A stretch of DNA of 64,000 bases from Trypanosoma brucei (taxonomy: Eukaryota), in contig CP000070.1 in assembly GCA_000002445.1 (NCBI GenBank), positions 1,344,001 to 1,408,000 of the forward strand. Direction: 5' to 3'. This document shows, in pieces, positions 1 through 64,000 of the stretch. How positions within the stretch are numbered: the stretch's first letter is position 1; every line of letters starts with the position of its first letter. The notes below the pieces were generated by a model. That model was not told where the DNA came from and did no database searches. It was given only the letters and a program-made list of their open reading frames with translations. Both the position numbers and the translations under genes were made by a program.

Positions 1-2
1 TC

Positions 3-2672
3 GACGAGGCCCTTTTGCAAGCGATTGAGGGTAAGATCACCCGAAAAAATGCGTGGGTTTCAAAAGATGCAAGTAACCTACTCGATGGGATCACTCAAAC
101 CGTTGAGAGCACTTTGGACTCCAATAGTACCGTGGACGAGTACACCAGTTTCGCAAAAGTTGCCACCGTTGTGGAGGGATGCTCAAAAGTGTGGACAAGC
201 CGCGTGGACAGCACATATCAGCGTTCAAATCAGATGGTACGCCGCCTGCTGAGGAACGAGGATGAGGGCCACGGGAGCGATGAAGAGAACAAAGAGGAGG
301 GCGACGGAGAGGGTGGAGCCCCTAGCACAAGCGCTGCGGCCGAACGTAGAAGGAGGGCTGCACAACGTAAAGGTCAGACTGTTCGCACCATCGCATTTGA
401 TTTATCTGAGATCAACCTAGATCGAAAAGCGCGATTGGCACTTGTACGCACTGGTGTAAGTGCACAGTTTCGTGCAATAACAGAAAAATTTGACCAAGGA
501 AATGCACAGGGGTTGCTAGTGCACAACACCCCGATCGGCGGTGCGGGGAACCTTATTCTCGATGTGGATTACGTACGAGAACCGGATGGTGACTACACAG
601 CCGACTGCGGAAGGCACTCTGGTCAATCAGATAAAGTTAAAAGTGAACCAGATGAAGGCGAGAACATCAACACTACGGCACGAGGGTTCGCCGACGGAGG
701 AATTGAGGATGGGGTTGATGAAGGGCTCAGGATCACTCTTGACCTTCCACCCTTCACGGCATCACATATGCAATCCAATGCGGAGAAAAACTCACTTTTT
801 GTTTGTGGCGGGGGCCACCTAGTTGGGGACGGTGCTGGCAGTGCTGTCAGTACAAACGATCGTAGCGGTGAAGGTGCAAGAGTTAGTTCTAGTAGTTTTT
901 CCACTGATCCCAACGCCTCAGGCCGTCCTTCACTGACGGTGCCGTCCCTGCTGGCAGTACCCCATACCGTGCAGGGGAACCCGGACGTGTTGCCCGACGA
1001 CGCGACGCGCGTAGCCACGAATGAGCAGGATGGCAATGAAGAGCACGATTACCAAGATGGTGGCTGGTTTGATGGTATGGATGGTGCTGACGCCGATTAC
1101 GGTTTACACGATGGTGGTGAAAGTATCGACCAGGATCGCTATACGGCTGACAATGGTAGAGGGGAAGAAAGCAACCCTGAGTTGTCCCCAGAGCGTGTTG
1201 CTTTGGAAGCCCGTCGCTTGGTTTCGGGCGTTACTGATCTCAACATCATGGACAATCGTCTGCGTAATAAACAACTCGCACTTGAGGTGGATGACCCCAG
1301 TGGGTGGGTTCCAATGGCTGAGCCCGTGAGCAATCCCATGTTTGGGGCCAGAGCACGCAAGAACTCAACGATCATGATGACTCTGCGCAAGCAACACCAT
1401 TTCCTTGGGCCCAGCGTGGCCCAATCTTCCATATCCACCCAATCCTTGAAACGCTTGAAACGTGAAGCTGCGGTTTTTGACTTACCGGGTGAGCTGGAAG
1501 CCGTTTCGGCGACGGCTTCTCGTCGGTCTGCGGGGACAAAGGAAAAATCTACAAAAGGAGATGATTGCATTCATCTTCCACCTGTGTTTGCGTTGCTAGA
1601 GGACAGCGGTGTGGACAATTCGGCGTTAAAGCAAAGCACTTCCGAAGGAAAAAACATGAGTGCACTTGGGAAGGAGTTGCTGCTAGGAAGGGATTCTAGC
1701 GCAATAAAACCGTACCTGCAGACGTCTGTGGAGCTGACTAAGGCGCAGGAAGCTGGCTTGTTGGTGCGGGAAAACCCTGTGCCGGGCGTAACCGTTCCAT
1801 CGTATCTTCCCTATCCCATAACGGTACCAGTTTTTTTTCAACCGTTTTCAACACCGCTTTCACAGTGGAACCTCCTTCGCAAGTCGGCAACGGGAAGCAC
1901 TATACATCATTATAACAATGCCACTAGCTACGGCTACGCAGACGAGGATGCAGATGGTAACGGGGCTGGCGACATGCCAGCGGAATTCTTTCACGGTGGT
2001 GTTGATTCCGACAACGACTATGGCGATGTGGGCACCTACGACGGTTTCAACGACAGTACCAGGGATGACACCTTAGACAATCCACTAAAGCTTGCACAAG
2101 CACAAATATTCGCCAGCCTTGATCAAGCTGATTTGATACGTTCAAGTACCGCACTAACAACGTTGAGCGGCAATAGCGCACGTCCCAGCAGCATGAATGT
2201 GAGTGACGTTGCCGACATAGATCCAGACACAGTCGTGAAAGTATTGCATGCGCCGGAGGCTATGCTTCCTACGCAGGTAGATGTTGTGTTGTTGAGAAAG
2301 ATTATGTGGGCTTCACTGACCGGAGCTGCAGGGTGCGAAGTAACTGAGCAGCAGGAGTCACAACGCGTGTCGAGGCGAAAGCGTGGTCGCGTGGCGGGAA
2401 CAGAAGGGCCCACCCAGAAAGAAGATAATCAGGGTTCCGATGACGGGGTGAAGAAGGTACGGTTTAGTGAAGTTGTGCTTCAGCTACTACCGCAAGTTAG
2501 CACTGTGTCTGCCACAGGTGCCCTCTCACCGGCCTTTTTCTTCTTTTCTTTGTTGTTTCTTGCCAATGAACACGGACTTCTCATTGAGAGTGTCCCAACA
2601 CTGGACGACCTAGTTGTTCATGTTCCGCCGCAACGGGGGGACGCATCAGAGACCATGGTGAATGCAGACTAG
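3..2672 (+). CDS. Condensin complex subunit 2 (kleisin CAP-H/Barren/Cnd2 family), 5'-partial: the reading frame is open to the window edge
   Basis: The frame is open from nt 3 and the first in-frame ATG would delete the conserved motif, so the gene must start upstream of the window. The N-terminal segment SFAKVATVVEGCSKVWTSRVDSTYQRSNQMVRRL matches the conserved Cnd2/Barren N-terminal motif (..FQKASCTLDASVKIYSSRVDSVH..YKVLGGL) from memory. The central region is long, acidic and Ser-rich, as is typical of kleisins. Stop at 2670-2672. Confidence 0.6.
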   Translation, partial: DEALLQAIEGKITRKNAWVSKDASNLLDGITQTVESTLDSNSTVDEYTSFAKVATVVEGCSKVWTSRVDSTYQRSNQMVRRLLRNEDEGHGSDEENKEEGDGEGGAPSTSAAAERRRRAAQRKGQTVRTIAFDLSEINLDRKARLALVRTGVSAQFRAITEKFDQGNAQGLLVHNTPIGGAGNLILDVDYVREPDGDYTADCGRHSGQSDKVKSEPDEGENINTTARGFADGGIEDGVDEGLRITLDLPPFTASHMQSNAEKNSLFVCGGGHLVGDGAGSAVSTNDRSGEGARVSSSSFSTDPNASGRPSLTVPSLLAVPHTVQGNPDVLPDDATRVATNEQDGNEEHDYQDGGWFDGMDGADADYGLHDGGESIDQDRYTADNGRGEESNPELSPERVALEARRLVSGVTDLNIMDNRLRNKQLALEVDDPSGWVPMAEPVSNPMFGARARKNSTIMMTLRKQHHFLGPSVAQSSISTQSLKRLKREAAVFDLPGELEAVSATASRRSAGTKEKSTKGDDCIHLPPVFALLEDSGVDNSALKQSTSEGKNMSALGKELLLGRDSSAIKPYLQTSVELTKAQEAGLLVRENPVPGVTVPSYLPYPITVPVFFQPFSTPLSQWNLLRKSATGSTIHHYNNATSYGYADEDADGNGAGDMPAEFFHGGVDSDNDYGDVGTYDGFNDSTRDDTLDNPLKLAQAQIFASLDQADLIRSSTALTTLSGNSARPSSMNVSDVADIDPDTVVKVLHAPEAMLPTQVDVVLLRKIMWASLTGAAGCEVTEQQESQRVSRRKRGRVAGTEGPTQKEDNQGSDDGVKKVRFSEVVLQLLPQVSTVSATGALSPAFFFFSLLFLANEHGLLIESVPTLDDLVVHVPPQRGDASETMVNAD

Positions 2673-3632
2673 GGTAGGAACACCCACAGAATTCGTGTGT
2701 TCACATACGTATGAGCGTAGAAGTGTGCGTGTTGCTTGCGTTGATGTATTCCCATTCTTCTTAGTGTGGTGTGTGTGCGTGTGGGAAAAAGTGAGGAGGG
2801 GGGCGGCGCAGAAGGAAAAAGAAGTGACACAATGGCAGGGGGTATATCATTGTCTGATGTGTGCGCATGTATTCAACTCCAGTTCCCTTCTTCTGGTTTC
2901 CATCTAATTTAAGGTTCATGCGCACATACTCTTGAATCCGGTAATTTGCCCTTGCTGTTCTCCAGTTTCGAGGGTGCAATGGATTAAAAGTGTGCGTAAA
3001 TGAATGAGGCGTTATGCACTTTTGTGTTTTAGAGAAGAATGGCGGCGGGCGCGCACTGTGTATAGAGTGCACTGCGGACCAAAGCCAGGGTAGCAGGTGG
3101 TTGTCATGTTTGTTCGTCTGTTTGTTTCATAGTTTTTATGATTTTTCCCCCGTGTCTTGGTCCCTTACTCCATTGTTTTTTGTCGAATTTGTGCTGTGTT
3201 GCCCGGGGTGAGCTGTGCTCTGTTTTTGTACCAGTACGGTGCGGTTTCGCTTCCCAGGTTACAATGTTTGGTGTCGCTTTTTATTCCTCTCCCTTTTGTG
3301 ACTGAACGCTTTGCACCATTAGGAGGCTGCCACAAAGTAATGGTCTGCGACTGTTCCACAAACTGACTTCACAAGAAGGCATATTTGGCATAGATATCGG
3401 GGCAATCTTCACTTGCCGTGGGAGTGTTGGCAGACGCATATATTTTTTTCGTTTATTCACTTGAGCGATATAAGGGAAAGGAGGAGAGGGGGGAGGGGAA
3501 GGTACATCTGGAGGAAGCGGCTCAATATCGAAGAGGGGAAGCTACTCTCGAGAGGGAAGAATCTCTGCTCCGAAGTAGCTGCCGCAATAGAGGGCTCAGG
3601 TGTTTTTTGTCTTTTGCTGGGAAGGCCTTGAA

Positions 3633-4508
3633 ATGGCCTTTTCACTTCCAAAAAAATATTACCTTATCGTGCACGATGCCATCCGAAAGGTGTTGGGGAA
3701 TGACGCTGAGATTTCTGCTTTCGTAACGTCCCAAGGGAAGTTTCAGTGTCACATGCTCGTAAACTCTACGACTACCGACCCCGATCTCTCCAACACAGAC
3801 ACTAGCAACCCGGTGGGTGGTAGTGCAGGCAACGCGGACAAAAAGGGGGAAGTGTGTGGTTTTGTGAAGGAATTCGCCGCGAGGCTACAGCGCTGTCTCG
3901 GGGTTTGCGACATTGTTGCGTGCCGTCGGCGGCTTGATATTGTTTTCATGGACCGTGAGGTGCTGCGTCTTGCACTGGGAGCGCCAAGGAGAGCCATCAA
4001 TAACTTACGGCACCCTTGCGAGATAAACGAGGAGCCCGACTGGACACGGCGGAACCGCCTGCGGATATCCCTAGGCTTTGACGAGGACCTTTTCATTGAG
4101 GTGTGTGATTTGAAAATTGCCCTCGCCGCTCGCCTCATGGAGAGATGGGTGTATGACAAGTATTGCAAGGGCAATGTTGGTAAACTGAAGGGTGAGTCCG
4201 CAAAGCGGCTGCTATGGGAGAGAGAGAGACATCTCTATCCGCCTGTAACATACTGGCAAGCGCATGGTTATCTACTATTACAGGAGTACCCGTGCGACCA
4301 CCACATCACTCTTGTAGGGACAATTGCGCAAAATTTTGCCAAATACTACGGTGAATTTCCCCTTGACAATCCGTATTGCCCTGGGGAGGACCTCAACACA
4401 ATTGGCTGCGTGCAGGAACTTTGCCGAGCATGGAAACAGTTGCCGGTAGATGAGGGCGGAGCGGAGGTGTTGTTGAAACTTGGTGTGGAGCCTCCGGTTC
4501 CAGAATAG
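3633..4508 (+). CDS. Hypothetical protein, 291 aa, no recognisable domain
   Basis: First ATG (3633) within the long + strand ORF 3600..4508. Same orientation as the neighbours. Preceded by a pyrimidine-rich intergenic region. No motif recognised. Confidence 0.5.
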   Translation: MAFSLPKKYYLIVHDAIRKVLGNDAEISAFVTSQGKFQCHMLVNSTTTDPDLSNTDTSNPVGGSAGNADKKGEVCGFVKEFAARLQRCLGVCDIVACRRRLDIVFMDREVLRLALGAPRRAINNLRHPCEINEEPDWTRRNRLRISLGFDEDLFIEVCDLKIALAARLMERWVYDKYCKGNVGKLKGESAKRLLWERERHLYPPVTYWQAHGYLLLQEYPCDHHITLVGTIAQNFAKYYGEFPLDNPYCPGEDLNTIGCVQELCRAWKQLPVDEGGAEVLLKLGVEPPVPE

Positions 4509-4740
4509 TATTGTTCCAAGCATCACAATTGTTCTTGTGGTTACCATGTTGGGGGGATGTTGCTGGTCCCTTCGCACATTGAGTTGTTCTTTGGTGTCGC
4601 AAGGAGATCACCATCCTATCCTTCTTTTTTTCTTATACCTTCCTGCCATGTTTGGGCATACTTCTCCCCTTGAAATTTCAAAAAATAATTAGGCCTAGAG
4701 TAGTGCTCCATCCCTTCTTCAGCGTGAAGATTGTTTACTG

Positions 4741-4761
4741 CTTTTTTTTTCTGCTTTTTAG
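4741..4761 (+). promoter_or_regulatory. Polypyrimidine tract + AG: candidate trans-splice acceptor for the 4776 gene
   Basis: ctttttttttctgctttttag immediately upstream of ATG 4776. Kinetoplastid mRNAs are trans-spliced at an AG downstream of a pyrimidine tract; the exact site cannot be fixed from sequence. Confidence 0.4.
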
Positions 4762-4775
4762 GGTAACAGAAGAGC

Positions 4776-6485
4776 ATGGTGGTGGGTGGTGATCGCTCTA
4801 GCGGTGAGAAGGGAGGCGCCGGTGACGGTCATAGCGACAGCGATTGTTCTTCCCCTTCTTCCACATCCACTTCTTTATCGTCAAAATTACCATGTGCACC
4901 TGCGGCCCAACAGTCTGATGAATTCACTGATGTTCCAACCTCTCGGGAGAGTACAACAGGGGCGATTTCATCCTCTGAGCGTTCGCGGCGACTCGCCCTC
5001 TTCGGCAGTCGGGCCTTAGCGGCAGGCTCAAAAGGGCACCACATTGCTGGACCATCTTCTTCAACCACCTCACCGGTGACTGCGGTGACATCTTGCTCAC
5101 GTGCCGACCAGAGACAAGGAGTGTCTCCTTACGGTGCGCGACGGGGTGATATTTCGGCTTTTGTTCGTCCAAGTAGTGAAGTTTCATCGCAGGGTAAGTA
5201 TTTGGTTGTTGGCGATGGGATGATGGCACCCTTCATGGCTTTGTGCCTTCGTGTCCATGGTCTCGAATGTGACCTGGCGCATCATATCAGCAGTAATGAC
5301 GCCGATCGCGGAACAGTTGTGTTGACACCCTCGCTAACGCAGGTAATGGGTGATGTGCTGAACGTCAGTGTTCCAAGCGGCAGCGTTGTTGGACGTATCC
5401 TCACCTTTGATCATGTTGGAAACGACATGTGTGATATCGACCTTAATGAGTTTCGTGAAAAGGGCGAAAGCCCCACATTTTTCTGCTGTGATAGGCTAAA
5501 GTTGGAGCGTGCACTTCTCTCACTGTGCGAGGTCGGGGTGCACAGCTGCCACGTGTTGCCGAAGCCGCTTATTGACCGTGGTGGGCTTGAAGCGCTGGAC
5601 TCGGGAGGTGTTCGCGTTCGCTTTGCGAGCGGCCACCATCAGGACTATCTGGGCCTTATATGCACGGGGCGTAGCCAGGAGCGTGTACCTGAGCTGACGA
5701 TCACTAACGAGGAGCTTCAGTTGCGTGCAGAAAACGCCGAAAAGTTCCGTGAAGCACAAGCAAAGGCAGTGCGATGGTTGGAGATGTGTGTACCTCCGTT
5801 ACCTGAGTTGGGTCGGTTTGAGAAGCGTTTCACCCCTGGCTCTCAGGAGATTGTTGAGCTTCTCACTCCTCGTGATGCGAAGATGACTGTGCGTCCGACT
5901 ATGATGGCAACGAAGTTGTTCTACAATGTGACCATTACTATACCTGACAGCACACCGGACCCACGGTTGAAGAGTAGTAGCACAAAGCAATTCTGGGATG
6001 ACGTAGTTATGCACTGGACGTCCGGTATACCTGGATATGTTTCACACACGATGTTCCGTCCAATTATGACACACATGCAGCAACACTTCACGAAGAGTAG
6101 TGCGCTCGTGTATCGCACTCCGCTCTTCCTTATGCCGCACTGGTCGGAGGGTGGTGGGAGGGTTATTAAAGTTGCGCACGCGGCTCATGGCGCAGCTTTT
6201 GACGCAGTTGATGTCGCCGATGCACAAGGCTTCACAGACTGCTTCTGCCTTGCGCGTACAATTGCCGAAGGAAATGATGTCCAGCAGTTCCTGCGTGATA
6301 GGCGGCTGCAGGTGATGGAGGAACTTGATCACCACGCGACGCTGCTTAACTACGGTGTGCGGGAACGAGGTCAGGTTGCCTACATGAGTTCCAGATTTGC
6401 CATGAAAATATTACGACGTTACAAGAAAAACTGGAGAAGCATTCTTCAAAACTATGTGACGCTGATGCCCAAGATAGTGAAGTGA
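4776..6485 (+). CDS. Flavin (FAD)-dependent monooxygenase-like protein with degenerate catalytic motifs; Ser-rich N-terminal extension
   Basis: ATG at 4776, 15 nt downstream of the T-rich tract/AG at 4741-4761. Residues ~150-330 resemble the class A flavoprotein monooxygenase fold: GKYLVVGDGMMAPFMALCLRVHGLECDL as the dinucleotide-binding beta-alpha-beta, and VRVRFASGHHQDYLGLICTGRSQ in place of the ..LLIGADGxxS motif. The C-terminal KVAHAAHGAAFDAVDVADAQGF stands in place of the GDAAHxxxPxxGQG motif. The canonical motifs are not conserved. Confidence 0.55.
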   Translation: MVVGGDRSSGEKGGAGDGHSDSDCSSPSSTSTSLSSKLPCAPAAQQSDEFTDVPTSRESTTGAISSSERSRRLALFGSRALAAGSKGHHIAGPSSSTTSPVTAVTSCSRADQRQGVSPYGARRGDISAFVRPSSEVSSQGKYLVVGDGMMAPFMALCLRVHGLECDLAHHISSNDADRGTVVLTPSLTQVMGDVLNVSVPSGSVVGRILTFDHVGNDMCDIDLNEFREKGESPTFFCCDRLKLERALLSLCEVGVHSCHVLPKPLIDRGGLEALDSGGVRVRFASGHHQDYLGLICTGRSQERVPELTITNEELQLRAENAEKFREAQAKAVRWLEMCVPPLPELGRFEKRFTPGSQEIVELLTPRDAKMTVRPTMMATKLFYNVTITIPDSTPDPRLKSSSTKQFWDDVVMHWTSGIPGYVSHTMFRPIMTHMQQHFTKSSALVYRTPLFLMPHWSEGGGRVIKVAHAAHGAAFDAVDVADAQGFTDCFCLARTIAEGNDVQQFLRDRRLQVMEELDHHATLLNYGVRERGQVAYMSSRFAMKILRRYKKNWRSILQNYVTLMPKIVK

Positions 6486-6939
6486 ATTTTATGCATGCTC
6501 GGCTGGATCGAATAAAGGTGGGAAGAGTTAAGGCCTGGCAGATATGTTCCTGTGGAGGGGAGGAAATATGCAGGTATTGTGTGTGTATGTGCAGGGTATT
6601 GGGCTAAGAGAGTGGGGCAAGCGACTAATGGACCACCATAAGTCAGGAGGAAGAGGAGGGAAACACCACCTGGTGCTTCGTGTATCCTGACCGTAACGGG
6701 GAGCCGGGGGAGGTTCTCACCCTACTACCCTTGAACACGCTTACCAAAATTGTATGTATGCGTGCAGACTTAGGATTTCTCCAAAGCTGTTGTACCCACT
6801 GTTGTCACGGTGTATTATGACATATTTACTTGTATTTTTATCTTACTGAGTTTTTCTAACCCTTCACCTCTGTTCATTACTTCCCTCTTGCTGCATGCGT
6901 GCCTAACTTGCACGGGAATGCCCTTTTCATCAGCTTGCG

Positions 6940-8115
6940 ATGCAGAGATGGAGCCAGAGACTTCACGCAGTTAACAAAGCCACGGGACGTCGCTGGAGCC
7001 CCATACCGAAGCCACCACCGCAGGATTTCGACCGCCTTTGCGGGACCCACAGCGTACTCAACACATTGCGCGCATTCTATGTGGCCCCGCGAAGGCTCCA
7101 TCCACACCGTCGGCAATTGTGCTCCCTCTATGTGCGTGACTTTCGCCTGGAGGCGAGTTGCAACACCAAAAAAAATGGTGATGATGATGCAGAAAAATCT
7201 AATGATGGACATGACGTATGGATTCCCAAGCAGTACCCGAACATGCAGCGTATTGTGCGTCTTGCGCGCGCGTTGAGCGTTGCAGTGCATCCCGTGGAGC
7301 GTCGTGAGTTAGTGCGTCTCTGTGGCGAACGACGCAACCAAAACGTTGTGCTGGAAGTGTCAACCTTCACTCCGAGGGATGTTGTGGCGTCCCCTTGGGA
7401 GAGTGGTAGAAGAGTGTGGGATGCAGACGGACGAGGCATGACTGAAGGTGGGGCACAGACAGATGACGTGGTATTTCTTGACCACGTGATTGATCCTGCC
7501 AATGTTGGTGCTATCATGAGATCTGCATTTTTCATGGGTTTGCGGCGGATTGTCCTTAGCAGCGACAGCGCTGGATGTACCGCTGCTGTTTGCCGCTCCA
7601 GTGCGGGTTTTATGGAGTACATGAGCGTGTACCGTGCTGTTGTTCCGACGTTAACATTTCTCGAGAATACTGTTGCTCAACAAAAAGCGCGTGATGGCGG
7701 CCACCTGCTGGAAATCTACGCGACGTCTCCGATGCCGCGGCGTGGCGTGACCACGTGCAGCGCGAGAGAACTTCCCTCAGTGTCTTGCGGTCCCGTCAAC
7801 AAGCCTCGACGTCGTTTGCTGTTACTAGGGAATGAAGGCGCTGGTTTGCCTTCAGAGGTTATGGGGCTTTGCACGCATACCGCGCACATACCACTTGCGC
7901 CTGAACGCAGCCACTTCATGTCTACAGCGGTGGATGGAGGACTGGTTGCTGGGGGGAATGGTCGGAATACGTGCCGTACCCGCGGTGAAGAAGCCGAAGA
8001 TATCGCACATCTACGACCAGAGGAGGTGTCCCTTAATGTGAGTGCTGCTAGTGCCCTTATTCTCGCAGCGTTGAGACGTGGTGACGGAGCTGTGGAGGTG
8101 TATAGGAATCACTAA
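6940..8115 (+). CDS. SpoU/TrmH-family (SPOUT) RNA 2'-O-ribose methyltransferase, possibly an organellar rRNA methyltransferase (MRM1-like)
   Basis: Contains all three SpoU motifs in order: VIDPANVGAIMRSA (motif 1), LLLLGNEGAGLPSEV (motif 2) and VSLNVSAASALILAAL (motif 3). An unusual ~55-aa insertion lies between motifs 2 and 3. Confidence 0.8.
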   Translation: MQRWSQRLHAVNKATGRRWSPIPKPPPQDFDRLCGTHSVLNTLRAFYVAPRRLHPHRRQLCSLYVRDFRLEASCNTKKNGDDDAEKSNDGHDVWIPKQYPNMQRIVRLARALSVAVHPVERRELVRLCGERRNQNVVLEVSTFTPRDVVASPWESGRRVWDADGRGMTEGGAQTDDVVFLDHVIDPANVGAIMRSAFFMGLRRIVLSSDSAGCTAAVCRSSAGFMEYMSVYRAVVPTLTFLENTVAQQKARDGGHLLEIYATSPMPRRGVTTCSARELPSVSCGPVNKPRRRLLLLGNEGAGLPSEVMGLCTHTAHIPLAPERSHFMSTAVDGGLVAGGNGRNTCRTRGEEAEDIAHLRPEEVSLNVSAASALILAALRRGDGAVEVYRNH

Positions 8116-8744
8116 AGAAGATGTGAACTGAAGTTGAGAACGGCAGGGCACCGTGTGAGGGGTGAAGAACAGGTGCGACTATATGTGTTACTGTGCCTCG
8201 CTGTTGTTGCTCCTCATACGTGACTTTTTATCCTTTCTCAGGTTGGAATATCGTTACTTAGTGTGTGCCTGGCGGGCTCCCTCTCTGTTTTTTCTCTGCT
8301 GTTAATTTTCGTGTTGTGCCACCGAGCGTTTGCATTAACACCCGCTGGTTGTCAACCCAGCATTGGAAGTGAATCGTGTCCTCGTTAAGGAAGTTGAAAA
8401 AAGGGAGGGGTATTGATGTATCTGGCGGTCGGTGGCATGCCGCAACGAGTTGCGGCGGCGCTCTAGCGATGTCACACCGAGCTGTTCATTTTTATGGGGC
8501 ATGCACCTTTATTGTTATGGCGGACAATAATTTACAACCTATTCCCCACAGCACTGCGCTGTCATTGCAGTATCACATGCACGTGTATGCCCATTTTTCT
8601 CCCTTTTTATGGTATCTAACTCTTCCCATGGGAAAAATGCTACCCAGTCTCAGTGCTCAGGCGACCGGTAGCACTTTGTCGCGACAATTTGTGCAAGGTT
8701 AAATATCGAATTTTGGCTGCCTGAAAATCTACCCATCAGCAGTA

Positions 8745-9461
8745 ATGAGCAACCACGGGGGCAGCAGCAGCCTCGACGCTCTCGGTGGCGTCGAGACAGC
8801 GGCTGCAGAGACGACAAGAAACATCGTGCTCGGCCTCCCGAAGGACGGTCCAGTTCCTGGTAGTAGTGATGCGGCGTCTCTGCAGGCCGCAGAAGCGTTC
8901 ATCGGATCGATACAACAGGAAATAATGGCGTGTGATATGGCAAATGCTCGCGCCATGGAACTCTATGCCCGCCACTGGTGGACGAAAGTGCCATACTTCG
9001 GAAAACGGTTTGGGTCCACTACAGCAACCTTGGAGGTTACGGGGGCAGATGGAGGAGGGGTTAGTGGCTTGCCTGCGTGTACCGGGACATCGGACGGCCA
9101 GCACAAACATATGCGGTTGGAGCGTTCCTCAGAGGTGGCGGCGGTTCCGGGCACTTCGAGGGGCCAGCAGCAGCGACTTAACAGTTGGTTCTTTAAGCTT
9201 CGTCACCCCGGTTGGGTTCCGATCATACAACGGCCGTGGGTGCCGTACTTCTGCATTGGTTGCTTGATGCTCGTTTGGACACCTGATATTTGGAAGTTGC
9301 GAACGCTGCACTGGTGCGACTATCAATATGCGGAGTTTCGTCGTGCCGTTCATAGGGCGTATTGGCGTGCAACGATGAGTGCCGAAGATTATAAGGAGCT
9401 GATGGAAGAACTTGAGCGCGGGCGGCCACCACCATTTGGGGTCTCAAAGTGTCCCTTGTGA
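8745..9461 (+). CDS. Hypothetical protein, 238 aa
   Basis: ATG-initiated ORF on the transcribed strand in an otherwise gene-free interval. No recognisable motif. Aromatic-rich C-terminal half (WVPYFCIGCLMLVWTPDIWKLRTLHWCDYQYAEF). Confidence 0.5.
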   Translation: MSNHGGSSSLDALGGVETAAAETTRNIVLGLPKDGPVPGSSDAASLQAAEAFIGSIQQEIMACDMANARAMELYARHWWTKVPYFGKRFGSTTATLEVTGADGGGVSGLPACTGTSDGQHKHMRLERSSEVAAVPGTSRGQQQRLNSWFFKLRHPGWVPIIQRPWVPYFCIGCLMLVWTPDIWKLRTLHWCDYQYAEFRRAVHRAYWRATMSAEDYKELMEELERGRPPPFGVSKCPL

Positions 9462-9941
9462 CGAGGACTTTGTGAGGGGAAAAGACTTGTGTTTGAATGC
9501 TCGGAGAGCACGCGCGAGGGTGTTCTAGGAAACTAATGTAAAGGGCAGCAGTACATATACATTTGCGTACTGATATTTTCCTCCTATCGTTGGTTTAAGG
9601 GTGGGGTAATGCGTTTCATGGTCATAAGAGACATTATATGGAGTGTTGTGCGAATGCATGTAATTTGGACCCATTAAAGGCATGGTTCGGCGAAATCGGT
9701 GATGCCGGTTTTCCTTTTTTTTAACCTCTATTTATTAGCCGCGTGTCACGTAAAAGAAATATTTATGTTATTCACCCCAGTTATTTCCGGTTAGGTTGAG
9801 TTAGATTAAATGTTACCTAGTGTACATTTGTTGATAACCGTCATTGAAGCTGTATGTCTAAGTTGTGCGTCTGGTGTAACCCGCTGCCTCCAATTCTCGC
9901 AGTTAATCTTTTTCACTCTTTTGTTCCTTTGTTTCTCTTTC

Positions 9942-9950
9942 TATATATAT

Positions 9951-9982
<32 letters not shown>
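9942..9982. repeat. (TA)n microsatellite (~20 units, one interruption), followed at 10068..10092 by a (TG)n microsatellite
   Basis: Direct reading: ctatatatattacatatatatatatatatatatatatatatg ... gtttgtgtgtgtgtgtgtgtgtgtacc. Intergenic between the 8745 and 10195 genes. Confidence 0.9.
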
Positions 9983-9984
<2 letters not shown>

Positions 9985-10194
9985 TGTGTGCGTGTTATTA
10001 TTATCATTATGTGCTTCATGGTTAGTGTTGTGAAGAGGCCCAGGAGCAGAGGGCCTGAGCATTTCCGTTTGTTTGTGTGTGTGTGTGTGTGTACCACCAC
10101 TTTGGCATAAGGCAAAACCACGTTCGCATTAACTATACGGAAGAGGAGGAGGAAGGTGGCCGAACGTGTCGTTGGTACTTAGGGAAAGGGATAC

Positions 10195-11607
10195 ATGGGC
10201 TCCACGGAGGATGTCCCGCCGGTTGCTCATTCGGATGTCATCAATCAAGCGTGCGCAGTTGAGAAGTCGGTGGAGAAACCTCCAAAAGGTGGAGAGGCTT
10301 GGAGCATTGATTTCACGTTGCCGAAGATGAAACGCAAAACCACCAGAAAGGAGCGGGAGGCTATTTTATGCAGCAAAATACGGGGCCAGCTGCAAACACT
10401 GTCGACTTCAAGTTTCTCGAATATTGGGGACTCCCAGCAGGTATTTTGCTCTGGTAACAACACCGACAGCGAAGGTAATCGTCATCTGCAAATTGTCGAT
10501 GTTGACGGTATGGCTGATCCCTCAACTTTGATTCCGAAGAATCTTCCTACCACGCGTGAGGATCTGGAGAAACGAGTATGCCTGCGCATCCCGAGGTTGT
10601 TGGCTGTAGCTAAGCAGTACCCGAAAAGCTGCGGTATCACTTCACTAACCTCCGTGTGGAATTATCTTTATACCCGCATCGGTGAAAACCCAATGGGTGC
10701 TGACCGGCCTCCTGTTTCTCAAGAGGAGGTAATGTCCATTATTGGTTTTTCGCCGCCATTTGATGCCATATCGTGGGGGCCGTTCACGGGGAACGGCACA
10801 CTTATCCGATGGTTCCACGCTCTTAACCGGCACTTTGCAGTGAAGGGACGTGCGTATGTGCTTTATAAACCACAGGGGGTTTCCCGCACTGCCTGTACGG
10901 CTGAAGAAGCGCTGCGGCAACTGAAGGACGTTTTACAGAATCCCCAAGCAGCTGTGATATATCATTGCCATAATCATTATATGGTGCCGATCGGGTACCA
11001 GGAGATACCCCACGCGCAGGCAGATTGCTATGCACCGAATGTGCCTGAGAGTAGTTGCGACACAACCGTATTCATCGGTGATGTGAGTCGGGGGCGGCAT
11101 GAGGCAATGTACGCCCGGAAGTGGAGCGATATTGTCAAGGATCTTATGACACAATCACCGGAGTTTTACAATATCCGCCGCCCAGAGTTGGGAATACAAA
11201 CACGTGTTCCCAAAAAGAAAGGGTGTGACACGGACCGTGATCATGAGTCGGAGGGAAATAGAGGGCAACCGTTAGGTCAAAAAAGAGCCGTTATTTCTGT
11301 TGAACAGCCCACTGAAACGGTTCCGCCGCGGGATGCAGAAGCTGTTCTTTCACCAACTAGTGACCCCGACGCTAAAGCCACTGTGGGACGAGCAGGGCCG
11401 CCGCCAAAGCGGAAGGCGAAAAAGGCGGGTGGGGGAAACTTACATTGCCTTATTTGTTTTCGTTGTGACCAGGTGGAGGAGCGACCGGAGCGGTTCGAAA
11501 CGTCTTCTAGTGACCGTGACAGTGAAGGCAGCTCTTCATCCAGCAGTACGGGTGTTGATGAACCTGCAGCTGATGGCGGTAAGAACAGCACTGGAGGGAT
11601 TGTATAA
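10195..11607 (+). CDS. Hypothetical protein, 470 aa, with a possible papain-like (C39-like) Cys...His core and an acidic/Ser-rich tail
   Basis: ATG ORF. KSCGITSLTSVWNYLY resembles a papain-superfamily nucleophile context (CGxxSL). A downstream IYHCHNHYMVPIGYQ resembles a His-containing strand (HfvVl). This is weak pattern recognition only. Confidence 0.5.
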   Translation: MGSTEDVPPVAHSDVINQACAVEKSVEKPPKGGEAWSIDFTLPKMKRKTTRKEREAILCSKIRGQLQTLSTSSFSNIGDSQQVFCSGNNTDSEGNRHLQIVDVDGMADPSTLIPKNLPTTREDLEKRVCLRIPRLLAVAKQYPKSCGITSLTSVWNYLYTRIGENPMGADRPPVSQEEVMSIIGFSPPFDAISWGPFTGNGTLIRWFHALNRHFAVKGRAYVLYKPQGVSRTACTAEEALRQLKDVLQNPQAAVIYHCHNHYMVPIGYQEIPHAQADCYAPNVPESSCDTTVFIGDVSRGRHEAMYARKWSDIVKDLMTQSPEFYNIRRPELGIQTRVPKKKGCDTDRDHESEGNRGQPLGQKRAVISVEQPTETVPPRDAEAVLSPTSDPDAKATVGRAGPPPKRKAKKAGGGNLHCLICFRCDQVEERPERFETSSSDRDSEGSSSSSSTGVDEPAADGGKNSTGGIV

Positions 11608-12179
11608 GGTACAATAGCTTTACACTTTAATTTGAGCGTTTGAAAGACCTCCCAGTTAGTGTGTACACGCATGTATGGCAGCCCCTGGTGCAGCACCACG
11701 GCTGTTTTAATGAATTTTGCCTCGCAAGGATGAGAAACAGTTTTATTATAGTAATATATATATATATTTTGGAGGGGGATACGGTGATATGGAACAAACA
11801 TTAGACTGACTTTTTTCGTTCGTTATGAGATGAATCATTTCACCACCTGTGTATGCTCTACCTTCCGCTTGTTTTGTGTATTGTGTCTCCACTTTACTTT
11901 AGCCGGGTAATTTATTGTTACTCTTCTTCCGTTCACGGTGTATCTCCTCTGCGTATTGTATCAGGTACGAATTATACAGAAACCAAGTAACCACAGAGGG
12001 TTGAGGCAAAGTGTTTACGCCACAGACCGTTTCCTCCGCCGTCTGAAAGGCAGTGCGCAGCGTTGTGCGCTGACGTGTCGATAATCAAGAACGTAACGTA
12101 TATATATATATATACCAATAATACAGATACAGCCAGATACATATAGGTGACTCTGAAGGTCGATATTTATTCGTATCAT

Positions 12180-15100
12180 ATGCCGGCAAAAAGCCGGAGA
12201 CGGGGTTGTTCTTTGGACCTCTCCAGCGGGAATACTCTGAATGCTGGAGCGCCAAAAGGAGCTGTAGGCGGAGTGTCTAGGGCTGCTGAAGATGAACTCA
12301 GCCGTAGTGTTGCGTCCCCCGCAGACGCCGTCGAACTGCTGTCGAGGATGCAGGATCGTACGAAGGAGATTCAGAGAGCTGAGAAGGATGCGGACGCTCG
12401 TGAGAACCTCGTGAAAACTCGGTACGCTGGAGGTGCTTCAGCTACAGGGGGTACCACCGTGCCTTTTGATAAAAATGCGTTACTAACTGACATGATTGCT
12501 GAAGCACGTTACAATTTCCTTAAGCTTGATCAGAATCTCTCGGAGGATTACAACATAGCAACACGCCGTTTACACGCCGCTGTCTTTGGACACACTTCCG
12601 ACTTTCTGCAACTCTTTCGTGATGTGAACCGCGCAAGCTCGCTGGTAGAGTCCCTGAAGAGCAGCGTTCAGGGAACGAAGGCTGTCATATCGACTATAAG
12701 TAAATCTGCCACATGCGGTAGGAAAGGTGGTGTAGTCGAAGAGGGGACCGATGCTTGCACCTCATCAGCATTGGGTTTCTCGATGTTCAGTAGCGGCTTG
12801 GGCTGTAGCAGTGGTTCCAATGACGACTCCGGCAATCGTGTTATCAAACCACGGACTCGACCGAGTCTCATTGCCACGAACTTAGCGCGCCGGCAGCCCC
12901 GAAGGGGCCTTGCTGGTGCTTTTGCAGCTCAACCAAGCAAAGACACCGGCACCCCTGGGAGTGGTGCTGGTTATAGCAATAGTACTGGCGGTAATGCTGA
13001 CGGTAGGGGGTGGAGTCGAAGTGGGGGATGTCTTCTTGTGACCACACGCTCCCTCAACACTACGTCGGTGAGTTTATGGCAGACAATGATTTTGTCTGGC
13101 GGTGAATCAGCCGTCGGAGACTCAGCGTTAGGTTATCACCATCGATGGGCTGCGCAGCGAGGCATTGGAGAAGAATCGGATGATAAGGTTGAGAAGGCTA
13201 AGTCTCAGGATATTGCTGTGTTTGTGGATGTGCTGAGGCAGGAAGTGATGCAATCGATTGCAGAGCGACGGTATATGGAAACAGCGGAGCTGTTACGCAG
13301 TTCAGAGGCAGAGGCTGACGCGAAAGGGTGCTTATCTCTTGTACTAGAACTGGAGGAGTTACTTGTGCATTCAATTCGGATGCACGTGCAAACCCTTGTC
13401 ATGCCACTGATGTATAGTGAAAGCCTGCACATACCACTAATTCAACTTCTTCTAAGATTTGGCCGTGTACAATGTGGATCGCAGCTGTTCTTCCATCTAC
13501 ACGCCGTATGGCTTGATGCTGAGATGGAGAAACTCCAGCTTCGTCTCGATTCGTACAAGGGGACACTCATCGCGAGTGATTTTCTTGTGTGTGCCATACT
13601 AGAAGTATTAGAGAGACAGAAGAACCTGTGGCGCACTGACCCCTCTATCGGCACTGCTGCTTGTCCTGCTAACGATAGCAATGAAGATGATAGCGGACTC
13701 GATTCTTCTCCAAAGGCGGGTAACACGAAGCTGGAAAGGACGGGATCACCGGGAAAAGTAACTGCTACTGACCATAATAATGGCTGCACCAAATCGGAAC
13801 CTGTGGTGACACCAAGGATGCCCCCGAGTTCTACTGCGGTGCTGTGGGTGCATGACCGTTTGGATAAATTTGCGTGTGAGGTACTACAACCACGCGCCTT
13901 GAGCCACGGGACGGGGGCTGAAGGTGGTGATCCCTCGCGGTTCCGGCGAGCTGTTGTTATGGCAGCTGATGCCATTCGGACCGTGCGCCGCCTCGACCGA
14001 TTCGGGTTTGCAGGCTGTGACACGCGGTTACTTGTTCTTCTCACCCCCAGTCTCATGTACTTGCAGACGGACTTCAGTCGCTGCACGAACAGCCGTCTGG
14101 CGACAACCGGTAGGGCTATGATTGAGCACTTGATACACGACGTGCGGCACATATATCTCACAAAAGGGAAAGGTTATAGTGTTAAGATGTGTGGTGAGGT
14201 TGCACGCCGGAACAACAGCGTTTGCCGAGAACTTCAACAACGACTCAAGATATTACCACGTTCTTCCTATGCACTGCTTGCTGAACTTTTGCTTGCCCCA
14301 GCTTCCTCAAGGTTATTCATGCCTCAGAATACAGGCAGCTGTGCGACACGCCCGGGCGAGTCTTCCGCGGGCCCGGTGCTCGTACCCGAGCAATACAGTT
14401 TTCTCCGCTATTCCAACGGCTGCACGCGCGTACACGGACTTCTTCTAACGTCAGTGTTACGTTTCGTAGCGGCCATGACGGGCTATGATGTGCTACCGCT
14501 AGAACTCGCTAAACAACAACAGCAAGAAGCTTTGGAGCAACTCGCAAACCAGGCGGAGTGTGCGTCCTTTCTCCTCTCCAACTCACTGGTGATTGAGTCA
14601 CTTGACGTAACACTGCATCGTTTGTTTTTATCACTTATGCATACCACAATACGGCAGCGTCAGAGCCTCGTGGGATTTATGCTTTCTGGAGAGTTCAGTG
14701 AAATGCATCCGAAATTTTTTGACTGTGGTTCTCGGTCGTCGTCGTCAACTTATACTTTAGTGGGCAATCCGTGGGCACTAAGTGCGATGCAGCTGATGCT
14801 CGCTGATGTGTTGAGCACGTCCGTATGGATCGCATACCTTTCTCGTGGTGGGGCGTTGTCGCAGTTACTGCTTTTGCAGAGTGCTCAGGCGTTCCGCGTG
14901 CAGTATGTGGAAGAATTGCGTCGTGCTCTGCCGCGTATTGTGCAGGGTTGGATGGCGGCAACATTGAGCCTTGGGTATCGCCTTGACTCTGCGCGAGATT
15001 TGCTTCCTTGCGATGCCTTAGTTTTCCCTGTTACGGAGGCCGGCACTTCGACTGCACCGATGACGATGGCACCGGACAACCGCATGGTGGATGCAAGCGA

Positions 15101-16544
15101 TCCCCGCGACGCGGTCGTGCGGCTGCTCGAGATATCGGCCGTCAACGAGTCGCGGCTCGCTCCCTTTTTGCTGTCGCTTGTGCAAAACTCGTTCACCTCG
15201 GGCTCCAGTACTGCGGAGGAAGCGGTATTGCTGTGTGCCCCGTTGCCGATGCCTACGTCACCGCTTTGGTGCTTACGAAGTAGGATTGGTAACTATCCGA
15301 AGTTCCCCATAGGACGCAAATTTAACCACGACGACGAGCTGTTTTTGTTTCACTTGTTTGTGCAAATAATGTTGAACGTTTTGGCTTACTTCCAGGAGCA
15401 TTTGCTTGTTCCCAGCTATGTTGTGAATGAAAGATGGGCTTCTGCGCGACCCAATTCACCTTCTGATGGTGATACTAGCCCTCAGTCTCCAGGGTACACG
15501 TCAAAACGATGCCCTTCGCGAGGTTGTGTGTCCCCTCAAACGGAGTCTGTCGTAGCCATTTTATCGGCTGGTGGTGGGAATTATGTTGGTGCCGTTGCTC
15601 TCTTGCAGTTCATTATATATCGCCTGCTTCGGGATGTGTTGTGTCGGCCGCAGACGTGGAATGTGGTGTACGGCCTTCCCCCAGAAGCCAGCCGCTGGGC
15701 CGAAAATATGGTTCGGCAGCAAGTGTTCTTTTTTGCATTGTTCGTGCGGTTCTGGTCGCCTCTCTTCGTTGGAGGTGTGAACTTTCCGGTGGCGGCCGGC
15801 CGCCCCCCGGGATCGGGGAGTGATGAGAATGCAGATGGCATTTCGTCTATGCTTATCCTTCAGTGGCTAACGTGTACTGGAGGTTGTCAAGGAAAGCAGC
15901 AACATGGTAAAGGACCTTATGCTTTTGACATCGAGGCTTTGGCCTTCCCGCCTAACACCGTGGAATCAAGGGAAAGGGTGTATATACGCGAAACTAACTT
16001 AGGTGGGGTGTCCGGCGCTGCAACACCACCTGATGATCAACAGTCGGAGGGGGCAGGGCAGAAGGAAGGTAGCAGAAAATCCGCGGAGGATTCCACGGCC
16101 GGCAGTGATTTTAGTCCCCCCTGCACCCCTAATGAAGGCAAAAATGATTTAAGTATGCTCATGCTGGGGTTGATTGGCTCTTTCTTTGATTCTCAAGGGG
16201 AGTCACGGGCCATGCCGGCCATAAACTCGGACCTCACAAGGAATCGAGTGGAGAAGCTGATGTCTTCATTGAATTTGTTGAGTGTTGTTAATAAGGAGGT
16301 GTTGGCTGAGAAGGGTGGTGCGGAGGGAAAGGACAGCGATGATGATGATGAAGATAGGGAGGAATCTCCATGTGGCACAAGGGAAGAACCGGTCGGTCCC
16401 ATTAGCAAAAAAGAAGACTCAGCGAAGGAACAAACTTTTAAGGAGCCGCTACACTCGCGAACAGGAGGTGACACCAGTAAAGGAGGTGTGACACTGTTTC
16501 ACGTGTACAATATGTTGCTACACTACCTTGCGCCGCTAACATGA
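12180..16544 (+). CDS. Large hypothetical protein (~1454 aa), probably kinetoplastid-specific
   Basis: Uninterrupted 4.4-kb ORF on the transcribed strand. First ATG at 12180 (the ORF track start at 12147 is GTG). No confident domain. The N-terminal helical region (LSEDYNIATRRLHAAVFGHTSDFLQLFRDVNRASSLVESLKSSVQGTKAVI) is vaguely like N-termini of tethering-complex subunits. Confidence 0.55.
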   Translation: MPAKSRRRGCSLDLSSGNTLNAGAPKGAVGGVSRAAEDELSRSVASPADAVELLSRMQDRTKEIQRAEKDADARENLVKTRYAGGASATGGTTVPFDKNALLTDMIAEARYNFLKLDQNLSEDYNIATRRLHAAVFGHTSDFLQLFRDVNRASSLVESLKSSVQGTKAVISTISKSATCGRKGGVVEEGTDACTSSALGFSMFSSGLGCSSGSNDDSGNRVIKPRTRPSLIATNLARRQPRRGLAGAFAAQPSKDTGTPGSGAGYSNSTGGNADGRGWSRSGGCLLVTTRSLNTTSVSLWQTMILSGGESAVGDSALGYHHRWAAQRGIGEESDDKVEKAKSQDIAVFVDVLRQEVMQSIAERRYMETAELLRSSEAEADAKGCLSLVLELEELLVHSIRMHVQTLVMPLMYSESLHIPLIQLLLRFGRVQCGSQLFFHLHAVWLDAEMEKLQLRLDSYKGTLIASDFLVCAILEVLERQKNLWRTDPSIGTAACPANDSNEDDSGLDSSPKAGNTKLERTGSPGKVTATDHNNGCTKSEPVVTPRMPPSSTAVLWVHDRLDKFACEVLQPRALSHGTGAEGGDPSRFRRAVVMAADAIRTVRRLDRFGFAGCDTRLLVLLTPSLMYLQTDFSRCTNSRLATTGRAMIEHLIHDVRHIYLTKGKGYSVKMCGEVARRNNSVCRELQQRLKILPRSSYALLAELLLAPASSRLFMPQNTGSCATRPGESSAGPVLVPEQYSFLRYSNGCTRVHGLLLTSVLRFVAAMTGYDVLPLELAKQQQQEALEQLANQAECASFLLSNSLVIESLDVTLHRLFLSLMHTTIRQRQSLVGFMLSGEFSEMHPKFFDCGSRSSSSTYTLVGNPWALSAMQLMLADVLSTSVWIAYLSRGGALSQLLLLQSAQAFRVQYVEELRRALPRIVQGWMAATLSLGYRLDSARDLLPCDALVFPVTEAGTSTAPMTMAPDNRMVDASDPRDAVVRLLEISAVNESRLAPFLLSLVQNSFTSGSSTAEEAVLLCAPLPMPTSPLWCLRSRIGNYPKFPIGRKFNHDDELFLFHLFVQIMLNVLAYFQEHLLVPSYVVNERWASARPNSPSDGDTSPQSPGYTSKRCPSRGCVSPQTESVVAILSAGGGNYVGAVALLQFIIYRLLRDVLCRPQTWNVVYGLPPEASRWAENMVRQQVFFFALFVRFWSPLFVGGVNFPVAAGRPPGSGSDENADGISSMLILQWLTCTGGCQGKQQHGKGPYAFDIEALAFPPNTVESRERVYIRETNLGGVSGAATPPDDQQSEGAGQKEGSRKSAEDSTAGSDFSPPCTPNEGKNDLSMLMLGLIGSFFDSQGESRAMPAINSDLTRNRVEKLMSSLNLLSVVNKEVLAEKGGAEGKDSDDDDEDREESPCGTREEPVGPISKKEDSAKEQTFKEPLHSRTGGDTSKGGVTLFHVYNMLLHYLAPLT

Positions 16545-17422
16545 CCGGAAAGAGAATAGAAGGGTTCTGACGGGGTACTGAAAAATACCATACAGGGGAA
16601 TGCCATACGCAGATATTTCCGTTGCGCTGTTGACAATTCTTTTGACAAGTACCCCTGCAGTGGGGACAAGAGATGAAATGCTTTTGGCGGCCGATGAGAC
16701 CGTACCCGTCGTGGTGCAGTGGTGAAGTGGATGGATGGGAAAATAACAAATTGCCATAAGTTGCTGTTGCTTATCCACTTTGTTTTTTTGTTAAAGTCGC
16801 GCGTCTGCGAGTTCGTGGCCGTTTCGTATTTGATGCTTCTGAAATGATGTCGTGGTTGACGCACCGAGTTCGTACCTTCTTTTCCTCTTTCTGTCTTCAC
16901 CGGTTGTCTCTTTTCGTTTTTCCGCCTCCGGTGCCGTTCTTCACTCACTAGAACATCGCCATAGTTTTTAATTTTGTCGTCACTGCTTTTAATAATACTA
17001 TTGTTTCCTCCTTTTTGGAAAAGACGGAAGCCGATCGTCAGCCGGCGTGTGACGTTGAGGAGGTGAGGCGCATGGATATTGTAATGTGAGAGGAATGCCG
17101 CAGTTGCTGAAAGAAGGGGGGGGGAGAAGCCTTTACGTGGTGGAAAGTTTCACTTTGTTGCTGTCATGTTCATGCATATATATATATATATATGTACTGT
17201 GTGTATACATATGTGTGCCGTGTACGCCGTTGTATGTGTTTTGCTTTATCTTTTTGTTTTGCCTTATTGTCACACTTCGTTACCCCCGTGCGTTTTCCCA
17301 AGATAAGCGAGGGAATAAGGGGATTATTCCCGAAGGAGAGCGAAGCGACACACTTTAGAAAAATAGAATTACTGTTTCCAACTTACAAACAAAGTCATCA
17401 TTAGATATAAAAGTTTGTCCCG

Positions 17423-18286
17423 ATGAAGAACGCCCGCAGAGTGTCACTTTCACCGTTGATTTTGCGGTCACTCGCTGAACTTCAGGACGGCCTCAACACC
17501 GTAGTTGACAAGAATTGGAGGCAGTTGCGGCGACCGGGTGACTGGTCACTGGCTATTACTATGGAAGCTGCGGAATTACTCGACTCTTATCCGTGGAAGT
17601 GGTGGAAGAATGTGAAGGCACAACCAGACCTACAAAATGTGAAGATTGAGCTCACGGACATTCTGCATTTTTCCTTGTCGGGTGCCATGCAGGTGAGTGA
17701 CGAAAACTCGGGGGCGGTCCACAAAGCCGAGGCAGGCTCGAATGGAGAATCAGGGAAGCATTGGTGCTACTTTGACCAACCTCGTGCGCTGCCCGCAGCA
17801 GGGGGAGCAGAATATGTGGCATGCGTCGAAACCCCAGGTTCCTCTCTTTCAGCGCCCGTGTCTGCTGACGAGTGTGACCTGGCGGACTTTATGTTCTTCC
17901 CCCTCTCTGATACAAATAACGCACTAGCAAGTTTTCAGAACATTATTCGACTAGCCAGCCTTCAACGATTCCAACTCGTGACATCAGCCGTTATCGCAGC
18001 TGCGGACGATATTGGTTTCAACCTCGTTGCCTATTATGTGGCGAAACATACACTCAACGGTATCCGTCAGATGAAGGGCTACAAAGATGGCACGTACGTA
18101 AAGGTGCAAAAAGGCGTGGAGGACAATGAGCTACTCCATGGGTGCATATCTCCGTTTTCCCTTGACGACGTGACTAACGAAGGGAATTACAAAACAAAAT
18201 GGGATGACATCATGCACCGCGTTTATGATGCCTTTGGTACCCCGAAGGAGGAGCGGTTAAACATTGGGCACTGGCTAAAGTCGTAA
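17423..18286 (+). CDS. DUT: Deoxyuridine triphosphate nucleotidohydrolase, dimeric all-alpha type (dUTPase_2 family) characteristic of trypanosomatids
   Basis: 287 aa. [31 protein letters not shown]...[16 protein letters not shown] and [21 protein letters not shown]...[32 protein letters not shown] match the Leishmania/Trypanosoma dimeric dUTPase sequences closely (recalled from memory). Confidence 0.9.
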
Positions 18287-18857
18287 GCGCTTCCCGTAGA
18301 GAAACCATGATTGAGCTACCGAGTCACCCCATTATTGTTAAAAGTATAGACGGATGTAACGTGGCGTAACAAATCACTAAGTGTGAGGGGATTGATAACA
18401 ATGGTGGTGATAGTAAATAGACGTGAGATACGGAATATTAGGTGCGTTGTTTTCCACACACGCGCTGGGGTCTTCGAAAAGAGTTGAATAACGACCATCA
18501 CTACCGGTGCTTTCGCCCATTGTGAGCACGGGTGTGGGTTGCCGCGGGAGATTTGGCGAAGTTCATTCAGCTTATTTGTAGTGAGGGGTCTACCCACATC
18601 GCATACTTGAGCAAGGCTTGAAAAGGAGGAGGAGGCAAAAGGAGACGAAGTGGTCGTTCTGACCGAATACTAAGGTGGCTGTACTACCTCCAACTATCAC
18701 CGCACATGGGGCAAATGATCTATCGCAAACAAAAACTGTGTGTGACACACGCACCAGTTGACGGGCTTCTGAATTTGTCGCATCTTTCTCTTTACTTCGT
18801 CTCTGCTACACTGTCCTCTTCTACCCTCTTTACCAATTTTAAATTTGTACGAGGAAA

Positions 18858-18875
18858 TTTTTTTTTTTTTGGGGG
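18858..18875 (+). promoter_or_regulatory. T13 G5 homopolymer tract upstream of RPL23a copy 1: candidate polypyrimidine tract for trans-splicing/polyadenylation coupling
   Basis: tttttttttttttggggg lies ~70 nt upstream of ATG 18946, with an AG dinucleotide downstream. Confidence 0.4.
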
Positions 18876-18938
18876 TGCCGGCTTACCCAAGGTGTGGGGA
18901 GTAAAGAAAAGGGACAGCAGATCGTAGAAAATAAAGGA

Positions 18939-19590
18939 GCGAACGATGCCCGCTAAAGCTGCTTCTGCTGCTGCTTCGAAGAAGAACAGTGCGCCCAAGA
19001 GCGCTGTTTCGAAAAAGGTGGCCAAGAAGGGTGCGCCTGCTGCTGCTGCGAAACCCACGAAAGTGGTGAAGGTAACGAAACGCAAGGCATACACCCGTCC
19101 GCAGTTTCGCCGCCCGCACACGTACCGCAGGCCCGCGACCGTGAAACCCAGCAGCAACGTAAGTGCCATTAAGAATAAGTGGGACGCGTTCCGGATCATC
19201 CGCTACCCCCTCACCACTGACAAGGCGATGAAGAAGATTGAGGAGAACAACACCCTAACCTTCATTGTGGATTCTCGTGCTAACAAGACTGAGATCAAGA
19301 AGGCGATCCGCAAATTGTATCAGGTTAAGACGGTGAAGGTGAACACACTCATTCGACCTGACGGCTTGAAGAAGGCCTATATTCGCCTGTCTGCGTCATA
19401 CGATGCGCTCGACACGGCAAACAAGATGGGTCTTGTTTAGTGTGGTGGATCTGTAGGGGTTTCTTACTTCCTCAAGCAACTTTGTATGGTACTGTGTGGA
19501 TACGATTCCTTCAGTATTTTGCACCGTATGGTAGGAGAGGATGAAAGAGAAACAGCCACGAACTGTCGTGTATGTTTTTATTTGTTTTTT
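18939..19590 (+). repeat. Tandem duplication unit 1 (RPL23a CDS plus ~145 nt of 3' flank)
   Basis: Shares near-perfect identity with 20064..20718. Period 1125 bp. Identity starts only ~7 nt upstream of the ATG, so the 5' flanks differ. Confidence 0.9.
18946..19440 (+). CDS. RPL23A: 60S ribosomal protein L23a (uL23), copy 1
   Basis: 164 aa. Ala/Lys-rich N-terminal extension followed by the conserved uL23 core (KIEENNTLTFIVDSRANKTEIKKAIRKLYQVKTVKVNTLIRPDGLKKAYIRL). Confidence 0.95.
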   Translation: MPAKAASAAASKKNSAPKSAVSKKVAKKGAPAAAAKPTKVVKVTKRKAYTRPQFRRPHTYRRPATVKPSSNVSAIKNKWDAFRIIRYPLTTDKAMKKIEENNTLTFIVDSRANKTEIKKAIRKLYQVKTVKVNTLIRPDGLKKAYIRLSASYDALDTANKMGLV

Positions 19591-20063
19591 TATCCCACCT
19601 ACCAAAGTATAGCTGTGGGAAGGATGGGAGTGACAAAAGAAAGGTTGCGCCGGAGGTCGGAGTGCAGACTGCTCTTGGAAGTATGGCGAGGGTGAAGTTG
19701 CGGAGGGAATGTTAAACAATATAAGAAGGAAGTTTTAAACGGTTTTAAAATATGAGATGAAATATGCCGTTTGAGTCTCATTTCTGTCATCTTCGACCCA
19801 ATCCCTTTTTTCTTCGGATTACCACATTGTTGTTGGTTGGTAGTGTTGACACGGCTCCGTTGATTTCTCTTCCTTAAGTGCTTATCAACGTTTTAATATT
19901 GGATGATGATATCTTTTGCCCAAGGATCGGGGGTGCTTGTGTGGGGAGAGTGGGGTAGCCAGTTGCATCGCCTTCAGACGACTGTTATCATGATTTCATA
20001 TCCCTTTTTCCATTATTGGATTTCCCCACCTGTTTTCTGTAGGCTTCTTTCTCTAAGGTTGAC

Positions 20064-20718
20064 GCGAACGATGCCCGCTAAAGCTGCTTCTGCTGCTGCT
20101 TCGAAGAAGAACAGTGCGCCCAAGAGCGCTGTTTCGAAAAAGGTGGCCAAGAAGGGTGCGCCTGCTGCTGCTGCGAAACCCACGAAAGTGGTGAAGGTAA
20201 CGAAACGCAAGGCATACACCCGTCCGCAGTTTCGCCGCCCGCACACGTACCGCAGGCCCGCGACCGTGAAACCCAGCAGCAACGTAAGTGCCATTAAGAA
20301 TAAGTGGGACGCGTTCCGGATCATCCGCTACCCCCTCACCACTGACAAGGCGATGAAGAAGATTGAGGAGAACAACACCCTAACCTTCATTGTGGATTCT
20401 CGTGCTAACAAGACTGAGATCAAGAAGGCGATCCGCAAATTGTATCAGGTTAAGACGGTGAAGGTGAACACACTCATTCGACCTGACGGCTTGAAGAAGG
20501 CCTATATTCGCCTGTCTGCGTCATACGATGCGCTCGACACGGCAAACAAGATGGGTCTTGTTTAGTGTGGTGGATCTGTAGGGGTTTCTTACTTCCTCAA
20601 GCAACTTTGTATGGTACTGTGTGGATACGATTCCTTCAGTATTTTGCACCGTATGGTAGGAGGGGATGAAAGAGAAACAGCCACGAACTGTCGTTTATGT
20701 TTTTATTTGGTTTTTTTT
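20064..20718 (+). repeat. Tandem duplication unit 2 (RPL23a CDS plus ~145 nt of 3' flank)
   Basis: See unit 1. The 3' flank differs from unit 1 by only a few substitutions (e.g. gag/ggg, gtgtat/gtttat). Confidence 0.9.
20071..20565 (+). CDS. RPL23A: 60S ribosomal protein L23a (uL23), copy 2 (tandem duplicate, identical protein)
   Basis: Identical amino-acid sequence to copy 1 per the ORF track. The stretches I compared by eye are nucleotide-identical. The ORF track's longer ORF (19903..20565) is an upstream in-frame extension; the ATG at 20071 reproduces the copy-1 start context (gcgaacgATG). Confidence 0.95.
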   Translation: MPAKAASAAASKKNSAPKSAVSKKVAKKGAPAAAAKPTKVVKVTKRKAYTRPQFRRPHTYRRPATVKPSSNVSAIKNKWDAFRIIRYPLTTDKAMKKIEENNTLTFIVDSRANKTEIKKAIRKLYQVKTVKVNTLIRPDGLKKAYIRLSASYDALDTANKMGLV

Positions 20719-21357
20719 GAATTCTCATCTGAAAATAAAAATAAATAAAAGTTGTGTTTCAGCTGTCTGAGTGGGTACTGGGGCGGGGGTGAGGGAATGA
20801 GGTAATGCTTCTCCTCTCCTTCTTTTTCTTATTTCCGCTTCCATTTGTGCTCTTGAGATTGCTTGCCGGCGTGGTGTTCTATTCAAAATGCGTTTGCTTT
20901 ATTTCTTTTCTTTCTGGATTTTTTCGATGCGCGTATATATGTATCTGCACAGCGGCGAGGTTCCTTTAGAAGGTAATAGGGTATATAGCATTTTCTCTAA
21001 ACAGTGGGTGAGGTCGTTACCAGAAGGTTATAGTTGTCTACCATAATTATAGTTACTGTTATTATTATTGTTGTTGTTTTGTTTTTGTTTTTGTCATTTT
21101 TACTTCTGTTGGTTGGTTTTCTTTCCAATCAACTCAAGTTTTGGAAGTTGTTTCGAGTGGTTGTTTCCACTCTGGTGGCTTTCACTCATCGCTCAGGCAA
21201 GTTCCATCGTTTCCGTTGGGGCGGTCGTGTACGGAGGGAAAGCGGTAACGCGCTCACAGATTAAGGGCACGTTGATAGAAAGGAAGCATCTATAAAAGAA
21301 GCATACGGAAAATACATCCATAAATCAATTTATACATTTGCAACTGTTGTATCACTG

Positions 21358-24300
21358 ATGGAGCGACTATCTATTATCCACACATTCGAGAGTGACTCTA
21401 CTTTCCTAGCAGAAGTGCCCTCTGTGACACCTCGCAGTTCTGCTGGACTGACAATGTGTAAGAGCGCAACAGTTACTGAAACGCGTGGGGGACGGTTCAC
21501 AGGCGACCACGAGGGGCCAGCGAGCATAGATTCTACCCTTGACCTTATTCCCGCTTGCTCGGGCACCAGTGAAGGGGATAGGGAACTGAGTGTTGTGCGC
21601 ATTGTTCCCGTCAGCGGCTCCGTGGCATTTCACTCACGTTTTCTTGTCCAATTTGAGGCATACTGTCGCCTCAGTCGTCGGCTGCGGCGTGCCATAGAGT
21701 GGCTGTTGTTAAGTCATCAGACAGAGCAGAAACGCGTTGGTAGTAGCGCTTCTTCTCTTGACAGTTCCATGTTCGACGTCGATTGTCTCACGCGTGCAAC
21801 ACATCCAGTGGACCCAACGGCTTTTCTTGCGTCTGCTTTTGCGCTTCCCCACGTAGTTTCCGTGTCGCCAACACCATTGGACGAGGAAGATATGTTGGGC
21901 CCCCACGGTGAGTTGTGTTCTGCAGAGAGGACAAGAGTCGTGCCATACTGTTTTTTCTACTCATCTCCTGAGCAGCGCCTGTTTCGTGGGGGTTCTGTTC
22001 CATCTTCGCCCTCAGAGCGATCTGGAATGACGGTGCTCGAACGTTTTGCTGCCGTTGCCAAGGCTACTGGCATATGTGGAATTGTACCACCTCCTCACAA
22101 TGCTCTCAGCATTAAAAATCGCACAAAAGTTGGATTAACTCTTTTGGCGTACATGGAGGGCTGTTTACCGAGTTGTATCTTCACCGACGGCAATGGGGGC
22201 CCCAAGTACGGTTCGGGTGTGGCGGCGGATTTCTTTTCACAGTGGAGCGACGACATCTTGTGGCGGTTACTCTGCTCGCTGGTTTCTGCTCTGGCAGTCG
22301 TGCATGCAGGGGGGTTTCACTATTGCGGTGAGTTGACACCTGCTGACATACTCTGTTTCGCGATTCCAGGGGAGAATGATCCTGGTGTGGCTGCAGCTGA
22401 GGCGTTGATGTCTGGGGAGCAGGAGGGAAGTTCCGAAATTCCTGTGGGCCAGCGGTTTCACATGTGGGCAGCTGCCAGCGAACGGCACTGGGCCATAACA
22501 GGCGCAACTCCAGCCCATCGTGCCTTCTTTATGCTTACTACGCCGCCGCGATCGCTTTTTGCTCATTTCCCTGATGACCCACATACAGTGGCTGAGTCCC
22601 AGAGGCGTGACATTGTAGCTGCCGGCAGTGTTGTTTTGAAGGTTGTTGAAGAGATGAAGCGACGACGTGGACAGTCGGAGGCGGGAGGCTGTGTTGAGTT
22701 GCTTTTTGTTGCCCAGCGCATGGTTTCTGTGGAAGAGGGTGGTGCTAACACTTCCAGGACTGACGCAACGGCGTTAGCTCACCGCTTTGCTCAGCTACAG
22801 GTGGTCAGGCTCCGAACACATCTTTGCCTGCTACGCACCGTTGTGGAGGAACGAAATGCGCAGCTCGTAGCTGCCATTCTCTATGGTCGGAGCTTAGATG
22901 GAACCGCTGACAGCCGGAGAAATAACAGGCGGCTCAAAGATAAAAGTGATGAATACAGCTCTTCGGGGAGGGAAAAAGCAACCGCTAAGCCAAGTCGTGG
23001 TCACGAATCTTCTCACGTACGCGATTCTTCCGAAGCTCCACTATTGGTTGGAGACGTGAAGTTGCCGACGCTCGCCGAGCGTGAGCGGGCCCTTGCTGAG
23101 CGAGAGGAAAAGCTTCGTCAGTTTTTAGTTCTGTACGAGCTAACGGCCGAGCGGCTAGACGAACTCCCCGTGGGATCTGAGGGTTTTGAATTCCTTCGGC
23201 AAATGCTGATGCAGGCACCGTCCAGTAAGTCAGAGAAAACGAGGCCCAAATCATGCAGTGGTACGCGACCGACTTCTAAAGAGGGCTCAAAAGAGAGGAC
23301 GCTAACATCCTCATCAACGAGGTCCATATGTGGAACTCCAAGACCTTTAAGGGATGCAGTGAGAAGGGCTACTCCTTTGGGTGAAAGAAGGCAGCAAATC
23401 TTTTCGAGTTTCACTTCCTCCAAGGCGAAGGATGGTGTGCTTTCTGGTATAACTGGTAATGGAAGCGCGGGCACGGCGACGTCGAGCTTAATTGTATCTG
23501 GGTTGGGGGGTTTAAGTAAGGAGAAGCGACCGTTGCGCACCATTTGCAGACAGTCAGTTACCCGTACGCATTCATCTTCCTCACATCGTTGCGGAAGCGC
23601 GAGGCCAAATGTGTCGTCAGTGGTGCATCGGGTTGGTGTGAAGACTCCAACGTCTTCGAGGAATAAAACGGATAGTCCAAAGAGGGCAAATTCCATCGAA
23701 CGTACAGATGAATCGCAGCTGAAGGGCTGTTTTCTCGATATACCCTTCGCTAGGACCGCCAATCGCATAGAAGCATCAGAGAAACTTAAAAATACCCCGA
23801 GGACGGCGTCATCACCGTTGACCAAGGGACTTGGAAGGCCACTGGCAAGCAGATCACCAACAAGAGTGGGTGCCACCGCAGTGACGCTGCATCGAGAGTC
23901 AGCGGATAGGGAACTGTTGCGGTCTACTCAAGCCGTACGGCCGGAGCGTCAGTCAGGTGACAGTGACACATCGCTTCCCAATATGGCGGCCAATTCGTTG
24001 CTTCGACTCTCCGCAAGGGCTCGGACACCCCAGCAGGTGCGCAACGCCGCAACAAAACCAAGCGTTACCAACACTTCCTCAACTTCTGCTGCACAGGGAC
24101 TGGTCCCTGGTTTGGCGCTCCCAAGTAATTCCACATCGGTACACCCCAACGGAAAGTTACTCCACACAGCAACCGAGGGGGTGTCAGCAAACCATGAAGC
24201 TGCCGCACAACCAAAGCAAGAGGCTGTTTCGTGTGCAAAAACCCAGGTCAAGACCCTGACAAGTGAGGAAACTGTCAAGCAAAGAAAGCAATCTGAGAGG

Positions 24301-24912
24301 GTGGACCCACCCCCCACTAATGCAGATGGCTCTTCACCAGGTTTCTCGCCGGTGAACAACTGTGGGGGAATAATGACGGTTATAGATATGAACGATGACA
24401 ACCAGGTGGTTATGGGGGGAGGGGGTAGTTCTTTGAATTCCGTGGGACGCTGCAACGTTGGTAGTCCTTCTAACACGGCAGAATCGTCGGGGGGCCGCGC
24501 ATGTGGAGCCGGGGAATTCAGTGCAGCCATCACCGATAGGAGTTTAAGCACTGCTGCATCTGAAGGTGCCCGAGCCCACAACGAAAAAAGGACCATGTTT
24601 GGCCCACAACAGCAGCTCTCGGTGCGTCCTGGCTACCGTTCGGATCGCGAAGGCCCTGGCACTCCTCGGTCCCTTCGCCCTCGAGTGTGTGACGGGTGGG
24701 TCGATAATCACCTTGCTGCACTTGAGCGGATGAGAACCGATTTTCACCAATCAGAAGCTACCAAAAGCATACGAAATACTCCTAATGGCAAGTTGCTGAC
24801 AGCAGGGCTAGCTGCGACGCATCTCGCCGACCAATCAGATTCTGCTTTGTGCGCGAATGCGAGCTCGGGAAATAGTGCTGATAGATCCACTCTAGTAAAC
24901 AGCGAAAATTGA
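21358..24912 (+). CDS. Large hypothetical protein (1184 aa) with a possible degenerate kinase-like (pseudokinase) N-terminal region and a long Ser/Thr/Arg-rich disordered C-terminal half
   Basis: ATG ORF. ILWRLLCSLVSALAVVHAGGFHYCGELTPADILCF resembles a kinase catalytic-loop region (H-x-D-L-K-P-x-N-IL) lacking the catalytic Asp/Asn. The C-terminal 600 aa are low-complexity, S/T/R/P-rich. Confidence 0.5.
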   Translation: MERLSIIHTFESDSTFLAEVPSVTPRSSAGLTMCKSATVTETRGGRFTGDHEGPASIDSTLDLIPACSGTSEGDRELSVVRIVPVSGSVAFHSRFLVQFEAYCRLSRRLRRAIEWLLLSHQTEQKRVGSSASSLDSSMFDVDCLTRATHPVDPTAFLASAFALPHVVSVSPTPLDEEDMLGPHGELCSAERTRVVPYCFFYSSPEQRLFRGGSVPSSPSERSGMTVLERFAAVAKATGICGIVPPPHNALSIKNRTKVGLTLLAYMEGCLPSCIFTDGNGGPKYGSGVAADFFSQWSDDILWRLLCSLVSALAVVHAGGFHYCGELTPADILCFAIPGENDPGVAAAEALMSGEQEGSSEIPVGQRFHMWAAASERHWAITGATPAHRAFFMLTTPPRSLFAHFPDDPHTVAESQRRDIVAAGSVVLKVVEEMKRRRGQSEAGGCVELLFVAQRMVSVEEGGANTSRTDATALAHRFAQLQVVRLRTHLCLLRTVVEERNAQLVAAILYGRSLDGTADSRRNNRRLKDKSDEYSSSGREKATAKPSRGHESSHVRDSSEAPLLVGDVKLPTLAERERALAEREEKLRQFLVLYELTAERLDELPVGSEGFEFLRQMLMQAPSSKSEKTRPKSCSGTRPTSKEGSKERTLTSSSTRSICGTPRPLRDAVRRATPLGERRQQIFSSFTSSKAKDGVLSGITGNGSAGTATSSLIVSGLGGLSKEKRPLRTICRQSVTRTHSSSSHRCGSARPNVSSVVHRVGVKTPTSSRNKTDSPKRANSIERTDESQLKGCFLDIPFARTANRIEASEKLKNTPRTASSPLTKGLGRPLASRSPTRVGATAVTLHRESADRELLRSTQAVRPERQSGDSDTSLPNMAANSLLRLSARARTPQQVRNAATKPSVTNTSSTSAAQGLVPGLALPSNSTSVHPNGKLLHTATEGVSANHEAAAQPKQEAVSCAKTQVKTLTSEETVKQRKQSERVDPPPTNADGSSPGFSPVNNCGGIMTVIDMNDDNQVVMGGGGSSLNSVGRCNVGSPSNTAESSGGRACGAGEFSAAITDRSLSTAASEGARAHNEKRTMFGPQQQLSVRPGYRSDREGPGTPRSLRPRVCDGWVDNHLAALERMRTDFHQSEATKSIRNTPNGKLLTAGLAATHLADQSDSALCANASSGNSADRSTLVNSEN

Positions 24913-25680
24913 TCGTTGGTCGTCCTCCTTAGTACCCAGCATGGGAGGGCTTGGACACACCAAAGTGACTTCAGAGGAATGAACCGTCTCAAGAGGTTCG
25001 GAGTGACCTAGCAACATGTGGAGGTTCCAGTTTAATAAGGAGGTGTCTTCGTGGAAGTATTCATGAGGGGATTTTGAAAAAGTGTTGGGGGTCTGGTGCG
25101 CCCTTCTGTGACAAAGAACGTGAGGAAAACAGCGTAGTGAGAATGGAGCTGTGGGTGTGCGTGGGGTAAACTGATTTGAGCTGACGGTACAGCGCTGGTG
25201 ATAAATACTGCTTACGTGTACGCCCATGTTTTCATCACTTCGAAGTGTAGTCTGGTCATCGGTCTCTGGATATATAGAATGAAACTAAGGTAAACGAATG
25301 AAATGTTTGTTGATATCCGAACGGTATCTCCACATTTCCATTTTCTACGTTTACCGCAGGCTTAATTTAAAGGGGAAAGCGGAGTTTTTTTTTTTAAATT
25401 CCAGTTTTTATTTTGCCTTAACTGTCCATTTCATTGTTGTTGTTTTTGTGCCATTGAGTGATTACATTTGTCTTGTTTCGTTTGCTTGCTCCAACCCTCT
25501 TTCTTTTATAGTAACTGGGCTGACCAATGAGCGGACTGAATATGCTTCTTCCTTCGTAAACACTTATTCTTTGTCGCTTATTTTAACATGCGCTTCCCCA
25601 CTTTCTCCATCTTGTACGATGACCTAAAGGGGAAGGTGGCAACGTTCACCTACTGCTACTTCCTTTTGCAATAATACGGA

Positions 25681-27855
25681 ATGGAAGATGACATTATACA
25701 AGGTCGCTGTTCCGCTATCATCCAACAAATCGTGTGCGCTGGCGCACCACAGCAAGCACCCAACCAAAAGCGCCTCCTTACTGCGGCGGCAGAGGCGTTA
25801 CGACATCAAGCCATGTTAATGTATCGTCTTTGTCGAGCGAGGAAAGAAAAACTATCGGATGATCAGACAGAGGATGCGGCTTATTGTGTACTAGCCTCTG
25901 TGGCCTCACTCCAGCCTGCGCTCTGGGCGAAACTCACCGATTGGGCCCATTTATTGCGACCAAAACAGCCTGTATTACGTTTTCTTTCCCCTATTCCAAT
26001 GATTGTGAAGTTGAAGGAGGTCCTTCACTTCATTGCTCGCACCGCCCATTTACAGGTTGGTTCATCGACAACAGCACTGAATTTGGCACTATCAAAGTCG
26101 CCAGTAGAACGGCCAGCCGCGGCTTCGGTTCCTGAAGGTGCTGCGGTGGTCACTGGGCAGAGGTCCGAGCCAACAAGGGACTCCACAACAAATCATGGTT
26201 CGTACCGTAAGCGTGGACGAGAAGAGAAAAGCAAAACGCATGAAACCACATTGGGGCCCCAACTTGCCCTACAAGTAGCCTTTGCGTATTTCCGTCTCAC
26301 CGTACCTAATGCAAAGAAGCTTCAAGCTGTTATTGTCACGCGCGAATCTGAAGACGATGGCACGAAATTAGTTGCTCAATTGGAAGACACTCTGATGATG
26401 AGGGGTTGCCCCATTTCGCATCACTTATCGTCCGGAAATGGAACAACAAGTACCAGTAGCGGCGTGCACGCCCACCCAAATTTACTTAAGCTAGGGGATG
26501 ATGCGGATGACGAGGAGAACTTTGATGCTCCCTCTACGCTGTTACCTCTTGCATATCCTGCATCGTTGGGGTCATTGGTTTCCCCAAGAAATACAAATGG
26601 TATAGAAACCACTCCTATTTTCGCCTCACCGATCAGTCTACCAGCGTTGGCTGACGCCATAGATACGACCCGCTCAGCGCTATACTATAGTCGACTGCAG
26701 CGGTGTTTGCGGAACCCACTCCTGTTTTCACCATTGGAATGCGCTAGTGTTGAGGGGGGTATTCTACCAACCGGCGCAGCTACATCATTAGACTCCCGGT
26801 TTTTCCCCGTATCGTTTAGCGGTTCGCTGGATGGAAATTCCACGATGTTATTTTCATCACCCGCACACTTTCTTCATCCCGCCCGCGCTTGCCCGCAATC
26901 GCTTTTGCCTCTCCCCCCTCAGATGGTAACTGCGGAGTACCTGTGGAAACGGTTGCTTGTGGCTGGTCTGTGGCTCCTTTCTGCGAGCGGCGACCCCGCA
27001 TCAGCGATTGATAGTCGCGTGCTGCACTACTGTTGTCGTGTTGTCAAGGCAGCCTCGAGGGGCGATGTGGTGTGCCTGGTGTGTGACGATCTCGTGCGGG
27101 AAAGACCTACACTCTACATTTCTGCGCTGGCACGCCCAACTGGGGGAACCGTTGGGGGAGTGCAGGGGGAGAAGGATCATAGGTCCTGGGAGGAAATGAA
27201 ATGCATGCCAGTAGAAAAGACCCCACCGGGCGAGGCAGCACATGGTGGTGGTCCCTTAGCATGCGAAGTGCTTCGGGCCCTATCGAAAGAGTTGCATGAA
27301 AAATCCTATGAGCTCGTTGCGAGAGGTACGGTTGGACAATGTAATACTTCGGGCACCTTGGGACTTGCAGCGGGGGCGCAGAATTCAGGGGGTGGTGCTG
27401 AGACCTGTATCGGGAGAACCAATCCCACTTTGCCAACCTTGCGCGAACTCGTGGACGAGGTGAGGAGCACCTACCCTGTTGAAGCTTGTCGTGCCGCGCT
27501 CATTGGTGGTATGGACGGTGAGGCGGCAATGCGCTGCTTGTTGCTTCGGTGTGGTGATGTTAACGAAGACGACGCGTTGTCGTATCCCTGCTGTCCACAC
27601 AATACACAGGAGACTGTTGGCGCGTATGGGTGTGCAACTGCTTCGCTGAACGTCGACGGATTACTGTCCGTCGTGCCTTACGTTCCACGGCTTCGTGAGA
27701 CTGATGGGGTTCTCGAATGCGCCGGCTGTTTTCTTCTGTTCCACCAGTCGTGTGTGTGCCCCACGCAGCGTGACATTGCGGGAGGGTGCTTTCTCTGTCA
27801 CAACTGCCGTTTGAGGCGTACCGGCCAGCTCAGGTTAGACCAGCCGGTTGCATAG
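25681..27855 (+). CDS. Hypothetical protein (724 aa) with a C-terminal PHD-like zinc finger
   Basis: The C-terminal ...CAGCFLLFHQSCVCPTQRDIAGGCFLCHNC fits C-x2-C-x4-H-x2-C-x12-C-x2-C-H-x-C (the PHD core), preceded by Cys/His residues (CCPHN...C). The rest is unrecognised. Confidence 0.55.
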   Translation: MEDDIIQGRCSAIIQQIVCAGAPQQAPNQKRLLTAAAEALRHQAMLMYRLCRARKEKLSDDQTEDAAYCVLASVASLQPALWAKLTDWAHLLRPKQPVLRFLSPIPMIVKLKEVLHFIARTAHLQVGSSTTALNLALSKSPVERPAAASVPEGAAVVTGQRSEPTRDSTTNHGSYRKRGREEKSKTHETTLGPQLALQVAFAYFRLTVPNAKKLQAVIVTRESEDDGTKLVAQLEDTLMMRGCPISHHLSSGNGTTSTSSGVHAHPNLLKLGDDADDEENFDAPSTLLPLAYPASLGSLVSPRNTNGIETTPIFASPISLPALADAIDTTRSALYYSRLQRCLRNPLLFSPLECASVEGGILPTGAATSLDSRFFPVSFSGSLDGNSTMLFSSPAHFLHPARACPQSLLPLPPQMVTAEYLWKRLLVAGLWLLSASGDPASAIDSRVLHYCCRVVKAASRGDVVCLVCDDLVRERPTLYISALARPTGGTVGGVQGEKDHRSWEEMKCMPVEKTPPGEAAHGGGPLACEVLRALSKELHEKSYELVARGTVGQCNTSGTLGLAAGAQNSGGGAETCIGRTNPTLPTLRELVDEVRSTYPVEACRAALIGGMDGEAAMRCLLLRCGDVNEDDALSYPCCPHNTQETVGAYGCATASLNVDGLLSVVPYVPRLRETDGVLECAGCFLLFHQSCVCPTQRDIAGGCFLCHNCRLRRTGQLRLDQPVA

Positions 27856-28418
27856 TGCTTTTTTGGTATGTGTATATGTGTGTGCTTCTCATAGATATGA
27901 TTTGAGCGCGCGGAGTTAAGTAGTCATTATTATTGCTATTCCCACTACCTAGTGTGAAGCCACGGGGTTCTATTTTCCATACCTCCCGCCTCTTTTATGT
28001 CGGATGTTGCTATTGCCACCCGATAATATTCCTTTTTTGTTTTCCTTTGTTATTTTCTTCCTTGTCCGAACAACTGGCCGTTCCGCGCGTTTCTGGTTGT
28101 TATTCGCGTCGGTGAAACGTGATGGTCGCTTGGGGAGTGAAGCCAGCCATAACCGAAGGAGGGAATACCGTACGGAGTCGGCAGTGAAGAAGTGCCTGAG
28201 CTGCATCCACTGCCTCAAAGAAAGTGCGAAGCTTAAACTGAAAGAAAGTACGTTGGGGTGAGAAGTAAGCGACAAAAAGTTTTCCAGCAGCTAAAAAAAG
28301 TCGGCAGAACGAAAAGGAGTAAGGAGGTATTGGAAAATACAAAGAGAGCGTGAAGCCGAGGGCGAAGAAAAAACAACTAAAGAAGTCAGAACTACTAGGG
28401 GAAGGAGTGAAATCGGTA

Positions 28419-31115
28419 ATGAGCCTGGTACAGAACCAAGTTTCAGGCAACCCATATGGGAGACAGTCCTTTCTCGTAGTGTTCGACTTTGATCACACTG
28501 TTGTGGACTGCAACAGCGACGATGCGGTACCACAGTGTTTAGGTCGTGAAAAGTTCAGGGAGGAGCTTCTTCGGAGTGAAGAGGGGAAAATACAGTGGAC
28601 TAATGTGTGTGATGCCGTCGTGGCTCCCTTTACAAAGCAGCAACTCGAGGACGCCGTGATAGAGGGCATCGAAATGGACAAGGACATGCCCGATGTGTTC
28701 CGCTTTCTTGCGCAAGGACACGCAAGGGTGGTGGGTGGCGAGGGTGGTGGAAACTCCTTCCCCGATGTGGAAATTGCATTTGCGAGTGACGCGAATCATC
28801 TCTTCATTGAAGCCACCATTGACCACCATCTTTCTTTCGCACGGGAGTCCATCTCTCAGATACACAGTAACCCCTTTCATGAAGTAAATAACGGGGATGG
28901 TGAAGGCGATCGTAAGTGTCGTGTTACGTGGTATGAGCCCACGGGGCACGATTGTCGAAGCTGCGCTGACCGCGATCACCCAAACATGTGCAAAAGCCTC
29001 ATCATTGCTCGCTTACTTCACAGCACTCGACTTATTGACCCAACCGTCATTTTTGTTGGTGATGGTGAAAACGATTACTGTCCCGTGTTGAACGCACTTC
29101 GGCCAAGAGACTGCATACTGGCACGTCGTAATTTCTCCATCCACAAAGCCCTTGCAGACCCCAGCTACACCAGTGGGTGTTGCAGGGTTGGGCTGTGGGA
29201 GAATGCAAAGGAAATGCTGTCATGCTTGAAACAACTAATGTCTCCGGGGCTGCGGCTTCCAACACTCGTGCGATTCAAAGACGTAGGTCCCCACGAGTTT
29301 CGTGCGGTTACGTTATCAACTCGCATGCCGCAGGTGCTCAGTCGCACGCTTGCGGACAATGCGGCAGAGGTTAGTCCCGAAGGCCGGCGTCTGATGGACG
29401 TGCTGATCGAGGATACTAAGCAAAACGGGCCGGTGCCGTCGCTCCCTGGTCAGAGCGTGGTTTCCCCTTGGTTGCAGGCATACGCCTCGACGGTAGAGTT
29501 TGACCATGCGGCCCATCAGATTGGGGAGCACAGCAAAGCACCTGCCGTCCCCAGGTGGGGACAACTTCCTTGGTTGCAGGGAGAGATATATTTTTACAAC
29601 GTGTTTGCGCAGTATATGTTGCTGGGGAAGGCTAACCCCCCTAGCGTATCAGAGGACAAGAGTACCCTGATGCCAAACCTTGTGACACCTTATGCCACTT
29701 GCACTCCTTTAAAAGCCCAGGGGTCCGGTGCTTCCTCTGTCGCGGAGATACAAGCGAGCGGTTCCACCCCACTTCAGTTCTTTAACCCTGCCAGGCTTGC
29801 CTGGAACAGTAAACAGAACGGGGAGTTACTCAGTGTTGGAGACAGCGTGGTCCTACGCGACAAGTCGAAGAGTTATTACGAAATCATGGGTGGTGATTCA
29901 CTCGTCAAACGGCATGACCACTTCCAATCGTATCGTGATTTCTTTCTGCGAGAGAAGCGCGAGGTAATCCACAAATTCCTGCGTCCGAAAATATGTCCGA
30001 TGCTCGCTTGCATTCCATGGGAGACGAATGAGGAATTTATCACTGTACTCTTGCGCTGGATGCTATGGGGCAATGCCATTGACCTCTCTATGTTTACGTT
30101 GGAGGGGCTACAGGTGACATCACATATTGGCGAAGCGAAGGGTTCGGAGAAGTGGAGCAAAGTTGAAGAGTTGCGTGCAGCGGAGTCAACGGCAGCAAGG
30201 GGGCAGGATGAACGTATTGTGGGAAACCAACTCGAAGAGATTGCTAAGGTTGTGCGCCGAATCGTTCGAGACGAGCCCACAACAAGCGGTGGTACGACCA
30301 GAAGTCGCACCGTTAATATTGTGATGGACAACGTCGGAGTTGAATGTGTGGCTGACCTCATCTTTACTTTATGGCTTCTCAATCATCACCCATCTCTGCG
30401 TGTCGTGCTCCACGTAAAGAGCATTCCGTACTATGTGTCAGATGTAACACCACCAGATTTTGATTTTCTCCTGAACGAGTTGGAAGAGTGCTCAAAACAA
30501 GATGTTGATCTCACGAGAATTCTCATACCTTTTGTGAAGGCGCTTCGTGAGGGTTTCAGCAGCGGCAGAATTTGTATTGATGCCGATCCGTTTTGGACTC
30601 AACCTTGTGAGTACCGCGAAATGCCACCCCACGTGTGCAACTCATTTTTCTTTAGCCAGCGTGTATCGGCAAGCGAGGAGACTCAAGGAGAGTACCCATC
30701 ATCAAGTCGTGAACTGTTTCCTCGCAGGTTGTACGTGGGACATTCTGCTCTCGTCATATTTAAGGGTGATTTGAATTTCCGACGCCTTATTGGCGACCGA
30801 CACTGGGACAACCGATCATTCATGTCGACAATAAAGCCATGCGAGCGCACTTCTCCATCTGTTGCCTCAACTCTGCTTGCTGACACTCCGTGTAGTGGGG
30901 ACGAGAGCACGGCGGTGGCGCCGAGCTTTGAGAACATTGTGTCTGCCTTTTGGCCTGTGCTAACCGTTCCAGTGTGCGCGATACGCACCATAAAGAGTGA
31001 GCTCTGCGTGGGAGTACCGTTCCAGAAACAGGACAAACTTGACTCCAGTGACCCGAAGTGGAGAACGTCCGGCAGTTTTGGGGTTGTTTTAATTGCCACC
31101 GGAGAGAGTCACTGA
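28419..31115 (+). CDS. Bifunctional-looking phosphatase: N-terminal PHOSPHO1/PHOSPHO2-type HAD phosphatase domain fused to a C-terminal DUF89 (ARMT1/damage-control phosphatase-like) domain
   Basis: First ATG at 28419 (the ORF track start at 28350 is GTG). HAD motif I is near the N-terminus (FLVVFDFDHTVVDCNSDD). The Cys cluster HDCRSCADRDHPNMCK and motif IFVGDGENDYCPVLNALRPRDCILARR closely parallel human PHOSPHO2 (HSCNRCPKNLCK; IGDGGNDVCPV), recalled from memory. The C-terminal half carries DUF89 hallmarks: R(M/L)PQVL...; PWLQGEIYFYNVF (cf. PWL..ECY.YRR); and the metal-site motif VMDNVGVECVADLIFTLWLL (DNxGxE). Confidence 0.7.
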   Translation: MSLVQNQVSGNPYGRQSFLVVFDFDHTVVDCNSDDAVPQCLGREKFREELLRSEEGKIQWTNVCDAVVAPFTKQQLEDAVIEGIEMDKDMPDVFRFLAQGHARVVGGEGGGNSFPDVEIAFASDANHLFIEATIDHHLSFARESISQIHSNPFHEVNNGDGEGDRKCRVTWYEPTGHDCRSCADRDHPNMCKSLIIARLLHSTRLIDPTVIFVGDGENDYCPVLNALRPRDCILARRNFSIHKALADPSYTSGCCRVGLWENAKEMLSCLKQLMSPGLRLPTLVRFKDVGPHEFRAVTLSTRMPQVLSRTLADNAAEVSPEGRRLMDVLIEDTKQNGPVPSLPGQSVVSPWLQAYASTVEFDHAAHQIGEHSKAPAVPRWGQLPWLQGEIYFYNVFAQYMLLGKANPPSVSEDKSTLMPNLVTPYATCTPLKAQGSGASSVAEIQASGSTPLQFFNPARLAWNSKQNGELLSVGDSVVLRDKSKSYYEIMGGDSLVKRHDHFQSYRDFFLREKREVIHKFLRPKICPMLACIPWETNEEFITVLLRWMLWGNAIDLSMFTLEGLQVTSHIGEAKGSEKWSKVEELRAAESTAARGQDERIVGNQLEEIAKVVRRIVRDEPTTSGGTTRSRTVNIVMDNVGVECVADLIFTLWLLNHHPSLRVVLHVKSIPYYVSDVTPPDFDFLLNELEECSKQDVDLTRILIPFVKALREGFSSGRICIDADPFWTQPCEYREMPPHVCNSFFFSQRVSASEETQGEYPSSSRELFPRRLYVGHSALVIFKGDLNFRRLIGDRHWDNRSFMSTIKPCERTSPSVASTLLADTPCSGDESTAVAPSFENIVSAFWPVLTVPVCAIRTIKSELCVGVPFQKQDKLDSSDPKWRTSGSFGVVLIATGESH

Positions 31116-31821
31116 TACGTAATGCAATCAGATGCCAATTGGTATGCATGAATAATACTGGGTAAACCAGGTGAGGGAAGGGTGGTTAAAAGGGTAGGGA
31201 GGATTGGCAATATATGGGGCAAACAATATCTGTTTCTGGGTTCTTTAATTGTTGCGTGCATCCATATAAGTTTGTGTAGCAAGAAGCAGGATTTCCCCCA
31301 TTAATTCAGTCCAATTAATCATGATGGACCTTGTGGTCTTAAGGAGTTATGTATACTCCATTAACTGCTAGCGGCGTTGGGTTGGTCGTCTCTCCCTTTA
31401 TTTCTCCTTGTTAGTTCCTGTGATGGTGCGCGTAGCGGGCGGATGGTACATTCCCGCCTTTCATTTTTTTTTTTGGGGGCACCTTCTTTCACCTTCTTCG
31501 TGAACCTCCCTAATTGTTTATATATGATTGAAAGAGATTTGACGGAAATGAAGCGGACAGGATTTTGGAGTGAAGAGATTTTTATAGTTTTTCTTCACAA
31601 CCCTACTTCCTCGTCGTTGGGTGCCCCCTTTTTTTTTAAAAAAAAACAGAGAACTACACATGCGCTAACGTGGAAAGGAAACGTATGCGGACGTGGTATA
31701 CCAGATTCAAGTCGACATAACTTAACATGTTTTAAAAAACATTATGGGATATCAAGGGAAATAATAGTTGCTTCGCTGATGCATCACTTTCTGTATTTGA
31801 ACAATCACAAAATTTACTGCC

Positions 31822-31915
31822 TGTTTCGTCGTTTTCCTGCGCTCCTTCCTCCAAGATTCCGTTACCTTTTTTCTTTCTTCTTTTTTCTTTTCCTTTCTTA
31901 TCTCTTTTACGCACC
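31822..31915 (+). promoter_or_regulatory. Long (~90 nt) pyrimidine-rich tract in the intergenic region upstream of the kinase gene
   Basis: ttttcctgcgctccttcctccaagattccgttaccttttttctttcttcttttttcttttcctttcttatctcttttacgcacc. Typical kinetoplastid polyY tract between polycistron members. Confidence 0.4.
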
Positions 31916-32248
31916 TATGAGGCGTTAAAGTACCAATATGAGGATACCACTGTCGCCCATTTTTTTTTCACATTAGTGTATTTGGTGTTCAGTGGCTCCT
32001 GCATACGTATCAGGTGCCAAAGGTTTGTATCGTGTGCTATTTCTCACATGTTGTTGTTATTGATACGTGTGAATCTTTATTTGATTTCCCATTTACCCTT
32101 TGATACCCTGCTGTCATTCTTTTTGTTTTTTTCTGTTTTGTCTTTTGTTTGGAAGGTTTAGCAGCCACATCGGGGGTCACAGACGCCGACAGAGGGAGCT
32201 AAGAGGCAATCCCTCGTGGACTCCTCAACGGTGTGCTGAGTGTGTAGT

Positions 32249-35200
32249 ATGACACAGCCCTCGGCAGATGAAATCTACGGTCGCCGTGCGAAAGTCAACT
32301 CTGTGATAAAGCATTCGCTGTGTTCCGGGGTCTGTGCAGTACCACAATGGATTGTTCTTTCCATGGCTGGCCTTCTCACGGGGGCACTTTTTTTTCTACC
32401 CTTTTCCACAGCCACACTTCACATTGTCTTTGTAGCCATGTCTATTGCTCTCGGTCTTCTGTTCGCGCTGTTCTCTTGGATACTGCAAAGGCACCTGTGC
32501 AAGCGGCCACCACGTGATAGCGGACTTATTAATCGGTCGGTGACTGAGGTTGAGGGTACTCAGCCCCGTCGTCTTTCAGGGGGATCAGAGGGAAGAGAGT
32601 TTAATGCCGCGAGGAGCGAGGGGGAATTAGAGGCGCACTGTTTTTTTGAAAGCGGTAGCCGTTGGTGTCTGGAAGCTCTGGCGATAGTGGAATTGCTTGT
32701 GCTGGGCGCTCTCGTGCTTCTTGCACCGCTCGTGGTCAGAATGGATGTGGAGGGAAAGTCTCTTGTTCCATCAGATGCGAGAGAGGACCCTAGTGAGCTG
32801 GCGTACCCCGTGGAAGCAGCATGGAAGGTGTTTCTCTTGCATCTATGGTTTACCTTCGCCGTTAGTATGAAGTGTGCAGCTTCATTTTCGGTGGGGTTGA
32901 TTCACTTCATTGTGCTCACGGCGTCGTTCAAAAAGCCTGGTACCATACCGGTCCTCCTCTTGGCGGCTTCCTTTATCATACCCGTTATCCTTTTTCTTGT
33001 TATTACGGCGAGGACCGCACTTCAACTGCGGAAATTACCAAAGCATACGCACCACGTAGGGTGTGACGACGTCGCAGGGAAGGAGTTGTCGCGAGGTGGC
33101 GATGAATTTAACCGATCATCTAATGCCACAACTGGCCTTTCTACAGGGGAGACAGAAACGTTGCCTTCTCAGTCTTCCTGTGGTATCTTTAGGCCACCCC
33201 CTGGACATCGCAGCGCAGAGTTTGGAGAGCCCGGTTCCAGCGGGGATTCTTCTCCGCGTCACTGCGAAGTGGTGGCTAAAGAGGAGTTGGGCCGACAAAA
33301 TCAACCCAAGTGGTCTCCATGTGGGTTACAGTGCAGTTGGAACATACCTCGAGGTCTATTGGATGACACTCGAATCCCCTTCGTGGCTCTAGATACTACC
33401 ACCGGTTGCATTGAGTGTGCAAGTGCGGGGTTTGCCGAGAATGTTGGTATGCCGGTAGCCCGATTGACTGGTCGAGAGTTTGGGGGCCTCTTAAGTGAGC
33501 TCCACGTGGAAAATGCGGCAACGGTGTTGGATGTTGTGCGCACCGTAGCAAGTTCTACCGTAAGCAAACCTCGCGCAATCCACACTGAGGGTAACGGGAA
33601 AGAAGTTTCAGGTGTACGGAGGACAGTGTTTGGAAAGTTTGGGATTAGGCCGCTGTTTTCAAAGCAGCGGCAGGTCGGGCCATTATCTGCACTGGTTGCT
33701 GATGCTGATAAGTCGTCAATGGAGATCGAAATGAACTTTCCACATATTGCGAAGGAAAGTAGTGGTCGCCGTGTCTTGGTGCGGGGATGCCGTTTCCAGG
33801 ACGAGATGGACACTCACAGCTCAAAATCATTAGCTGCTGTAGTTGATGAAGCAAAAACAAGGGGGACTGGCACGTCATCTTCTGGCATTGAGCGTGAACG
33901 CCCGATGGTATCTGAACCGAATAGTGTAACAGGTATTAAACCATCACATTTTTTTTCACTTTCACTAGATGTTTATTTATATCAACACCACGATACCTGC
34001 AACAGCAGGTATTTAGTTTTGCGGCAGCCGTCGTTGCATTATGCACTAGATTGTGTTCCACTGCCGTGTTTTCTCGTACACCCCCAAACGGGTCATGTGC
34101 TACACTGGAACGAAGCCGCAGAGCGAGAAACCGGGCTCTCAGCATACGACATGGTGGGTTGGCCGGTGTGTTTAACTTCTGTAGTGGACCCTACCGGTTC
34201 ACTGGGAGTTTTTAAAGATGCTCAGAAGAAACACTCGCTAATGCCGTTTAACTCTGCACCATCTGCTGTTCTTCATCCACCCTTGGCGAGTCCTCCTTTG
34301 TTAGTGAGTCTCCATCTTGTGGCTGGTGGTGGGGTTGAGGCGGAACAGGGACCACTGTTGGATCAAATTGATTGTCTTTGTTGGCCAGGTCGGCATCTGA
34401 GAGACGTAGGCGAATGCAGGGGTTATGCAGAAACGGATGGGTCAGTTTTGAAGGACACCAGCGCCTGTTTCTCCAGTGACCGTGACTCAGAAGAGGCTGG
34501 AGGGATGCTCCCTCCGTTGAACCCCGTTAGCGTGAATTTGGAACCTCTTGATGATTATATCTCTAGAAAAGCGCTGTTTTTCCCGCCGGCATGGATGCCG
34601 GAATCACTTACTGAAAGTAAAGCGAATACCGTGACGTGGGATGCACTTCACGTTCCTTTACTGTTTTTAATACATGGCGAAGCGCCGGGGGTGCGTGAGT
34701 GTTCGCCACTTGCGGATTGTTGTCAACCAAAGAAACAACGGAAGAACAACGGAGAGGTTGAGGGACTTTCTCAATCTTTTGTTGATATTATTGAGGAGTT
34801 CAAGGAGTCTCTGAGTTGTGCCCTCGTGAAGGAGTGTGGCATCTCCTCCCTCCCATTAAGGGATGGCAAGGAAACACTACCAAATCCCGATATAACGCAA
34901 TACTTGGGCGAACTACGGGAACTTTTCACGTGTTTGGCACAGAAGGTTGATTCCTTTAGGGAGTGTCGTGGGGTTCCTATGTCCGGCAGGGGGGATATTT
35001 GTGGGGACTTTTCGGACGCAGAGGATGGTGATACCAGTTCCGCCGTCAGAGGCGGACGCCGACCGGTTACTGCTTTTGGTTCGTCACTTGACTTGGGAAG
35101 GGGAGTCACTACCGCTCGCTACGTTGGTGATGGCAGTCGCGGAATAAAGGAGGGGAATGATATATTTGGCGAGGAGGGCGCACGAAAAGGGATCAAGGAG

Positions 35201-37285
35201 CAACAGCAAAGGACCCGTTACGACGCGCCTGCTGCTGGGGTGTTGGCGTTAGCACACAAGAATACGGCAAGTCATCCAGTTTCGTCATTTGCCGTGTCGC
35301 AAGACGCCCTCGTGACACCCCCGGCGCGTGGTGCTGCTCTCGTGGACCTCGGCAATCTGACTCGTCCTTCAGGGGAGGAGCGGTTTGTGGAGAGAGGACC
35401 TGGTTCTGGTGCAAGTAAACGTTGTGACACACACCGAATTCCACCCATGCAACCTCACAGTAAGCCGCTTGGTTATTCGAACCCTGCGGCAGAAATCCCT
35501 TCGAGGAGTGTAACTCCCACGTCGCCACTGAGGTTGGACCACTGTGAATCTCCCGGGGACCTGCCCGTGTGGGCGATGTTGAAGAGTAATGACGAAGCAA
35601 CCGTTCCATCATGTTTTATCCGAGTGCCGTTTGGAGAGGTGTTTCGCTTTGGCCGCAGCAGTAAGTGCCACGCAACGACATCTGATGTCTTTGTGAGTAG
35701 TGTCCAGTTCACAGTCAGTCGCTGGGTGCCCGCGCAGTTGTGTGCCATTCGTTCCTCTACACCACCGCATCAAGATAACGGCAGTTCCTGCGGCAGCTGC
35801 TCGCCAACGCCGTCTGGTTACGGACCATGCAACTCATCGGCCCTGGCGGACTGGAGGGTTGAGCTGTGTGACTGCAGTATTAATGGTACATACGTGAACG
35901 TCAAACGAATCGGCAAGGGGAGGACGTGTACTTTGCGAAACAACGATCTTATTACATTTCAGTTGAGAGCCCGACGGTTCTTTTTAGGGTTTAGGTTTGT
36001 GTTAACGGATGAGCGAGGCGTACCGCTGAAGGAGTGTTCCTCACCCACGTGCAGCAGCTTCCGTGCTTCCGGGATCTCTGGACGCGGTACACCACGCCTT
36101 TGGCAGCGCACCTTATCGGGGTCCGGTAGTACTTTTGCGTTAAACGCCAGTCAAACGGAATCGGCTAAGCTCAACTGTAGTGATAGTGCTTCCCAGGCAG
36201 TTCGTAGTGCTAGTGGCGTTCGGCACGGCGCCAGAACTCCCAATGCAAGGAGGATTCATACCAGCCAACGTGGTAGTGGTCGCCACCAACGCGGGACGAT
36301 AGAGTGGAAGATAGGTGAGGAAATGCTGGGTAAGGGTGGGAATGCTGAGGTATATCTTGGGATGAATCTCACGAACGGGAAACTCATTGCAGTGAAACGA
36401 GTTCCACTCCCCAAAGAGGCTGGAGGAGGCGGAAATGGAAAGGGATTGCTAAAGCGGTATATGAGCCTGCAGGAAGAAATAAAGGTCCTTTCTAAGGCTG
36501 TGCACCAAAATATTGTTCAGTACTACGGTTCCTCTCAGAATAAGGACTACTTCAACATACTTCTTGAGTTTGTGCCTGGTGGGTCGCTGCGTCATCTATT
36601 GGAAAACTTTGGCGCTCTTAGTCCGGGCGTTATATGCTCTTATCTGGCGCAAACACTCGAGGGTCTGCGCTATTTGCATGAAAATGACATTGTGCACTCT
36701 GACGTTAAAGCAGCTAACATACTTGTCACCGATAAGGGTCGAGTAAAACTTTCTGATTTCGGCACGGCCAAACATCTTCTCTGGCAGCAAGGTCAGTCGA
36801 TTGACCTGGCGAACATTTCAGGTGCCGCAGAAAGGACTGCGGATGATGCCGCGTGCTCCACGCACCATGTAGCCGGTACACTCCGTTGGATGGCTCCAGA
36901 GTTAATTAGGGCTTCTATCGGTCCGACGAAGGCGAGTGACATTTGGTCGGTGGGTTGTGCATTGATTGAGATGCTCTCTGGTGATGCACCATGGAACGAG
37001 TATGAAATCGAGAGCGAGGAGGAAATAATCAATCTTCTCAAGTACACCACGGAACCACCAGACGTACCAGAGTGCCAGGTCTTGCCTGAGTTAACACTCA
37101 TTGCAAAAAAATGTCTTGCGCTCTCCCCCCGTGATCGACCGACGTGTGAAGAGTTACTGCAACTTGTCGAGGAAGCAAGAGAGAAACTTGGGCTTCAAGA
37201 AGACGAAACTCAGTCACGGTGTGACGATTCGACATCATTGCGTCTTTCCTCTGTTTTGGGTAACGCTGCTGTGGAAGGTAATTGA
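32249..37285 (+). CDS. Membrane-associated STE11/MEKK-like serine/threonine protein kinase with an FHA domain
   Basis: First ATG at 32249. The N-terminal ~270 aa contain at least five strongly hydrophobic predicted TM helices. An FHA domain lies around aa ~1090-1210 (FRFGRSSKCHATTSDVFVSSVQFTV...CDCSINGTYVNVKRIGKGRTCTLRNNDLITF). The C-terminal kinase domain has all the catalytic motifs: LGKGGNAEVY, AVKRV, HENDIVHSDVKAANILV, SDFGTA, WMAPE and DIWSVGCALIEMLSG. Confidence 0.85.
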   Translation: MTQPSADEIYGRRAKVNSVIKHSLCSGVCAVPQWIVLSMAGLLTGALFFLPFSTATLHIVFVAMSIALGLLFALFSWILQRHLCKRPPRDSGLINRSVTEVEGTQPRRLSGGSEGREFNAARSEGELEAHCFFESGSRWCLEALAIVELLVLGALVLLAPLVVRMDVEGKSLVPSDAREDPSELAYPVEAAWKVFLLHLWFTFAVSMKCAASFSVGLIHFIVLTASFKKPGTIPVLLLAASFIIPVILFLVITARTALQLRKLPKHTHHVGCDDVAGKELSRGGDEFNRSSNATTGLSTGETETLPSQSSCGIFRPPPGHRSAEFGEPGSSGDSSPRHCEVVAKEELGRQNQPKWSPCGLQCSWNIPRGLLDDTRIPFVALDTTTGCIECASAGFAENVGMPVARLTGREFGGLLSELHVENAATVLDVVRTVASSTVSKPRAIHTEGNGKEVSGVRRTVFGKFGIRPLFSKQRQVGPLSALVADADKSSMEIEMNFPHIAKESSGRRVLVRGCRFQDEMDTHSSKSLAAVVDEAKTRGTGTSSSGIERERPMVSEPNSVTGIKPSHFFSLSLDVYLYQHHDTCNSRYLVLRQPSLHYALDCVPLPCFLVHPQTGHVLHWNEAAERETGLSAYDMVGWPVCLTSVVDPTGSLGVFKDAQKKHSLMPFNSAPSAVLHPPLASPPLLVSLHLVAGGGVEAEQGPLLDQIDCLCWPGRHLRDVGECRGYAETDGSVLKDTSACFSSDRDSEEAGGMLPPLNPVSVNLEPLDDYISRKALFFPPAWMPESLTESKANTVTWDALHVPLLFLIHGEAPGVRECSPLADCCQPKKQRKNNGEVEGLSQSFVDIIEEFKESLSCALVKECGISSLPLRDGKETLPNPDITQYLGELRELFTCLAQKVDSFRECRGVPMSGRGDICGDFSDAEDGDTSSAVRGGRRPVTAFGSSLDLGRGVTTARYVGDGSRGIKEGNDIFGEEGARKGIKEQQQRTRYDAPAAGVLALAHKNTASHPVSSFAVSQDALVTPPARGAALVDLGNLTRPSGEERFVERGPGSGASKRCDTHRIPPMQPHSKPLGYSNPAAEIPSRSVTPTSPLRLDHCESPGDLPVWAMLKSNDEATVPSCFIRVPFGEVFRFGRSSKCHATTSDVFVSSVQFTVSRWVPAQLCAIRSSTPPHQDNGSSCGSCSPTPSGYGPCNSSALADWRVELCDCSINGTYVNVKRIGKGRTCTLRNNDLITFQLRARRFFLGFRFVLTDERGVPLKECSSPTCSSFRASGISGRGTPRLWQRTLSGSGSTFALNASQTESAKLNCSDSASQAVRSASGVRHGARTPNARRIHTSQRGSGRHQRGTIEWKIGEEMLGKGGNAEVYLGMNLTNGKLIAVKRVPLPKEAGGGGNGKGLLKRYMSLQEEIKVLSKAVHQNIVQYYGSSQNKDYFNILLEFVPGGSLRHLLENFGALSPGVICSYLAQTLEGLRYLHENDIVHSDVKAANILVTDKGRVKLSDFGTAKHLLWQQGQSIDLANISGAAERTADDAACSTHHVAGTLRWMAPELIRASIGPTKASDIWSVGCALIEMLSGDAPWNEYEIESEEEIINLLKYTTEPPDVPECQVLPELTLIAKKCLALSPRDRPTCEELLQLVEEAREKLGLQEDETQSRCDDSTSLRLSSVLGNAAVEGN

Positions 37286-37566
37286 ACCGCCTTACCTTTT
37301 TGAACCATGGCACATGGCTGCAGCTGCGCAGTGTGTTTCACCGCACAAGGGATGGAAATTACCGTGTCCTGTGCGACCCCTGTTGCCTCTTCGAAACGAC
37401 CTTTACCGAATTAAATTGGAAAAATGAGGGAATGTCTGCCACCGCCATGCGGTACATTTGATTATCTGTTACTTGTATAAAAGTGGTAGACTATGTCTTT
37501 TTCAGTGCCGTTTTCCATAAGTGATATAGGGCCGGGTGTGGGGATAGGTGCACGTATGTATACGTG

Positions 37567-37591
37567 TATATATATATATATATATATATAT
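37567..37591. repeat. (TA)12 microsatellite in the intergenic region upstream of lanosterol synthase
   Basis: Direct reading. Similar short (TA)n runs occur at 11754-11767, 12099-12114, 17176-17193 and 49526-49540. A compound (TA/TATG)n run lies at ~41745-41795. Confidence 0.9.
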
Positions 37592-37850
37592 GTGGCTGTG
37601 GAGGACAAACTCTGGACTCTGAATTGCTTTCATTTTACTCCTGCTTTTATTTACCACCGTCGTTTGCAATTTCATCTGTATTTCTCTATTCGAAGTTTCT
37701 TAATTGCAAACAGACGTGTGTGTGCGCGTCCACATGTGCCTGTGGCTCACTTTCTTCCATTTCGTGCACATGTTTCGAACCCGGTGGCAATACATCTTAG
37801 GTTTCGTCACTGTGACACCTTTGTGCTTTTTTGTTTTGTTCTTTGTCAAA

Positions 37851-37922
37851 CTTTTTTCACCTTGTGCATACTTATGCCTTCATTTCTCCTTTTTCTCTCT
37901 TTTTCGTTTCGATCTTTTATGA
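37851..37922 (+). promoter_or_regulatory. Pyrimidine-rich tract upstream of lanosterol synthase: candidate trans-splicing signal
   Basis: cttttttcaccttgtgcatacttatgccttcatttctcctttttctctctttttcgtttcgatcttttatg, ~250 nt upstream of ATG 38167. Confidence 0.35.
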
Positions 37923-38166
37923 TTTAACCGTTAGCTGTTTTTTTTTCACGAGCAGCAGTTGCCGTATCATCCTCCGTTGTTTTGAGTGTTCAGCGTATTT
38001 ATTTTTTTTTTCTGCCGTAATAGAAGGCTTAAGGGGTAGCCAAGACGTTTCATTTTTTACTTTTTATTTTTCCTCGCTAAAAGACCAAGAGAAAAGGAAA
38101 AAGGAACAAGAGAAGGAAAACCCGTCACTCCAGGTTGTTTGTTTATCTTTTCACTCGTTACTAAAA

Positions 38167-40887
38167 ATGATGCTCTATCAGAGAAGGGGCAGGGGCGAGA
38201 TGCACAGACCCGGCATTCGAACCATTGTTGGAAGTGGTAACTCTGCACCCAGTTCACTATGCGCACCGTTCCCGTTTGATAGTGTGATCCCGCCGCCACC
38301 AAGAGGCTTGTTAGAGCGCTTTCTGCGGCGACTGACCTCAACCATCTCATGGGTGGTTTCGTTTCTTCTCGTCGTTTGCTCGATTCCCTTTCTGCTTCTC
38401 ATCCACGCGCTACTGGTCTACTGTGATGGATATAATCGTGAAGTTGTCGCGCGACATCGTAGAAAATGGCTACACCAAACGGTTCCACACGTAAGACCAG
38501 TGAGGGTGGCGCCGTCTCCCAACTTTCCCCTTGAGGGTTGGCATATGCGCTGCGAGGACGGCCGTCAGCGCTGGCACTACGGTCGGCTGCTCAATGTGGA
38601 GGAGGGGAATGAACTCGGGAAGGCCCAGGCTGAGGGATGTCCGTACACCCCTTATGGTGAAGCTGGAAATGCTAATGATGACTTTGAGGATACAGGCGCA
38701 ACAAGGACTGGCCCACGAGGTGGTCCGGACATGCGTGCAGTGAAGGAAGAGCGATGCCGCTTTGTTGAGCGATATCAATTGGGTCTCACAGGCACGGCTC
38801 ATGTAAAGCCTAGGGGATCTGTGGAAGAGGCCATGCGAGCAGGCGCTGAGTTCTTATTGCGCCTACAGCACCCATATTCCGGTCATTGGCCAAATGACTA
38901 TAGCGGGCCCCTATTTCTTACCCCCGGTGTTATCTTTGTTAGGTACATTGTGGCTCGTGGCAACATACGCAATATGTTCCCACCCCATGCAGATCACCAG
39001 CACGAGGGAGACGAGCCGTGCCTCTGTGGAGAAGCAGAGCGACTAGAACTTATACGTTACATACGAAACTATATGAACGAGGACGGTGGCTTTGGTCAAC
39101 ATACTGAGGGACACAGCACCATGCTTGGGACTGTCCTCAATTACGTTGCACTACGACTTATGGGGGTTTCAGATGATGACAGCGACGCGGCTCGCGCTCG
39201 TCAGTGGATCCGTGGTGAAGGCGGTGCTGTTTCCATTCCCACGTGGGGTAAGGTGTGGTTATGTGTCCTTGGTCTGTACGATTGGGACGGCGTTAACCCC
39301 ATTCCACCGGAGTTGTCATTGCTGCCCAACTGGATACCGTTTTCACCGAGCCGCCTGTGGTGTCACAGTCGTGTCGTTTCCATAGCCTTCTCGTACTTGT
39401 ATGGTTTGCGATGGAGGCAGCCCGATAATCTACTTCTTCAATGCCTGCGGTACGAGATTTACCTTGAGCCATATGGAAACATTAAGTGGGCTAAGCATCG
39501 AAGCAACATTTGTGCCAAGGACTGCTATACACCTCTTTCTTCCGTGTACAAAGTTTTCGCCGCCGTTATGAGTTTGTATGAGAAGCGGCCCATCAAATTT
39601 CTTCGCAGGCGGGCGCTGGAGGTAGCATGGACCCATATTGCTTACGATGATGAAAGCACACATTTCATATGCCTTGGGCCGGTGAACAAGGCGTTCGACA
39701 TGCTCATAACGTGGATACGTGAGGGAGAAACTAGTGGAAGGTACCTAAACCACCTTAATCGTCTCGATGATTATTTCTTCATGGGACCTGAAGGGCTTAG
39801 GATGAGTGGTTATAACGGTTCACAATTATGGGACACGTCGTTCGCTGTACAGGCCCTCTGCGCCTGCAACATGGAGTTGTTGTACCCTGAGGAGATGGCC
39901 CTTGCTCATCACTACGTAGATGTTGCGCAGGTGCAGGAGAATCCGGTGGCAGCGACACAGTTTTACCGCCATCGGACGAAAGGTGCGTGGAACTTCAGTA
40001 CACGCCCGCAAGCGTGGCAGGTGTCAGATTGCACAGCCGAAGGGCTTCGTGTATTGCTGCTGCTCCGTCACAAGCCATTTCCTCACCAACGCATTTATGA
40101 CGCTGTGGATCAGATTTTGTCCCTGAGGAATCGAGGCGGCGGGTGGGCTTCTTATGAGCCAACTTGCGCACCCCACTACGTAGAACTTCTCAACTGCTCG
40201 GATGTGTTCAAGGATGTCATGACTGACTACGTCTACACGGAGTGCACAAGCAGTTGTGTGCACACACTCTCACTTTTCCGAGAGCACTTTCCCGACTACC
40301 GGCGGGAGGATGTAGATAGGGCCATTCGCGATGGTGTGAAGTGCATGCTGGCGAACCAGCGGACGGATGGTTCGTATTACGGAAGTTGGGCCGTATGCTT
40401 TACATATGCTGCTTGGCTCTGCGCTAGTGCGCTTCGCATATCTGGTGAGATTTACGGCATGGAGGGAGATCCGACGTGTGTGCGCCTCGTTAACTTTTTG
40501 TTGTCACACCAGAATACGGACGGCGGTTGGGGGGAGGATGTGAGCGCGTGCGCTCGTGGTGTGTGGGTTGATAATCCAAGTGGAAGTCAAGTCGTCAACA
40601 CTGCGTGGGCGGTCATGGCTATCATGGCTGCCTCTGGCGAAGCGAGCTCAACCGAACTGCGCCGCCAGCTTCGTATTCTAAAGGCTGTAAGTGCAGGTAT
40701 TCACTTTATTGTGTCGCGCCAGCTATCAACAGGTGACTGGGCACAAGAGCGAATTAGCGGTGTGTTTAACGGTAACAACCCGATTCACTACCCAGGATAT
40801 AAAAATACCATGCCAGTGTGGGCACTGGGGGTGTACAGGCGCTGGAGTAAAACATACGGTCAACATTTTCCCCGATCGATGGATTAG
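38167..40887 (+). CDS. Lanosterol synthase (2,3-oxidosqualene cyclase, OSC/ERG7 family)
   Basis: First ATG at 38167 inside the longer ORF 37831..40887, giving 906 aa. Class II terpene cyclase signatures: GHWPNDYSGPLFLTPGVI, the catalytic-acid motif VSDCTAEGLRV, multiple QW repeats, and GSWAVCFTYAAWL. The N-terminal ~100 aa extension contains a hydrophobic segment. Confidence 0.9.
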   Translation: MMLYQRRGRGEMHRPGIRTIVGSGNSAPSSLCAPFPFDSVIPPPPRGLLERFLRRLTSTISWVVSFLLVVCSIPFLLLIHALLVYCDGYNREVVARHRRKWLHQTVPHVRPVRVAPSPNFPLEGWHMRCEDGRQRWHYGRLLNVEEGNELGKAQAEGCPYTPYGEAGNANDDFEDTGATRTGPRGGPDMRAVKEERCRFVERYQLGLTGTAHVKPRGSVEEAMRAGAEFLLRLQHPYSGHWPNDYSGPLFLTPGVIFVRYIVARGNIRNMFPPHADHQHEGDEPCLCGEAERLELIRYIRNYMNEDGGFGQHTEGHSTMLGTVLNYVALRLMGVSDDDSDAARARQWIRGEGGAVSIPTWGKVWLCVLGLYDWDGVNPIPPELSLLPNWIPFSPSRLWCHSRVVSIAFSYLYGLRWRQPDNLLLQCLRYEIYLEPYGNIKWAKHRSNICAKDCYTPLSSVYKVFAAVMSLYEKRPIKFLRRRALEVAWTHIAYDDESTHFICLGPVNKAFDMLITWIREGETSGRYLNHLNRLDDYFFMGPEGLRMSGYNGSQLWDTSFAVQALCACNMELLYPEEMALAHHYVDVAQVQENPVAATQFYRHRTKGAWNFSTRPQAWQVSDCTAEGLRVLLLLRHKPFPHQRIYDAVDQILSLRNRGGGWASYEPTCAPHYVELLNCSDVFKDVMTDYVYTECTSSCVHTLSLFREHFPDYRREDVDRAIRDGVKCMLANQRTDGSYYGSWAVCFTYAAWLCASALRISGEIYGMEGDPTCVRLVNFLLSHQNTDGGWGEDVSACARGVWVDNPSGSQVVNTAWAVMAIMAASGEASSTELRRQLRILKAVSAGIHFIVSRQLSTGDWAQERISGVFNGNNPIHYPGYKNTMPVWALGVYRRWSKTYGQHFPRSMD

Positions 40888-42328
40888 CAAGGGGAACGGA
40901 TGCTTGTGAGGATTGGAAGATTACGATACCTTCACAGTCACCACCAATGTAAATGTCACGGGAGAAAGTAACCGTCACGACTTTACTTGCGTGTGTCGGC
41001 GCCTACTTCCGACTTTTACACGGTGCGACGAGGACAACCTGCGTACTGTTGTCAGAAGTCCATTTGCTGCATCAATCCCCTGTCAAATGTTGAAGTGATA
41101 CATGAGGGTGAGGCATCACATGGAAGCAATGTGAAACAAAGTGCAAGTGTTTAAGTAGGTGAAGGAGAATGTGTAGTAGCTTGCCAACTTCTTGTCATGC
41201 AGTTAATCATACATATAAAGTGCCAAAAAGCAGTTGGTTAAGTGGACCTAATTTTCCCTATGATTTTAACTGTCCCCCTTCCATACATTTTTTCTGTTTT
41301 AGTGATGTCACTCGATGGCACCCCGCTTCTGTTATTTGTTCTTCTTGTCTTACGTGTCTCGCGTGTGTGTGCACGTTGTGTGATAACTTTCCTTTCGCCC
41401 ACCCTTCATTTGCCATTAACCCTTCCGGAGTGAAGGCACAATGTTAAGGCGAGTGGAATGCTGGAAAGCAGAAAAAAAAACAGAGAAAAGAAGGAAGAGG
41501 AGAGGGTGCGGAAAGGGAGTGTACGTGTACGTAGGAAACCGATGCGTGGATGTCCGCGTGGCACGGAAGTAGGAGCATCTTTCTTTTTTTTTTGCTACCT
41601 GGTTGCTTGTCTGCGTGTGAAAGTGAAATAGTTTGAAATGTTTCAGTGTAAGTACCCTGCTGACTAAATGTTTGCCATGGATGCAGTGAATCATTGTTAT
41701 TATTATTGTTGCTGCTGCTGCTGACATTGATATTGGTAATGGTATTGTTATATATATATGTATATGTATATATGTATGTATGTATATATATATATTGCAG
41801 CTATGGCAACTCTTTGCGTCCTTATTTTCTTCTTTTTGTCTGTTTGACATTAACATTTTTTGTAACAATCGTAACAGGCTAGGGGTCGCGGTGCCGGCCC
41901 TTGAGATACTTGAAAGTAGTCGTAATAAAGGAGTGGAAAAGGAATAGGAGTAACATAGCGGAAAGGAAGCGGCGTAGGATAGCTGTTTTCATTGCCATTG
42001 GCGCAAGGGAATTCAGCCCTACCTTCTACGCCTTCCTTCCTATTGTTTGACGGAATAGTTTTTTGCGTATAAGCATTGTGCGAGGTAGGGAAACAAGTGT
42101 AAGCTACTTAAGGAAGGGTATAAATATAATAGGAAGGTACCCCCGTTACCTGAAACGAAGTGGGGGAGTGTCTGTACAGGAGTGTTTCTTCGTTCATATA
42201 TATTTTCATATTTATATAGGGAGGGACGAGGAAGTGCGGCGGAGGAAGGCGACACCAACGACAATAGCAAACCGCGAACAGACGCCTCAGTATACACCTT
42301 TGTTGGTTTATTTTCCTTCAGCGTTCGC

Positions 42329-43801
42329 ATGGCCAACTTTAATAAAGTCTCTAGGGCCAATGCCGTCTTGCAGCCAACAGCCCCGGCTACGAAATACGGC
42401 AACAATGGAAAGAATATAAGGTACCATGATGTCGAGAACTTAGGCGAACCATTCAATAATTGCAGGCAGCGGGGCTATGAACGGAACCATATCGCTCCGG
42501 CTCCGCCGGTTTTGGGAAGCGAAGTGAATTACTTCGACAACTCAGCGTCTCCAATGGTAAGTTCAGATCCCGGGGCGAGGCATTGGGGCGCGCGTAACTC
42601 CTATGACTCCCAGTGGGATAATACGTACAAGAGCAGTGGGGCTAGGGCCGCAGCCACAGCTGTCTTCGAGCAAATTGCAGCTGAGGAGCGAACAAGCGAC
42701 GGTACTCAGGACATGCATGGAGAAGTGGCTACAGAGAATTCAACCGAATATCAATCAGACGGATGTGCCGTGGTTGGACACTCCCGGAAGATCCTTAGCA
42801 GCACCGAAGAGTATGTATGTAGGAGGTACTCCGTCTCATCAATCCCGAGACTGGAGGCTTATGATTATTATGAGACGCGGAAAATTTCCCCCGAACGGGC
42901 CCCTCACTTCAGTGCAACAGCGGCACACTCAGATGTGAGAATGCGGAGCCCTAAACCGTCCGTTTCCAGCGGGGGGAAATCCTCGGATAGTATGTTACAG
43001 AGAAGGGGTGAGGCGAGTACATTTCCAAGGGTTGTGGCGAGGAAACTTGACCTGCATGCCACTGAGGAGTGCCAAGGATCGAGTGCTCACAAACAGCTGT
43101 CACCCATGAACGCCTTCGAAGTAGCCAACAAGGCAGAGCGTCAGTCACAAGTGGGACCAACTTGTCCACCCGTTTTAACGCCCTGTCCCTCACATAATAT
43201 GCGTAGGTCTGTTGCCGATGCATCCACGATGACCGAAGGTGTTTCTCGTGAGGCTGTCACTCGCGCGGTACACGGCAACAACTTGACAACGTTGCCTAAC
43301 GGTCATTATGATAATGAATATTTCAACGTTGGGAGGGGAGGGCCGAGATCATCTGCCAACGAATCTGTCGTCAGTCTTTCCACGGTCTCTAATTCCACTT
43401 TGAATCAGCGGCCAGATTCAACTGCATTTGGTGGGTATAGGAACCCAGTGGGCCAACACAATCATTACGTATCACCCAAGTTGTTCCATAACTCAGCCAC
43501 GCAAACGATGGCTTCGAGTGCAAGGCCACCTCTGACACCGCGGTTTAATGAAACACGTTCCCCACCAACAGCACCACCGTATGCCGGATGGGACAACAGT
43601 CCTGGTGGCAGTATGGATAGACCGGCACTAAACGGACGGCCAGCGAATGATGCGATGAGGGTGCCAAGAGTTGGTGCAGCTCCTCAGGAAGTGTGGGCGG
43701 CAAAGTTAAGGCAATTGGATAATGCATACTTGACGAATGGTAACGGCTGGGCCATTCTTCATGAGATTCGACTGTTGCTGGAGGGGCGAAATAGTCGCTA
43801 A
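42329..43801 (+). CDS. Hypothetical protein (~490 aa), low complexity, no recognised domain
   Basis: First ATG (42329) within ORF 42182..43801 on the transcribed strand. Rich in S/N/R/P. Unrecognised. Confidence 0.5.
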   Translation: MANFNKVSRANAVLQPTAPATKYGNNGKNIRYHDVENLGEPFNNCRQRGYERNHIAPAPPVLGSEVNYFDNSASPMVSSDPGARHWGARNSYDSQWDNTYKSSGARAAATAVFEQIAAEERTSDGTQDMHGEVATENSTEYQSDGCAVVGHSRKILSSTEEYVCRRYSVSSIPRLEAYDYYETRKISPERAPHFSATAAHSDVRMRSPKPSVSSGGKSSDSMLQRRGEASTFPRVVARKLDLHATEECQGSSAHKQLSPMNAFEVANKAERQSQVGPTCPPVLTPCPSHNMRRSVADASTMTEGVSREAVTRAVHGNNLTTLPNGHYDNEYFNVGRGGPRSSANESVVSLSTVSNSTLNQRPDSTAFGGYRNPVGQHNHYVSPKLFHNSATQTMASSARPPLTPRFNETRSPPTAPPYAGWDNSPGGSMDRPALNGRPANDAMRVPRVGAAPQEVWAAKLRQLDNAYLTNGNGWAILHEIRLLLEGRNSR

Positions 43802-45240
43802 GAACAAACTTGAAAGGTTCCATCCATTTCATGTACATTTTTGTTTATGCACTGTATTTACTACTATCCCAATTTTTATTGCTGTGATCTTGTACCATTT
43901 GTTAATATCAGCGTGTGTTTTGTTACTTTTATTGTTATTATTAATATAATATGGGGGCGCATATAGTTGTTTACATTCCCCTCTTTTGATTTCCCTCTCC
44001 AAATATGGCCCCTCATTTTTTGCTACCGATAAACGGAGCAACATATATATGTATACACATATATATGACCATGTCTGTCAACATTTATTTACTTGTGGGT
44101 AATGCATGAACTGACGAGGTTGACGATGGCAATTCGTGATGTGCTGAGTTGGCTAGTGTATTTTTTCACAGGTATACGTTTATTTAAATGTAAATAAATA
44201 AAACATACATATACCCCTTACAGGTGAGGGGTTAATGTATAGTCACTTGGGAGTGTATGTTTTTCAGTGTACGTTTCGTTATGACAGCTCAGTTCCCACA
44301 ACCCTGCCGATATTTGTGTACCAATATCTATATACGCAACGGAAAACGAAGCGAACGAATAAAAAAAGTCAAAGGTGATAGAAAGGATAGAGTTATAGTC
44401 AAAAAATAAACTTCAATCATAGGTACCATGGGCGTGGGTCGTTTGTTAGTCATTTGTACGCGGGGGAGCATAGCGTAGAGAGGAAGGGGAAAACGGAAGG
44501 TGCACGGACACTGAAAGTAAACAGCAACAACGTTGCAATGCACTAAAGCAAAGTTGTGGTGGAAAGCTATTCCTTTCTCTCTATCTGAAACGTATCTTAC
44601 TGTACGATACATTTAGGGGATGATGATGAGAGAGGGGATGGCTTTGCAATAATAGCACGTATATTTTAAAAAAAGGGCTGCTGAATAGGTATAAGGTGCC
44701 ACTGGGCGGTTTGTTAATGTGATAAAAAGGAGTATGTGAACGCGTGAATGTGAGGGAAGAAAATCGGAGGTATGGGGATGAACATGAGGGTGAAATGAGG
44801 TTGAGGAGGAGGGGGGAAGGCACCGAGATAAAATGAAAAGGGGTTTGTGTGAACAAATTCAGTATTGTAGTCAAACACTTTGTTCTTTCAATTTCACTAT
44901 ATTTCTTAGGCACCCCTCCTTCGGTTCTCAGTTGCCTCAACTCCTTCTTTATATTTGTTTTTTTTTTCAAACGCGTTGTGCGCTTTCCTTTTTTTTTGTT
45001 GTTTTATGGGTTTTTTCTTGTGCTTTCGTTATCGCCCTAAGTGACATAAGGTAGTCCTTTTTTAAAAATTTCTCTTTTGTATCATCTCAACTTTTTTTCA
45101 AAGCCAAGTTCTACCGTTGTTTTTGCCGCATTAGCAAGAAATAAAACGATTTATGTATGCTGTGTGGTCCGTGCGCGCCGTTCAATTTGTTTTATTTTAG
45201 CCTTGACAGGAATATCTCCTGGTTAATTGTACAGCTCGTC

Positions 45241-45450
45241 CCCTCCGACGCACCTCTCTCTCTCTCTGTACTTTCTGTGTGCTACCCATCATTATATTCC
45301 CTTTCCTTAATTTTTCTAGTCAGATTGTTAAAAATCCTCTGCCGTTGCCATTTTTTTTGTTTTCAAACTCCTCCTATCACCTTTCTTCTCCCTTTTGTTG
45401 AAATGTTTACTTTTTCCCTTTTCCACCCTTCTTCATGTGTTTTCTAACGC
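45241..45450 (+). promoter_or_regulatory. Extended CT-rich region upstream of the 45540 gene: candidate polyY/trans-splice region
   Basis: The 200-nt stretch is dominated by C/T (cctctctctctctctgtactttctgtgtgctaccc...ctttccttaatttttc...ccttttccacccttcttc). Confidence 0.35.
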
Positions 45451-45539
45451 CACCACGCTTAAAGGAGCCGACACACCCAATAAAAAGAGGGGGAGGGGGA
45501 GCGGTGCACACATCGAAGCATACAGCAGCTTAGATAAAT

Positions 45540-47732
45540 ATGGGCCATTGTTGTGCCACTCAAACGAAACAAGCGCGGCTCCTACCATCAAACAATGCAT
45601 CACTTAATGCTCCGGCTGAAGTTCCCGGAGGGTCATTAGCGGCACAAACGAGGCCATCGGATGGGCAAATTAACGCCCCTACCGGCGGGGCTTCCCATGG
45701 CGTGGCGGCGGAGAGCGCTTCATCCAAATTTACGGTGAGTCCGGTGATAGGGGACCAGTCGGATTACACAACAACGATTGGGTTAGAACGTCTTGTTCCC
45801 GTAAACCGTAAGTCTGGATCACAACTTCCAGTTAATGCACATCTACGGTTAGGTTCGGACAACAGAGCGGATAGCGTTTGTGTTTTTGACAATGGGGATG
45901 ACGACGGTCGTTTCTTGACAGCACGAAGCCCCTTGTTGCTTTCGTCAATGACGACACCACGAGTGAAGTTTGTGTCGGGGACTCCAGGTACTTTTGACAC
46001 CAATGGTGGGGCTCCACCATCAGGTAGAGGGTTTCAGTCGTGTCTAAGCAGCCAATGGGACGAGTCAGTGGGAAGCAACAAACTCAACTCCTGTCATAGT
46101 ATGGTGATGAATGAAAGTGTGAACAATAGCGTAGAGGCGTATTTTGGCAGTCTAACTGCGTGCGTTCCTCCAACGGAGGTGCCACCTTCGATGTTACCGT
46201 TAGTATCAATAACGGCGTCGTCCTCGTCTTCAACCGTGTCATCACCGTTTTCGTCACTGGCAGTGCACCGCAGGGAGCCGTCGTCATTATTCGTGAATGA
46301 CAAGTCTCCTGTACAGTCTTTGGGAGTTTCATCATTCGTGACGGCCCTGTCGCCGAGCGTATCACCGCGACCGTTGCATAATGAGGCACCCCCACAATCG
46401 CATGCGGACGCTTTAGGTGCACCAACAGCGACATCAGTAAGCCACTCAAGGGGGGATCTGTCACTTGGTACCGCTATAGCACCGTCAAGAGCAACGTCGC
46501 CATCATGTTACATGGAAAATGCGTCGTTTGCAACGGCCTTGTCACTATCTGAGTCACTACAAGCGTCGCATTCCGTATTATCTTCAGTTTCGTTCCCCGG
46601 TGTAGGGGTGCAATCAGCTGCGGCATTGATTCCTCACTCCAGAGGAACTTCTTCTTTTGCGTCTGCGGTTTCACCATCAGCAGCGGTGACAACTGCGCGC
46701 TCCGCGCGAACTACGCCGTCCTTTGTGGTGACCATCTTGCCGTCAGAGGCCACAACTACTCCGCGTATGGCATTTAAAAGTGCAAGGAGCAGTAACAAAA
46801 TTGGTTCCACTACAGTCACCGGTGGCGATTTGATGTCGTGTCGTAGTCTTTCTGAAATCAGCACCTCATTGAGTGACAAAATACATAATATGAGTGGAGA
46901 GGTAGCGAGGAGTGCTTCTGAGGCTCCACAGCGTCTTGTGGTGAGGAAACGCGTTACGTCTCTAACCAATATTTCTTCTTCTTCGTATTCGCGGTTAACG
47001 GAAAAAGAGCGTGCCAGCACTCAGGAAGGTGTGACAAATTCCCCGTTAATTATGGCTGAATCATTGCCGGACCAGACTAATGGTGTTGTTATTTCGCTCT
47101 CCCCACCGGAGGACCATTCCAGTATTTTTGGAGGCAACGGCGGCGGTGGCTCCAGGGAGGTGTCGTTCGTTAGTTCTTCACCTAAAGCGGAGGGGATGTG
47201 GGTTCAATCTGGTAAGCATGGCAAAAAAAAGGCGGGCACAGTGCTGAGTTTTTTTACCCCAGATCCGGCAGTTACGCAGTTGTCGGAACATGCTGCGAAT
47301 ACCTCTTTGACATCACATATGTTGACTCGACAAAAGCCCAAAATGCTTAGTTACTTCGGCAGGCATTCGGATCCTCCGTTCTCATCTGTGAATACATTAC
47401 GCCAACGGAACGTCATGGCACGGTCGGTAGGGGCGGTTGGAGGGTTAGGTACCCTTGACGCAAGTTATAAAAAGGTGTTGGGTGATACTCAGAAGTTGTT
47501 CTCGTCGTTACCTGCGCTACCCACATACACTAAGAGGGATCACATCCCACGGAGGCGAGTGTTTGATTTAGGAACCCCCGGTAGCGCGTCAAAATCGAGG
47601 AAAAGCCCCTCACCGGAAGGCTCACAAATGATTTCCCAGATGTCCAGTTCGATTAATGGTCATGCGGCCTCAGGTGTTTCATCACCCGACTCGAAGCACA
47701 AAGAGGACGGAAAGGCACACTGTCAATCATAA
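45540..47732 (+). CDS. Ser-rich hypothetical protein (730 aa) with a predicted N-terminal dual-acylation signal (MGHCC)
   Basis: ATG ORF. Begins MGHCCATQ, with Gly2 for N-myristoylation and adjacent Cys4/Cys5 for palmitoylation, as in trypanosome flagellar membrane proteins. Long S/T/A/V-rich low-complexity body. Confidence 0.6.
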   Translation: MGHCCATQTKQARLLPSNNASLNAPAEVPGGSLAAQTRPSDGQINAPTGGASHGVAAESASSKFTVSPVIGDQSDYTTTIGLERLVPVNRKSGSQLPVNAHLRLGSDNRADSVCVFDNGDDDGRFLTARSPLLLSSMTTPRVKFVSGTPGTFDTNGGAPPSGRGFQSCLSSQWDESVGSNKLNSCHSMVMNESVNNSVEAYFGSLTACVPPTEVPPSMLPLVSITASSSSSTVSSPFSSLAVHRREPSSLFVNDKSPVQSLGVSSFVTALSPSVSPRPLHNEAPPQSHADALGAPTATSVSHSRGDLSLGTAIAPSRATSPSCYMENASFATALSLSESLQASHSVLSSVSFPGVGVQSAAALIPHSRGTSSFASAVSPSAAVTTARSARTTPSFVVTILPSEATTTPRMAFKSARSSNKIGSTTVTGGDLMSCRSLSEISTSLSDKIHNMSGEVARSASEAPQRLVVRKRVTSLTNISSSSYSRLTEKERASTQEGVTNSPLIMAESLPDQTNGVVISLSPPEDHSSIFGGNGGGGSREVSFVSSSPKAEGMWVQSGKHGKKKAGTVLSFFTPDPAVTQLSEHAANTSLTSHMLTRQKPKMLSYFGRHSDPPFSSVNTLRQRNVMARSVGAVGGLGTLDASYKKVLGDTQKLFSSLPALPTYTKRDHIPRRRVFDLGTPGSASKSRKSPSPEGSQMISQMSSSINGHAASGVSSPDSKHKEDGKAHCQS

Positions 47733-48656
47733 GGAATAAAGTGCTGTTTGTTCCCTTTTATTATTATTGTTATTATTGTTATGGTGGATGATGTCAGCGT
47801 TTTGGTCTCATGGAAGCGTGCTGCGGAGATGTCGCTTTCCTTTGTCATTCGATCGGGCGTAGAGGTAAGGGAAGGGTAATGTAGGAGGAGGAGGAGGGGG
47901 GGGGGAACGGCGGTAAATGTGGACAAGAGGAAGTTGGCGAGTGGGTGGGAGAGGGGAAAAACAACAACAACAATCGTACACGTGTGGATGGCGCCGCGTT
48001 TGCCCATATGAATATTATTGCTGATTTCTTTTACAGCTGGTTGCATTGTCCCCTTCCCATTCACCTCCTTCTTCATTAACGCCTAATGCACGCATGTGTA
48101 TGAGAGGGCGTGCGTGTGTATTCAATACGGTGGTGGAGTGGTATAATGCTGATGGGTTGCCGGTCGAACTTTATTTCTAAATGCTGGTTTCTTTCATTTG
48201 CTTTTTGCGTCGTTTATTTGTATATATATTTGTGTGTGTATGTGTGTTAGACTTTACGTCTCGACGTTGTTTTTCCCACTTTCCTCAGAGGGCAAGATAT
48301 ATTCTTCTCTTTGTCATTACTTGAGACTAGGGAATTTAAAACAATCAGTGCTTGTCCACAAGTTTATTTTTTTTCTACTTTTGGATGCGTGTACTGTTCC
48401 CTCTCCCACATTAATTCACCAAGTATTGTACACATTGTGTCGGTTTTAACAAAGAAAAAAAATGACTGCTTCGTCCCATCCAGTTGTACACTGATTACTT
48501 TTATTAGGTGTCGGAGTAACTTCACCCTTTCCCCATTCACTTCTTCGCACATTTTCGCCCAATTTGTATCTTACCACTGTGGATTCCTCATCTCAAAACT
48601 TGATACAAACCGAACAAAATAATAATATAGAACAGTAGCTGAAGAGGACAAAGGGA

Positions 48657-49238
48657 ATGGGTACCACCGCCAGTACGGATTCCGCAGACTCACCATTTTC
48701 TGTACGGAGCGTGGACTCTTCTGGCGGTGGAGGGTGGCGGCAGGAGGATCCCGAAAGGTTTCGAAAGTACATGCATCTCAAGTCACAAGCGGATCAGTGG
48801 CGCCAACGGCACGGCCACACGCCGGGGGCCACAAGGGGCGAACTCACGAAGAACCTCATCGAAGAAGTGTACGAAGAGGATTTCGAGTCCGTGGATCATG
48901 TGCAGTCAATGCGGTTGCCACCCATGGTGCTGAAGGAGATGAAAGATGCCGTGGCGAATGAGGCGGAGAGGCGCTGTGCGGAGACTGAAAAGGTCATGGC
49001 GCGTTGCCTACAGGATAAAATGTGGACTTCGTGGAAGTGCCAGAAGGAGAGGGATGCACTTTATCAGTGTGTGGCAGATAGGAAAGAAGACAATGAACTC
49101 CTAATGGCGTACCGTTGGAAGTATAATTTGGGCACTTTCCATGGGGAACTGATTGGGCGCAACAATATGATGCGGCGCATATGGAAGGAGCATTTCCCTG
49201 ACCGTGATTTACCACACCCATGGGTAAAGGACGCTTAG
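48657..49238 (+). CDS. Twin Cx9C (CHCH-domain) protein with an N-myristoylation motif (MGTTAS); candidate NDUFB7/B18-like or Mic19-like intermembrane-space protein
   Basis: 193 aa. N-terminus MGTTASTD (Gly2, Ser6). CAETEKVMARC-x10-CQKERDALYQC is C-x9-C / 10-aa linker / C-x9-C. The second helix resembles NDUFB7 (CKQERHDWDYC). The overall MG...CHCH layout also matches CHCHD3/Mic19. Confidence 0.6.
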   Translation: MGTTASTDSADSPFSVRSVDSSGGGGWRQEDPERFRKYMHLKSQADQWRQRHGHTPGATRGELTKNLIEEVYEEDFESVDHVQSMRLPPMVLKEMKDAVANEAERRCAETEKVMARCLQDKMWTSWKCQKERDALYQCVADRKEDNELLMAYRWKYNLGTFHGELIGRNNMMRRIWKEHFPDRDLPHPWVKDA

Positions 49239-49861
49239 TAAAGACTTCGGTTCTTCAAGGTTGCCGACAACTGTTTGGTTAAACCCTTGTGCGTGTTTGC
49301 GAGGGAGGAAGACCAATGGGACTAACACTTGGCACACGACAAACTGGTTACTGGTGGGGCCCTTCTTTTGTGCGTACGGTTATGCGTCGTGTTTTGCTGT
49401 TAATGGTCGTATCGATATATTGTTTTAGTGTGGTTCTTCGGCCTTGTGTGATCGTTAGTCTCTACTTGTAGTTTAGGGGAGGCTGTCAAAAGAATAAAAT
49501 TACCTCTCACTTCTTAATGATACCCATATATATATATATACACTAATTTGTTTGCGTTTGTGAGTCACCAGTTCCTCTGTTGCTTAGGGTACTGTTCTTT
49601 TTCCTCCCTTCCCCTTTATCACATATTCGCACTTTTGTCTTTACTGCCGGATTCTTCGCTCTTTTGGGCTATTTGATCGATTTTGATGCCAGATGCGTGT
49701 TCGTGTTCTGTTTTTCGATTGTTAACAGCATTGAGGAGCGGAAAGTAACCAAGTTCACCTGTATAGGTGACGAGCACAAAAGGGGTTCGAGGTGGGGCGT
49801 AAAATCAAGTGATCCCGAGTAGGTTTTACTGTTGGTGTGCCTGCGTAACTTGCAGGTACCA

Positions 49862-50446
49862 ATGATTCAGATTATTGCGCCGAGGGGCCCCCTGCAGGAA
49901 ATGCTGCTGTTGGAATTGCAGGGCAAAGTTGTCATACCTCCCAAGTTACTGGAGGAGGAGCGGGAGAGGCAGAGAATTCCCAACAGCAGTGAAGAGGAAG
50001 TGAAGGCATGCTCTCAAGTTACTGGTGGGAAGAGGCTAAGGGAAGACGGTGAATGTGGCGTTAATGTTGATACCAATCAGGTGGTGGAGGTGCCGTTGGG
50101 CTGCGTAGTGTGGGACTCGCGCAATGAGACGCGCTGTTCGCTTCAAATTGGGACGGTTGAAGTCAGTGGCAGTTATGGGAAGAGACGAGAGCCCCTTCTT
50201 GTGTTGAAGCGCTGTGTTGTAGGGGACAAAACTGCTGATGCGGAAGGTGCGGTGGCATGTGAATACTCAGAATCGAGTGGTTCTCAGTGCTGTTTGCTAC
50301 AGGAATGGCTGCAAGAGCATCCCGAGGAACTCACATTGGATGCCACTGTGAGGGGCGCAACAGTCCCCAGAAAAGTGTACGAGCTGGTTGGTGTTGTGGA
50401 GCGTTACATTCACTTGAACTCAAAGCCCCTCCGTAGGTTCGTGTGA
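49862..50446 (+). CDS. Small protein (194 aa) resembling Ctf8 (chromosome transmission fidelity 8, Ctf18-RFC subunit)
   Basis: First ATG at 49862 (the ORF track start at 49832 is TTG). [21 protein letters not shown] parallels the human CHTF8 N-terminus [32 protein letters not shown]...[15 protein letters not shown] parallels LGDLHYTT...[39 protein letters not shown] parallels YLVTALIKDKILFKTRPKP. The human sequence is recalled from memory. Confidence 0.5.
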   Translation: [194 protein letters not shown]

Positions 50447-51553
50447 GTTTTTCTTCAAACGTGCAAAAAAAAAATGTGACAGCGCGCCCTCTTCCACTCA
50501 CAGGAGGCGGGAATTACGTTCCATTTTGTATTCTCCGTTCGGCGATGCTTCGGTCGTATTTGTTGAGTCCTGCATAGAGTGGGGAAGGGAGATGCAACAG
50601 GGAACAAAGGGCATGTGTGAAACCGTGTTTGTCTTACCCCTCGCTTCCGCTAATTCAAGTGTGCTAGTTGCCCGAAAGATTGGCAGAAACTTTCCAGCCA
50701 TTGTTAGCATTTGATAACCTTTCCGTCAGAAAAAAAAAAGACATTTCTTTTTGACGGTTGGTTGCCGAAGAAAAGTGTGAACCAAGTCTGGCCACGTTGT
50801 GGGACGGGGTTCTGCCGCATTCTTCTTTACGTACATCAGCAGGTTATATATGCCTTGGGCCCGAATGGAAAGCATACCAACAACCCAAATACCTTCCATT
50901 TGTGGATGTGCAGGTGCGTGGAAGGGAGCGAGGGTGTAATAACATTGTGGAAGGTTTGTTCGAGCACTCGTTCTTCACCTCTGCCAGTTTTTCCTTCCAC
51001 AGTTACATACCATTTGCTTCTTTCTCCTCCTTCCTCATTATTACTGTCACTGTCACTGCTACCACGGTAACGTTATTTACCTTGTTTTCAATTGCTTGTT
51101 TAAGCACTCACGCACGGAAGAAGGCCCAAACCGTCAGTGTGCGTGTGTGGTCTAAGTTCTACAAAAGTGCCGGTAGTGAGGGGTAGGTAAAACATATTTT
51201 TTTTTTTTTGGGGGGGGGGAGTAGCAGCCGAGCACCGGGTGTGTTGGAAGTGTAGGGACAGTGTGGCTAGTAGGCAAGTAGTAAGTTAGACATAGAATAA
51301 AAAGGGGTAAAACAAAGTGGAACACTAGCGCCATACACATTGTGTTGGGGAAAGTAGGACAAGGCTGGAGAAGCGAGACGCGAGTGGTGGGAACTATTAG
51401 GTTAGTGAGTGACTTTAGGAGTGTCTTCCGGGGAGAGAATACCTGGAAGCGTAGGGTCGATATAAAGAAGTTTAAATCCCCTTAGTTCGGCTAGTGAAGA
51501 GTAGGGAAAGTAATTTGAGGAGTCAGGGAAGCTTAGTGGAGGGGACTTGCTGC

Positions 51554-54500
51554 ATGCGACCGACATCGTACTTGGCACATGCAGCGCCGTCTACTACTTC
51601 CTCCTCTGCTGCTGCGGTTGCAACTGCGTTGGGCAAAACCAAAACACGACTTAGTCCCCAACAGTCGTCCTTCACTTCGCTGACGCCGTCACACCTAAGA
51701 CATGGTGGACCACAGGCAGCGGAGCAGCTCATGCGGTTGGGCAGAGTGTTTGTGCCAGTTACATATTTGCCCGGTTCGTCTGGTTATCAAACCGCTCAAA
51801 CCCCTGGAGTTTCGCCTACACTACGCCGCAGCCGAAGGTACGAGCCTTACGGTTCTCTGCTACAGATGTATATGGAGCGCGGTTTCACTGACCTGGATGC
51901 CCTATTGTTCCACCCGGAGGCACCTTCTCCGATGGAGCTGTTGTTAAGCGTCCTGCGACATCGCACGGCGTGCCTGCAACTCACACAGAAGGCACTTACA
52001 GCGACTATCAGTCGGCCACGTCACACATCTTCTGCGGGAGCGGCCTCATATACCCTACAAACAGTTTACCACATTCTGAAGAACCACTGTCCATATCTGT
52101 ATGACACCGCCAGTGTTAGGGTATTGCTCTGCCAGGCGTTACTGTGCGAAAGGTTATTTAGTGATGCGATTGAGTTGCTACAGGGGATGCCCGATTCGTG
52201 GATTACGCCTGGGTTGTGGCAGGTCGTGATGGAAGCTGCAGCTGATGGTAAAGTCCCGCATTCACCCCTTCTGTGGAAACTTCTAACGTTGTCACCTGCA
52301 AAAACCCCAGGTGAAGGTCGTGTTGTTAGGACCGGTCAGCGGGTACCTGAGCAACTTCGAAGGGGAATGTCAGCTCGTGCAGCCGAAGTGGTGTCGAGAT
52401 CATTTGTAAACAGAGGAGAGAGCATGGATGAGGCAGCAAAGGCACATGGGGTGCACCAAAACAGCGACACAGTAACCTTCTCATCTTTTGAGGTGCGTCC
52501 GTTGTCGATCGTACAAATAACGCGTGGGGGTAATCAACTGGAATGGTGCCATCTCAGTACCTCAGAAGTTGGTTACGCTGAACAACACTACCGAGCTCTT
52601 CGTAACCTTCGAGGATGGGGTCACGGCGTGCTACGACTGGGAAGGGGTGACCACCTGATGGAAGGCGTTGTTTATGGTCTTGATGCCTTTCTTGCCTCCC
52701 GGCTTATGTTGCGCGCTAATGTGTCTTTCTTTGGCCAAGCGTCCCCGTTGATAGCCCTGCATATTCTTAGGCGATACATACGTACCTGTCACGCCCTGCG
52801 GAAAACTCCCGCACGCTCATCAGTGGTGAAGGGGACGGGTAGTGACGGGACCAGTGAATTAGGCACAAACAGCGACTGGCTGAAGTATCATCAGCCCTCG
52901 TCTACTAGTGGATCTCCAGGTGTGAGCACGAGTGATACACAAGCGTCTGATATTGAGGACTTCATTCACCCTTCACCATTTTTACTGTTCTTCAAAGTCG
53001 TCCGTGAAACCCGTGATGTACTTCCCGGGGGCGGTGGGACCCTTGCATCAGCCGGGCATTCTGGGACCTCGGGTGGAGTACCTACAGCTGGGCTGCCGAT
53101 GATACATTGGGAACTGGTGTGGCGATACTTCCAAACTCTCAACCGTGAGTGCCCCAACTGGCATACCATCATCCCAGAGAAGGCTGGTGACTTGAGTCAG
53201 TATGTTATTGACGTCCTTTGTCGTGGAGCTGATCCGTGGATGACGCTTAATGTTGCGCGTGCCGTTTCTTCACGCCATATTGTTGACGGTTTGGACATGT
53301 CGCTGTGGCTTCTCCACCGACTTGATCCGTCGCACCACATGGAAGAAGCACGCGATGTAACGCGGAAGGTGTTCCGCTGGCTCTTGACTGATGTCGGCGT
53401 GCACTTGCTGCCGCAGTTGCACCACAATCTTATCCCCGCTGCGAGGGTGTTGGTGCGCTTAGGGTTACAGGATGAGCTACGGCAACTATATAATGGCGTG
53501 CTAGATAACGTTTATTTGTTTGCCGAGGATTTCCGCGCAGAGTTTCTACACGTGATGATGGATTTGGTTTGCCCTTCGTGCAGCTCTATTCTATCTGCGC
53601 AGGACGTCTATGCGGAGCGTGTCTGTTCCATCTGTCTTACGATCATACCTGCAAAAGATGCGGGGTCATTGCCTAGCTTTCAGCTTTCGAGCGAACATAT
53701 CTCCCGTTTACGAGAGAAGCGCAAGGTTGTGCGACTTAGTGAGCGAAAGAGGTTGCATGAGAGCATCTGCTGTTGGTCAAAGCGAGGCGAGAATAGTCGT
53801 GAAACAGCTGCAGGAGCAACCAACGTTGGGAAGCATGCGGCGTCACCGGTCTTTCCTCCACTGGATGCTAGCAGCGTGTTTAAAAAGGAAATACTCTCCG
53901 ACACGGCTCCTCTACTTCCCGGGGTACCCGTGGCGGCGCGAAATGTGTTACTTCTTCCAGGAGGAGGTGGGGCAGACGGCGCGGGCAGTTGTGTGTCAGA
54001 AGGAGGTGGTCCCTCTGCCTCGTTTGATGTTTATGCAGCCATGGAAGAGTCATCGCACCGTTTGCAGCTACAAGAGGCAGCCCGTCGTTACGCACTGGCT
54101 CAGCGCGGTGTTGTGTTACCTGCGCGCCATTCTGCTGCCTTTCCATCCCCCGTTCTATCAACATCTTCCGTGTCGACTTCATCGGCGCATTTTTCTCCAG
54201 AGAAACAACGGCAGGGTTTCATGATACCCTCAATGTGTGTCGACGGGCCCTGGACTTGTGTATGGTGCCACGAACAAAACACGGGGTGGGGTTCCCGCAC
54301 ACAATGCGGAGCCTGTGGTGCCGAAACAGGACCCAGCGCTCTGTGGCGGCATTTTGCATACGCAACATCGACAGGGGATATTATGGAAGAAGTACGCGCT
54401 CGTGTGGCTAACTCCGCGGAACGTCCTGTAGACGCAGTGGTGGCGGGTTACCTGTTGATGGTGTACCGTCGTACGTTTCTGCTGAGGGCTACACCGCACG

Positions 54501-57500
54501 ATGCGGAGCGAATAGAACAGCTGATTCAGCGGCTCTGCCAACTACATGAGAGAGTGCTGGCAGGTTACACTTACATGCGCTTCGTTCCTGCCCGTGCACG
54601 CAGCAAGGGAAGTACCCTGTTTGCGCTTGCGCATCTCTTTGGTTGTACCGATGCAGCCTATGCGGGATTGACCACACAACAATTAAGGCGCGATGAGGAC
54701 ACGTTCTTTCAAACCATATTCACACCCGCAACCTGCAAGGTTTGTTTTGGGCAGCATGCGTGGAAGGCTTGCCCGATTATAACGCGGGATTTCTCTACAA
54801 CGAAGCGCCAATCCATTACAATGTCTCCGAAAGAAAAGCAGGAAGCAGTGCTGCAGCAACTTAGGCAGGCAGTGGAGGCTGCGGTGCAACATGGGGCGGA
54901 GAGCAGCCGTCTCGTCGTCGGTGCATACACGGCTTTTGTGAAATCACCCTACCGCGAGCTTTTTTCGGAGACACACAGCCGGGACGTGAATCGCCTGTCC
55001 ATGCTGTTGAGTCGGTACCAACAGTTCCGTCGTGCAGCCTTCGTCCTCTGCCACATTCCGTTACACCTTCGCGACGATGGGGCGTATATGGCTATGGTTC
55101 CATATTTTAACGTTCCTGTGGAGGACGCGCGGGAGTTATTGAGGAAACGGAGTCCCTTGGGTGTTGCGGATGGGACACATCCCAACTTTGTTCAGGTTGC
55201 TGTAACGTGCTGCATGTGTCTTGACGAGCGTCATGCTTCGTTCGAATGCCCGAGACTACTGAAGTGGATTGGAGAAATTGAGGAGCTGAGTGCATCGCAA
55301 AAAAACGGATCGGCAACTTCAGGAGCCCTTGTCGATGTCGTGGCCGCACAGGAGCTGTCCAAGCGATTGCGGGCGCAAGTAGACGGGTGGACCTCTGCGG
55401 GTCCTGAGAGACTACATGCATTTTACCGTTTCCTCCTCCAACGTATAGACGACTTCCAGAAGGACCCGTACGACACATTGCAAACCGACGGTGACGAGCA
55501 TGGTCATCGCCAAGTTGACTCTTGTGTAGTGGGTTCACCACTGAACATGTTGCAACTGCGGAGGCTCGACATGGACGACCCTATTGTCTATGCCATTAAT
55601 AAAGCTATCAGTAAGCTCGCGCTTGCTAAACAGGAAAAGAGTGCTTATCGGTTATATGCGAGGTCTCCCGTGGTTTTCGTGTCCAGTGGGGTAACCTCCA
55701 CAATGCTTCGAATGGCTGGCTACTCTGAAAAAGGTATCCGTACACTAAGTCACAATCACGTGGACGGTAGTGGAAGCTCACAAACATCACTATCTTCATC
55801 TTTGTCTGCGTCAGATGAATCATCAACATTAGGTGTTTCTACCGAAGGTGCACGTTCGGCGGCTGTGCCGATGCGAAATTGTTGCCTTTTGTGCTTTGAC
55901 AGCGAGCACACGTACTTCGACTGCCCAGAATTAATTGCACAACCGACTACTGCAGCTAAACTTGAATATGTAGTTGTGCACGTCGGTGGCATCCGAAGCG
56001 TGTTGGATGGCGTTCGGGCTGCCGCAGCGTACGTTTATCATACATACAACCTGGGACAGCTCACGAGTGATTTGCTTCGTGCACACCCCTCGTTAGTTCG
56101 TTCGCTTCTTCGGCTTGTCCGACGTTGCTTTGCTTGTGGTCTTGTTGGCTCCGGCGTCCGCATCCTGCGGCGTCTCCCTGTGGAAATGGTTCCACCCATA
56201 TCGCCCTATACGGACCTTTGGCGTGCCGCCGGTTTGGGAGAGGAGGTTGTCATCAGTCGACGAGCGCAGTTGCAGGCCCTGTTTGCTGCAGAAGGCTTGG
56301 AGCCGCGCATTGAAACTCCACCCGCTCGCCAGACGTACTCCAACAGGTTTGTTTCCGCTTTGAGTCATGTGCTTCACGATGATCTCTGTCGGCACTGCTA
56401 CCAGCACGGTCACTCACTTGCCACCTGTAGCGTATTCCATGCAGAAGTGAGTTTCGGACGGGATTACGTAGCGGCTTATCGTATGAGTATGATGTCCGAG
56501 CAGCTAGACGACGACTGGCGCGACGCCTACCTTCTGAAACTTGTTGACTTTTTCCTCATGCATAAGGTTCTTATGCCGTACCATATTGTTGGGGTCACGA
56601 ATGCGCTGAACGCGATCGCGGCCATGTGGAGCTTCCGTGGTGAGCCTGGCATCGCGATACGGCATCTACTGAACATTCCACCCGCGTACCGCAGACGACA
56701 GGCGTTCGCGTACATATTACAAGCAGTGGGCGTACCAGTAGACGAAGCCAAGCGCGTTCTCGCTAATGTTTACTTTTCTCCAAGTGAGTTGTCATCCTCG
56801 AATAAACCAAGTGGTAGCTCAGCTTCTGCCTCTGCCTCTGCCTCTGCTGGTTCCGGTTCCGGTTCTGGTGCTGAAAGCGGCAGTGCCGTGGCACAACACC
56901 TTTTGATGCCTAAACCTGCCATTCGTGATGTGGCGATGACGGCTGTATTTAATCAGTTTCCCGACGCACTTGCTGCGTTGGAAGGGAGTGAAGGACGCAT
57001 GGAGGCAATACGCCGCCGAAACGCAACACAGAAGATAACGAAGGGTTCCAAGGCTGAAGGGGGGAATATGAAGACTACCTCGGTGGGAGGCGCAGCGCGT
57101 ATGGCAGAATCCTCGTTGGGGGAAGAACCATCAGTACCGAGTGTGTCTCTCTCACGCCGCCCGGTGCAAAGTGGCGATATCACGACAGTTCGTGAAAACT
57201 TTGACCCGGTCCTCACAGAATTGGAGCTAGCAGTGGGTATGAAACTTGGAAGTCGACACGTACTCTTTACAAGCGCAGTTGACATTCTCGCTGCTGTCGT
57301 TGCCCCGAAGGAAACTGAGGGTGGCAGCGGGAAGGTACAGCAGCCGGCGGTGACAACCACAGTCGTTGTCCCACCACAGGCAGCTTCCCCTCCACCTTCA
57401 GAAAATCCCGCGTCGAAGTTGTCGCCAGAATCCACGGTGGCCATCCCACGGAGCGATGCCTGTGGTCATCCTCACACACGGGAGGAACCTGAAATTGTTA

Positions 57501-57760
57501 CCGTCTTTAGTGGCGAAACGGCAGGGGGAGGTGGTTCAGGAAGGGGAAGCCACCAGCGCTGGGGTGTTGGATCTGATGGTCTTAAACCCTCCTCTTCACC
57601 GTCTAACAGCCCCGGAGGTGATCACGGAAAGTACAGCTCGAGTCAACACTTCCAAACGCAGCAACACTACACACAAAAGGGCCGTTATCACGAGAGGCAG
57701 CGGCGCCGTCAGCGAGAGCGGGATGTGGGTAACAACGGCAATCACGCCCGAAAACGGTGA
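51554..57760 (+). CDS. Giant hypothetical protein (~2068 aa) with four periodically spaced CCHC zinc knuckles and one RanBP2-type zinc finger; probable nucleic-acid-binding protein
   Basis: First ATG at 51554 (the ORF track start at 51494 is GTG). Knuckles: TCKVCFGQHAWKACP, CCMCLDERHASFECP, CCLLCFDSEHTYFDCP, CRHCYQHGHSLATC (C-x2-C-x3/4-H-x4-C), roughly 150-200 aa apart. RanBP2-like: WTCVWCHEQNTGWGSRTQCGACG. The helical N-terminal third is possibly repeat-like. There is an SASASASAGSGSGSG linker and a basic/His-rich C-terminus. Confidence 0.65.
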   Translation: MRPTSYLAHAAPSTTSSSAAAVATALGKTKTRLSPQQSSFTSLTPSHLRHGGPQAAEQLMRLGRVFVPVTYLPGSSGYQTAQTPGVSPTLRRSRRYEPYGSLLQMYMERGFTDLDALLFHPEAPSPMELLLSVLRHRTACLQLTQKALTATISRPRHTSSAGAASYTLQTVYHILKNHCPYLYDTASVRVLLCQALLCERLFSDAIELLQGMPDSWITPGLWQVVMEAAADGKVPHSPLLWKLLTLSPAKTPGEGRVVRTGQRVPEQLRRGMSARAAEVVSRSFVNRGESMDEAAKAHGVHQNSDTVTFSSFEVRPLSIVQITRGGNQLEWCHLSTSEVGYAEQHYRALRNLRGWGHGVLRLGRGDHLMEGVVYGLDAFLASRLMLRANVSFFGQASPLIALHILRRYIRTCHALRKTPARSSVVKGTGSDGTSELGTNSDWLKYHQPSSTSGSPGVSTSDTQASDIEDFIHPSPFLLFFKVVRETRDVLPGGGGTLASAGHSGTSGGVPTAGLPMIHWELVWRYFQTLNRECPNWHTIIPEKAGDLSQYVIDVLCRGADPWMTLNVARAVSSRHIVDGLDMSLWLLHRLDPSHHMEEARDVTRKVFRWLLTDVGVHLLPQLHHNLIPAARVLVRLGLQDELRQLYNGVLDNVYLFAEDFRAEFLHVMMDLVCPSCSSILSAQDVYAERVCSICLTIIPAKDAGSLPSFQLSSEHISRLREKRKVVRLSERKRLHESICCWSKRGENSRETAAGATNVGKHAASPVFPPLDASSVFKKEILSDTAPLLPGVPVAARNVLLLPGGGGADGAGSCVSEGGGPSASFDVYAAMEESSHRLQLQEAARRYALAQRGVVLPARHSAAFPSPVLSTSSVSTSSAHFSPEKQRQGFMIPSMCVDGPWTCVWCHEQNTGWGSRTQCGACGAETGPSALWRHFAYATSTGDIMEEVRARVANSAERPVDAVVAGYLLMVYRRTFLLRATPHDAERIEQLIQRLCQLHERVLAGYTYMRFVPARARSKGSTLFALAHLFGCTDAAYAGLTTQQLRRDEDTFFQTIFTPATCKVCFGQHAWKACPIITRDFSTTKRQSITMSPKEKQEAVLQQLRQAVEAAVQHGAESSRLVVGAYTAFVKSPYRELFSETHSRDVNRLSMLLSRYQQFRRAAFVLCHIPLHLRDDGAYMAMVPYFNVPVEDARELLRKRSPLGVADGTHPNFVQVAVTCCMCLDERHASFECPRLLKWIGEIEELSASQKNGSATSGALVDVVAAQELSKRLRAQVDGWTSAGPERLHAFYRFLLQRIDDFQKDPYDTLQTDGDEHGHRQVDSCVVGSPLNMLQLRRLDMDDPIVYAINKAISKLALAKQEKSAYRLYARSPVVFVSSGVTSTMLRMAGYSEKGIRTLSHNHVDGSGSSQTSLSSSLSASDESSTLGVSTEGARSAAVPMRNCCLLCFDSEHTYFDCPELIAQPTTAAKLEYVVVHVGGIRSVLDGVRAAAAYVYHTYNLGQLTSDLLRAHPSLVRSLLRLVRRCFACGLVGSGVRILRRLPVEMVPPISPYTDLWRAAGLGEEVVISRRAQLQALFAAEGLEPRIETPPARQTYSNRFVSALSHVLHDDLCRHCYQHGHSLATCSVFHAEVSFGRDYVAAYRMSMMSEQLDDDWRDAYLLKLVDFFLMHKVLMPYHIVGVTNALNAIAAMWSFRGEPGIAIRHLLNIPPAYRRRQAFAYILQAVGVPVDEAKRVLANVYFSPSELSSSNKPSGSSASASASASAGSGSGSGAESGSAVAQHLLMPKPAIRDVAMTAVFNQFPDALAALEGSEGRMEAIRRRNATQKITKGSKAEGGNMKTTSVGGAARMAESSLGEEPSVPSVSLSRRPVQSGDITTVRENFDPVLTELELAVGMKLGSRHVLFTSAVDILAAVVAPKETEGGSGKVQQPAVTTTVVVPPQAASPPPSENPASKLSPESTVAIPRSDACGHPHTREEPEIVTVFSGETAGGGGSGRGSHQRWGVGSDGLKPSSSPSNSPGGDHGKYSSSQHFQTQQHYTQKGRYHERQRRRQRERDVGNNGNHARKR

Positions 57761-58789
57761 GATTCTGTTGCATTGGTGTTGTACTCTGATAAATATATAC
57801 GTCCCTATTCTGTATGATTGTCAAGACACCTCCGATCTGCCGTGGTTTCCTGTGCAATCATATGTGCGGACGCGTACACTCGTACACACAAGAGGTTTAA
57901 GAATGTAACTTTATATTTTCCGACATTCTTTATCGTCACCTTTATAATTTGCATTTGAGTTTCGAAAATGTTGCACCTGTGGATCGGGGCATGCGTTGTT
58001 TTTGTTTGTGTTTATTTCCTTTTCATCGCTCGCGTGTGTGCCGTTGCAAGGCGAATGGGCAAGCGTGAGGATGCGAAATGCTGGTGGAGATGTAGTGGAC
58101 ATCCTGGAAGTGTTGTTTTAGTTATTTCCTTGTTTCGCTCACTTACAACTTCTTCTGCCCCTTTTTGTACCGCGCTTTGCTGCTTTCATCGATTTGATGA
58201 GCGCCGTTGCCACCTTTTCGCTTTTTTCCCCTCTGGGAAAGGTGGGGAGATTTTTGTAGCAGGACCACGTGACTGCGGGGCGGTCATGAGTGTATTTTCG
58301 TGGGGATTGCGCTCTATTCTAAAATGCATTAGCACGACTGGTCAAGTCTGTAACAAACTATTTTTTATTCCTATTTTTTATTTTCTCTTCTTTCTTTTGT
58401 TCATCTGTATCGTCGTTGCAACTTTCTTTCCCTTTCAACACTCCTTTGAAAAAAGAAAAAGCGCACTGTCTGTTGTATATCACTTTGCTTCTCGCGACTG
58501 TTACTTGCAGGTTCGCATTAACTGGTGTGAAGGTAGTTTAGCCCTTGGTGTTATTTTGGGTAAAGAAAGGTGATCAAGGAAGTGAAAAACGAAAACGAAA
58601 GGGGAAAACGTGAGAGTGGGTGGGGAGGAATCGTCGCAACAAACTGTCACCAAAATACAGATTCACCAAAAGTTTCGATTATTGTACGTAAATTGAAGCA
58701 AATTAGCCCACTCACTTTCCTCCCCTCCTTCCTTCGTGAGTGTGGTGAATTTGAAGGTGTGTGCCGAGGGGGGAAAAAAGGAGAGTGCT

Positions 58790-61030
58790 ATGTCTCACAG
58801 CCAGAACAGCACCTCTCAAGGCAGCACTCTTCCTGGTGATTCCCTTTGTGGTGAAGAGGGTTTTGCTCATTATGGCCATGACGACGGTGCAACGGTCCCG
58901 CTAGGAGCGGGCGGTGGCTGCAGCGTTAGTGATTCATCTTCAGCGCACCCTCCGCATCGGGGTATTTATCTCAAACCGAATGTTTTCATGATTAACGGCA
59001 CTGCGGGGCATCTAATGGATTTGTATTACTTGTCCAACTCAAACGCCACCCACGGGTTTGGTGACTCGACATGCGTAAGGACGGCATCCCCACCGTTTTG
59101 GTGGGGTTATAAGCCTCCAAACTCTCCGACAGTTTTGGTGTCCTTCAAGTACTCCATCTGGACAGCCGTAGAAAAACAAATCTACGATATCGTAGCCTCC
59201 GAAGAATTCACAGATGCTGAAGTTGTCGCTAATGTTGAAGCTTTAGGTTGCTCCCATGGGGAGAAGTGTTGGCTCCAGAAAGCCGCTGGGGCTTTAGCAA
59301 CGAACCTTCGGGAGAATCGCCTTTTGGCTGGTCAGTTCGCTGCCGAGTTCCTTTCTCCCGATGTGTATTTGGGCAGGGGTGACATTACATGTTTCCTTAA
59401 TGGCGGTGGTGAGTGGGAAGGGCGCAACATTCCGGTGCTGCAACCGGGTATGGAAACGGCGTTGCGTGCAATGCGGCCGGGCGATGAGTTTGGTTTTATT
59501 ATTCGTGGACGCCGGTTGGGGTTTCAAGGAGGCTCATACCCCTCTATGTATAGCACTGGTGGGGCCGGCACTTACAACTATAATCGGTGCACGTCCTTTC
59601 CGCAGTGTTACTTCATTCACATTAGCCTTAACAAAGCCGTCCCGCGAGAAACGACGAGTATGCTCCCTCTCCAGCGGTATGTTTTAGATGTTCCATTTTG
59701 CACGGATAATGTTGGAAGAGCCTGCTGCACAGCGCCACAATTAGAAGGTTGCAGTGGTACCGTGTTTTCTGCAGGCCTTGAGAGTGGGACATTTTCACAT
59801 TTCTACAGTTTTTTTCACGGGTCACTTAGTTTTTTGGGTCCCCGCGGTATTGTTTCCAAAGAGGGCGGCCAAGGCGTTAGCCGAAAATGGGATTCGGCAG
59901 AATATCAAGCTGCGCGCCGAGCCTTTTGCATGGCAATGACGACGGCGTTGGAGGGTTGTCTGGAGGGCCGTTTAGTGGGTGGGATGTGCGGTGGTGGTGT
60001 GGAGGAGCGACCAACTCATGAGGATGCGTTGTCATTTCTTCATGAGTGCTTCTTCACCAAACCACGTGGCGATGCAACAGTGTCTTTCAGTGTCGCGCGT
60101 ATAGGACCGTTAGCAGATCGGGAGTTATCCTCAGAACGGTTGGACAACGTGAAGCTTGGGACTTTGGTCACTCCGCTTTGGTTAGACATGTCGCTGCAAA
60201 GTATGGCGGCGGGTGAGCGCGACTTAATCAACTCATGGTTTGAATCAGACAACGATCCACTGTTTCACCTCTATTTTGTGGGTTGCCACCGTGCGGCCAT
60301 GGTCGTGCAATTTTGGGAGTCTGAAAGGGAACGGCGATCGGGTTGTATAGAGGCTCTTGCGGAGGACCAGTTGCAGCAAAGCTCAGTAGGTGCTAACAAT
60401 GCTCCACCAAAGCCAATTCTTGATGGGAATGTCACAACGAAACATGATCTCAGCTGCCGCATTACCCTTCATAGTTTCACCAACAGGTATACCGTAGATG
60501 ATTTCTTTTTTGTGAACCCCCTCTCGTCCCTGCAGACGGTGAGGGGCTTACTTGACGAAATCTCCGGGTTGTGCCCACTAGTCAAATCCTGCGAGGGGCT
60601 AGAATCTCTGGCACACGCGGTAGATAGTGAGATCAGTAGTTGTAGCAGCGACAGCAGTGAAAGGCAGGTTGAAGGGGCTGTGCCACTAGAATTCAACCAA
60701 CCGACTCCAACACAATCGGCACCGAAGGTTATAAATATCCATCCAGCGCCGTTTGGTAGCGTCCCTCCCAATCGTGATGCCTTTCGTAGTGTTGTTAAGG
60801 CTATACACAAAGTATGTTTTACAATACTGCTGCTGACATTTTATGTCGATGTGGATAATATGCTTGCGAAGGGTGTTGCACCATCGCTGCTGAAGGAACG
60901 TGAAAATGTGCTCCCCGACTGTTTTAAACTTCTAGGTTGCTTGTATGCAAAGTTGAAGAGGAAGTTCAACATCCACTTCTGTGAGGATGCCTTCTGTGCG
61001 GCTTCCTTGCTGGTGCAGAATGATGACTGA
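58790..61030 (+). CDS. Hypothetical protein (~746 aa), no recognised domain
   Basis: First ATG at 58790 inside ORF 58736..61030 (GTG). 2.2-kb uninterrupted ORF on the transcribed strand. Unrecognised. Confidence 0.55.
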   Translation: MSHSQNSTSQGSTLPGDSLCGEEGFAHYGHDDGATVPLGAGGGCSVSDSSSAHPPHRGIYLKPNVFMINGTAGHLMDLYYLSNSNATHGFGDSTCVRTASPPFWWGYKPPNSPTVLVSFKYSIWTAVEKQIYDIVASEEFTDAEVVANVEALGCSHGEKCWLQKAAGALATNLRENRLLAGQFAAEFLSPDVYLGRGDITCFLNGGGEWEGRNIPVLQPGMETALRAMRPGDEFGFIIRGRRLGFQGGSYPSMYSTGGAGTYNYNRCTSFPQCYFIHISLNKAVPRETTSMLPLQRYVLDVPFCTDNVGRACCTAPQLEGCSGTVFSAGLESGTFSHFYSFFHGSLSFLGPRGIVSKEGGQGVSRKWDSAEYQAARRAFCMAMTTALEGCLEGRLVGGMCGGGVEERPTHEDALSFLHECFFTKPRGDATVSFSVARIGPLADRELSSERLDNVKLGTLVTPLWLDMSLQSMAAGERDLINSWFESDNDPLFHLYFVGCHRAAMVVQFWESERERRSGCIEALAEDQLQQSSVGANNAPPKPILDGNVTTKHDLSCRITLHSFTNRYTVDDFFFVNPLSSLQTVRGLLDEISGLCPLVKSCEGLESLAHAVDSEISSCSSDSSERQVEGAVPLEFNQPTPTQSAPKVINIHPAPFGSVPPNRDAFRSVVKAIHKVCFTILLLTFYVDVDNMLAKGVAPSLLKERENVLPDCFKLLGCLYAKLKRKFNIHFCEDAFCAASLLVQNDD

Positions 61031-62630
61031 GAAGGACGGTTTTACTGCGGGAATCCTTGTGATTGCACACTAAATGATTGACTGTTGCCACAACCCGGAA
61101 ACTGATGTGTGAGTGGCGAGTGTTAGGGATGACTACACCAATCTGGAAGTGGTTCTTTTCCCTTTCTTTGGTTTTGTATTTGTGAGTGTGCTCGATTGCT
61201 GAGGCTTGGGTTAGGAGGAGGATTGTCCTTTGCCAGCTGAATTCTTCATTTTCTCCATTTATTTAGGTCTTCCTTATCCTCCCTTTAAAAAAGGAACATA
61301 ATTTATGTATCTCTTAACGCTTTTTCAGCGGCGGAATGGATGAAGTGCGGAGAATTCCGTGAATTTCTTTGGTTCCTTACCCCCACCCCTAATTCCTCGG
61401 AAACGGTGGTGCTGGGGTGCGTTTTTTCTCCCAATTCAAGTGCCTGTCATGGATGAGACGTGCTGTGTGAAAGTGCAAAACCAACGTAGATTGTGCATGC
61501 GTTTGTCTGCTCGTATAAATGCAAAGCAATTAGCTCGAAAGAGGAAGCTTATCTCTTTGTTGGCTTCGTTTAATAGCATGGCTCTTTGTGATGCAAACTA
61601 GTCTTGGTGAAAGGCTGTTTTTTCAAGGGCTTCTGGTAGCTGATAGAAAAAAGGACTTTTTTGCTCCCATTTGCTTCGCACTACAAATGCGTCAGGACCT
61701 CCCCAAGAAGTTACGGCCTGCGTGGGTGTACGCCTTGGGCTTACGCGCATGGTGCCAGTGCTCGAGTGGAGCGGGTGATTTTAACAGGGGAAGGGACAAG
61801 GAGGGAGTGATGACACACACGCACATGATTATGACATTGGCAAGACAACTATTTTCTTTTTCTTTTTGCCTTTATTTATTACTGCGTCGCGACACCTCTC
61901 TCTTTTCCCCGTGCCCCCCTTCCCTTCCAGGGTGATCTTTCCCTGATATTTCGCTATCGCATACGATTGAGTTGTGCTTCATATCTTTTTGTTTGTTATA
62001 ATGTCTACATTTGTGAGTGGTCATTGCCATTGTTTGTTCACTGTTCAGTTCATTTCCCCCCTTTTCTTCCGCGAGCTATTTATTCCTTTATCATTTTCAG
62101 TTCTTTTTGTTGTTATTGCGAGCTCCCCTCCCCACACTTTCTTTTTTTATTATCTGTTTCCGGAGCCCTGTGCTGCGCTGTACGTGCCAGTCCCATACGG
62201 GGTGGCGTCACCATGAAAGAGGCTCGTTGGATGGATTGCTTGCGCCGCGTCGGCGTTTACGCGCAGTTACGGTGAACGAAAAAGAGTGATACGAATAATG
62301 AAAAGGAATGAAGGAAGAACCACCAGGAGTGCAGTTTGTACAAGTGTTGAATTCGGGCCTTTTTTCTTTCCTTATCCTTTCCCTCTTTGGCACACATGAT
62401 AGGGGACCTACTGTACATAAATCTGTGTATATGTGTGCGCGTGAGAACTGCCAAGATGCAAAAAGATGGGTTTCGCAACCTTTTGCCATGTGCCACACAT
62501 GCTCTTCTCATCAAACCCCTTTTTCATTGCTTAAGGGAGTGTTGTGTGAACAATATACAGACAGCTGTAGATTGATTACATTTTTAATACGGCTGAGCAG
62601 CGGCAGGAGACGTAATATACAAACTCCACC

Positions 62631-63990
62631 ATGAATGTCGATGGTACTGTCCAACAAGCCCGTGTGGGTGTTGTTGTACACCGAGCGGAGTCTCTTGTTG
62701 GACTGAGCGCGAGTGGGACGTCGAATCCCTTTGTTTCCGTTTCGGTTGGCGCGACAGTCCTCAGTACTCCTGTTGTGCAGAATAGCACAAACCCCACATT
62801 CGAGGCTGCTTTTAACTTCCCCGAATGCCCTATTCCAACTATTCTGACACTTCGTGTATTTCACAAGGAGGCCGGTGGGGTAGAGAGTCCACTCGGCAGT
62901 GCAACGCTTACGCTGTTTTCGCCGTCCGCGATGACTCGCCGACAAGTACAACTGGGACATGGTGGTAGCGTTGTTTTGTCTCAGAAGGCCCGTGACGGAT
63001 GCGGATCGCTAGACATTTCTTATGAGGTAGTGGCGCCAACGTCCTATAAAGCAACTGCATCGGAACAACGAAAATCTGTTGACGACGATCTACCTTCGTT
63101 TTTGAGGGATGACGCGGGGGCGGAAACCCTAACTTCAGCATTTACGGCATTCTCCCAACCTCCACCACCACCAGCTGCTGCAATACCGAAACCACCAGAA
63201 TTTGGAGCTGTTCCTCCACCACCACCAGCTGCTGCAATACCGAAACCACCAGAATTTGGAGCTGTTCCACCACCACCACCAGCTGCTTCAATACCGAAAC
63301 CACCAGAATTTGGAGCTGTTCCACCACCACCACCAGCTGCTTCAATACCGAAACCACCAGAATTTGGAGCTGTTCCACCACCACCACCAGCTGCTGCAAT
63401 ACCGAAGCCACCAGAATTTGGAGCTGTACCACCACCACCACCAGTTGCTGCAATACCGAAGCCACCAGAATTTGGAGCTGTTCCACCACCACCACCAGCT
63501 GCTTCAATACCGAAACCACCAGAATTTGGAGCTGTTCCACCACCACCACCAGCTGCTGCAATACCGAAGCCACCAGAATTTGGAGCTGTTCCACCACCAC
63601 CACCACCAACTGCTGCAATACCGAAGCCACCAGAATTTGGAACTGTTGCCCCACCCGTCCCCGTCGTGGTACCCTCCACCTCTGGACAATCATTTATTGC
63701 GAGTGCGGCTTTTGCAAATGAGGACTCTTCTGAGACGTCACCACCACCTTCGTCTTCAACTATGCCGGACACTGGGGGCACCTCTCACTCATCTCACCGC
63801 GGTTATTCATCTGCATCGTCCCCCAACAGCACCAATCATACGCAGCTGCAGAGGCAGCAAATGGCATCGGCATCGTCAACGGGAGCGACATCGACATCTC
63901 TTCATACTTCATCGAATCATTCAAGCACCGCACCCCCGCCACCACTTCAGGCACAAAAGGAACCGCCACTTCATGGAGTAGATAAGACTT
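62631..63990 (+). CDS. C2-domain protein with an array of ~9 tandem 18-aa polyproline repeats (FH1-like), 3'-partial: continues beyond the window
   Basis: ATG at 62631. This ORF is not in the supplied track because it lacks a stop within the window. The N-terminus translates to a C2 domain: MNVDGTVQQARVGVVVHRAESLVGLSASGTSNPFVSVSVGATVLSTPVVQNSTNPTFEAAFNFPEC.... From ~63159 the frame encodes (PPPPPAAAIPKPPEFGAV)n, then a Ser/Thr-rich region, and stays open to nt 63990. Confidence 0.6.
63159..63647 (+). repeat. Near-perfect 54-nt tandem repeat (~9 copies) encoding the PPPPPAA(A/S)IPKPPEFGAV motif
   Basis: Direct reading: the unit cctccaccaccaccagctgct(g/t)caataccgaa(a/g)ccaccagaatttggagctgtt repeats with only occasional third-position or Ala/Ser changes. 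It creates spurious ORFs on both strands (63044..63781 -, 63142..63693 -, 63202..63981 +). Confidence 0.9.
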
Positions 63991-64000
63991 CGCGGGCTCC

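What the first reader, a model, noticed from the sequence alone, without database searches (positions are those of the whole stretch)
28419..31115. Single polypeptide fusing a PHOSPHO2-type HAD phosphatase to a DUF89/ARMT1-type metal-dependent phosphatase
The N-terminal ~320 aa carry a PHOSPHO1/2-type HAD module: the FDFDHTVVD motif I, the Cys cluster, and GDGENDYCPV. The C-terminal ~550 aa carry DUF89 hallmarks: RMPQVL, PWLQGEIYFYNVF, and the DNVGVE metal site. DUF89 proteins are 'damage-control' phosphatases known as stand-alone proteins or fused to pantothenate kinase (PANK4). A fusion of two different phosphatase folds would be unusual. It could indicate a bifunctional phosphatase, or one catalytic and one substrate-sensing domain. 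Notably, the DxDxT motif has H at the cap position (DFDHT).
Basis: partly seen in the sequence, partly recalled or inferred. Interest (0 to 1): 0.6.

Follow-up and report, generated by a model that had tools for sequence, protein, structure and literature searches.

The report
Kinetoplastid two-phosphatase fusion protein (HAD–DUF89)
This Trypanosoma brucei gene really does encode one protein that joins two unrelated phosphatase domains, both apparently active; the fusion is conserved across kinetoplastid parasites, is already listed in databases, but has never been studied.

Summary

It is not an assembly artefact. More than 35 collinear orthologues carry the same fusion, in all named trypanosomatid genera recovered and in a bodonid-like metagenomic kinetoplastid.

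All catalytic residues of both active sites are conserved in every orthologue but one. The 19-aa linker is as conserved as the domains, and pTM is 0.88/0.86 in two models, which suggests a rigid two-domain enzyme.

The best reading is a bifunctional small-molecule phosphohydrolase with two aspartyl-phosphate active sites; its substrates are unknown.

The "H at the cap position" remark is unfounded: H26 is variable and is not a cap or catalytic residue.

Product names in several genomes already record both domains, so the architecture is catalogued. I found no paper that describes or tests it. Interest is moderate.

The parts
28419..31115 (+). Complete coding sequence (898 aa + stop) of the HAD-DUF89 fusion protein; identical to T. 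brucei TREU927 XP_846144.1 / Q57ZG8
28470..29237 (+). N-terminal PHOSPHO1/2-type HAD phosphatase domain (PF06888), aa 18-273
28482..28499 (+). HAD motif I, FDFDHT: D23 predicted nucleophile, D25 acid/base, T27
   Evidence: D23, D25 and T27 are invariant in 20 of 20 sequences in A1. H26 is variable.
28779..28796 (+). HAD motif II, FASDAN (S123)
   Evidence: S123 is invariant in A1.
28944..28994 (+). H-x-C-x-x-C...N-M-C-K cysteine cluster, ending in the motif III lysine K192
   Evidence: H177, C179, C182, C191 and K192 are also invariant in stand-alone PHOSPHO-like homologues and conserved in orthologues.
29058..29075 (+). HAD motif IV, GDGEND (D215, D219; Mg2+ ligands by family analogy)
   Evidence: G214, D215, G216, N218 and D219 are invariant.
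29238..29294 (+). Short conserved inter-domain linker, aa 274-292 (contains RLPTLVRF)
   Evidence: Mean identity to orthologues is 56%, at least as high as either domain. R279, L280, P281 and D288 are invariant.
29295..31112 (+). C-terminal DUF89 / ARMT1-like subfamily III phosphatase domain, aa 293-898, with variable insertions at aa ~401-496, 561-626, 746-775 and 801-845
30063..30089 (+). DUF89 lid motif LWGNAIDLS; D555 is equivalent to Duf8901 Asp195
   Evidence: Alignment; residue role from PMC9062747; invariant.
30324..30344 (+). DUF89 motif MDNVGVE; D637 is the predicted aspartyl-phosphate nucleophile (= Duf8901 Asp248) and N638 = Asn249
   Evidence: the same column is D->N in the 8tkz mutant chain. 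Invariant.
30417..30443 (+). KSIPYYVSD; D675 is the metal-site Asp (= Duf8901 Asp286)
30762..30785 (+). KGDLNFRR; D784 = Duf8901 Asp363, which positions the water or leaving group
30984..30995 (+). RTIK; K859 = Duf8901 Lys401, a phosphate contact

Best explanation
The gene encodes a soluble, bifunctional small-molecule phosphohydrolase found in kinetoplastids. Two catalytically competent phosphatase domains of unrelated fold are held in a fixed arrangement by a short conserved linker.

The N-terminal domain is a PHOSPHO1/2-type HAD enzyme. It should work by the standard HAD mechanism. D23 attacks the phosphoester to form an aspartyl-phosphate. D25 acts as the acid/base. S123 and K192 bind the phosphate. 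D215 and D219 bind Mg2+.

The C-terminal domain is a subfamily III DUF89 enzyme. It should work as shown for fission yeast Duf8901. D637 forms an aspartyl-phosphate. N638 and K859 contact the phosphate. D675 helps to hold the divalent metal, probably Co2+, Ni2+ or Mn2+. D555, on a mobile lid, and D784 position the leaving group and the water.

Shown here: the architecture, the folds (on predicted models), conservation of all catalytic residues, and the phyletic distribution.

Inferred: that both sites are active; that the protein is a housekeeping, damage-control or phosphate-recycling phosphatase; and that the two sites act on related or successive phosphometabolites. Characterised relatives use the following substrates. 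The HAD family uses phosphoethanolamine/phosphocholine, PLP and PPi. DUF89 subfamily III uses fructose-1-phosphate, pNPP and PPi.
For: Architecture and identity:
- One continuous ORF that matches RefSeq exactly.
- Both Pfam domains are well above gathering score.

Distribution:
- All 33 homologues from the word-indexed search carry both domains.
- An exhaustive phmmer search of 1.84 billion representatives gives 23 proteins below 1e-30. Of the 22 apart from the query's own cluster, 18 have both domains on record or on rescanning. Four shorter ones are single-domain or were not scanned, and look like fragments.
- Scores then drop to single-domain DUF89 (about 1e-26) and single-domain PHOSPHO-like proteins (about 1e-19).
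- One distant orthologue lies on an intronless same-strand gene array. Its mS29 is 60-62% identical to trypanosomatid mS29.

Active sites:
- All 10 HAD and 8 DUF89 catalytic or motif residues checked are identical in 20 of 20 sequences (A1) and in 18 of 19 sequences (A2). This holds down to about 27% overall identity.
- Residue roles are taken from PMC9062747.

Rigid arrangement:
- The linker is 56% conserved, against 48-50% for the domains.
- pTM is 0.88 for T. brucei and 0.86 for orthologue P0030.

Expression:
- The L. infantum protein with the same two-domain product name was detected among soluble proteins by mass spectrometry.

Functional hints from relatives:
- Both families have members with PPi hydrolysis or links to phosphate homeostasis. 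S. pombe Duf89 hydrolyses PPi and its deletion derepresses pho1.
- Plant PECP1 and PS2 are induced by phosphate starvation, and PPsPase1/PECP2 is linked to PPi homeostasis.
Against: - No enzymatic, genetic or localisation data exist for this protein or any orthologue in the literature I could search.
- Substrates cannot be read from the sequence.
- I had no model coordinates or PAE. The fixed inter-domain geometry therefore rests only on pTM and linker conservation. Nothing is known about the distance between the two active sites or their relative orientation.
- One metagenomic lineage (P0189/P0049) has lost the HAD nucleophile, motif IV Asp215 and the Cys cluster, yet keeps the DUF89 site. 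HAD catalysis is therefore dispensable in at least one lineage.
- The protein scores below the NCBIfam TIGR01489 trusted cut-off (66.4 against 81.55).
Confidence: 0.6

Rival explanations
1. Sequential or channelled action. The two active sites cooperate on one doubly phosphorylated or pyrophosphorylated metabolite, such as a sugar bisphosphate, a diphospho-vitamin or a pyrophosphorylated compound. Each domain removes one phosphate. The fusion exists to couple the two steps. This is a more specific version of the best explanation.
For: - The conserved linker and high pTM suggest a fixed geometry.
- The fusion has been kept intact over the whole depth of sampled kinetoplastids.
- S. pombe Duf89 has a 10-fold lower Km for PPi than for pNPP. 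The authors speculate that it acts on pyrophosphorylated metabolites.
- Members of the plant PF06888 family are linked to PPi homeostasis.
Against: - There is no substrate evidence at all.
- There are no coordinates to show that the active sites face each other.
- One lineage has a dead HAD site but keeps DUF89, so the DUF89 step can stand alone.
Confidence: 0.15
2. One catalytic domain plus one non-catalytic domain. Only the DUF89 domain, or only the HAD domain, hydrolyses substrate. The other domain binds a ligand or metal and regulates, targets or stabilises the enzyme. PANK4 is the precedent, with a pseudokinase half and an active DUF89 half.
For: - PANK4 is a precedent for an inactive partner fused to an active DUF89.
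- The metagenomic orthologue P0189 has FGVDDT and VGAGASD in place of FDFDHT and VGDGEND, and lacks the Cys cluster, while its DUF89 site is intact.
- The HAD domain carries extra invariant cysteines (C31, C254, C255) that stand-alone homologues lack.
Against: - In T. brucei and in all other orthologues examined (about 35), every canonical catalytic residue of both domains is invariant, despite overall identity falling to 27-40%.
- That pattern is what purifying selection on catalysis produces. It is not what a binding-only module produces.
Confidence: 0.2
3. Artefact. The two halves are separate genes joined by a frameshift, a mis-assembly or a wrong gene model.
For: None found.
Against: - There is no stop codon or frame change across 2,697 nt.
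- The sequence is identical to the reference-genome protein, and near-identical proteins exist in T. b. gambiense, T. equiperdum and independent Logan assemblies.
- More than 35 collinear orthologues exist, from independent genomes and metagenomes.
- The junction region is among the best-conserved parts of the protein.
Confidence: 0.01
4. The C-terminal domain is a protein carboxyl methyltransferase, as once proposed for ARMT1 and YMR027W, rather than a phosphatase.
For: Some PDB entries of YMR027W are still titled 'Protein-glutamate O-methyltransferase'.
Against: - Later work assigns phosphatase activity to this family. Covalent Asp-BeF3 and Asp-AlF4 structures and mutagenesis support this.
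- Human ARMT1 has been re-described as a damage-control phosphatase.
- All of the phosphatase catalytic residues are invariant here.
Confidence: 0.03

Closest known systems
DUF89 subfamily III damage-control phosphatases (S. pombe Duf89/Duf8901, S. cerevisiae YMR027W, human ARMT1/C6orf211)
   Same: - Sequence motifs match.
- All six residues shown to be essential or catalytic in Duf8901 have counterparts. D195, D248, N249, D286, D363 and K401 correspond to D555, D637, N638, D675, D784 and K859.
   Different: - The known enzymes are stand-alone proteins of about 440 aa.
- Here the domain is about 600 aa with four variable insertions. It is fused at its N-terminus to a HAD phosphatase through a conserved linker.
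- Sequence identity is only about 25-27%.
- Metal and substrate preferences are untested.
PHOSPHO1 / PHOSPHO2 / plant PECP1-PS2 (PPsPase1) family of HAD phosphatases (Pfam PF06888; HAD-IB, MtnX-like superfamily TIGR01489)
   Same: - The match covers the full length of the Pfam model.
- Motifs I-IV and the HxCxxC...NMCK cysteine motif are shared with stand-alone homologues of about 250 aa.
- The fold resembles MtnX.
   Different: - The known members are stand-alone proteins of about 250-270 aa.
- Here the domain has additional invariant cysteines (C31, C254, C255) and a C-terminal DUF89 domain.
- Identity to the nearest stand-alone homologues, which are from choanoflagellates, is about 30%.
- The score is below the TIGR01489 trusted cut-off.
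PanK-DUF89 fusions (human PANK4, Arabidopsis PANK2)
   Same: A DUF89 phosphatase sits at the C-terminus of a two-domain fusion protein. This is the only DUF89 fusion type described in the literature I could search.
   Different: - The partner there is a pantothenate kinase or pseudokinase, and the DUF89 domain belongs to subfamily II.
- Here the partner is a second phosphatase and the DUF89 domain belongs to subfamily III.
- No PanK domain is detected.

Membership tests
PF06888 PHOSPHO1/2-type HAD phosphatases | Match to the family HMM above the curated gathering score, over the whole model | tested here: met
   120.9 bits against GA 27; protein aa 18-273 to profile 1-233 of 234
PF06888 PHOSPHO1/2-type HAD phosphatases | HAD motifs I (DxDxT), II (S/T), III (K) and IV (GDGxxD) | tested here: met
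   D23/D25/T27, S123, K192 and G214-D219 are all invariant across orthologues and are shared with stand-alone homologues
PF06888 PHOSPHO1/2-type HAD phosphatases | Family-specific H-x-C-x-x-C...N-M-C-K cysteine motif | tested here: met
   H177, C179, C182, N189, C191 and K192 are invariant in the alignment with stand-alone homologues
PF06888 PHOSPHO1/2-type HAD phosphatases | HAD Rossmannoid core with an inserted cap (HAD-IB type fold) | tested here: met
   [not shown]
PF06888 PHOSPHO1/2-type HAD phosphatases | Mg2+-dependent hydrolysis of phosphoethanolamine/phosphocholine, PLP or PPi | not testable with these tools
   Needs an enzyme assay
NCBIfam TIGR01489 MtnX-like HAD-IB subfamily | Score above the curated cut-off | tested here: not met
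   66.4 bits against a cut-off of 81.55. The protein is related to this subfamily but is not a trusted member.
DUF89 (PF01937) subfamily III damage-control phosphatases | Match to the family HMM above the gathering score | tested here: met
   [not shown]
DUF89 (PF01937) subfamily III damage-control phosphatases | Catalytic set: Asp nucleophile-Asn (DN), metal Asp (VSD), GDxN Asp, RTxK Lys and lid Asp (WGNxxDLS) | tested here: met
   D637, N638, D675, D784, K859 and D555 align to Duf8901 D248, N249, D286, D363, K401 and D195. They are invariant in all orthologues.
DUF89 (PF01937) subfamily III damage-control phosphatases | Closer in structure to subfamily III than to subfamilies I and II | tested here: met
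   [not shown]
DUF89 (PF01937) subfamily III damage-control phosphatases | Stand-alone single-domain protein of about 440 aa | tested here: not met
   898 aa, with an N-terminal HAD domain and about 200 aa of insertions
DUF89 (PF01937) subfamily III damage-control phosphatases | Metal-dependent (Co2+/Ni2+) phosphatase or pyrophosphatase activity | not testable with these tools
   Needs an enzyme assay
PanK-DUF89 (PANK4-type) fusions | N-terminal type II pantothenate kinase domain | tested here: not met
   Pfam detects only PF06888, PF01937 and a weak generic HAD match. There is no PanK/Fumble domain.

The most novel reading that the evidence does not exclude
The two aspartyl-phosphate active sites are held in a fixed geometry to strip both phosphates from a single doubly phosphorylated or pyrophosphorylated metabolite. 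The protein would then be a kinetoplastid-specific coupled 'double phosphatase' tied to phosphate/PPi homeostasis or to damage control. If so, the identity of the HAD partner would act as a Rosetta-stone clue to the physiological substrates of DUF89 subfamily III enzymes, which remain unknown.
Probability: 0.15. Interest if true: 0.7.

Novelty: new variant of a known kind. Interest (0 to 1): 0.4.

Why it matters
The in vivo substrates of DUF89 subfamily III enzymes (yeast YMR027W, human ARMT1, S. pombe Duf89) are still uncertain, and the authors of the S. pombe study say so explicitly. For subfamily II, it was the fusion to pantothenate kinase that led to the function.

A stable, ancient fusion of a subfamily III DUF89 to a PHOSPHO1/2-type HAD phosphatase is a comparable clue. 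It suggests that the two families act on related or successive phosphometabolites, possibly in phosphate or PPi economy.

The fused form was found only in kinetoplastids, or in metagenomic contigs that look kinetoplastid-like. It is expressed as a soluble protein in Leishmania. It is therefore also a parasite-specific enzyme architecture that could be tested genetically.

The value should not be overstated. The domain pair is already recorded in genome annotations, both folds and mechanisms are well known, and nothing here shows a new chemistry.

Tried and rejected
- Frameshift or assembly artefact: rejected.
- 'H at the cap position' as a notable feature: rejected. The position is variable in orthologues and in stand-alone homologues.
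- Profile search with an alignment of distant orthologues (A2), to reach named non-trypanosomatid homologues: it returned the same 33 proteins.
- Foldseek against afdb50, to obtain organism names for two-domain matches: the library was unavailable.
- Reading Huang et al. 2016 (PMC7001580 / PMID 27322068), to see whether a HAD-DUF89 fusion was noted: the paper is not held.
- Literature searches for DUF89, ARMT1, PF06888, protein accessions, and PHOSPHO1 with Trypanosoma or Leishmania: the only result was a table row in a Leishmania thermal-proteome study.
- PDB sequence search with the HAD half alone: no solved relative by sequence.
- Synteny between the metagenomic contigs L001 and L003 and the T. 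brucei window: none beyond the gene itself.
- Taxon assignment of the P0045 contig through its nucleotide cyclase: inconclusive.
- Neighbouring genes in the window give no functional clue. One flank has no Pfam hit and the other is an FHA-kinase. This is expected for kinetoplastid polycistrons.
Full report
**1. The observation**

The region 28350..31115 on the + strand is one open reading frame with no interruption. Its first ATG is at 28419, which gives an 898-aa product ending at the stop codon at 31113-31115. The translation is found residue for residue in the public protein collection as T. brucei brucei TREU927 XP_846144.1 / AAZ12585.1 / UniProt Q57ZG8, "hypothetical protein, conserved". 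Proteins at 90% identity or more occur in T. b. gambiense, T. equiperdum and several independent Logan assemblies.

The window is therefore T. brucei chromosomal DNA. All but one of its ORFs of at least 250 aa lie on the + strand, as expected for a kinetoplastid polycistronic unit.

**2. Domain content**

Pfam hmmscan gives two hits:
- PF06888 (Put_Phosphatase, the PHOSPHO1/2 family): aa 18-273, covering profile positions 1-233 of 234; E=7.5e-35, 120.9 bits against a gathering score of 27.
- PF01937 (ARMT1-like/DUF89): aa 505-873; E=1.3e-41, 143.2 bits against a gathering score of 25.

NCBIfam places the N-terminal half in the MtnX-like HAD-IB superfamily (TIGR01489), but below its trusted cut-off: 66.4 against 81.55 bits.

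The Pfam DUF89 alignment starts late only because of insertions. A phmmer search against PDB sequences aligns aa 378-399 (PRWGQLPWLQGEIYFYNVF) and aa 497-560 to the N-terminal helices of S. pombe Duf89/Duf8901. In the orthologue alignment, the DUF89 N-terminal motif EFRxVTLxxRxPxVL begins at aa 293.

The layout is therefore:
- HAD domain, aa 18-273;
- a 19-aa linker, aa 274-292;
- DUF89 domain, aa 293-898.

The DUF89 part is about 160 aa longer than the stand-alone enzymes because of four poorly conserved insertions, at aa ~401-496, 561-626, 746-775 and 801-845. These show 17-31% mean identity among orthologues, against 46-76% for the core segments.

**3. Structure**

The C-terminal domain is therefore a subfamily III DUF89.

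A second model, of the 841-aa orthologue P0030, gives pLDDT 80.7 and pTM 0.86. A pTM this high for a two-domain protein, together with a linker that is at least as conserved as the domains (56% against 48-50%), suggests a fixed inter-domain geometry. I had no PAE or coordinates, so this remains an inference.

**4. Active sites**

In a 20-sequence alignment spanning Trypanosoma, Leishmania, Leptomonas, Novymonas, Phytomonas and unnamed metagenomic relatives (A1), the following residues are invariant.

HAD domain:
- D23, D25 and T27 (motif I);
- S123 (motif II);
- K192 (motif III, within NMCK);
- G214, D215, G216, N218 and D219 (motif IV).

DUF89 domain:
- D555 (WGNxxDLS lid);
- D637 and N638 (DNxGxE);
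- D675 (VSD);
- D784 (KGDLN);
- K859 (RTxK).

The PDB alignments map these DUF89 residues onto Duf8901 as follows: D555 = Asp195, D637 = Asp248, N638 = Asn249, D675 = Asp286, D784 = Asp363 and K859 = Lys401. The D248N mutant chain 8tkz differs from wild type at exactly the column of D637. Sanchez, Jacewicz and Shuman showed that Asp248 is the nucleophile that forms a covalent aspartyl-phosphate, and that the other residues are essential or catalytic (PMC9062747).

A wider alignment reaching about 27% identity (A2) shows the same residues in 18 of 19 sequences.

The N-terminal domain aligns end to end with stand-alone PHOSPHO-like proteins of about 250 aa. It shares their HxCxxC...NMCK cysteine motif, so the "Cys cluster" is a family hallmark. 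C31, C254 and C255 are additional cysteines conserved only in the fused proteins.

It is H, C, D, Q, K or R in orthologues and Q, W, F or H in stand-alone homologues. It is neither a cap residue nor conserved.

**5. Distribution**

All 33 homologues found by the word-indexed search carry both Pfam domains. The named ones are all Trypanosomatidae:
- Trypanosoma (T. grayi, T. conorhini, T. vivax, T. cruzi, T. rangeli);
- Leishmania;
- Porcisia;
- Leptomonas;
- Lotmaria;
- Novymonas;
- Phytomonas.

An exhaustive phmmer search of 1.84 billion cluster representatives finds 23 proteins below 1e-30. Every long one I rescanned has both domains. Scores then fall abruptly to single-domain proteins: DUF89 proteins of about 430 aa (Salpingoeca rosetta, a zoopagomycete fungus) at about 1e-26, and PHOSPHO-like proteins of about 250 aa (choanoflagellates) at about 1e-19.

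The contig of a distant orthologue (P0054, about 28% identity) is an intronless, same-strand, tightly packed gene array. Its mitoribosomal mS29 is 60-62% identical to trypanosomatid mS29 and 52-54% identical to Prokinetoplastina transcripts. The source organism is therefore a kinetoplastid outside the named trypanosomatids, most probably a bodonid.

Two further contigs, L004 and L005, have the same gene-array look. The taxon of L005 could not be settled. I found no case outside kinetoplastid-like sequences.

**6. What is already known**

Several genome annotations already name both domains:
- [quoted passage not shown] (T. equiperdum, T. vivax);
- "putative Phosphatase DUF89" (Novymonas);
- [quoted passage not shown] (Lotmaria);

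Other annotations name only one half, for example "Phosphoethanolamine/phosphocholine phosphatase" in T. grayi. The architecture is therefore catalogued.

In the searchable literature, DUF89 is described as stand-alone or fused to pantothenate kinase. I found no paper that mentions, discusses or tests the HAD-DUF89 fusion. The founding DUF89 paper (Huang et al. 2016) was not available to me, so I cannot exclude a passing mention there.

The only experimental trace is a thermal proteome profiling table. In it, the L. infantum protein is among the soluble proteins detected, and its melting temperature rises by 5.68 degrees with 100 uM Sb(III) (PMC10931519).

**7. Mechanism**

The best-supported reading (confidence 0.6) is a bifunctional phosphohydrolase with two independent, catalytically competent active sites. 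Both are expected to use a covalent aspartyl-phosphate intermediate: D23 in the HAD domain and D637 in the DUF89 domain.

What is shown: the architecture, the folds (on predicted models), residue conservation and phyletic spread. What is inferred: activity, metal use and the nature of the substrates.

Characterised relatives suggest candidate substrates:
- PHOSPHO1 uses phosphoethanolamine and phosphocholine. PHOSPHO2 is its characterised paralogue; from my own knowledge it acts on pyridoxal phosphate.
- Plant PECP1 and PS2 are induced by phosphate starvation and dephosphorylate the same lipid head-group precursors. PPsPase1/PECP2 is linked to PPi homeostasis.
- YMR027W and human ARMT1 prefer fructose-1-phosphate.
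- S. pombe Duf89/Duf8901 and human DUF89 hydrolyse pNPP and PPi with Co2+ or Ni2+. Deletion of S. pombe duf89 derepresses the phosphate-regulated gene pho1.

Both parental families thus touch phosphate and PPi economy and phosphometabolite clearance. That makes a housekeeping, damage-control or phosphate-recycling role the natural guess.

A more specific version is that the two sites act in sequence on one doubly phosphorylated or pyrophosphorylated metabolite. This is attractive given the fixed geometry, but it has no direct support (0.15).

The alternative, that one domain is merely regulatory (0.2), has a precedent in PANK4. It also has one natural example here: the metagenomic orthologue P0189 has FGVDDT and VGAGASD in place of motifs I and IV and has lost the Cys cluster, while its DUF89 site is intact. 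For T. brucei and about 35 other orthologues, however, the invariance of every catalytic residue in both domains argues against it.

**8. Verdict**

- It is wrong about the H26 detail, and it somewhat overstates how unknown the fusion is.
- This is a new, uncharacterised architectural variant built from two well-known phosphatase kinds. It is conserved across kinetoplastids and already visible in database annotations.
- Interest is moderate (0.4). Its main value is as a Rosetta-stone clue to DUF89 subfamily III function and as a parasite-lineage-specific enzyme. No new chemistry or new fold is implied.

Noticed in passing
Protein P0189 (812 aa) / P0049 (782 aa), ENA metagenome; no window coordinates: This orthologue of the fusion has a degenerate HAD domain. 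Motif I is FGVDDT (nucleophile Asp replaced by Gly), motif IV is VGAGASD (D215 replaced by Ala), and the HxCxxC...NMCK cysteine cluster is lost. All DUF89 catalytic residues are kept. It is a natural 'pseudo-HAD + active DUF89' lineage.
   Followed up: partly
Leishmania infantum LINF_060011800 / A4HSV3 (named orthologue); corresponds to window 28419-31115: In a thermal proteome profiling study, the protein was detected among soluble proteins and was stabilised by +5.68 degrees by 100 uM Sb(III) (PMC10931519 Table 2). Sb(III) is thiophilic, and the HAD domain carries a conserved cysteine cluster (C31, C179, C182, C191, C221, C254, C255). The connection is my inference and is untested.
   Followed up: no
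window 32240-37285 (+): The downstream gene encodes a 1681-aa protein with an FHA domain (aa ~1205-1240) followed by a C-terminal protein kinase domain (aa 1361-1641).
   Followed up: no
window 37831-40887 (+): This ORF has squalene-hopene cyclase N- and C-terminal domains, so it is a terpene cyclase of the oxidosqualene/lanosterol synthase type.
   Followed up: no
window 62001-64000: GC skew is positive in every 2-kb bin from 1 to 62000, then turns negative (-0.146) in the last bin. All but one of the ORFs of at least 250 aa in the window are on the + strand. This may be the approach to a strand-switch region or simply a local compositional change.
   Followed up: no
L003 (JGI 3300066132 contig, 48 kb), L004, L005: The metagenomic contigs that carry distant orthologues are intronless, same-strand gene arrays with spacers of about 100-300 bp, which looks like kinetoplastid polycistrons. 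The mS29 on L003 is 60-62% identical to trypanosomatid mS29. The nucleotide cyclase on L005 has its catalytic domain near the N-terminus and is not specifically trypanosome-like, so its taxon is unresolved.
   Followed up: partly
Protein cluster of P0043: This 90%-identity cluster of a 1061-aa fusion orthologue also lists a 57-aa 'chromosomal replication initiator protein' and a 41-aa peptide as members. This looks like a clustering artefact of the collection.
   Followed up: no

What the first reader, a model, noticed from the sequence alone, without database searches (positions are those of the whole stretch)
32249..37285. Polytopic-membrane + FHA + STE11-like kinase architecture
One ORF combines an N-terminal cluster of at least five hydrophobic helices, a central canonical FHA phosphothreonine-binding domain (FRFGRS...NGTYVN...LRNNDLITF), and a C-terminal STE11/MEKK-like catalytic domain with every catalytic motif intact. 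The long intervening regions are disordered. A MAP3K that is itself membrane-integral and carries an FHA reader domain is an unusual signalling architecture. It could couple membrane localisation to phospho-dependent docking.
Basis: partly seen in the sequence, partly recalled or inferred. Interest (0 to 1): 0.55.

Follow-up and report, generated by a model that had tools for sequence, protein, structure and literature searches.

The report
Trypanosoma brucei forkhead kinase FHK gene

Summary
The ORF at 32249-37285 (+) is real and encodes 1678 aa. It has 5-6 N-terminal hydrophobic helices, all within aa 33-256. It has an FHA domain that scores above the Pfam threshold (aa ~1106-1255). Its C-terminal kinase domain matches MAP3K2 and MAP3K5 best.

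Both gene-specific RNAi primers published for T. brucei Tb927.7.5220 ("Forkhead Kinase", STE/STE11) match the ORF exactly. Jensen et al. 2021 (PMC8519429) already described this protein, FHK. They reported multiple TMDs, an FHA domain, a PAS-like region, carbonate-resistant membrane integration, flagellar-pocket localisation by immuno-EM and kinase activity.

It holds two tandem PAS domains, supported by family-wide Pfam hits, PDB profile hits and an AlphaFold model that matches tandem-PAS proteins.

The kinase is also a family-wide non-RD kinase (HSD instead of HRD).

The membrane module is conserved across about 27 kinetoplastid-like cluster representatives and matches no Pfam or PDB family.

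Verdict: a correct observation of a known gene. Interest is low. The tandem PAS domains and the conserved membrane module are small additions.

The parts
32249..37285 (+). Complete coding sequence of FHK (Tb927.7.5220), 1678 aa plus the stop codon
   Evidence: Translation. Jones 2014 RNAi primers for Tb927.7.5220 match exactly. The 1678 aa length equals the largest TMD kinase in Jensen 2021.
32345..33016 (+). Polytopic membrane module, aa 33-256. Helices lie at about 33-53, 57-79, 141-164, 189-227 (probably two helices) and 233-256. Conserved residues include F49, P51, H58 and G153.
   Evidence: Hydropathy. Family-averaged hydropathy. 12-sequence alignment A5 with invariant P51 and G153. No Pfam or PDB match. 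Integral membrane behaviour is shown experimentally in PMC8519429.
33362..34033 (+). PAS-A, aa ~372-595, interrupted by poorly conserved, low-confidence insertions (about aa 445-505 and 515-565)
   Evidence: jackhmmer block A and the first part of block B; the two blocks are contiguous in short family members. PDB profile hits to PAS domains at profile positions 9-64. The AF2 model shows a beta-beta-alpha4-beta3 order with pLDDT of about 75-96 in the core. Foldseek top hits are tandem-PAS proteins.
34037..34684 (+). PAS-B, aa ~597 to ~715, possibly extending to 812 if 'VPLLFLIHGE' is the last strand. The C-terminal boundary is uncertain.
   Evidence: Sub-threshold Pfam PAS/PAS_8 hits at aa 597-637, and at the homologous position in P0002. 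16/16 family members hit PF00989, best E = 3.5e-11. Phytochrome B PAS E = 1e-6 and PYP hits. Bacterial multi-PAS proteins hit aa ~580-645. In the AF2 model the N-terminal half has pLDDT 78-88 and the C-terminal half is below 50. Family alignment.
34760..34963 (+). Two weakly conserved amphipathic segments after PAS-B (aa ~841-860 and ~882-903). These may be helices that act as a linker or dimerisation element.
   Evidence: Family alignment only. The helical nature is inferred. A single-sequence jackhmmer search of aa 740-1105 found no significant match, so support is weak.
35564..36013 (+). FHA domain, aa ~1106-1255, with a ~45-aa insertion (aa ~1160-1203)
   Evidence: PF00498 at 28.6 bits, above the gathering score of 20.7. 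The full-length FHA model is matched in ortholog P0002. Alignments to the TIFA and Chk2 FHA domains. G1135, R1136, S1150 and N1212-G-T are invariant in 29/29 family sequences. The position of the usual His is Gln in 29/29.
36299..37168 (+). STE11/MAP3K-like protein kinase domain, aa ~1351-1640. It is non-RD (H1483-S-D1485) and has a long activation segment.
   Evidence: Pkinase E = 1e-55. Best PDB matches are MAP3K2 and MAP3K5. Motifs. Family conservation: catalytic residues are invariant and the HRD Arg position is S, G or A, never R. MBP phosphorylation is shown in PMC8519429.
35750..36274 (+). Fragment amplified by the published RNAi primers TLO235 and TLO236 for Tb927.7.5220
   Evidence: Exact 20-nt matches at 35750-35769 (+) and 36255-36274 (-). 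No match occurred in any of 100 shuffles. Primer sequences come from the Jones 2014 supplement.

Best explanation
The ORF is the Trypanosoma brucei gene for forkhead kinase FHK (Tb927.7.5220), in this or a near-identical strain. FHK belongs to a kinetoplastid-wide family of membrane-integral STE11-like Ser/Thr kinases.

Shown here or in the literature:
- An N-terminal module of 5-6 transmembrane helices inserts the protein into the flagellar-pocket membrane.
- Everything after the last helix faces the cytoplasm.
- That cytoplasmic part holds two tandem PAS domains, a poorly conserved linker, an FHA domain with all phosphothreonine-contacting residues conserved, and an active non-RD kinase domain.

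Inferred:
- The most coherent topology is six helices with both termini in the cytoplasm. The exposed loops are too short to form a ligand-binding ectodomain.
- Signal input most likely comes from the conserved membrane module itself (lipid or biophysical state, or contact with a partner membrane protein), from ligand or cofactor binding to the cytoplasmic PAS domains, or from PAS-mediated dimerisation.
- Because the kinase lacks the HRD arginine, it probably does not depend on activation-loop phosphorylation. It would instead be controlled by the conformation or oligomeric state imposed by the PAS and FHA region.
- The FHA domain would dock phosphothreonine sites, either on another FHK molecule (Chk2-like trans-activation) or on primed substrates or scaffolds at the pocket.
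- The output would be phosphorylation of downstream targets, possibly a STE7-type MAP2K.
For: Identity: exact matches of both Tb927.7.5220 RNAi primers. The 1678 aa length and the TMD + FHA + PAS-like architecture agree with Jensen 2021. Synteny: a lanosterol synthase gene lies immediately downstream. LmjF06.0650 is lanosterol synthase, and LmjF06.0640 is the listed STE11 ortholog with 5 TMDs of the only chromosome-7 TMD kinase.

Architecture.

Tandem PAS.

Family-wide conservation of all modules.

Experiments from PMC8519429: the protein is carbonate-insoluble, immuno-EM gold lies on the cytoplasmic face of the flagellar pocket, and the immunoprecipitate phosphorylates MBP.

Topology: basic residues flank the N-terminus, the TM2-TM3 loop and the sequence after the last helix. 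The TM3-TM4 loop is acidic (sequence).
Against: No ligand, cofactor, substrate or phosphopeptide partner is known.

RNAi indicates FHK is dispensable in cultured bloodstream forms (Jones 2014 ratios ~1.0; Jensen 2021). Function in T. brucei is therefore undefined.

Localisation used ectopic, probably over-expressed, tagged protein.

The helix count (5 or 6) is not resolved by hydropathy alone.

The C-terminal half of PAS-B is modelled at low confidence.

No MAP2K phosphorylation has been shown.
Confidence: 0.9

Rival explanations
1. This is an anchor-only model. The membrane helices merely tether a constitutively active kinase at the flagellar pocket. The PAS domains serve only as dimerisation or structural spacers. 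Specificity comes entirely from FHA docking to primed phosphoproteins, with no sensing function.
For: The extracytoplasmic loops are very short. Non-RD kinases are often constitutively competent (family-wide HSD/HGD). No cofactor-binding signature was identified. The immunoprecipitated protein was active without any stimulus.
Against: A simple anchor would not need six helices with invariant Pro and Gly and conserved His residues kept across very divergent family members. Two PAS domains are retained in every full-length member despite huge variation in the linkers.
Confidence: 0.3
2. This is a canonical MAP3K model. FHK is the top tier of a three-kinase MAPK cascade, and its essential output is phosphorylation of a trypanosome STE7-like MAP2K.
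For: The kinase domain is closest to MAP3K2 and MAP3K5. It is classified STE/STE11 in published kinomes. The probable L. mexicana ortholog is called 'a MAP3K' and shares loss-of-fitness phenotypes with MPK1 and MPK2.
Against: No substrate is known. STE11-like kinases are greatly expanded in trypanosomatids (14-21 genes) relative to the 2 BLAST-assigned STE7 genes per species, or five ortholog sets by phylogeny. Many of them therefore probably have non-cascade roles. The HRD arginine typical of the STE11 consensus (own knowledge) is absent here.
Confidence: 0.3
3. The ORF is a chance open frame, a pseudogene or a mis-joined gene model rather than a single functional protein.
For: None found. 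Protein production is reported to be low.
Against: The ORF is 5 kb long in ~50% GC DNA. All modules are colinear in about 20 full-length relatives. The tagged full-length protein is expressed and active.
Confidence: 0.01

Closest known systems
T. brucei FHK / Tb927.7.5220 (Jones et al. 2014, PMC3894213; Jensen et al. 2021, PMC8519429)
   Same: It is the same gene. Primer matches are exact, the length is 1678 aa, and the multi-TMD, FHA, PAS-like region and C-terminal STE11 kinase all agree.
   Different: There is no difference at the gene level. Four points resolved here are absent from the passages of that paper I read. The PAS-like region is two tandem PAS domains with insertions. The kinase is non-RD throughout the family. 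The FHA His position is always Gln. The membrane module has its own conserved motifs and no detectable relatives.
L. major LmjF06.0640 / L. mexicana LmxM.06.0640 (Parsons 2005; Baker et al. 2021, PMC7902614)
   Same: It is listed as the ortholog of the chromosome-7 multi-TMD STE11 kinase of T. brucei. It lies next to lanosterol synthase, as FHK does in the window.
   Different: The Leishmania-like relatives found here are far longer (2400-3400 aa). The L. mexicana null mutant loses fitness in both mouse and sand fly, whereas T. brucei FHK RNAi shows no culture phenotype. One review calls LmxM.06.0640 'unique to Leishmania', which conflicts with Parsons' orthology table.
T. brucei RDK1 (Tb927.11.14070) and MEKK1 (Tb927.2.2720)
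   Same: Both are multi-pass membrane kinases with a C-terminal catalytic domain (RDK1 is STE11-like; MEKK1 is classed as 'Unique'). Both are experimentally membrane-associated. MEKK1 is also found at the flagellar pocket.
   Different: The sensor modules differ. RDK1 has a bacterial-type sensor/receptor region and a cyclase-like region and sits in the ER. Jensen's Fig 1 legend marks an FHA domain ('F') without naming its carrier; the text and gene name attribute FHA to FHK only, and none is described for RDK1 or MEKK1.
Chk2 / Rad53 / Dun1 / Mek1 (FHA-containing checkpoint kinases)
   Same: An FHA domain lies in the same polypeptide as a Ser/Thr kinase. The FHA C-terminal half aligns best to Chk2. 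Chk2-like FHA-mediated trans-dimerisation is a plausible working model.
   Different: Those kinases are soluble CAMK-group kinases with the FHA at the N-terminus and no TM or PAS domains. Here the kinase is STE11-like and membrane-integral.
Bacterial membrane PAS sensor kinases and PAS signalling proteins (FixL, DosP, PpsR, NifL), and membrane-sensing LytS/DesK
   Same: The order is a polytopic membrane module, then cytoplasmic tandem PAS, then a kinase output. The model's top structural matches are FixL, DosP and PpsR tandem PAS. Jensen 2021 also suggests LytS/DesK-like membrane sensing.
   Different: The output here is a eukaryotic Ser/Thr kinase, not a histidine kinase. An FHA domain is interposed. 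The membrane module matches no Pfam family, so no LytS-type (5TMR-LYT) or MASE-type model hit it.

Membership tests
T. brucei FHK (Tb927.7.5220) | The gene sequence contains the published gene-specific RNAi primer pair | tested here: met
   TLO235 and TLO236 match exactly at 35750-35769 (+) and 36255-36274 (-).
T. brucei FHK (Tb927.7.5220) | 1678-aa protein with multiple TMDs, an FHA domain, a PAS-like region and a C-terminal kinase | tested here: met
   compared with the Jensen 2021 description.
T. brucei FHK (Tb927.7.5220) | Residue-by-residue identity to the reference TriTrypDB entry | not testable with these tools
   No trypanosome reference proteome is available. The closest database protein, P0001, is 99% identical and unnamed.
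STE11 / MAP3K kinase family | The catalytic domain is most similar to STE11-family kinases | tested here: met
   The best PDB matches are MAP3K2 (3e-39) and MAP3K5 (2e-34), ahead of STE20 kinases. The published class is STE/STE11.
STE11 / MAP3K kinase family | Full set of catalytic residues (VAIK Lys, alphaC Glu, catalytic Asp, Asn, DFG) | tested here: met
   K1383, E1410, D1485, N1490 and D1503 are invariant in the family.
STE11 / MAP3K kinase family | HRD arginine (RD kinase), as in the typical HRDIKGANIL motif of STE11 kinases (own knowledge) | tested here: not met
   The window has HSD. The family has S (19), G (8) or A (1) at this position and never R.
STE11 / MAP3K kinase family | Phosphorylates and activates a MAP2K | not testable with these tools
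   Only MBP phosphorylation has been reported.
FHA domain (PF00498) | Profile score above the Pfam gathering threshold | tested here: met
   28.6 bits against 20.7 in the window. Ortholog P0002 scores 31.7 bits over model positions 3-66.
FHA domain (PF00498) | Conserved phosphothreonine-contacting residues (Gly-Arg, Ser, Asn-Gly) | tested here: met
   G1135, R1136, S1150 and N1212-G1213-T1214 are invariant in 29/29 sequences.
FHA domain (PF00498) | Conserved His of the SxxH motif | tested here: not met
   Gln1153 occupies this position in 29/29 sequences. The aligned stretch of the TIFA FHA domain also reads SRVQ.
FHA domain (PF00498) | Binds phosphothreonine peptides | not testable with these tools
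   This needs biochemistry.
PAS fold (PF00989 and clan) | Significant profile match | tested here: met
   The window alone is sub-threshold (17.2 bits against 22.6). All 16 aligned family members hit PF00989, best E = 3.5e-11, and PAS_4 reaches 1.9e-11. The family profile hits phytochrome B PAS at 1e-6, and also PYP and LuxR-PAS, with both halves of the region.
PAS fold (PF00989 and clan) | Five-stranded antiparallel sheet flanked by helices in a 3D model | tested here: met
   For PAS-A the AF2 model has pLDDT of about 75-96 in the core elements, in the order beta-beta-alpha x4-beta x3. Foldseek top hits are tandem-PAS proteins, with probability ~1.0 for the best. For PAS-B only the N-terminal half is confident, so that domain is inconclusive at its C-terminus.
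PAS fold (PF00989 and clan) | Binds a cofactor or ligand | not testable with these tools
   No diagnostic heme, FMN or FAD motif was looked for or found.
Classical receptor kinase (extracellular ligand-binding domain + TM + kinase) | A sizeable extracytoplasmic domain | tested here: not met
   In the 6-TM, N-in model the exposed loops are about 3, 26 and 5 aa long. All folded domains follow the last helix on the cytoplasmic side, where the immuno-EM gold also lies.
Known membrane sensor modules in Pfam (for example 5TMR-LYT or MASE-type, own knowledge) | Profile match of the TM module to a described family | tested here: not met
   No Pfam family reached E < 0.09 for any of the 12 members, and no family was hit by more than one member. 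No PDB match reached E < 4.9.

The most novel reading that the evidence does not exclude
The conserved six-helix module, with its invariant Pro and Gly and conserved intramembrane His residues, together with the two cytoplasmic PAS domains, forms a true signal-input unit. FHK would then be a eukaryotic counterpart of bacterial membrane PAS sensor kinases. It would sense a lipid, redox, heme or small-molecule cue at the flagellar pocket and relay it through FHA-dependent assembly to a non-RD MAP3K-like kinase. Its main role would be in life-cycle transitions in the vector, as the Leishmania ortholog's phenotype suggests.
Probability: 0.25. Interest if true: 0.55.

Novelty: already known. Interest (0 to 1): 0.15.

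Why it matters
Trypanosomatids have few predicted membrane kinases and lack receptor tyrosine kinases and heterotrimeric G-protein signalling. A flagellar-pocket, multi-pass, PAS-FHA-MAP3K-like kinase is therefore a plausible environmental or membrane-state sensor in a major pathogen. Its probable Leishmania ortholog is needed in both host and vector.

That case has already been made in print for this exact gene, so the finding adds no new object. The small additions here give concrete mutational targets for anyone working on FHK:
- Two PAS domains rather than one PAS-like region.
- A family-wide non-RD kinase and Gln-type FHA.
- An orphan conserved membrane module with invariant residues.

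Tried and rejected
1. Whole-protein and N-terminal searches of the 5.8-billion-protein collection returned only two relatives and no names. The exhaustive representative search was needed to find the family.

2. AlphaFold with a 3-sequence alignment gave an unusable model (pLDDT 30). A 16-sequence alignment fixed PAS-A but not the end of PAS-B. That model stopped at aa 760, so it may lack a last PAS-B strand at 803-812.

3. A jackhmmer search of aa 740-1105 found nothing significant. The post-PAS 'helical' segments rest only on a global alignment.

4. The membrane module had no credible Pfam or PDB hit.

5. Literature searches by the Leishmania gene number used as a bare string returned noise. 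A search for 'lanosterol synthase' plus Tb927.7 returned nothing. A combined search for the PAS and FHA domains, trypanosomes and STE11 found no dedicated paper. The decisive lead was the kinome RNAi supplement.

6. I considered RDK1 as the identity and rejected it, because it is a different chromosome-11 gene with 3 TMDs and a different sensor region.

7. No tRNA or Rfam family was found in the window.
Full report
**The observation.** The frame is open from 32240 to the stop at 37285. The first ATG is at 32249 and gives a 1678-aa protein. All large ORFs in the window lie on the + strand up to about 62 kb, as expected for a trypanosomatid polycistronic unit.

A Kyte-Doolittle scan finds hydrophobic peaks of at least 1.6 only within aa 24-261. 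The maximum elsewhere is 1.29.

Pfam reports Pkinase at aa 1358-1638 (E = 1e-55). It reports FHA at aa 1202-1237 with 28.6 bits, above the gathering score of 20.7. It also gives sub-threshold PAS_8 and PAS hits at aa 597-637.

The best solved-structure matches of the kinase are MAP3K2 (3e-39) and MAP3K5/ASK1 (2e-34), ahead of STE20-type kinases.

So the ORF, the hydrophobic cluster, the FHA domain and the STE11-like kinase are all real.

**Corrections to the observation.**

The FHA domain is not central. It spans about aa 1106-1255, directly before the kinase, and is split by a ~45-aa insertion. Its N-terminal half aligns to the TIFA FHA domain and its C-terminal half to the Chk2 FHA domain. 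The diverged ortholog P0002 matches the whole Pfam model.

The catalytic residues are present, but the HRD motif reads HSD and the third Gly-loop glycine is Ala.

The claim that the intervening regions are disordered is only partly true, as shown below.

**Relatives.** Word-indexed searches found only a 99%-identical unnamed protein (P0001) and one diverged ortholog (P0002, 2107 aa). P0002 has the same upstream ARMT1-like/phosphatase gene as the window.

The exhaustive representative search with aa 130-1329 found 33 hits, covering three groups:
- about 27 family representatives of 1000-3400 aa, plus fragments;
- the two proteins already found, P0001 and P0002;
- three bacterial multi-PAS proteins that align to aa ~580-645 (E = 7e-7 to 2e-4).

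Every full-length family member has 3-7 hydropathy peaks (most of them 4-6), mostly N-terminal, followed by the FHA motifs (GRSxKC ... NGT[YF]VN) and the kinase.

**Tandem PAS domains.** An iterative search with aa 360-740 shows two blocks conserved in the family. These are about aa 370-445 and 540-650. In short members the two blocks are contiguous, so the window protein carries insertions.

- In a 16-sequence alignment (A4), all 16 members individually hit PF00989 PAS (best E = 3.5e-11). Nine hit PAS_4 (best E = 1.9e-11).
- The family profile hits PAS domains of phytochrome B (1e-6), phytochrome A, PYP, a LuxR-type regulator and others. These hits involve both halves of the region.
- An AlphaFold model from a 3-sequence alignment was useless (pLDDT 30).
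- With A4 the model reached block-mean pLDDT of 75-96 across the first domain's N-terminal strands and helices, and 77-91 in its last strands. That domain runs beta-beta, four helices, then three strands. The start of the second domain reached 78-88.
- Foldseek's top PDB matches are all tandem-PAS proteins: DosP, PpsR, FixL, NPAS1-ARNT, AHR-ARNT, CLOCK-BMAL1, PERIOD and NifL. Probabilities are about 1.0 for the best hits. TM-scores are low, as expected given the unstructured insertions.

I therefore assign PAS-A to about aa 372-595. I assign PAS-B from aa ~597 to at least ~715. A family alignment suggests the last PAS-B strand might instead be 'VPLLFLIHGE' at aa 803-812, followed by two weakly conserved amphipathic segments. 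This boundary is unresolved.

**Membrane module.** Family-averaged hydropathy shows conserved segments at about aa 34-50, 52-75, 145-162, 189-224 and 234-253. The 189-224 segment is long enough for two helices.

The alignment has invariant P51 and G153 and near-invariant F49 and H58. H198 and H219 are mostly conserved inside the helices. No Pfam or PDB family matches the module.

Basic residues flank the N-terminus, the TM2-TM3 loop and the segment after the last helix. The TM3-TM4 loop is acidic. The simplest topology is six helices with both ends in the cytoplasm. This is an inference.

**Family-wide conservation of functional residues.**
- FHA: G1135, R1136, S1150 and N1212-G-T are invariant in 29/29 sequences.
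- FHA: the usual His position is Gln in all 29. The aligned stretch of TIFA also reads SRVQ.
- Kinase: the catalytic residues are invariant.
- Kinase: the HRD Arg position is S, G or A and never R, so this is a non-RD kinase family.
- Kinase: the APE Glu varies in the longer members.

**Identity.** Parsons et al. 2005 list ten T. brucei kinases with predicted TMDs. One is on chromosome 7: Tb07.27E10.480, classed STE/STE11, with '4 + SA' TMDs. Its listed orthologs are LmjF06.0640 (5 TMDs) and Tc00.1047053508175.80.

In the window the kinase lies immediately upstream of a lanosterol synthase gene. LmjF06.0650 is lanosterol synthase.

The supplement of Jones et al. 2014 lists 'STE/STE11, Forkhead Kinase, Tb927.7.5220' together with its RNAi primers. 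Both 20-mers match the ORF exactly, at 35750-35769 (+) and 36255-36274 (-). No match occurred in shuffled controls. The ORF is therefore FHK.

**What is already published.** Jensen, Vaney, Flaspohler, Coppens and Parsons (PLoS One 2021, PMC8519429) describe FHK as follows:
- It is one of ten TMD kinases, whose lengths range up to 1678 aa.
- It is named for its FHA domain.
- It has a PAS-like region detected by HHpred at over 90% probability.
- It is an integral membrane protein (carbonate-insoluble).
[quoted passage not shown] Immuno-EM gold lies on the cytoplasmic side.
- It is active on MBP.
- Its protein production is low.
- It is dispensable in bloodstream forms by RNAi.

Those authors already note that multi-pass topology is extremely uncommon for eukaryotic kinases. 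They also suggest LytS/DesK-like sensing of the membrane. The probable L. mexicana ortholog, LmxM.06.0640 ('a MAP3K'), is needed in both mouse and sand fly. One review calls it unique to Leishmania, which conflicts with Parsons' table.

**Mechanism.**

Shown: membrane integration, cytoplasmic orientation of the C-terminus, kinase activity, and the domain content.

Inferred:
- The membrane module and/or the PAS domains provide input or drive dimerisation.
- The non-RD kinase is regulated by conformation rather than by activation-loop phosphorylation.
- The FHA domain docks phosphothreonine in trans, as in Chk2, or on primed substrates.
- The output may or may not be a MAP2K.

Rivals are an anchor-only model and a canonical MAP3K cascade model. 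Neither is excluded.

**Verdict.** However, it is a named, published and experimentally localised protein. The additions here are tandem PAS domains instead of one PAS-like region, the non-RD kinase and Gln-type FHA signatures, and the orphan conserved membrane module. These are incremental. Novelty is 'already known' and interest is low.

Noticed in passing
window 32345-33016 (FHK aa 33-256): The membrane module keeps polar and special residues inside or beside its helices across very divergent relatives. P51 and G153 are invariant, F49 and H58 are near-invariant, and H198 and H219 are mostly conserved. A Trp is conserved in the last helix, but it is Ser241 in this protein. The His residues could indicate metal, heme or proton sensing. 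The module has no Pfam or PDB relatives.
   Followed up: partly
window 28350-31115 (+): The upstream neighbour is a 921-aa fusion of a 'Put_Phosphatase' domain (PF06888) and an ARMT1-like damage-control phosphatase domain (PF01937). The same gene also sits upstream of the diverged FHK ortholog in locus L002.
   Followed up: partly
window 37831-40887 (+): The downstream neighbour is a lanosterol synthase / oxidosqualene cyclase (SQHop_cyclase N and C domains). It was used here as a synteny marker with LmjF06.0650.
   Followed up: partly
window 63162-63655: A 54-bp tandem repeat with 9.1 copies and 95% matches. It leaves ORFs open in several frames on both strands. One of them is a Gly-rich 18-aa repeat protein on the - strand (63044-63781). 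GC skew changes sign in the last 2 kb, which may mark the end of the transcription unit or a strand switch.
   Followed up: partly
window 12147-16544, 21358-24912, 51494-57760 (+): Three very long ORFs (1465, 1184 and 2088 aa) have no Pfam match at E <= 1e-3 or 1e-4. The same is true of several 470-760-aa ORFs: 10195-11607, 25681-27855, 42182-43801, 45540-47732 and 58736-61030.
   Followed up: no
window 15-2672, 6940-8115, 17423-18286 (+): Other recognisable genes are a condensin subunit 2 (Cnd2), a SpoU-type RNA 2'-O-methyltransferase and a dimeric all-alpha dUTPase (dUTPase_2).
   Followed up: no
literature (LmxM.06.0640): A 2022 review calls LmxM.06.0640 'unique to Leishmania'. Parsons 2005 lists T. 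brucei and T. cruzi orthologs, and the window shows the conserved position next to lanosterol synthase. This looks like an orthology-annotation inconsistency, probably caused by the extreme length and linker divergence of the Leishmania proteins.
   Followed up: partly
window 32249-37285 compared with P0001 (locus L001): The only near-identical database protein differs at 15 of 1678 residues. Most differences lie in linkers and loops: five in the TM2-TM3 loop and one in the kinase domain (T1616A). This suggests a different T. brucei strain or subspecies in Logan sample ERR7929164.
   Followed up: no

What the first reader, a model, noticed from the sequence alone, without database searches (positions are those of the whole stretch)
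48657..49238. Twin-Cx9C protein with an N-myristoylation motif resembling both NDUFB7 (complex I B18) and MICOS Mic19/CHCHD3
The N-terminus is MGTTAS, a good N-myristoylation consensus with Gly2 and Ser6. The C-terminal half has a perfect twin Cx9C helix-loop-helix: CAETEKVMARC-x10-CQKERDALYQC. NDUFB7 and Mic19 are the two classic proteins combining an N-terminal myristoylation signal with a CHCH domain. The second helix resembles NDUFB7 (CKQERHDWDYC), while the overall length resembles Mic19. Kinetoplastid MICOS and complex I are both highly divergent, so placing this subunit matters for either complex.
Basis: partly seen in the sequence, partly recalled or inferred. Interest (0 to 1): 0.55.

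Follow-up and report, generated by a model that had tools for sequence, protein, structure and literature searches.

The report
Lipid-anchored twin-Cx9C mitochondrial protein of kinetoplastids
This is the annotated Trypanosoma brucei gene Tb927.7.5260, a small mitochondrial intermembrane-space protein with two disulfide-forming Cx9C pairs and a fatty-acid anchor signal; it is neither the complex I subunit NDUFB7 nor the cristae protein Mic19, and its partner is still unknown.

Summary
Window 48657-49238 (+) encodes a 193-aa protein that starts MGTTAS and carries CAETEKVMARC-x10-CQKERDALYQC. It is T. brucei Tb927.7.5260 (UniProt Q57ZG3), annotated "Cmc1-like, putative".

- **Conservation:** all four cysteines and the 10-residue loop are kept in 74 of 74 homologues. 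These span all Kinetoplastea. None was found outside them.
- **Lipid anchor:** 63 of 74 start with MG. The T. cruzi orthologue was captured with azidomyristate, and an N-myristoyltransferase inhibitor reduced its capture in a dose-dependent way.
- **Import:** the T. brucei protein is in the published ATOM40-dependent mitochondrial importome.

- **Not NDUFB7:** kinetoplastids have a separate genuine NDUFB7 (Tb927.9.11660). It was found by mass spectrometry in complex I bands. It passes the Pfam NDUF_B7 threshold, starts MTEYL (no Gly2), and shows no similarity to this family.
- **Not Mic19:** the Mic19 domain is absent, and the protein is not a listed MICOS subunit.
- **Cmc1 versus NDUFB7-like:** at sequence level the CHCH core ties between the two. 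Only the T. brucei and T. cruzi members pass the Cmc1 threshold.

The best reading is a kinetoplastid-specific, myristoyl-tethered intermembrane-space CHCH protein, most likely a respiratory-chain assembly factor. That function is inferred. Interest is modest.

The parts
48657..49238 (+). Coding sequence of Tb927.7.5260 (Q57ZG3), 193 aa plus stop codon.
   Evidence: ORF listing and sequence. Exact match to NCBI/UniRef records of T. brucei. The gene ID and UniProt accession are linked in the Peikert et al. supplements.
48636..48638 (+). In-frame TAG stop upstream of the start codon. It fixes the MG methionine as the first possible start.
   Evidence: Read directly from the sequence.
48520..48595 (+). 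Pyrimidine-rich tract followed by AG dinucleotides just upstream of the ATG. Inferred to be the trans-splice acceptor signal; not verified.
   Evidence: Sequence. The role is an inference from general trypanosome mRNA processing.
48657..48677 (+). N-myristoylation signal MGTTAST (Gly2, small residue at position 3, Ser6).
   Evidence: 63 of 74 homologues start with MG and position 6 is S, A or T in 55. The T. cruzi orthologue Q4E2Z0 was enriched with azidomyristate and is sensitive to DDD85646.
48678..48845 (+). Variable N-terminal linker (residues 8-63), predicted disordered. It contains one short conserved motif, Y38-A39-x-L41-x-S43.
   Evidence: Length and sequence vary in alignment A1. AF2 pLDDT is below 50 for residues 1-27 and 55-62.
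48846..48932 (+). Family-specific conserved helix before the CHCH (residues 64-92: N66, D75, D80, R86, P88, P89, V91).
   Evidence: Invariant and near-invariant columns in A1 and A2. Predicted helix 67-84.
48975..49070 (+). Twin Cx9C (CHCH) helix-loop-helix: C107-x9-C117, 10-residue loop, C128-x9-C138.
   Evidence: Sequence. Kept in 74 of 74 homologues with identical spacing. pLDDT 91-96. Weak Pfam Cmc1 and NDUF_B7 matches.
49101..49226 (+). Family-specific conserved C-terminal tail (residues 149-190: R153-W154-K155, G159, G163-E164, R168, M172, W176, E178, P181, H187, W189). No counterpart was found in Cmc1, NDUFB7 or Mic19.
   Evidence: Invariant columns in A2. Predicted long helix 146-179. 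No match in Pfam or PDB for this part.

Best explanation
The ORF is the T. brucei gene Tb927.7.5260. It belongs to a protein family confined to Kinetoplastea.

**How it most likely works, step by step:**
1. It is made in the cytosol. The initiator Met is removed and Gly2 is N-myristoylated by NMT. This is shown for the T. cruzi orthologue and inferred for T. brucei.
2. It enters mitochondria through the ATOM40 pore. This is shown in T. brucei.
3. It is trapped in the intermembrane space when the two Cx9C pairs form two disulfides that staple a helix-loop-helix. This is inferred. The Erv1 knock-down trend points the same way but is not significant.
4. The myristate holds it on a membrane surface facing the intermembrane space. 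This is inferred.
5. The strongly conserved flanking helices (residues 64-92 and 149-190) bind a partner. This is inferred.

**What it is not.** It is not the NDUFB7 orthologue and not Mic19.

**Most likely role.** Its CHCH core lies between the Cmc1 and NDUFB7 families. The most likely role is a Cmc1-like, membrane-tethered assembly or stabilising factor for a respiratory complex, with cytochrome c oxidase first among the candidates. This last step is the weakest.

**Confidence by part:**
- About 0.85 for [quoted passage not shown].
- About 0.3 for the cytochrome c oxidase assembly role.
- The overall figure of 0.55 is a blend of the two.
For: **Identity:** exact match to Q57ZG3 / Tb927.7.5260, 22.68 kDa.

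**Conservation:** four invariant Cys and a fixed 10-residue loop in 74 of 74 members; MG start in 63 of 74. Members come from Papus (Prokinetoplastina), Trypanoplasma, Bodo and trypanosomatids. Only 17 hits were found among 1.84 billion representative proteins, and none bridges to other eukaryotes.

**Myristoylation, T. cruzi Q4E2Z0:**
- LFQ log2 difference 10.2, FDR-corrected p 5.8e-4, and SILAC-positive.
- With DDD85646 the log2 ratios are -1.49, -3.25 and -1.68, all flagged significant.
- The study assigns such proteins as N-myristoylated.

**Import:** ATOM40 RNAi ratio 0.64, p 0.011, flagged as importome. ERV1 RNAi ratio 0.55, p 0.195.

**Not NDUFB7:**

**Not Mic19:**

**Cmc1-like:**
- Pfam Cmc1 scores 23.4 bits (T. 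brucei) and 24.6 bits (T. cruzi), above the 22-bit cut-off.
- The matches cover model positions about 1-60 of 70 in all 11 members scanned singly. Most NDUF_B7 matches cover only the second helix.
- All 30 members of alignment A1 match Cmc1 at E <= 0.1.

**Other points:**
- No member is present in any solved structure, including the T. brucei ATP synthase and mitoribosome and Euglena complex I. This fits a transient factor.
- No homologue named from Phytomonas was returned. Phytomonas lacks complexes III and IV (my own knowledge).
Against: - The Cmc1 assignment is marginal. Nine of the 11 members scanned singly fall below the Cmc1 cut-off, and six of the 11 score higher on NDUF_B7.
- hhalign is slightly better to NDUFB7 (36%, P 3.9e-4) than to vertebrate CMC1 (21%, P 1.1e-3).
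- The profile search of PDB finds only NDUFB7 and NDUFA8 chains, weakly (E 0.015-0.12). Cmc1 does not appear to be represented there.
- Diplonema has a differently built protein assigned as Cmc1, so kinetoplastids may have another true Cmc1.
- There is no direct evidence of myristoylation in T. brucei. The L. donovani orthologue was predicted but not detected, and no T. brucei homologue was matched in the T. cruzi paper's cross-species table.
- The Erv1 dependence is not significant.
- The Phytomonas absence assumes that its proteome is in the searched database, which I could not verify.
Confidence: 0.55

Rival explanations
1. It is an NDUFB7 paralogue that works with complex I, as a second B18-like accessory subunit or an assembly factor. 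It would sit on the intermembrane-space face of the membrane arm and be anchored by its myristate, as mammalian B18 is.
For: The family profile's best matches in PDB are plant NDUFB7 chains (E 0.015-0.035). hhalign to NDUFB7 gives 36%, P 3.9e-4, ungapped through the 10-residue loop with a shared WKC-x2-ER-x3-Y-x-C motif. Six of 11 members score higher on Pfam NDUF_B7 than on Cmc1. Some databases auto-name orthologues NDUFB7. Mammalian B18 is N-myristoylated (own knowledge).
Against: No member reaches the NDUF_B7 cut-off. The helix-1 signature RD-x-C-x-H-x2-IP is absent. The genuine kinetoplastid NDUFB7 is another gene and is the one annotated in complex I bands of Phytomonas and Novymonas. There is no similarity between the two kinetoplastid proteins (P 0.37). 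The published complex I subunit lists do not include Tb927.7.5260. Euglena complex I (8iuf) has a canonical NDUFB7 and no chain matching this family.
Confidence: 0.15
2. It is a functional analogue of Mic19. It would be a myristoylated CHCH protein that bridges the inner and outer membranes at crista junctions, or that assists intermembrane-space import in organisms lacking Mia40.
For: The combination of an N-terminal myristoylation signal and a CHCH domain is shared with Mic19/CHCHD3. The N-termini also look alike (MGTTAST here, MGGTTST in CHCHD3). Kinetoplastids have no recognisable Mic19 in their published MICOS. Myristate-aided import of Mic19 is known from other systems (own knowledge).
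Against: There is no MIC19_MIC25 domain, whereas human CHCHD3 scores 129 bits on it. hhalign to CHCHD3 gives 2%, limited to the generic hairpin. The CHCH is not C-terminal. The protein is not among the nine named T. brucei MICOS subunits.
Confidence: 0.1
3. It is a stable, kinetoplastid-specific supernumerary subunit of complex III or IV, or of another inner-membrane complex such as TIM. It would not be a transient assembly factor.
Against: No chain of any solved euglenozoan complex matches. Kinetoplastid complexes III and IV may not be solved, so this is weak. I found no published subunit list that contains the gene; a full-text search for the gene ID returned nothing.
Confidence: 0.15

Closest known systems
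Cmc1 / CMC1 (COX assembly mitochondrial protein, Pfam PF08583)
   Same: Both have a twin Cx9C hairpin in an intermembrane-space protein. The Pfam match runs over most of the model (positions about 1-60 of 70) and is above the cut-off for the T. brucei and T. cruzi members. The second helix, CQKERDALYQC, shares 6 of 11 residues with human CRKENSALKEC. TriTrypDB and UniProt already use this name.
   Different: Nine of 11 members fall below the cut-off. hhalign to vertebrate CMC1 gives only 21%. The loop is 10 residues, against 11 in vertebrates. The extra conserved Cys of vertebrate CMC1 are absent. This family adds an N-myristoylation signal, a long variable N-terminal linker and two conserved flanking segments. 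No functional data exist.
NDUFB7 / B18 subunit of complex I (Pfam PF05676)
   Same: Twin Cx9C with a 10-residue loop. Shared W-K-C-x2-E-R-x3-Y-x-C motif in helix 2. Weak profile similarity. Mammalian B18 is also N-myristoylated (own knowledge).
   Different: All members score below the Pfam cut-off. The family lacks the RD-x-C-x-H-x2-IP helix-1 signature that is invariant in alignment A4. It is not the orthologue, because that role is filled by Tb927.9.11660.
Kinetoplastid NDUFB7 (Tb927.9.11660; Novymonas NESM_000182200; Phytomonas W6L7W6)
   Same: It is also a twin Cx9C protein of about 22-26 kDa in the ATOM40 importome of the same organisms.
   Different: It scores 36.5-37.4 bits on NDUF_B7, has a 13-residue loop and starts MTEYL without Gly2. 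It was found in complex I bands. It shows no similarity to the window family.
Mic19 / CHCHD3 (MICOS)
   Same: An N-terminal MG-x3-S/T myristoylation signal combined with a CHCH domain, and a similar overall length.
   Different: The window family has no MIC19_MIC25 domain, and its CHCH is not at the C-terminus. hhalign gives 2%. It is not part of the published T. brucei MICOS.

Membership tests
NDUFB7 (complex I B18, PF05676) | Score at or above the Pfam gathering threshold (26 bits). | tested here: not met
   13.9-24.4 bits in 11 members scanned singly. The genuine kinetoplastid NDUFB7 scores 36.5-37.4 bits.
NDUFB7 (complex I B18, PF05676) | Helix-1 signature R-D-x-C-A/x-H-x-L/x-I-P-x3-C. | tested here: not met
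   R56, D57, C59, A60, H61, L63, I64 and L66 are invariant in alignment A4, and the signature is present in kinetoplastid NDUFB7. The window family has R-R-C-x-E-x-E-K-x-M-A-R-C.
NDUFB7 (complex I B18, PF05676) | Being the single orthologue that is physically part of complex I. | tested here: not met
   Tb927.9.11660 orthologues are the proteins annotated as NDUFB7 in complex I bands. In Novymonas the two are different genes, NESM_000182200 and NESM_000209400. hhalign between the two families gives P 0.37.
Cmc1 (PF08583) | Score at or above the Pfam gathering threshold (22 bits). | tested here: inconclusive
   T. brucei scores 23.4 and T. cruzi 24.6. The other nine scanned singly score 16.1-21.4.
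Cmc1 (PF08583) | Profile-profile similarity to bona fide CMC1 proteins. | tested here: inconclusive
   hhalign of A2 against 10 vertebrate CMC1 gives probability 21%, P 1.1e-3, over 57 columns. The control, CMC1 against NDUFB7, gives P 0.089.
Cmc1 (PF08583) | A role in COX1-module or copper-dependent cytochrome c oxidase biogenesis. | not testable with these tools
   I found no functional data for Tb927.7.5260. A full-text search for the ID returned no paper.
Mic19 / CHCHD3 (MICOS) | MIC19_MIC25 (PF05300) domain N-terminal to the CHCH. | tested here: not met
   No hit in any member at E <= 10, 0.1 or 1. The positive control, human CHCHD3, scores 129 bits.
Mic19 / CHCHD3 (MICOS) | CHCH domain at the extreme C-terminus, and membership of purified MICOS. 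| tested here: not met
   51-120 residues follow the last Cys (about 54-66 in most members), and the tail is conserved. T. brucei MICOS is listed as MIC10-1, 10-2, 16, 17, 20, 24, 32, 34 and 40.
Twin Cx9C intermembrane-space proteins (oxidative-folding substrates) | Two Cx9C pairs, conserved, in a helix-loop-helix. | tested here: met
   74 of 74 members. AF2 predicts helices 108-119 and 125-143 with pLDDT above 90.
Twin Cx9C intermembrane-space proteins (oxidative-folding substrates) | Mitochondrial import, and dependence on Erv1. | tested here: inconclusive
   Published data: ATOM40 RNAi ratio 0.64, p 0.011 (import shown). ERV1 RNAi ratio 0.55, p 0.195, two peptides (not significant).
N-myristoylated proteins (NMT substrates) | Gly2 with a permissive position 3 and S/T/A at position 6. 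| tested here: met
   The T. brucei protein starts MGTTAST. 63 of 74 members start with MG, and position 6 is S, A or T in 55 of those 63.
N-myristoylated proteins (NMT substrates) | Experimental labelling with a myristate analogue that is sensitive to NMT inhibition. | tested here: inconclusive
   Met for the T. cruzi orthologue Q4E2Z0. The L. donovani orthologue LdBPK_060700.1 was predicted but not detected. The T. brucei dataset is not held, and no T. brucei homologue was matched in the T. cruzi paper's cross-species table.

The most novel reading that the evidence does not exclude
This family may be a third, independently evolved lineage of myristoylated CHCH proteins, beside metazoan NDUFB7 and opisthokont Mic19. 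It would be specific to Kinetoplastea. The lipid would aid import and retention in an intermembrane space that has no Mia40. The two family-specific conserved segments would dock it to a kinetoplastid-specific partner. That would make it a new assembly or organising factor, not an orthologue of any named CHCH protein.
Probability: 0.25. Interest if true: 0.6.

Novelty: new variant of a known kind. Interest (0 to 1): 0.35.

Why it matters
**Annotation.** Public annotation of this orthogroup is inconsistent. It is named "Cmc1-like", "COX assembly mitochondrial protein", "NDUFB7" or "hypothetical" depending on the species. This work shows that the NDUFB7 label is wrong, because kinetoplastids carry a separate, genuine and non-myristoylated NDUFB7.

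**Linking two datasets.** An "uncharacterised" hit of the T. cruzi N-myristoylome is the orthologue of a mitochondrial intermembrane-space CHCH protein of the T. brucei importome. N-myristoylated mitochondrial proteins are few. How a lipidated protein is imported and oxidised in an organism without Mia40 is an open question, and this protein offers a concrete substrate to test it.

**Drug-target angle.** NMT is a validated drug target in these parasites, so mitochondrial NMT substrates bear on the mode of action of NMT inhibitors.

**Limit.** The gene is already annotated and its function remains inferred, so the finding is useful but not striking.

Tried and rejected
- **Bridging homologues.** The exhaustive profile search of 1.84 billion representatives and the word-indexed profile search found no sequence linking this family to canonical Cmc1 or NDUFB7.
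- **Human CMC1 search.** The listed top 120 of 386 hits were all vertebrate sequences, so the CMC1 profile used for hhalign is narrow.
- **Papers not held.** The T. brucei myristoylome (Wright 2016), the respiratome (Acestor 2011) and the sub-mitochondrial protein map (Pyrih 2023) could not be read.
- **kDNA-loss proteome.** The supplement was cut when stored and does not reach the gene.
- **Literature by ID.** Full-text searches for the gene and protein IDs found no paper that discusses the gene.
- **Weak Pfam RGI1 match.** It scored 17 bits against a cut-off of 25, in 4 of 30 members. I treated it as noise.
- **Genomic neighbours.** A Ctf8-domain protein and an oxidosqualene cyclase lie nearby. 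They give no functional clue, because trypanosome polycistrons are not operons.

Full report
**1. The observation**

Window 48657-49238 (+) is an open reading frame of 193 codons plus a stop.
- The product starts MGTTASTD.
- It contains CAETEKVMARC (107-117), a 10-residue loop, then CQKERDALYQC (128-138).
- An in-frame TAG lies seven codons upstream of the ATG, so the MG methionine is the first possible start.
- A pyrimidine-rich tract followed by AG dinucleotides lies just upstream. This fits a trans-splice acceptor, but that is an inference.
- Every large ORF in the window is on the + strand, as expected for a trypanosome polycistron.

**2. Identity**

The protein is identical to NCBI and UniRef records of Trypanosoma brucei, UniProt Q57ZG3. 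The supplements of Peikert et al. 2017 (PMC5436138) link Q57ZG3 to Tb927.7.5260. [quoted passage not shown] My calculated mass is 22,680 Da, and there is no hydrophobic segment. A full-text search found no paper that discusses the gene.

**3. The family**

Searches of 5.8 billion clustered proteins returned 42 homologues with the single sequence and 71 with a profile. All 71 had E <= 3e-35, and nothing weaker appeared up to E = 10. An exhaustive HMM search of 1.84 billion representatives found only 17 hits.

Named members come from these groups:
- many Trypanosoma, Leishmania and other trypanosomatids;
- Bodo saltans;
- Trypanoplasma borreli;
- the prokinetoplastid Papus ankaliazontas.

A record filed under the alveolate Colponema is 62% identical to the T. 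brucei protein. It is probably contamination from kinetoplastid prey. No member is named from euglenids, diplonemids, Phytomonas or Perkinsela. None of the twin Cx9C proteins listed for Diplonema has this motif.

All 74 full or near-full members keep the four cysteines with exactly 10 residues between the pairs. The conserved part is much larger than a CHCH hairpin. It runs from residue 64 to 190 and includes an upstream helix and a 40-residue tail with invariant R153, W154, K155, G159, G163, E164, R168, M172, W176, E178, P181, H187 and W189. AF2 predicts an all-helical core with pLDDT 86-96 across the block means for residues 91-150, and a disordered N-terminal 60 residues.

**4. N-myristoylation**

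63 of 74 members start with MG, and three more have MG at the same position under over-long gene models. Position 3 is A, S, G, T, N, V or Q. Position 6 is S in 51, A in 3, T in 1 and V in 8. Position 7 is K in 40.

The T. cruzi orthologue Q4E2Z0 (Tc00.1047053508175.39, 184 aa) appears in the T. cruzi N-myristoylome study (PMC4974623):
- It was enriched with azidomyristate in the label-free experiment (log2 difference 10.2, FDR-corrected p 5.8e-4) and in SILAC.
- With the NMT inhibitor DDD85646 its three log2 ratios are -1.49, -3.25 and -1.68, all flagged significant.
- Because -1.68 and -1.49 add up to about -3.25, I read these as a dose-dependent loss at 12.5 and 50 uM.
- The paper treats proteins of this kind as bona fide N-myristoylated and lists this one as uncharacterised.

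In L. donovani the orthologue LdBPK_060700.1 is predicted ("high" by Myristoylator, "twilight" by the NMT predictor) but was not quantified. The T. brucei dataset is not held. The T. cruzi paper's cross-species table matched no true T. brucei homologue. Lipidation is therefore shown in one orthologue and inferred here.

**5. Mitochondrial import**

In T. brucei the protein falls to 0.64 of control on ATOM40 knock-down (p 0.011) and is flagged as part of the importome. On ERV1 knock-down it falls to 0.55, but with two peptides and p 0.195.

**6. Is it NDUFB7? No.**

The supporting similarity is weak:
- Pfam NDUF_B7 gives 13.9-24.4 bits in 11 members scanned singly, all below the 26-bit cut-off.
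- A family profile finds plant NDUFB7 chains in PDB only weakly (E 0.015-0.035).
- hhalign to a small NDUFB7 alignment gives 36% probability.

Against it, Cermakova et al. 2021 (PMC8312217) assign NDUFB7 to Tb927.9.11660. Their mass-spectrometry tables annotate its orthologues in complex I bands: Phytomonas W6L7W6 and Novymonas NESM_000182200, both 225 aa. The Novymonas member of the window family is a different gene, NESM_000209400.

I translated the partial NDUFB7 sequences printed in their supplement, patching single-base errors from machine reading. These proteins:
- start MTEYL, without Gly2;
- carry the RD-x-C-x-H-x2-IP signature;
- have a 13-residue loop, as do the motif positions 68-78 and 92-102 reported for Tb927.9.11660;
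- score 36.5-37.4 bits on NDUF_B7;
- align to canonical NDUFB7 with 94% probability;
- show no similarity to the window family (P 0.37).

Euglena complex I (8iuf) also has a canonical NDUFB7. Human NDUFB7 recognises it (E 1.3e-5), but the window family's profile does not.

**7. Is it Mic19? No.**

- No member hits MIC19_MIC25.
- hhalign of the family to CHCHD3 gives 2%, over the generic hairpin only.
- The CHCH is followed by a conserved tail instead of ending the protein.
- The published T. brucei MICOS comprises MIC10-1, 10-2, 16, 17, 20, 24, 32, 34 and 40.

**8. Is it Cmc1? Possibly, but unproven.**

- The T. brucei and T. cruzi proteins pass the Cmc1 cut-off (23.4 and 24.6 against 22). The nine other members scanned do not.
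- Cmc1 matches cover most of the model. Most NDUF_B7 matches cover only the second helix.
- hhalign to ten vertebrate CMC1 sequences gives 21% (P 1.1e-3).
- The control, CMC1 against NDUFB7, gives P 0.089.

The family therefore lies between the two and is closer to each than they are to one another. Diplonema's assigned Cmc1 looks different, so a separate kinetoplastid Cmc1 cannot be excluded.

**9. Most likely mechanism**

| Step | Status |
|---|---|
| Conserved CHCH | shown |
| Conserved Gly2 | shown |
| Lipidation | shown in the T. cruzi orthologue |
| ATOM40-dependent import | shown in T. brucei |
| Oxidative trapping in the intermembrane space | inferred |
| Membrane tethering by the myristate | inferred |
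| Partner binding through the two family-specific segments | inferred |

The partner is unknown. I rank a Cmc1-like role in cytochrome c oxidase biogenesis first, for three reasons: the threshold-passing Pfam hits, the absence from all solved euglenozoan complexes, and the apparent lack of a Phytomonas homologue. All three arguments are weak. The rivals are a complex I-associated NDUFB7 paralogue, a Mic19-like role, and a stable lineage-specific subunit of complex III or IV.

**10. Verdict**

The feature is real and conserved, and the gene is already annotated. The family is best called a kinetoplastid-specific, N-myristoylated Cmc1/NDUFB7-like CHCH protein: a new variant of a known kind. Interest is modest (0.35).

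Noticed in passing
not in window (T. brucei Tb927.9.11660 and orthologues): The genuine kinetoplastid NDUFB7 starts MTEYL, so it cannot be N-myristoylated, unlike mammalian B18. It has a 13-residue loop between its Cx9C pairs instead of the canonical 10.
   Followed up: partly
not in window (Phytomonas W6L8F4, PMC8312217 supplement file 5): In the P. serpens complex I table, an uncharacterised protein of 194 aa and 22.77 kDa sits next to NDUFB7, with most of its intensity in the same sample. Its size is almost identical to Tb927.7.5260 (193 aa, 22.68 kDa). No Phytomonas homologue was returned by the searches, and I could not read its sequence.
   Followed up: no
window 49832-50446 (+): The next ORF downstream has a Ctf8 domain (Pfam 34.1 bits, E 4e-08), which is a sister-chromatid cohesion factor. 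The listed TTG start is only the ORF finder's. The real start is probably an internal ATG.
   Followed up: no
window 37831-40887 (+): This ORF carries the squalene-hopene cyclase N- and C-terminal domains (E 7e-42 and 3e-39). It is the oxidosqualene (lanosterol) cyclase of the sterol pathway.
   Followed up: no
window 51494-57760, 45540-47732, 42182-43801 and 58736-61030 (+): Four large ORFs (2088, 730, 539 and 764 aa) have no Pfam match at E <= 0.001. All large ORFs of the window lie on the + strand.
   Followed up: no
P0062 (EukProt EP00744, filed as Colponema vietnamica): A protein 62% identical to the T. brucei one is filed under an alveolate predator. It is most likely contamination of that transcriptome by kinetoplastid prey.
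   Followed up: partly
family members (8 sequences, e.g. P0050, P0052, P0070, P0073, P0075, P0077, P0078): A divergent environmental subgroup keeps Gly2 but has Val at position 6 (MGTIAVKP, MGVISVKP, MGTANVTP). Val is a poor fit to the usual NMT preference, so lipidation may not be universal in the family.
   Followed up: no
window 48657-49238, residues 69-178: There is a weak Pfam match to fungal RGI1 (respiratory growth induced protein 1): 17.2 bits against a 25-bit cut-off, in 4 of 30 members. It covers 110 residues including the flanks. It is probably noise but was not excluded.
   Followed up: no

What the first reader, a model, noticed from the sequence alone, without database searches (positions are those of the whole stretch)
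51554..57760. Giant protein with four evenly spaced retroviral-type CCHC zinc knuckles plus a RanBP2-type zinc finger
The four knuckles (C-x2-C-x3/4-H-x4-C) are each followed by Pro. They sit at ~150-200 aa intervals and are embedded in similar helical contexts, e.g. CCMCLDERHASFECPRL versus CCLLCFDSEHTYFDCPEL. This implies an internally duplicated helical-module + knuckle architecture spread across ~1500 aa, preceded by a RanBP2-like finger (W-x-C-x2-C-x3-N-x8-C-x2-C). The arrangement suggests a modular single-stranded nucleic-acid-binding scaffold. It is not a retroelement Gag, because no protease or RT lies nearby and the knuckles are far apart.
Basis: partly seen in the sequence, partly recalled or inferred. 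Interest (0 to 1): 0.55.

Follow-up and report, generated by a model that had tools for sequence, protein, structure and literature searches.

The report
Mitochondrial helical-repeat giant with zinc knuckles
This gene (Trypanosoma brucei Tb927.7.5280) encodes an uncharacterised 220 kDa mitochondrial protein, found only in kinetoplastids, that is built from five or six copies of one helical module separated by strictly conserved zinc-binding knuckles, an arrangement with no described family, structure or function.

Summary
The ORF at 51554-57760 is identical to T. brucei Tb927.7.5280 (Q57ZG1, "hypothetical protein, conserved"). It has four CCHC knuckles where 0.001 are expected by chance, and a W-C4 finger. 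All zinc ligands are conserved in about 20 divergent kinetoplastid orthologues. Corrections: the fourth knuckle is followed by Ser, not Pro. A further C4 site lies at aa 673-694. There are five helical modules, not four, plus a possible degenerate sixth near the N-terminus. Deep-branching orthologues carry a fifth knuckle that T. brucei lacks.

Published import proteomics place the protein in the mitochondrion. Nucleic-acid binding is untested. The knuckle regions are neutral to acidic and lack canonical knuckle and RanBP2 residues, so they may be structural staples. My best guess is an RNA-associated mitochondrial solenoid scaffold. It is a new variant of known kinds and of moderate interest.

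The parts
51554..57760 (+). Coding sequence of Tb927.7.5280 (2068 aa plus stop), a nuclear gene for a mitochondrial protein
   Evidence: ORF. Exact identity to XP_846151.1 / Q57ZG1. Gene ID and 220.21 kDa from the supplement of PMC5436138.
51554..51721 (+). N-terminal 56 aa with no acidic residue, rich in Ser/Thr/Ala with Arg/Lys: a putative mitochondrial presequence
   Evidence: Composition. TargetP positive and MitoFates negative in the PMC5436138 reference table. The cleavage site is not determined.
52094..52303 (+). Possible degenerate sixth copy of the helical module (aa ~181-250), with no knuckle
   Evidence: hhalign of N1 against D3 gives E = 0.0011 (100 columns), against D2 0.0028 and against D1 0.03, all in the same register. 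There is also weak similarity to a recalled PPR consensus, E = 0.0026.
53570..53635 (+).
   Evidence: The four Cys are conserved in at least 90% of orthologues. Only weak sub-threshold Pfam zinc-ribbon or finger hits.
54251..54316 (+). RanBP2-like W-C4 finger (W900, C902, C905, N909, C918, C921)
   Evidence: The Trp and four Cys are at least 90% conserved. There is no Pfam zf-RanBP hit, and the AF2 model shows two short beta bridges here.
54326..54733 (+). Helical module D0 (aa 925-1060)
   Evidence: hhalign D0-D1 E = 5e-7 over 94 columns. Leave-one-out HMM E = 0.0019 at aa 986-1037. All-alpha at pLDDT 84-90.
54734..54772 (+). Knuckle K1, C-x2-C-x3-H-x4-C followed by Pro
   Evidence: Ligands are invariant in 22 orthologues. 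The deepest-branching orthologues have the canonical x4 spacing.
54821..55207 (+). Helical module D1 (aa 1090-1218)
   Evidence: hhalign D1-D4 E = 1.4e-7 and D1-D0 E = 5e-7. Leave-one-out HMM E = 1.6e-7.
55208..55249 (+). Knuckle K2, C-x2-C-x4-H-x4-C followed by Pro (CCMCLDERHASFECP)
   Evidence: Ligands and the Pro are invariant. Pfam zf-CCHC_3 scores only E = 0.025, below threshold.
55349..55882 (+). Helical module D2 (aa 1266-1443), interrupted by two disordered insertions
   Evidence: hhalign D2-D3 E = 1e-5 and D2-D4 E = 7e-5. pLDDT is below 50 at local 418-448 and 513-537, which is aa 1307-1337 and 1402-1426.
55883..55924 (+). Knuckle K3, C-x2-C-x4-H-x4-C followed by Pro
   Evidence: Ligands are invariant. 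One clade carries a 12-28 aa insertion between Cys2 and His.
55949..56386 (+). Helical module D3 (aa 1466-1611)
   Evidence: hhalign D3-D2 E = 1e-5, D3-D4 E = 1.3e-4 and D3-D0 E = 1.2e-3. Not recovered by the leave-one-out HMMER test.
56387..56428 (+). Knuckle K4, C-x2-C-x4-H-x4-C followed by Ser (CRHCYQHGHSLATCS)
   Evidence: The Cys are at least 90% conserved. In the deepest lineages the spacing shifts to C-x2-C-x5-H-x3-C.
56450..56788 (+). Helical module D4 (aa 1633-1745), with no knuckle after it in T. brucei
   Evidence: hhalign D4-D1 E = 1.4e-7. Leave-one-out HMM E = 0.012. Orthologues P0031, P0034 and P0035 carry a fifth CCHC knuckle that aligns near aa 1816.
56891..57433 (+). C-terminal conserved segment (aa ~1780-1960, including LRExFDPIL..LE..vG.KLGSRH.LF), unrelated to the modules
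   Evidence: Conserved across orthologues. hhalign against the modules gives E = 0.26-0.66.

Best explanation
Shown or taken from published data:
- The gene is Tb927.7.5280.
- It is a nuclear-encoded, kinetoplastid-restricted protein of 220 kDa that is imported into the mitochondrion.
- Its C-terminal 1100 residues are an array made by internal duplication of one ancestral unit, a ~100-150 aa all-alpha TPR/PPR-like module followed by a CCHC zinc knuckle. The order is (C4 site) - (W-C4 finger) - D0-K1 - D1-K2 - D2-K3 - D3-K4 - D4 (K5 lost in trypanosomatids).

Inferred:
- The knuckles act mainly as zinc-stabilised caps or junctions that fix one helical module to the next.
- The helical modules provide the ligand-binding surface.
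- The most likely ligand is single-stranded mitochondrial RNA, or an RNP. This would make the protein a multivalent platform in kinetoplastid-specific mitochondrial gene expression (transcript processing, stability, editing or translation).
For: - Identity and gene ID.
- Mitochondrial location. In gradient-purified mitochondria the ATOM40-RNAi/control ratio is 0.18 (log2 -2.47, 30 peptides). It is 0.47 in whole cells and 0.43 in organelle fractions. The protein is in the earlier mitochondrial proteome set and is TargetP positive (PMC5436138). The N-terminus has no acidic residue for 56 aa.
- Distribution. An exhaustive HMMER search of 1.84 billion representatives gave only 29 hits. All those I inspected have the same architecture. 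The named ones are Trypanosoma, Lotmaria, Angomonas and the prokinetoplastid Apiculatamorpha.
- Zinc ligands are conserved throughout.
- Module homology.
- AF2 gives pLDDT 84.8 and pTM 0.72 for aa 890-1745. Knuckle residues score pLDDT ~80-95. Each knuckle sits directly between helices, and the residues after it are conserved and hydrophobic (CPIITRDF, CPRL..W, CPEL).
- The structural reading of the knuckles rests on their neutral or acidic regions and their non-canonical residues.
- From general knowledge of the field, not tested here: most helical-repeat proteins known in trypanosome mitochondria are RNA-associated (KRIPPs, KPAFs).
Against: - No experiment or interaction dataset links this protein to RNA. 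It is not flagged in the mitoribosome, editosome or MRB1 columns of the reference table. It matches no chain of any solved structure, including trypanosomal mitoribosomes, their assembly intermediates and editing complexes.
- PPR membership is not demonstrated. There are no Pfam PPR hits, and hhalign against a recalled PPR consensus is marginal for 2 of 7 segments.
- The net charge of the modules is only +1 to +5.
- TPR-like modules bind peptides at least as often as RNA.
- I could not inspect model coordinates, so 'knuckle packs at the junction' is inferred from sequence order, pLDDT and pTM, not from measured contacts.
Confidence: 0.4

Rival explanations
1. First reader's reading. The CCHC knuckles and the RanBP2-like finger are themselves the nucleic-acid-binding elements. 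Each contacts a few bases of single-stranded RNA or DNA, as in HIV NC, CNBP, UMSBP or ZRANB2, and the helical modules serve as spacers.
For: - C-x2-C-x4-H-x4-C spacing in K2-K4, and in K1 of the deepest orthologues.
- Strict ligand conservation.
- The family profile weakly matches HIV nucleocapsid knuckles in the PDB (E = 0.02-0.5).
- K2 weakly matches Pfam zf-CCHC_3 (E = 0.025).
- Both finger types have well-known single-stranded nucleic-acid binders (general knowledge).
Against: - No Pfam zf-CCHC or zf-RanBP hit was returned.
- The canonical Gly after Cys2 is replaced by Phe, Leu or Tyr. There is no conserved aromatic at Cys1+1.
- The regions around K3, K4, the finger and the C4 site are net zero or negative in 86-100% of orthologues. 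Classical nucleic-acid-binding knuckles are basic.
- The Trp inside the finger loop (W912) and the Asn are not conserved.
- CCHC knuckles can also mediate protein contacts (recalled from memory: Air2-Trf4).
Confidence: 0.25
2. A protein-protein scaffold with no direct nucleic-acid role. This would be a zinc-stapled TPR-like solenoid that assembles or chaperones a mitochondrial protein complex, for example in respiratory-chain, import or ribosome biogenesis.
For: - The zinc regions are acidic or neutral, and the modules are only weakly positive.
- No Pfam PPR signal.
Against: - It is absent from all solved trypanosomal mitochondrial complexes by sequence.
- The restriction to Kinetoplastea is more easily tied to their peculiar mitochondrial genome and RNA biology than to conserved protein machineries. 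This is inference only.
- hhalign against a recalled TPR consensus is not significant.
Confidence: 0.25
3. A kDNA factor that binds single-stranded G-rich mitochondrial DNA, such as minicircle or maxicircle origins, like a giant relative of UMSBP, and acts in kinetoplast replication or maintenance.
For: - Restricted to kinetoplastids and mitochondrial.
- Has CCHC knuckles, the motif class of UMSBP (general knowledge).
Against: - Not found in the held supplementary tables of a kDNA-replication depletion study. Those files may be incomplete.
- The main text of a kinetoplast-protein preprint does not mention the gene, and no supplement is held for it.
- The same residue and charge arguments apply as for direct binding by the knuckles.
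Confidence: 0.08
4. A retroelement-derived (Gag-like) or chance arrangement of Cys/His motifs.
For: Only the formal CCHC pattern supports this.
Against: - Four matches against 0.0012 expected, and 0 of 20,000 shuffles with more than one.
- Ligands are conserved across Kinetoplastea.
- No protease, RT or integrase is nearby, and the gene sits in an ordinary housekeeping unit.
- The knuckles are 158-225 aa apart.
Confidence: 0.01

Closest known systems
Pentatricopeptide-repeat (PPR) proteins of organelles (e.g. maize PPR10, plant mitoribosomal rPPRs, trypanosome KRIPPs and KPAFs)
   Same: - Organellar location.
- All-alpha helical-hairpin solenoid.
- Weak sequence echo of the PPR consensus in D2 and N1.
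   Different: - No Pfam PPR match in any of 22 orthologues.
- The repeat unit is a ~100-150 aa super-module rather than a 35 aa motif.
- Modules are separated by zinc knuckles and disordered linkers.
- Whole-chain TM-score to PPR10 is only 0.16-0.18.
Tandem CCHC zinc-knuckle proteins (HIV-1 nucleocapsid, CNBP, trypanosomatid UMSBP)
   Same: - C-x2-C-x4-H-x4-C ligand spacing and the short turn between His and the last Cys in the model.
- Marginal profile similarity to NC knuckles.
   Different: - Knuckles are 158-225 aa apart instead of a few residues.
- No Pfam zf-CCHC hit.
- Phe, Leu or Tyr replaces the canonical Gly after Cys2.
- Flanks are neutral or acidic rather than basic.
RanBP2-type (NZF/ZRANB2) zinc fingers, including plant organellar OZ1/OZ2
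   Same: W-x-C-x2-C ... C-x2-C with conserved Trp and four Cys, and two short beta hairpins in the model.
   Different: - The loop is N-x8-C (x7 in deep lineages) instead of N-x6-C.
- The Asn is His in several orthologues.
- The loop Trp and Arg used by ZRANB2 for GGU recognition (recalled from memory) are not conserved.
- No Pfam PF00641 hit.
TPR domains of co-chaperones (STI1/HOP, PP5, Sgt2)
   Different: There is no significant sequence similarity to a TPR consensus. The modules have 6-9 helices and carry a zinc knuckle. Those domains are cytosolic peptide binders.
PRORP (proteinaceous RNase P): PPR domain joined to a nuclease by a split CCHC-type zinc module
   Same: A precedent, recalled from memory and not tested here, for an organellar PPR-like solenoid in which a Cys/His zinc site serves as a structural connector.
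   Different: PRORP has one zinc module and a NYN nuclease. This protein has six zinc sites, no detectable catalytic domain and no sequence similarity to PRORP chains in the PDB.

Membership tests
CCHC zinc knuckle (Pfam zf-CCHC PF00098, 'retroviral type') | Ligand pattern C-x2-C-x4-H-x4-C | tested here: met
   K2, K3 and K4 fit exactly. K1 is C-x2-C-x3-H-x4-C in trypanosomatids but x4 in P0030, P0031, P0034 and P0035.
CCHC zinc knuckle (Pfam zf-CCHC PF00098, 'retroviral type') | Match to the family profile HMM at the curated threshold | tested here: not met
   No zf-CCHC hit for the full protein at E ≤ 10 or for isolated 38-aa knuckle peptides. The only related hit is zf-CCHC_3 for K2 at E = 0.025, 14.9 bits against a cut-off of 27.
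CCHC zinc knuckle (Pfam zf-CCHC PF00098, 'retroviral type') | Canonical Gly after Cys2, Gly-His, an aromatic at Cys1+1, and basic flanks (recalled consensus CX2CGX3HX4C) | tested here: not met
   The residue after Cys2 is Phe, Leu, Phe and Tyr in K1-K4. Only K4 has G-H. Cys1+1 is Lys, Cys, Leu and Arg. The K3 and K4 regions are net negative in 91-100% of orthologues.
CCHC zinc knuckle (Pfam zf-CCHC PF00098, 'retroviral type') | Zinc binding and single-stranded nucleic-acid binding | not testable with these tools
   Needs metal analysis and binding assays on recombinant fragments.
RanBP2-type zinc finger (Pfam PF00641, PROSITE-type pattern W-x-C-x(2,4)-C-x3-N-x6-C-x2-C) | Consensus spacing including N-x6-C | tested here: not met
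   T. brucei has N-x8-C and the deepest orthologues have x7. The Asn is replaced by His in P0019, P0022-P0024, P0026, P0027 and P0032. The consensus itself is recalled from memory.
RanBP2-type zinc finger (Pfam PF00641, PROSITE-type pattern W-x-C-x(2,4)-C-x3-N-x6-C-x2-C) | Match to the Pfam profile | tested here: not met
   No PF00641 hit for the 47-aa finger peptide at E ≤ 10. HMMER's filters may drop hits above ~0.1.
RanBP2-type zinc finger (Pfam PF00641, PROSITE-type pattern W-x-C-x(2,4)-C-x3-N-x6-C-x2-C) | Conserved Trp plus four Cys in two beta hairpins | tested here: met
   W900, C902, C905, C918 and C921 are at least 90% conserved. DSSP on the AF2 model shows two 2-residue strand/bridge segments at local residues 11-12 and 19-20.
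Pentatricopeptide repeat (PPR) proteins | Tandem ~35-aa motifs recognised by PPR profiles | tested here: not met
   No PPR family at E ≤ 10 for T. brucei or at E ≤ 0.1 for any of 22 orthologues. A designer PPR in the PDB scores only E = 0.1-0.16 with no passing stretch.
Pentatricopeptide repeat (PPR) proteins | Profile-profile similarity to the PPR consensus | tested here: inconclusive
   hhalign against 4x a PPR consensus recalled from memory gives D2 E = 0.0025 and N1 E = 0.0026. D0, D1, D3, D4 and N3 give 0.13-0.95. Shuffled controls give 0.19-0.94.
Pentatricopeptide repeat (PPR) proteins | PPR-type alpha-solenoid fold | tested here: inconclusive
Pentatricopeptide repeat (PPR) proteins | Organellar location | tested here: met
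   Met from published data, not computed here: ATOM40-dependent importome and the earlier mitochondrial proteome (PMC5436138).
Tetratricopeptide repeat (TPR) proteins | Match to TPR profiles or consensus | tested here: not met
   Pfam TPR_19 is found in only 2 of 22 orthologues, not in T. brucei. hhalign against a recalled CTPR consensus gives E = 0.2-0.97.
Retroelement Gag / nucleocapsid | Closely spaced knuckles in a Gag context with protease, RT or integrase nearby, in multicopy elements | tested here: not met
   Knuckles are 158-225 aa apart. The neighbours are housekeeping genes. The search returned only same-architecture homologues and no second family.

The most novel reading that the evidence does not exclude
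The 'TPR/PPR-like module + zinc knuckle' unit is a previously unrecognised, kinetoplastid-specific modular RNA-recognition repeat. In this reading each ~150-aa unit reads a short single-stranded element. The five- or six-unit array would select or hold specific mitochondrial transcripts (pre-edited mRNAs, gRNAs or their precursors) in the U-insertion/deletion editing and processing pathway. It would then be a new class of organellar helical-repeat RNA binder alongside PPR, OPR, HPR and mTERF.
Probability: 0.15. Interest if true: 0.8.

Novelty: new variant of a known kind. Interest (0 to 1): 0.5.

Why it matters
Kinetoplastid mitochondria run an exceptionally elaborate gene-expression system, with kDNA networks, guide RNAs and U-indel editing, and many of its factors remain unassigned.

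This is a large protein, readily detected in purified mitochondria and conserved from prokinetoplastids to Trypanosoma and trypanosomatid genera such as Lotmaria and Angomonas. It has no homologue detectable outside this group, no Pfam family, no structure and no mention in the main text of any paper I could search.

Its clean modular anatomy gives precise handles for experiments:
- six zinc sites to mutate;
- five modules to delete or swap;
- an ancestral fifth knuckle to restore.

If it binds RNA, it would define a new repeat class and a parasite-specific target. If the knuckles are structural, it would be an unusual example of zinc knuckles reused as inter-repeat staples in a solenoid.

Tried and rejected
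1. Pfam on the whole protein, on six isolated zinc-motif peptides and on 22 orthologues gave no family at threshold.
2. A PDB sequence search with the protein and with a 22-sequence profile gave nothing meaningful. There was a low-complexity-biased Nop58 hit, marginal HIV NC hits and marginal designer-PPR hits.
3. Two word-indexed homologue searches returned only Trypanosoma, because low-complexity words filled the candidate list. The exhaustive HMMER search was needed to reach other kinetoplastids.
4. Internal-repeat detection with a shallow 8-sequence Trypanosoma alignment found only K2~K3 (E = 1e-5 and 1e-3). On its own this would have wrongly refuted the helical repeat. The 22-sequence alignment reversed that result.
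5. The first AF2 run (aa 560-1745, 4 sequences) was unusable at pLDDT 43. The N-terminal 890 aa therefore remain unmodelled.
6. The Foldseek afdb50 library was unavailable.
7. Literature:
 - No main-text hit for Q57ZG1, Tb927.7.5250-5290 or Tb07.27E10.570.
 - The gene is absent from the held supplements of TrypTag, the Pam16/18 study and the T. brucei complex map.
 - The kinetoplast-protein preprint has no held supplements.
 - Two papers could not be retrieved: the DOI I tried for the sub-mitochondrial protein map and the PMC id I tried for the RIT-seq screen.
 - A search for a described PPR + CCHC architecture found none.
8. Cluster look-ups and a contig look-up did not reveal the organisms behind most metagenomic orthologues.
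9. The bacterial promoter/terminator scan and the tRNA scan of the surroundings were uninformative.
10. Retroelement and chance explanations were rejected.

Full report
**What is there.**
The window is Trypanosoma brucei chromosome 7. The ORF runs from 51494 (GTG) to 57760, and the ATG at 51554 gives 2068 aa. That product is residue-for-residue identical to XP_846151.1 / AAZ12592.1 / UniProt Q57ZG1, "hypothetical protein, conserved", of T. b. brucei TREU927. Orthologues start at the same MRP(S/T).

The supplement of Peikert et al. 2017 (PMC5436138) equates Q57ZG1 with Tb927.7.5280 (old name Tb07.27E10.570, 220.21 kDa). The gene order in the window fits that identification:
- FHA-domain kinase FHK, Tb927.7.5220.
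- Lanosterol synthase, Tb927.7.5230.
- Two ORFs with no Pfam match.
- Cmc1-like twin-Cx9C protein, Tb927.7.5260, at 48657-49238.
- A Ctf8-like ORF at 49832-50446.
- This gene.

**Check of the observation.**
- K1: aa 1061-1073, C-x2-C-x3-H-x4-C.
- K2: aa 1219-1232.
- K3: aa 1444-1457.
- K4: aa 1612-1625. K2-K4 are all C-x2-C-x4-H-x4-C.
- Finger: W900-x-C-x2-C-x3-N-x8-C-x2-C921.

With 41 Cys and 76 His in 2068 aa, 0.0012 such knuckle motifs are expected. None of 20,000 shuffles had more than one.

Two details need correcting. K4 is followed by Ser, not Pro. A further conserved C4 site (C673-x2-C-x14-C-x2-C694) was missed.

**Conservation.**
Word-indexed searches found only Trypanosoma species at 55-63% identity. 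An exhaustive HMMER search of 1.84 billion representatives, using a profile of aa 560-1745, found 29 proteins. The named ones are Trypanosoma, Lotmaria passim (Leishmaniinae), Angomonas deanei and the prokinetoplastid Apiculatamorpha spiralis. The rest are unnamed assemblies. All full-length hits show the same series of motifs.

In a 22-sequence alignment with identities to T. brucei as low as 26%:
- Every ligand of K1-K3 is invariant.
- Those of K4, the finger and the C4 site are at least 90% conserved.

Informative variants:
- K1 has the canonical x4 spacing in the deepest lineages.
- One clade has a 12-28 aa insertion inside K3 but keeps all four ligands.
- P0031, P0034 and P0035 carry a fifth knuckle downstream of the last helical module, aligned near T. 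brucei aa 1816.

**Is there a repeated helical module?**
With only eight Trypanosoma sequences, profile-profile comparison picked up just K2 against K3 (E = 1.7e-5 and 1e-3). The helical contexts were not significant.

With the 22-sequence alignment and the knuckles cut out, the five inter-knuckle segments match each other. The segments are D0 (925-1060), D1 (1090-1218), D2 (1266-1443), D3 (1466-1611) and D4 (1633-1745). All matches fall in one collinear register over 52-94 columns:

| Pair | E-value |
|---|---|
| D1-D4 | 1.4e-7 |
| D0-D1 | 5e-7 |
| D2-D3 | 1e-5 |
| D2-D4 | 7e-5 |
| D3-D4 | 1.3e-4 |
| D1-D2 | 7.5e-4 |
| D0-D3 | 1.3e-3 |
| D0-D4, D1-D3 | 4e-3 |
| D0-D2 | 0.05 |

These values come and were reproduced on an independent MAFFT alignment.

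The same segments compared with four other conserved regions of the protein (aa 301-470, 471-672, 695-899 and 1780-1960) give E = 0.08-0.88.

Plain HMMs built from four modules re-find the omitted one in the exact register for three of the five:
- D1: 1.6e-7.
- D0: 0.0019.
- D4: 0.012.
- D2: only 0.35.
- D3: not recovered.
Spurious hits elsewhere score no better than E ~6.

The shared core is about 55 residues, of the form h..h..hh..(10)..A..hL..hP..(7)..y..hh...G/Nh..e.a..hL. Examples are VNRLSMLLSRYQQFRRAAFVLCHIPLHLRDDGAYMAMVPYFNVPVEDAREL (D1) and LNAIAAMWSFRGEPGIAIRHLLNIPPAYRRRQAFAYILQAVGVPVDEAKRVL (D4).

A segment near the N-terminus (aa ~181-250) matches D3 (E = 0.0011), D2 (0.0028) and D1 (0.03) in the same register. 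It is probably a degenerate sixth copy.

The architecture is therefore [module + knuckle] five times. The last knuckle was lost in trypanosomatids. The array is preceded by a W-C4 finger and a C4 site whose flanking regions are not homologous to the modules.

**Structure.**
A first AF2 run with four sequences failed at pLDDT 43. With 22 sequences, aa 890-1745 was predicted at mean pLDDT 84.8 and pTM 0.72. Only the two insertions in D2 and the termini fall below 50.

Each module is all-alpha with 6-9 helices. The four-helix core has helix lengths of about 13-16, 8-11, 9-11 and 9 residues (18 in D3). K1 and K4 show the beta-bridge expected of a zinc knuckle. K1, K3 and K4 show a three-residue turn between His and the last Cys, and K2 has one spanning its last Cys.

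At sequence level:
- No PPR or TPR Pfam model matches T. brucei. TPR_19 matches 2 of 22 orthologues.
- A PPR consensus that I recalled from memory aligns marginally to D2 and N1 only (E ~0.0025). A TPR consensus does not align.

I could not read the coordinates. Zinc geometry, knuckle burial and module superposition are therefore unverified.

**Location.**
Data from PMC5436138:
- In gradient-purified mitochondria, the ATOM40-RNAi/control ratio is 0.18 (log2 -2.47, 30 peptides, 23% coverage).
- It is 0.47 in whole-cell extracts and 0.43 in organelle-enriched fractions.
- The protein is in the paper's mitochondrial reference set through the Panigrahi/Mach proteome.
- It is TargetP positive and MitoFates negative.
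- It is not flagged as mitoribosome, editosome or MRB1.

The first 56 residues contain no Asp or Glu. Mitochondrial import is thus experimentally supported. The sub-compartment is inferred.

**What the zinc modules probably do.**
Family membership holds by ligand pattern only:
- No zf-CCHC or zf-RanBP profile hit.
- The residue after Cys2 is Phe, Leu, Phe and Tyr instead of Gly.
- Cys1+1 is not aromatic.
- The finger has a loop 1-2 residues longer than the RanBP2 consensus. Its Asn and loop Trp vary.

The 23-37-residue regions around K3, K4, the finger and the C4 site are net zero or negative in 86-100% of orthologues. K1 is mildly positive and the modules are +1 to +5. This is unlike the basic knuckles of nucleocapsid, CNBP or UMSBP (comparison from general knowledge).

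What is conserved beside the ligands is hydrophobic or Pro (CPIITRDF, CPRL..W, CPEL). The model is confident across the junctions.

I therefore favour a structural role, as zinc staples capping each module. Ligand binding would be by the TPR/PPR-like surfaces. RNA is the most likely ligand because the protein is mitochondrial, kinetoplastid-restricted and PPR-like in fold (confidence 0.4).

The rivals are:
- Direct nucleic-acid binding by the knuckles (0.25).
- A pure protein scaffold (0.25).
- A kDNA-binding factor (0.08).
- A retroelement or chance origin (0.01).

**Novelty and literature.**
No paper in the searchable library mentions Q57ZG1, Tb927.7.5280 or its old name in the main text. 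The gene is absent from the held supplements of TrypTag, a kDNA-replication depletion study and the T. brucei complex map. No described PPR + CCHC architecture turned up.

The building blocks are known kinds: a TPR/PPR-like solenoid, a CCHC knuckle and a C4 finger. The repeated module-plus-knuckle unit and the family itself are undescribed. The unit is not found outside this orthologous group at HMMER sensitivity. I rate it a new variant of a known kind, with interest 0.5.

Noticed in passing
window 48657-49238 (+): A 193-aa ORF with twin Cx9C motifs (C107-C117, C128-C138). It corresponds to Tb927.7.5260, a 'Cmc1-like' protein listed as a candidate MIA-pathway (intermembrane-space) substrate in PMC5436138.
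   Followed up: partly
window 49832-50446 (+): A Ctf8-like ORF (Pfam PF09696, E = 4e-8), presumably Tb927.7.5270. It would be a subunit of the Ctf18 alternative RFC complex. The listed ORF starts at TTG, so the real start is probably an internal ATG.
   Followed up: no
window ~51196-51220 (+), about 330 nt upstream of the ATG: A run of about 13 T followed directly by about 11 G in the intergenic region. The T run could be the polypyrimidine tract for trans-splicing. The adjoining G run is unusual.
   Followed up: no
window 62001-64000: GC skew turns negative (-0.146) only here, after 62 kb of positive skew. Here the + strand ORF list ends and a minus-strand ORF appears (63044-63781). This may be the end of the polycistronic unit, that is a strand-switch region. 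No tRNA genes are in the window.
   Followed up: partly
window ~57190-57300 (aa ~1880-1915 of the protein): The conserved C-terminal motif LRExFDPIL..LE..vG.KLGSRH.LF gave a weak hit to the Nop domain of Nop58 (aPNL..lvG..vGARLi). The hit is E = 0.002, but 10 of 18.7 bits are compositional bias from the K/E-rich tails, so it is probably noise.
   Followed up: partly
orthologue P0018 (Angomonas deanei); window 54257-54271 in T. brucei: UniRef names the Angomonas orthologue 'Cytochrome c domain-containing protein'. The likely cause is the CxxCH string inside the RanBP2-like finger (CVWCH / CFWCH), so the name is probably an annotation artefact.
   Followed up: no
orthologues P0019, P0022, P0023, P0024, P0026 (knuckle 3; T. 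brucei aa 1444-1457, window 55883-55924): One clade has a 12-28 aa insertion between the second Cys and the His of knuckle 3 while keeping all four ligands. In the same clade the proteins are expanded to as much as 3530 aa by low-complexity inserts.
   Followed up: partly
orthologue P0007 (Trypanosoma vivax), aligned to T. brucei aa ~1710 onward: The sequence diverges completely after 'NIPP' and ends early. This is most likely a frameshift or assembly error in that genome rather than a real truncation.
   Followed up: no
window 45540-47732 (+) and 58736-61030 (+): The two flanking large ORFs (730 aa, very Ser-rich; 764 aa) have no Pfam match at E ≤ 0.001 and were not examined further.
   Followed up: no
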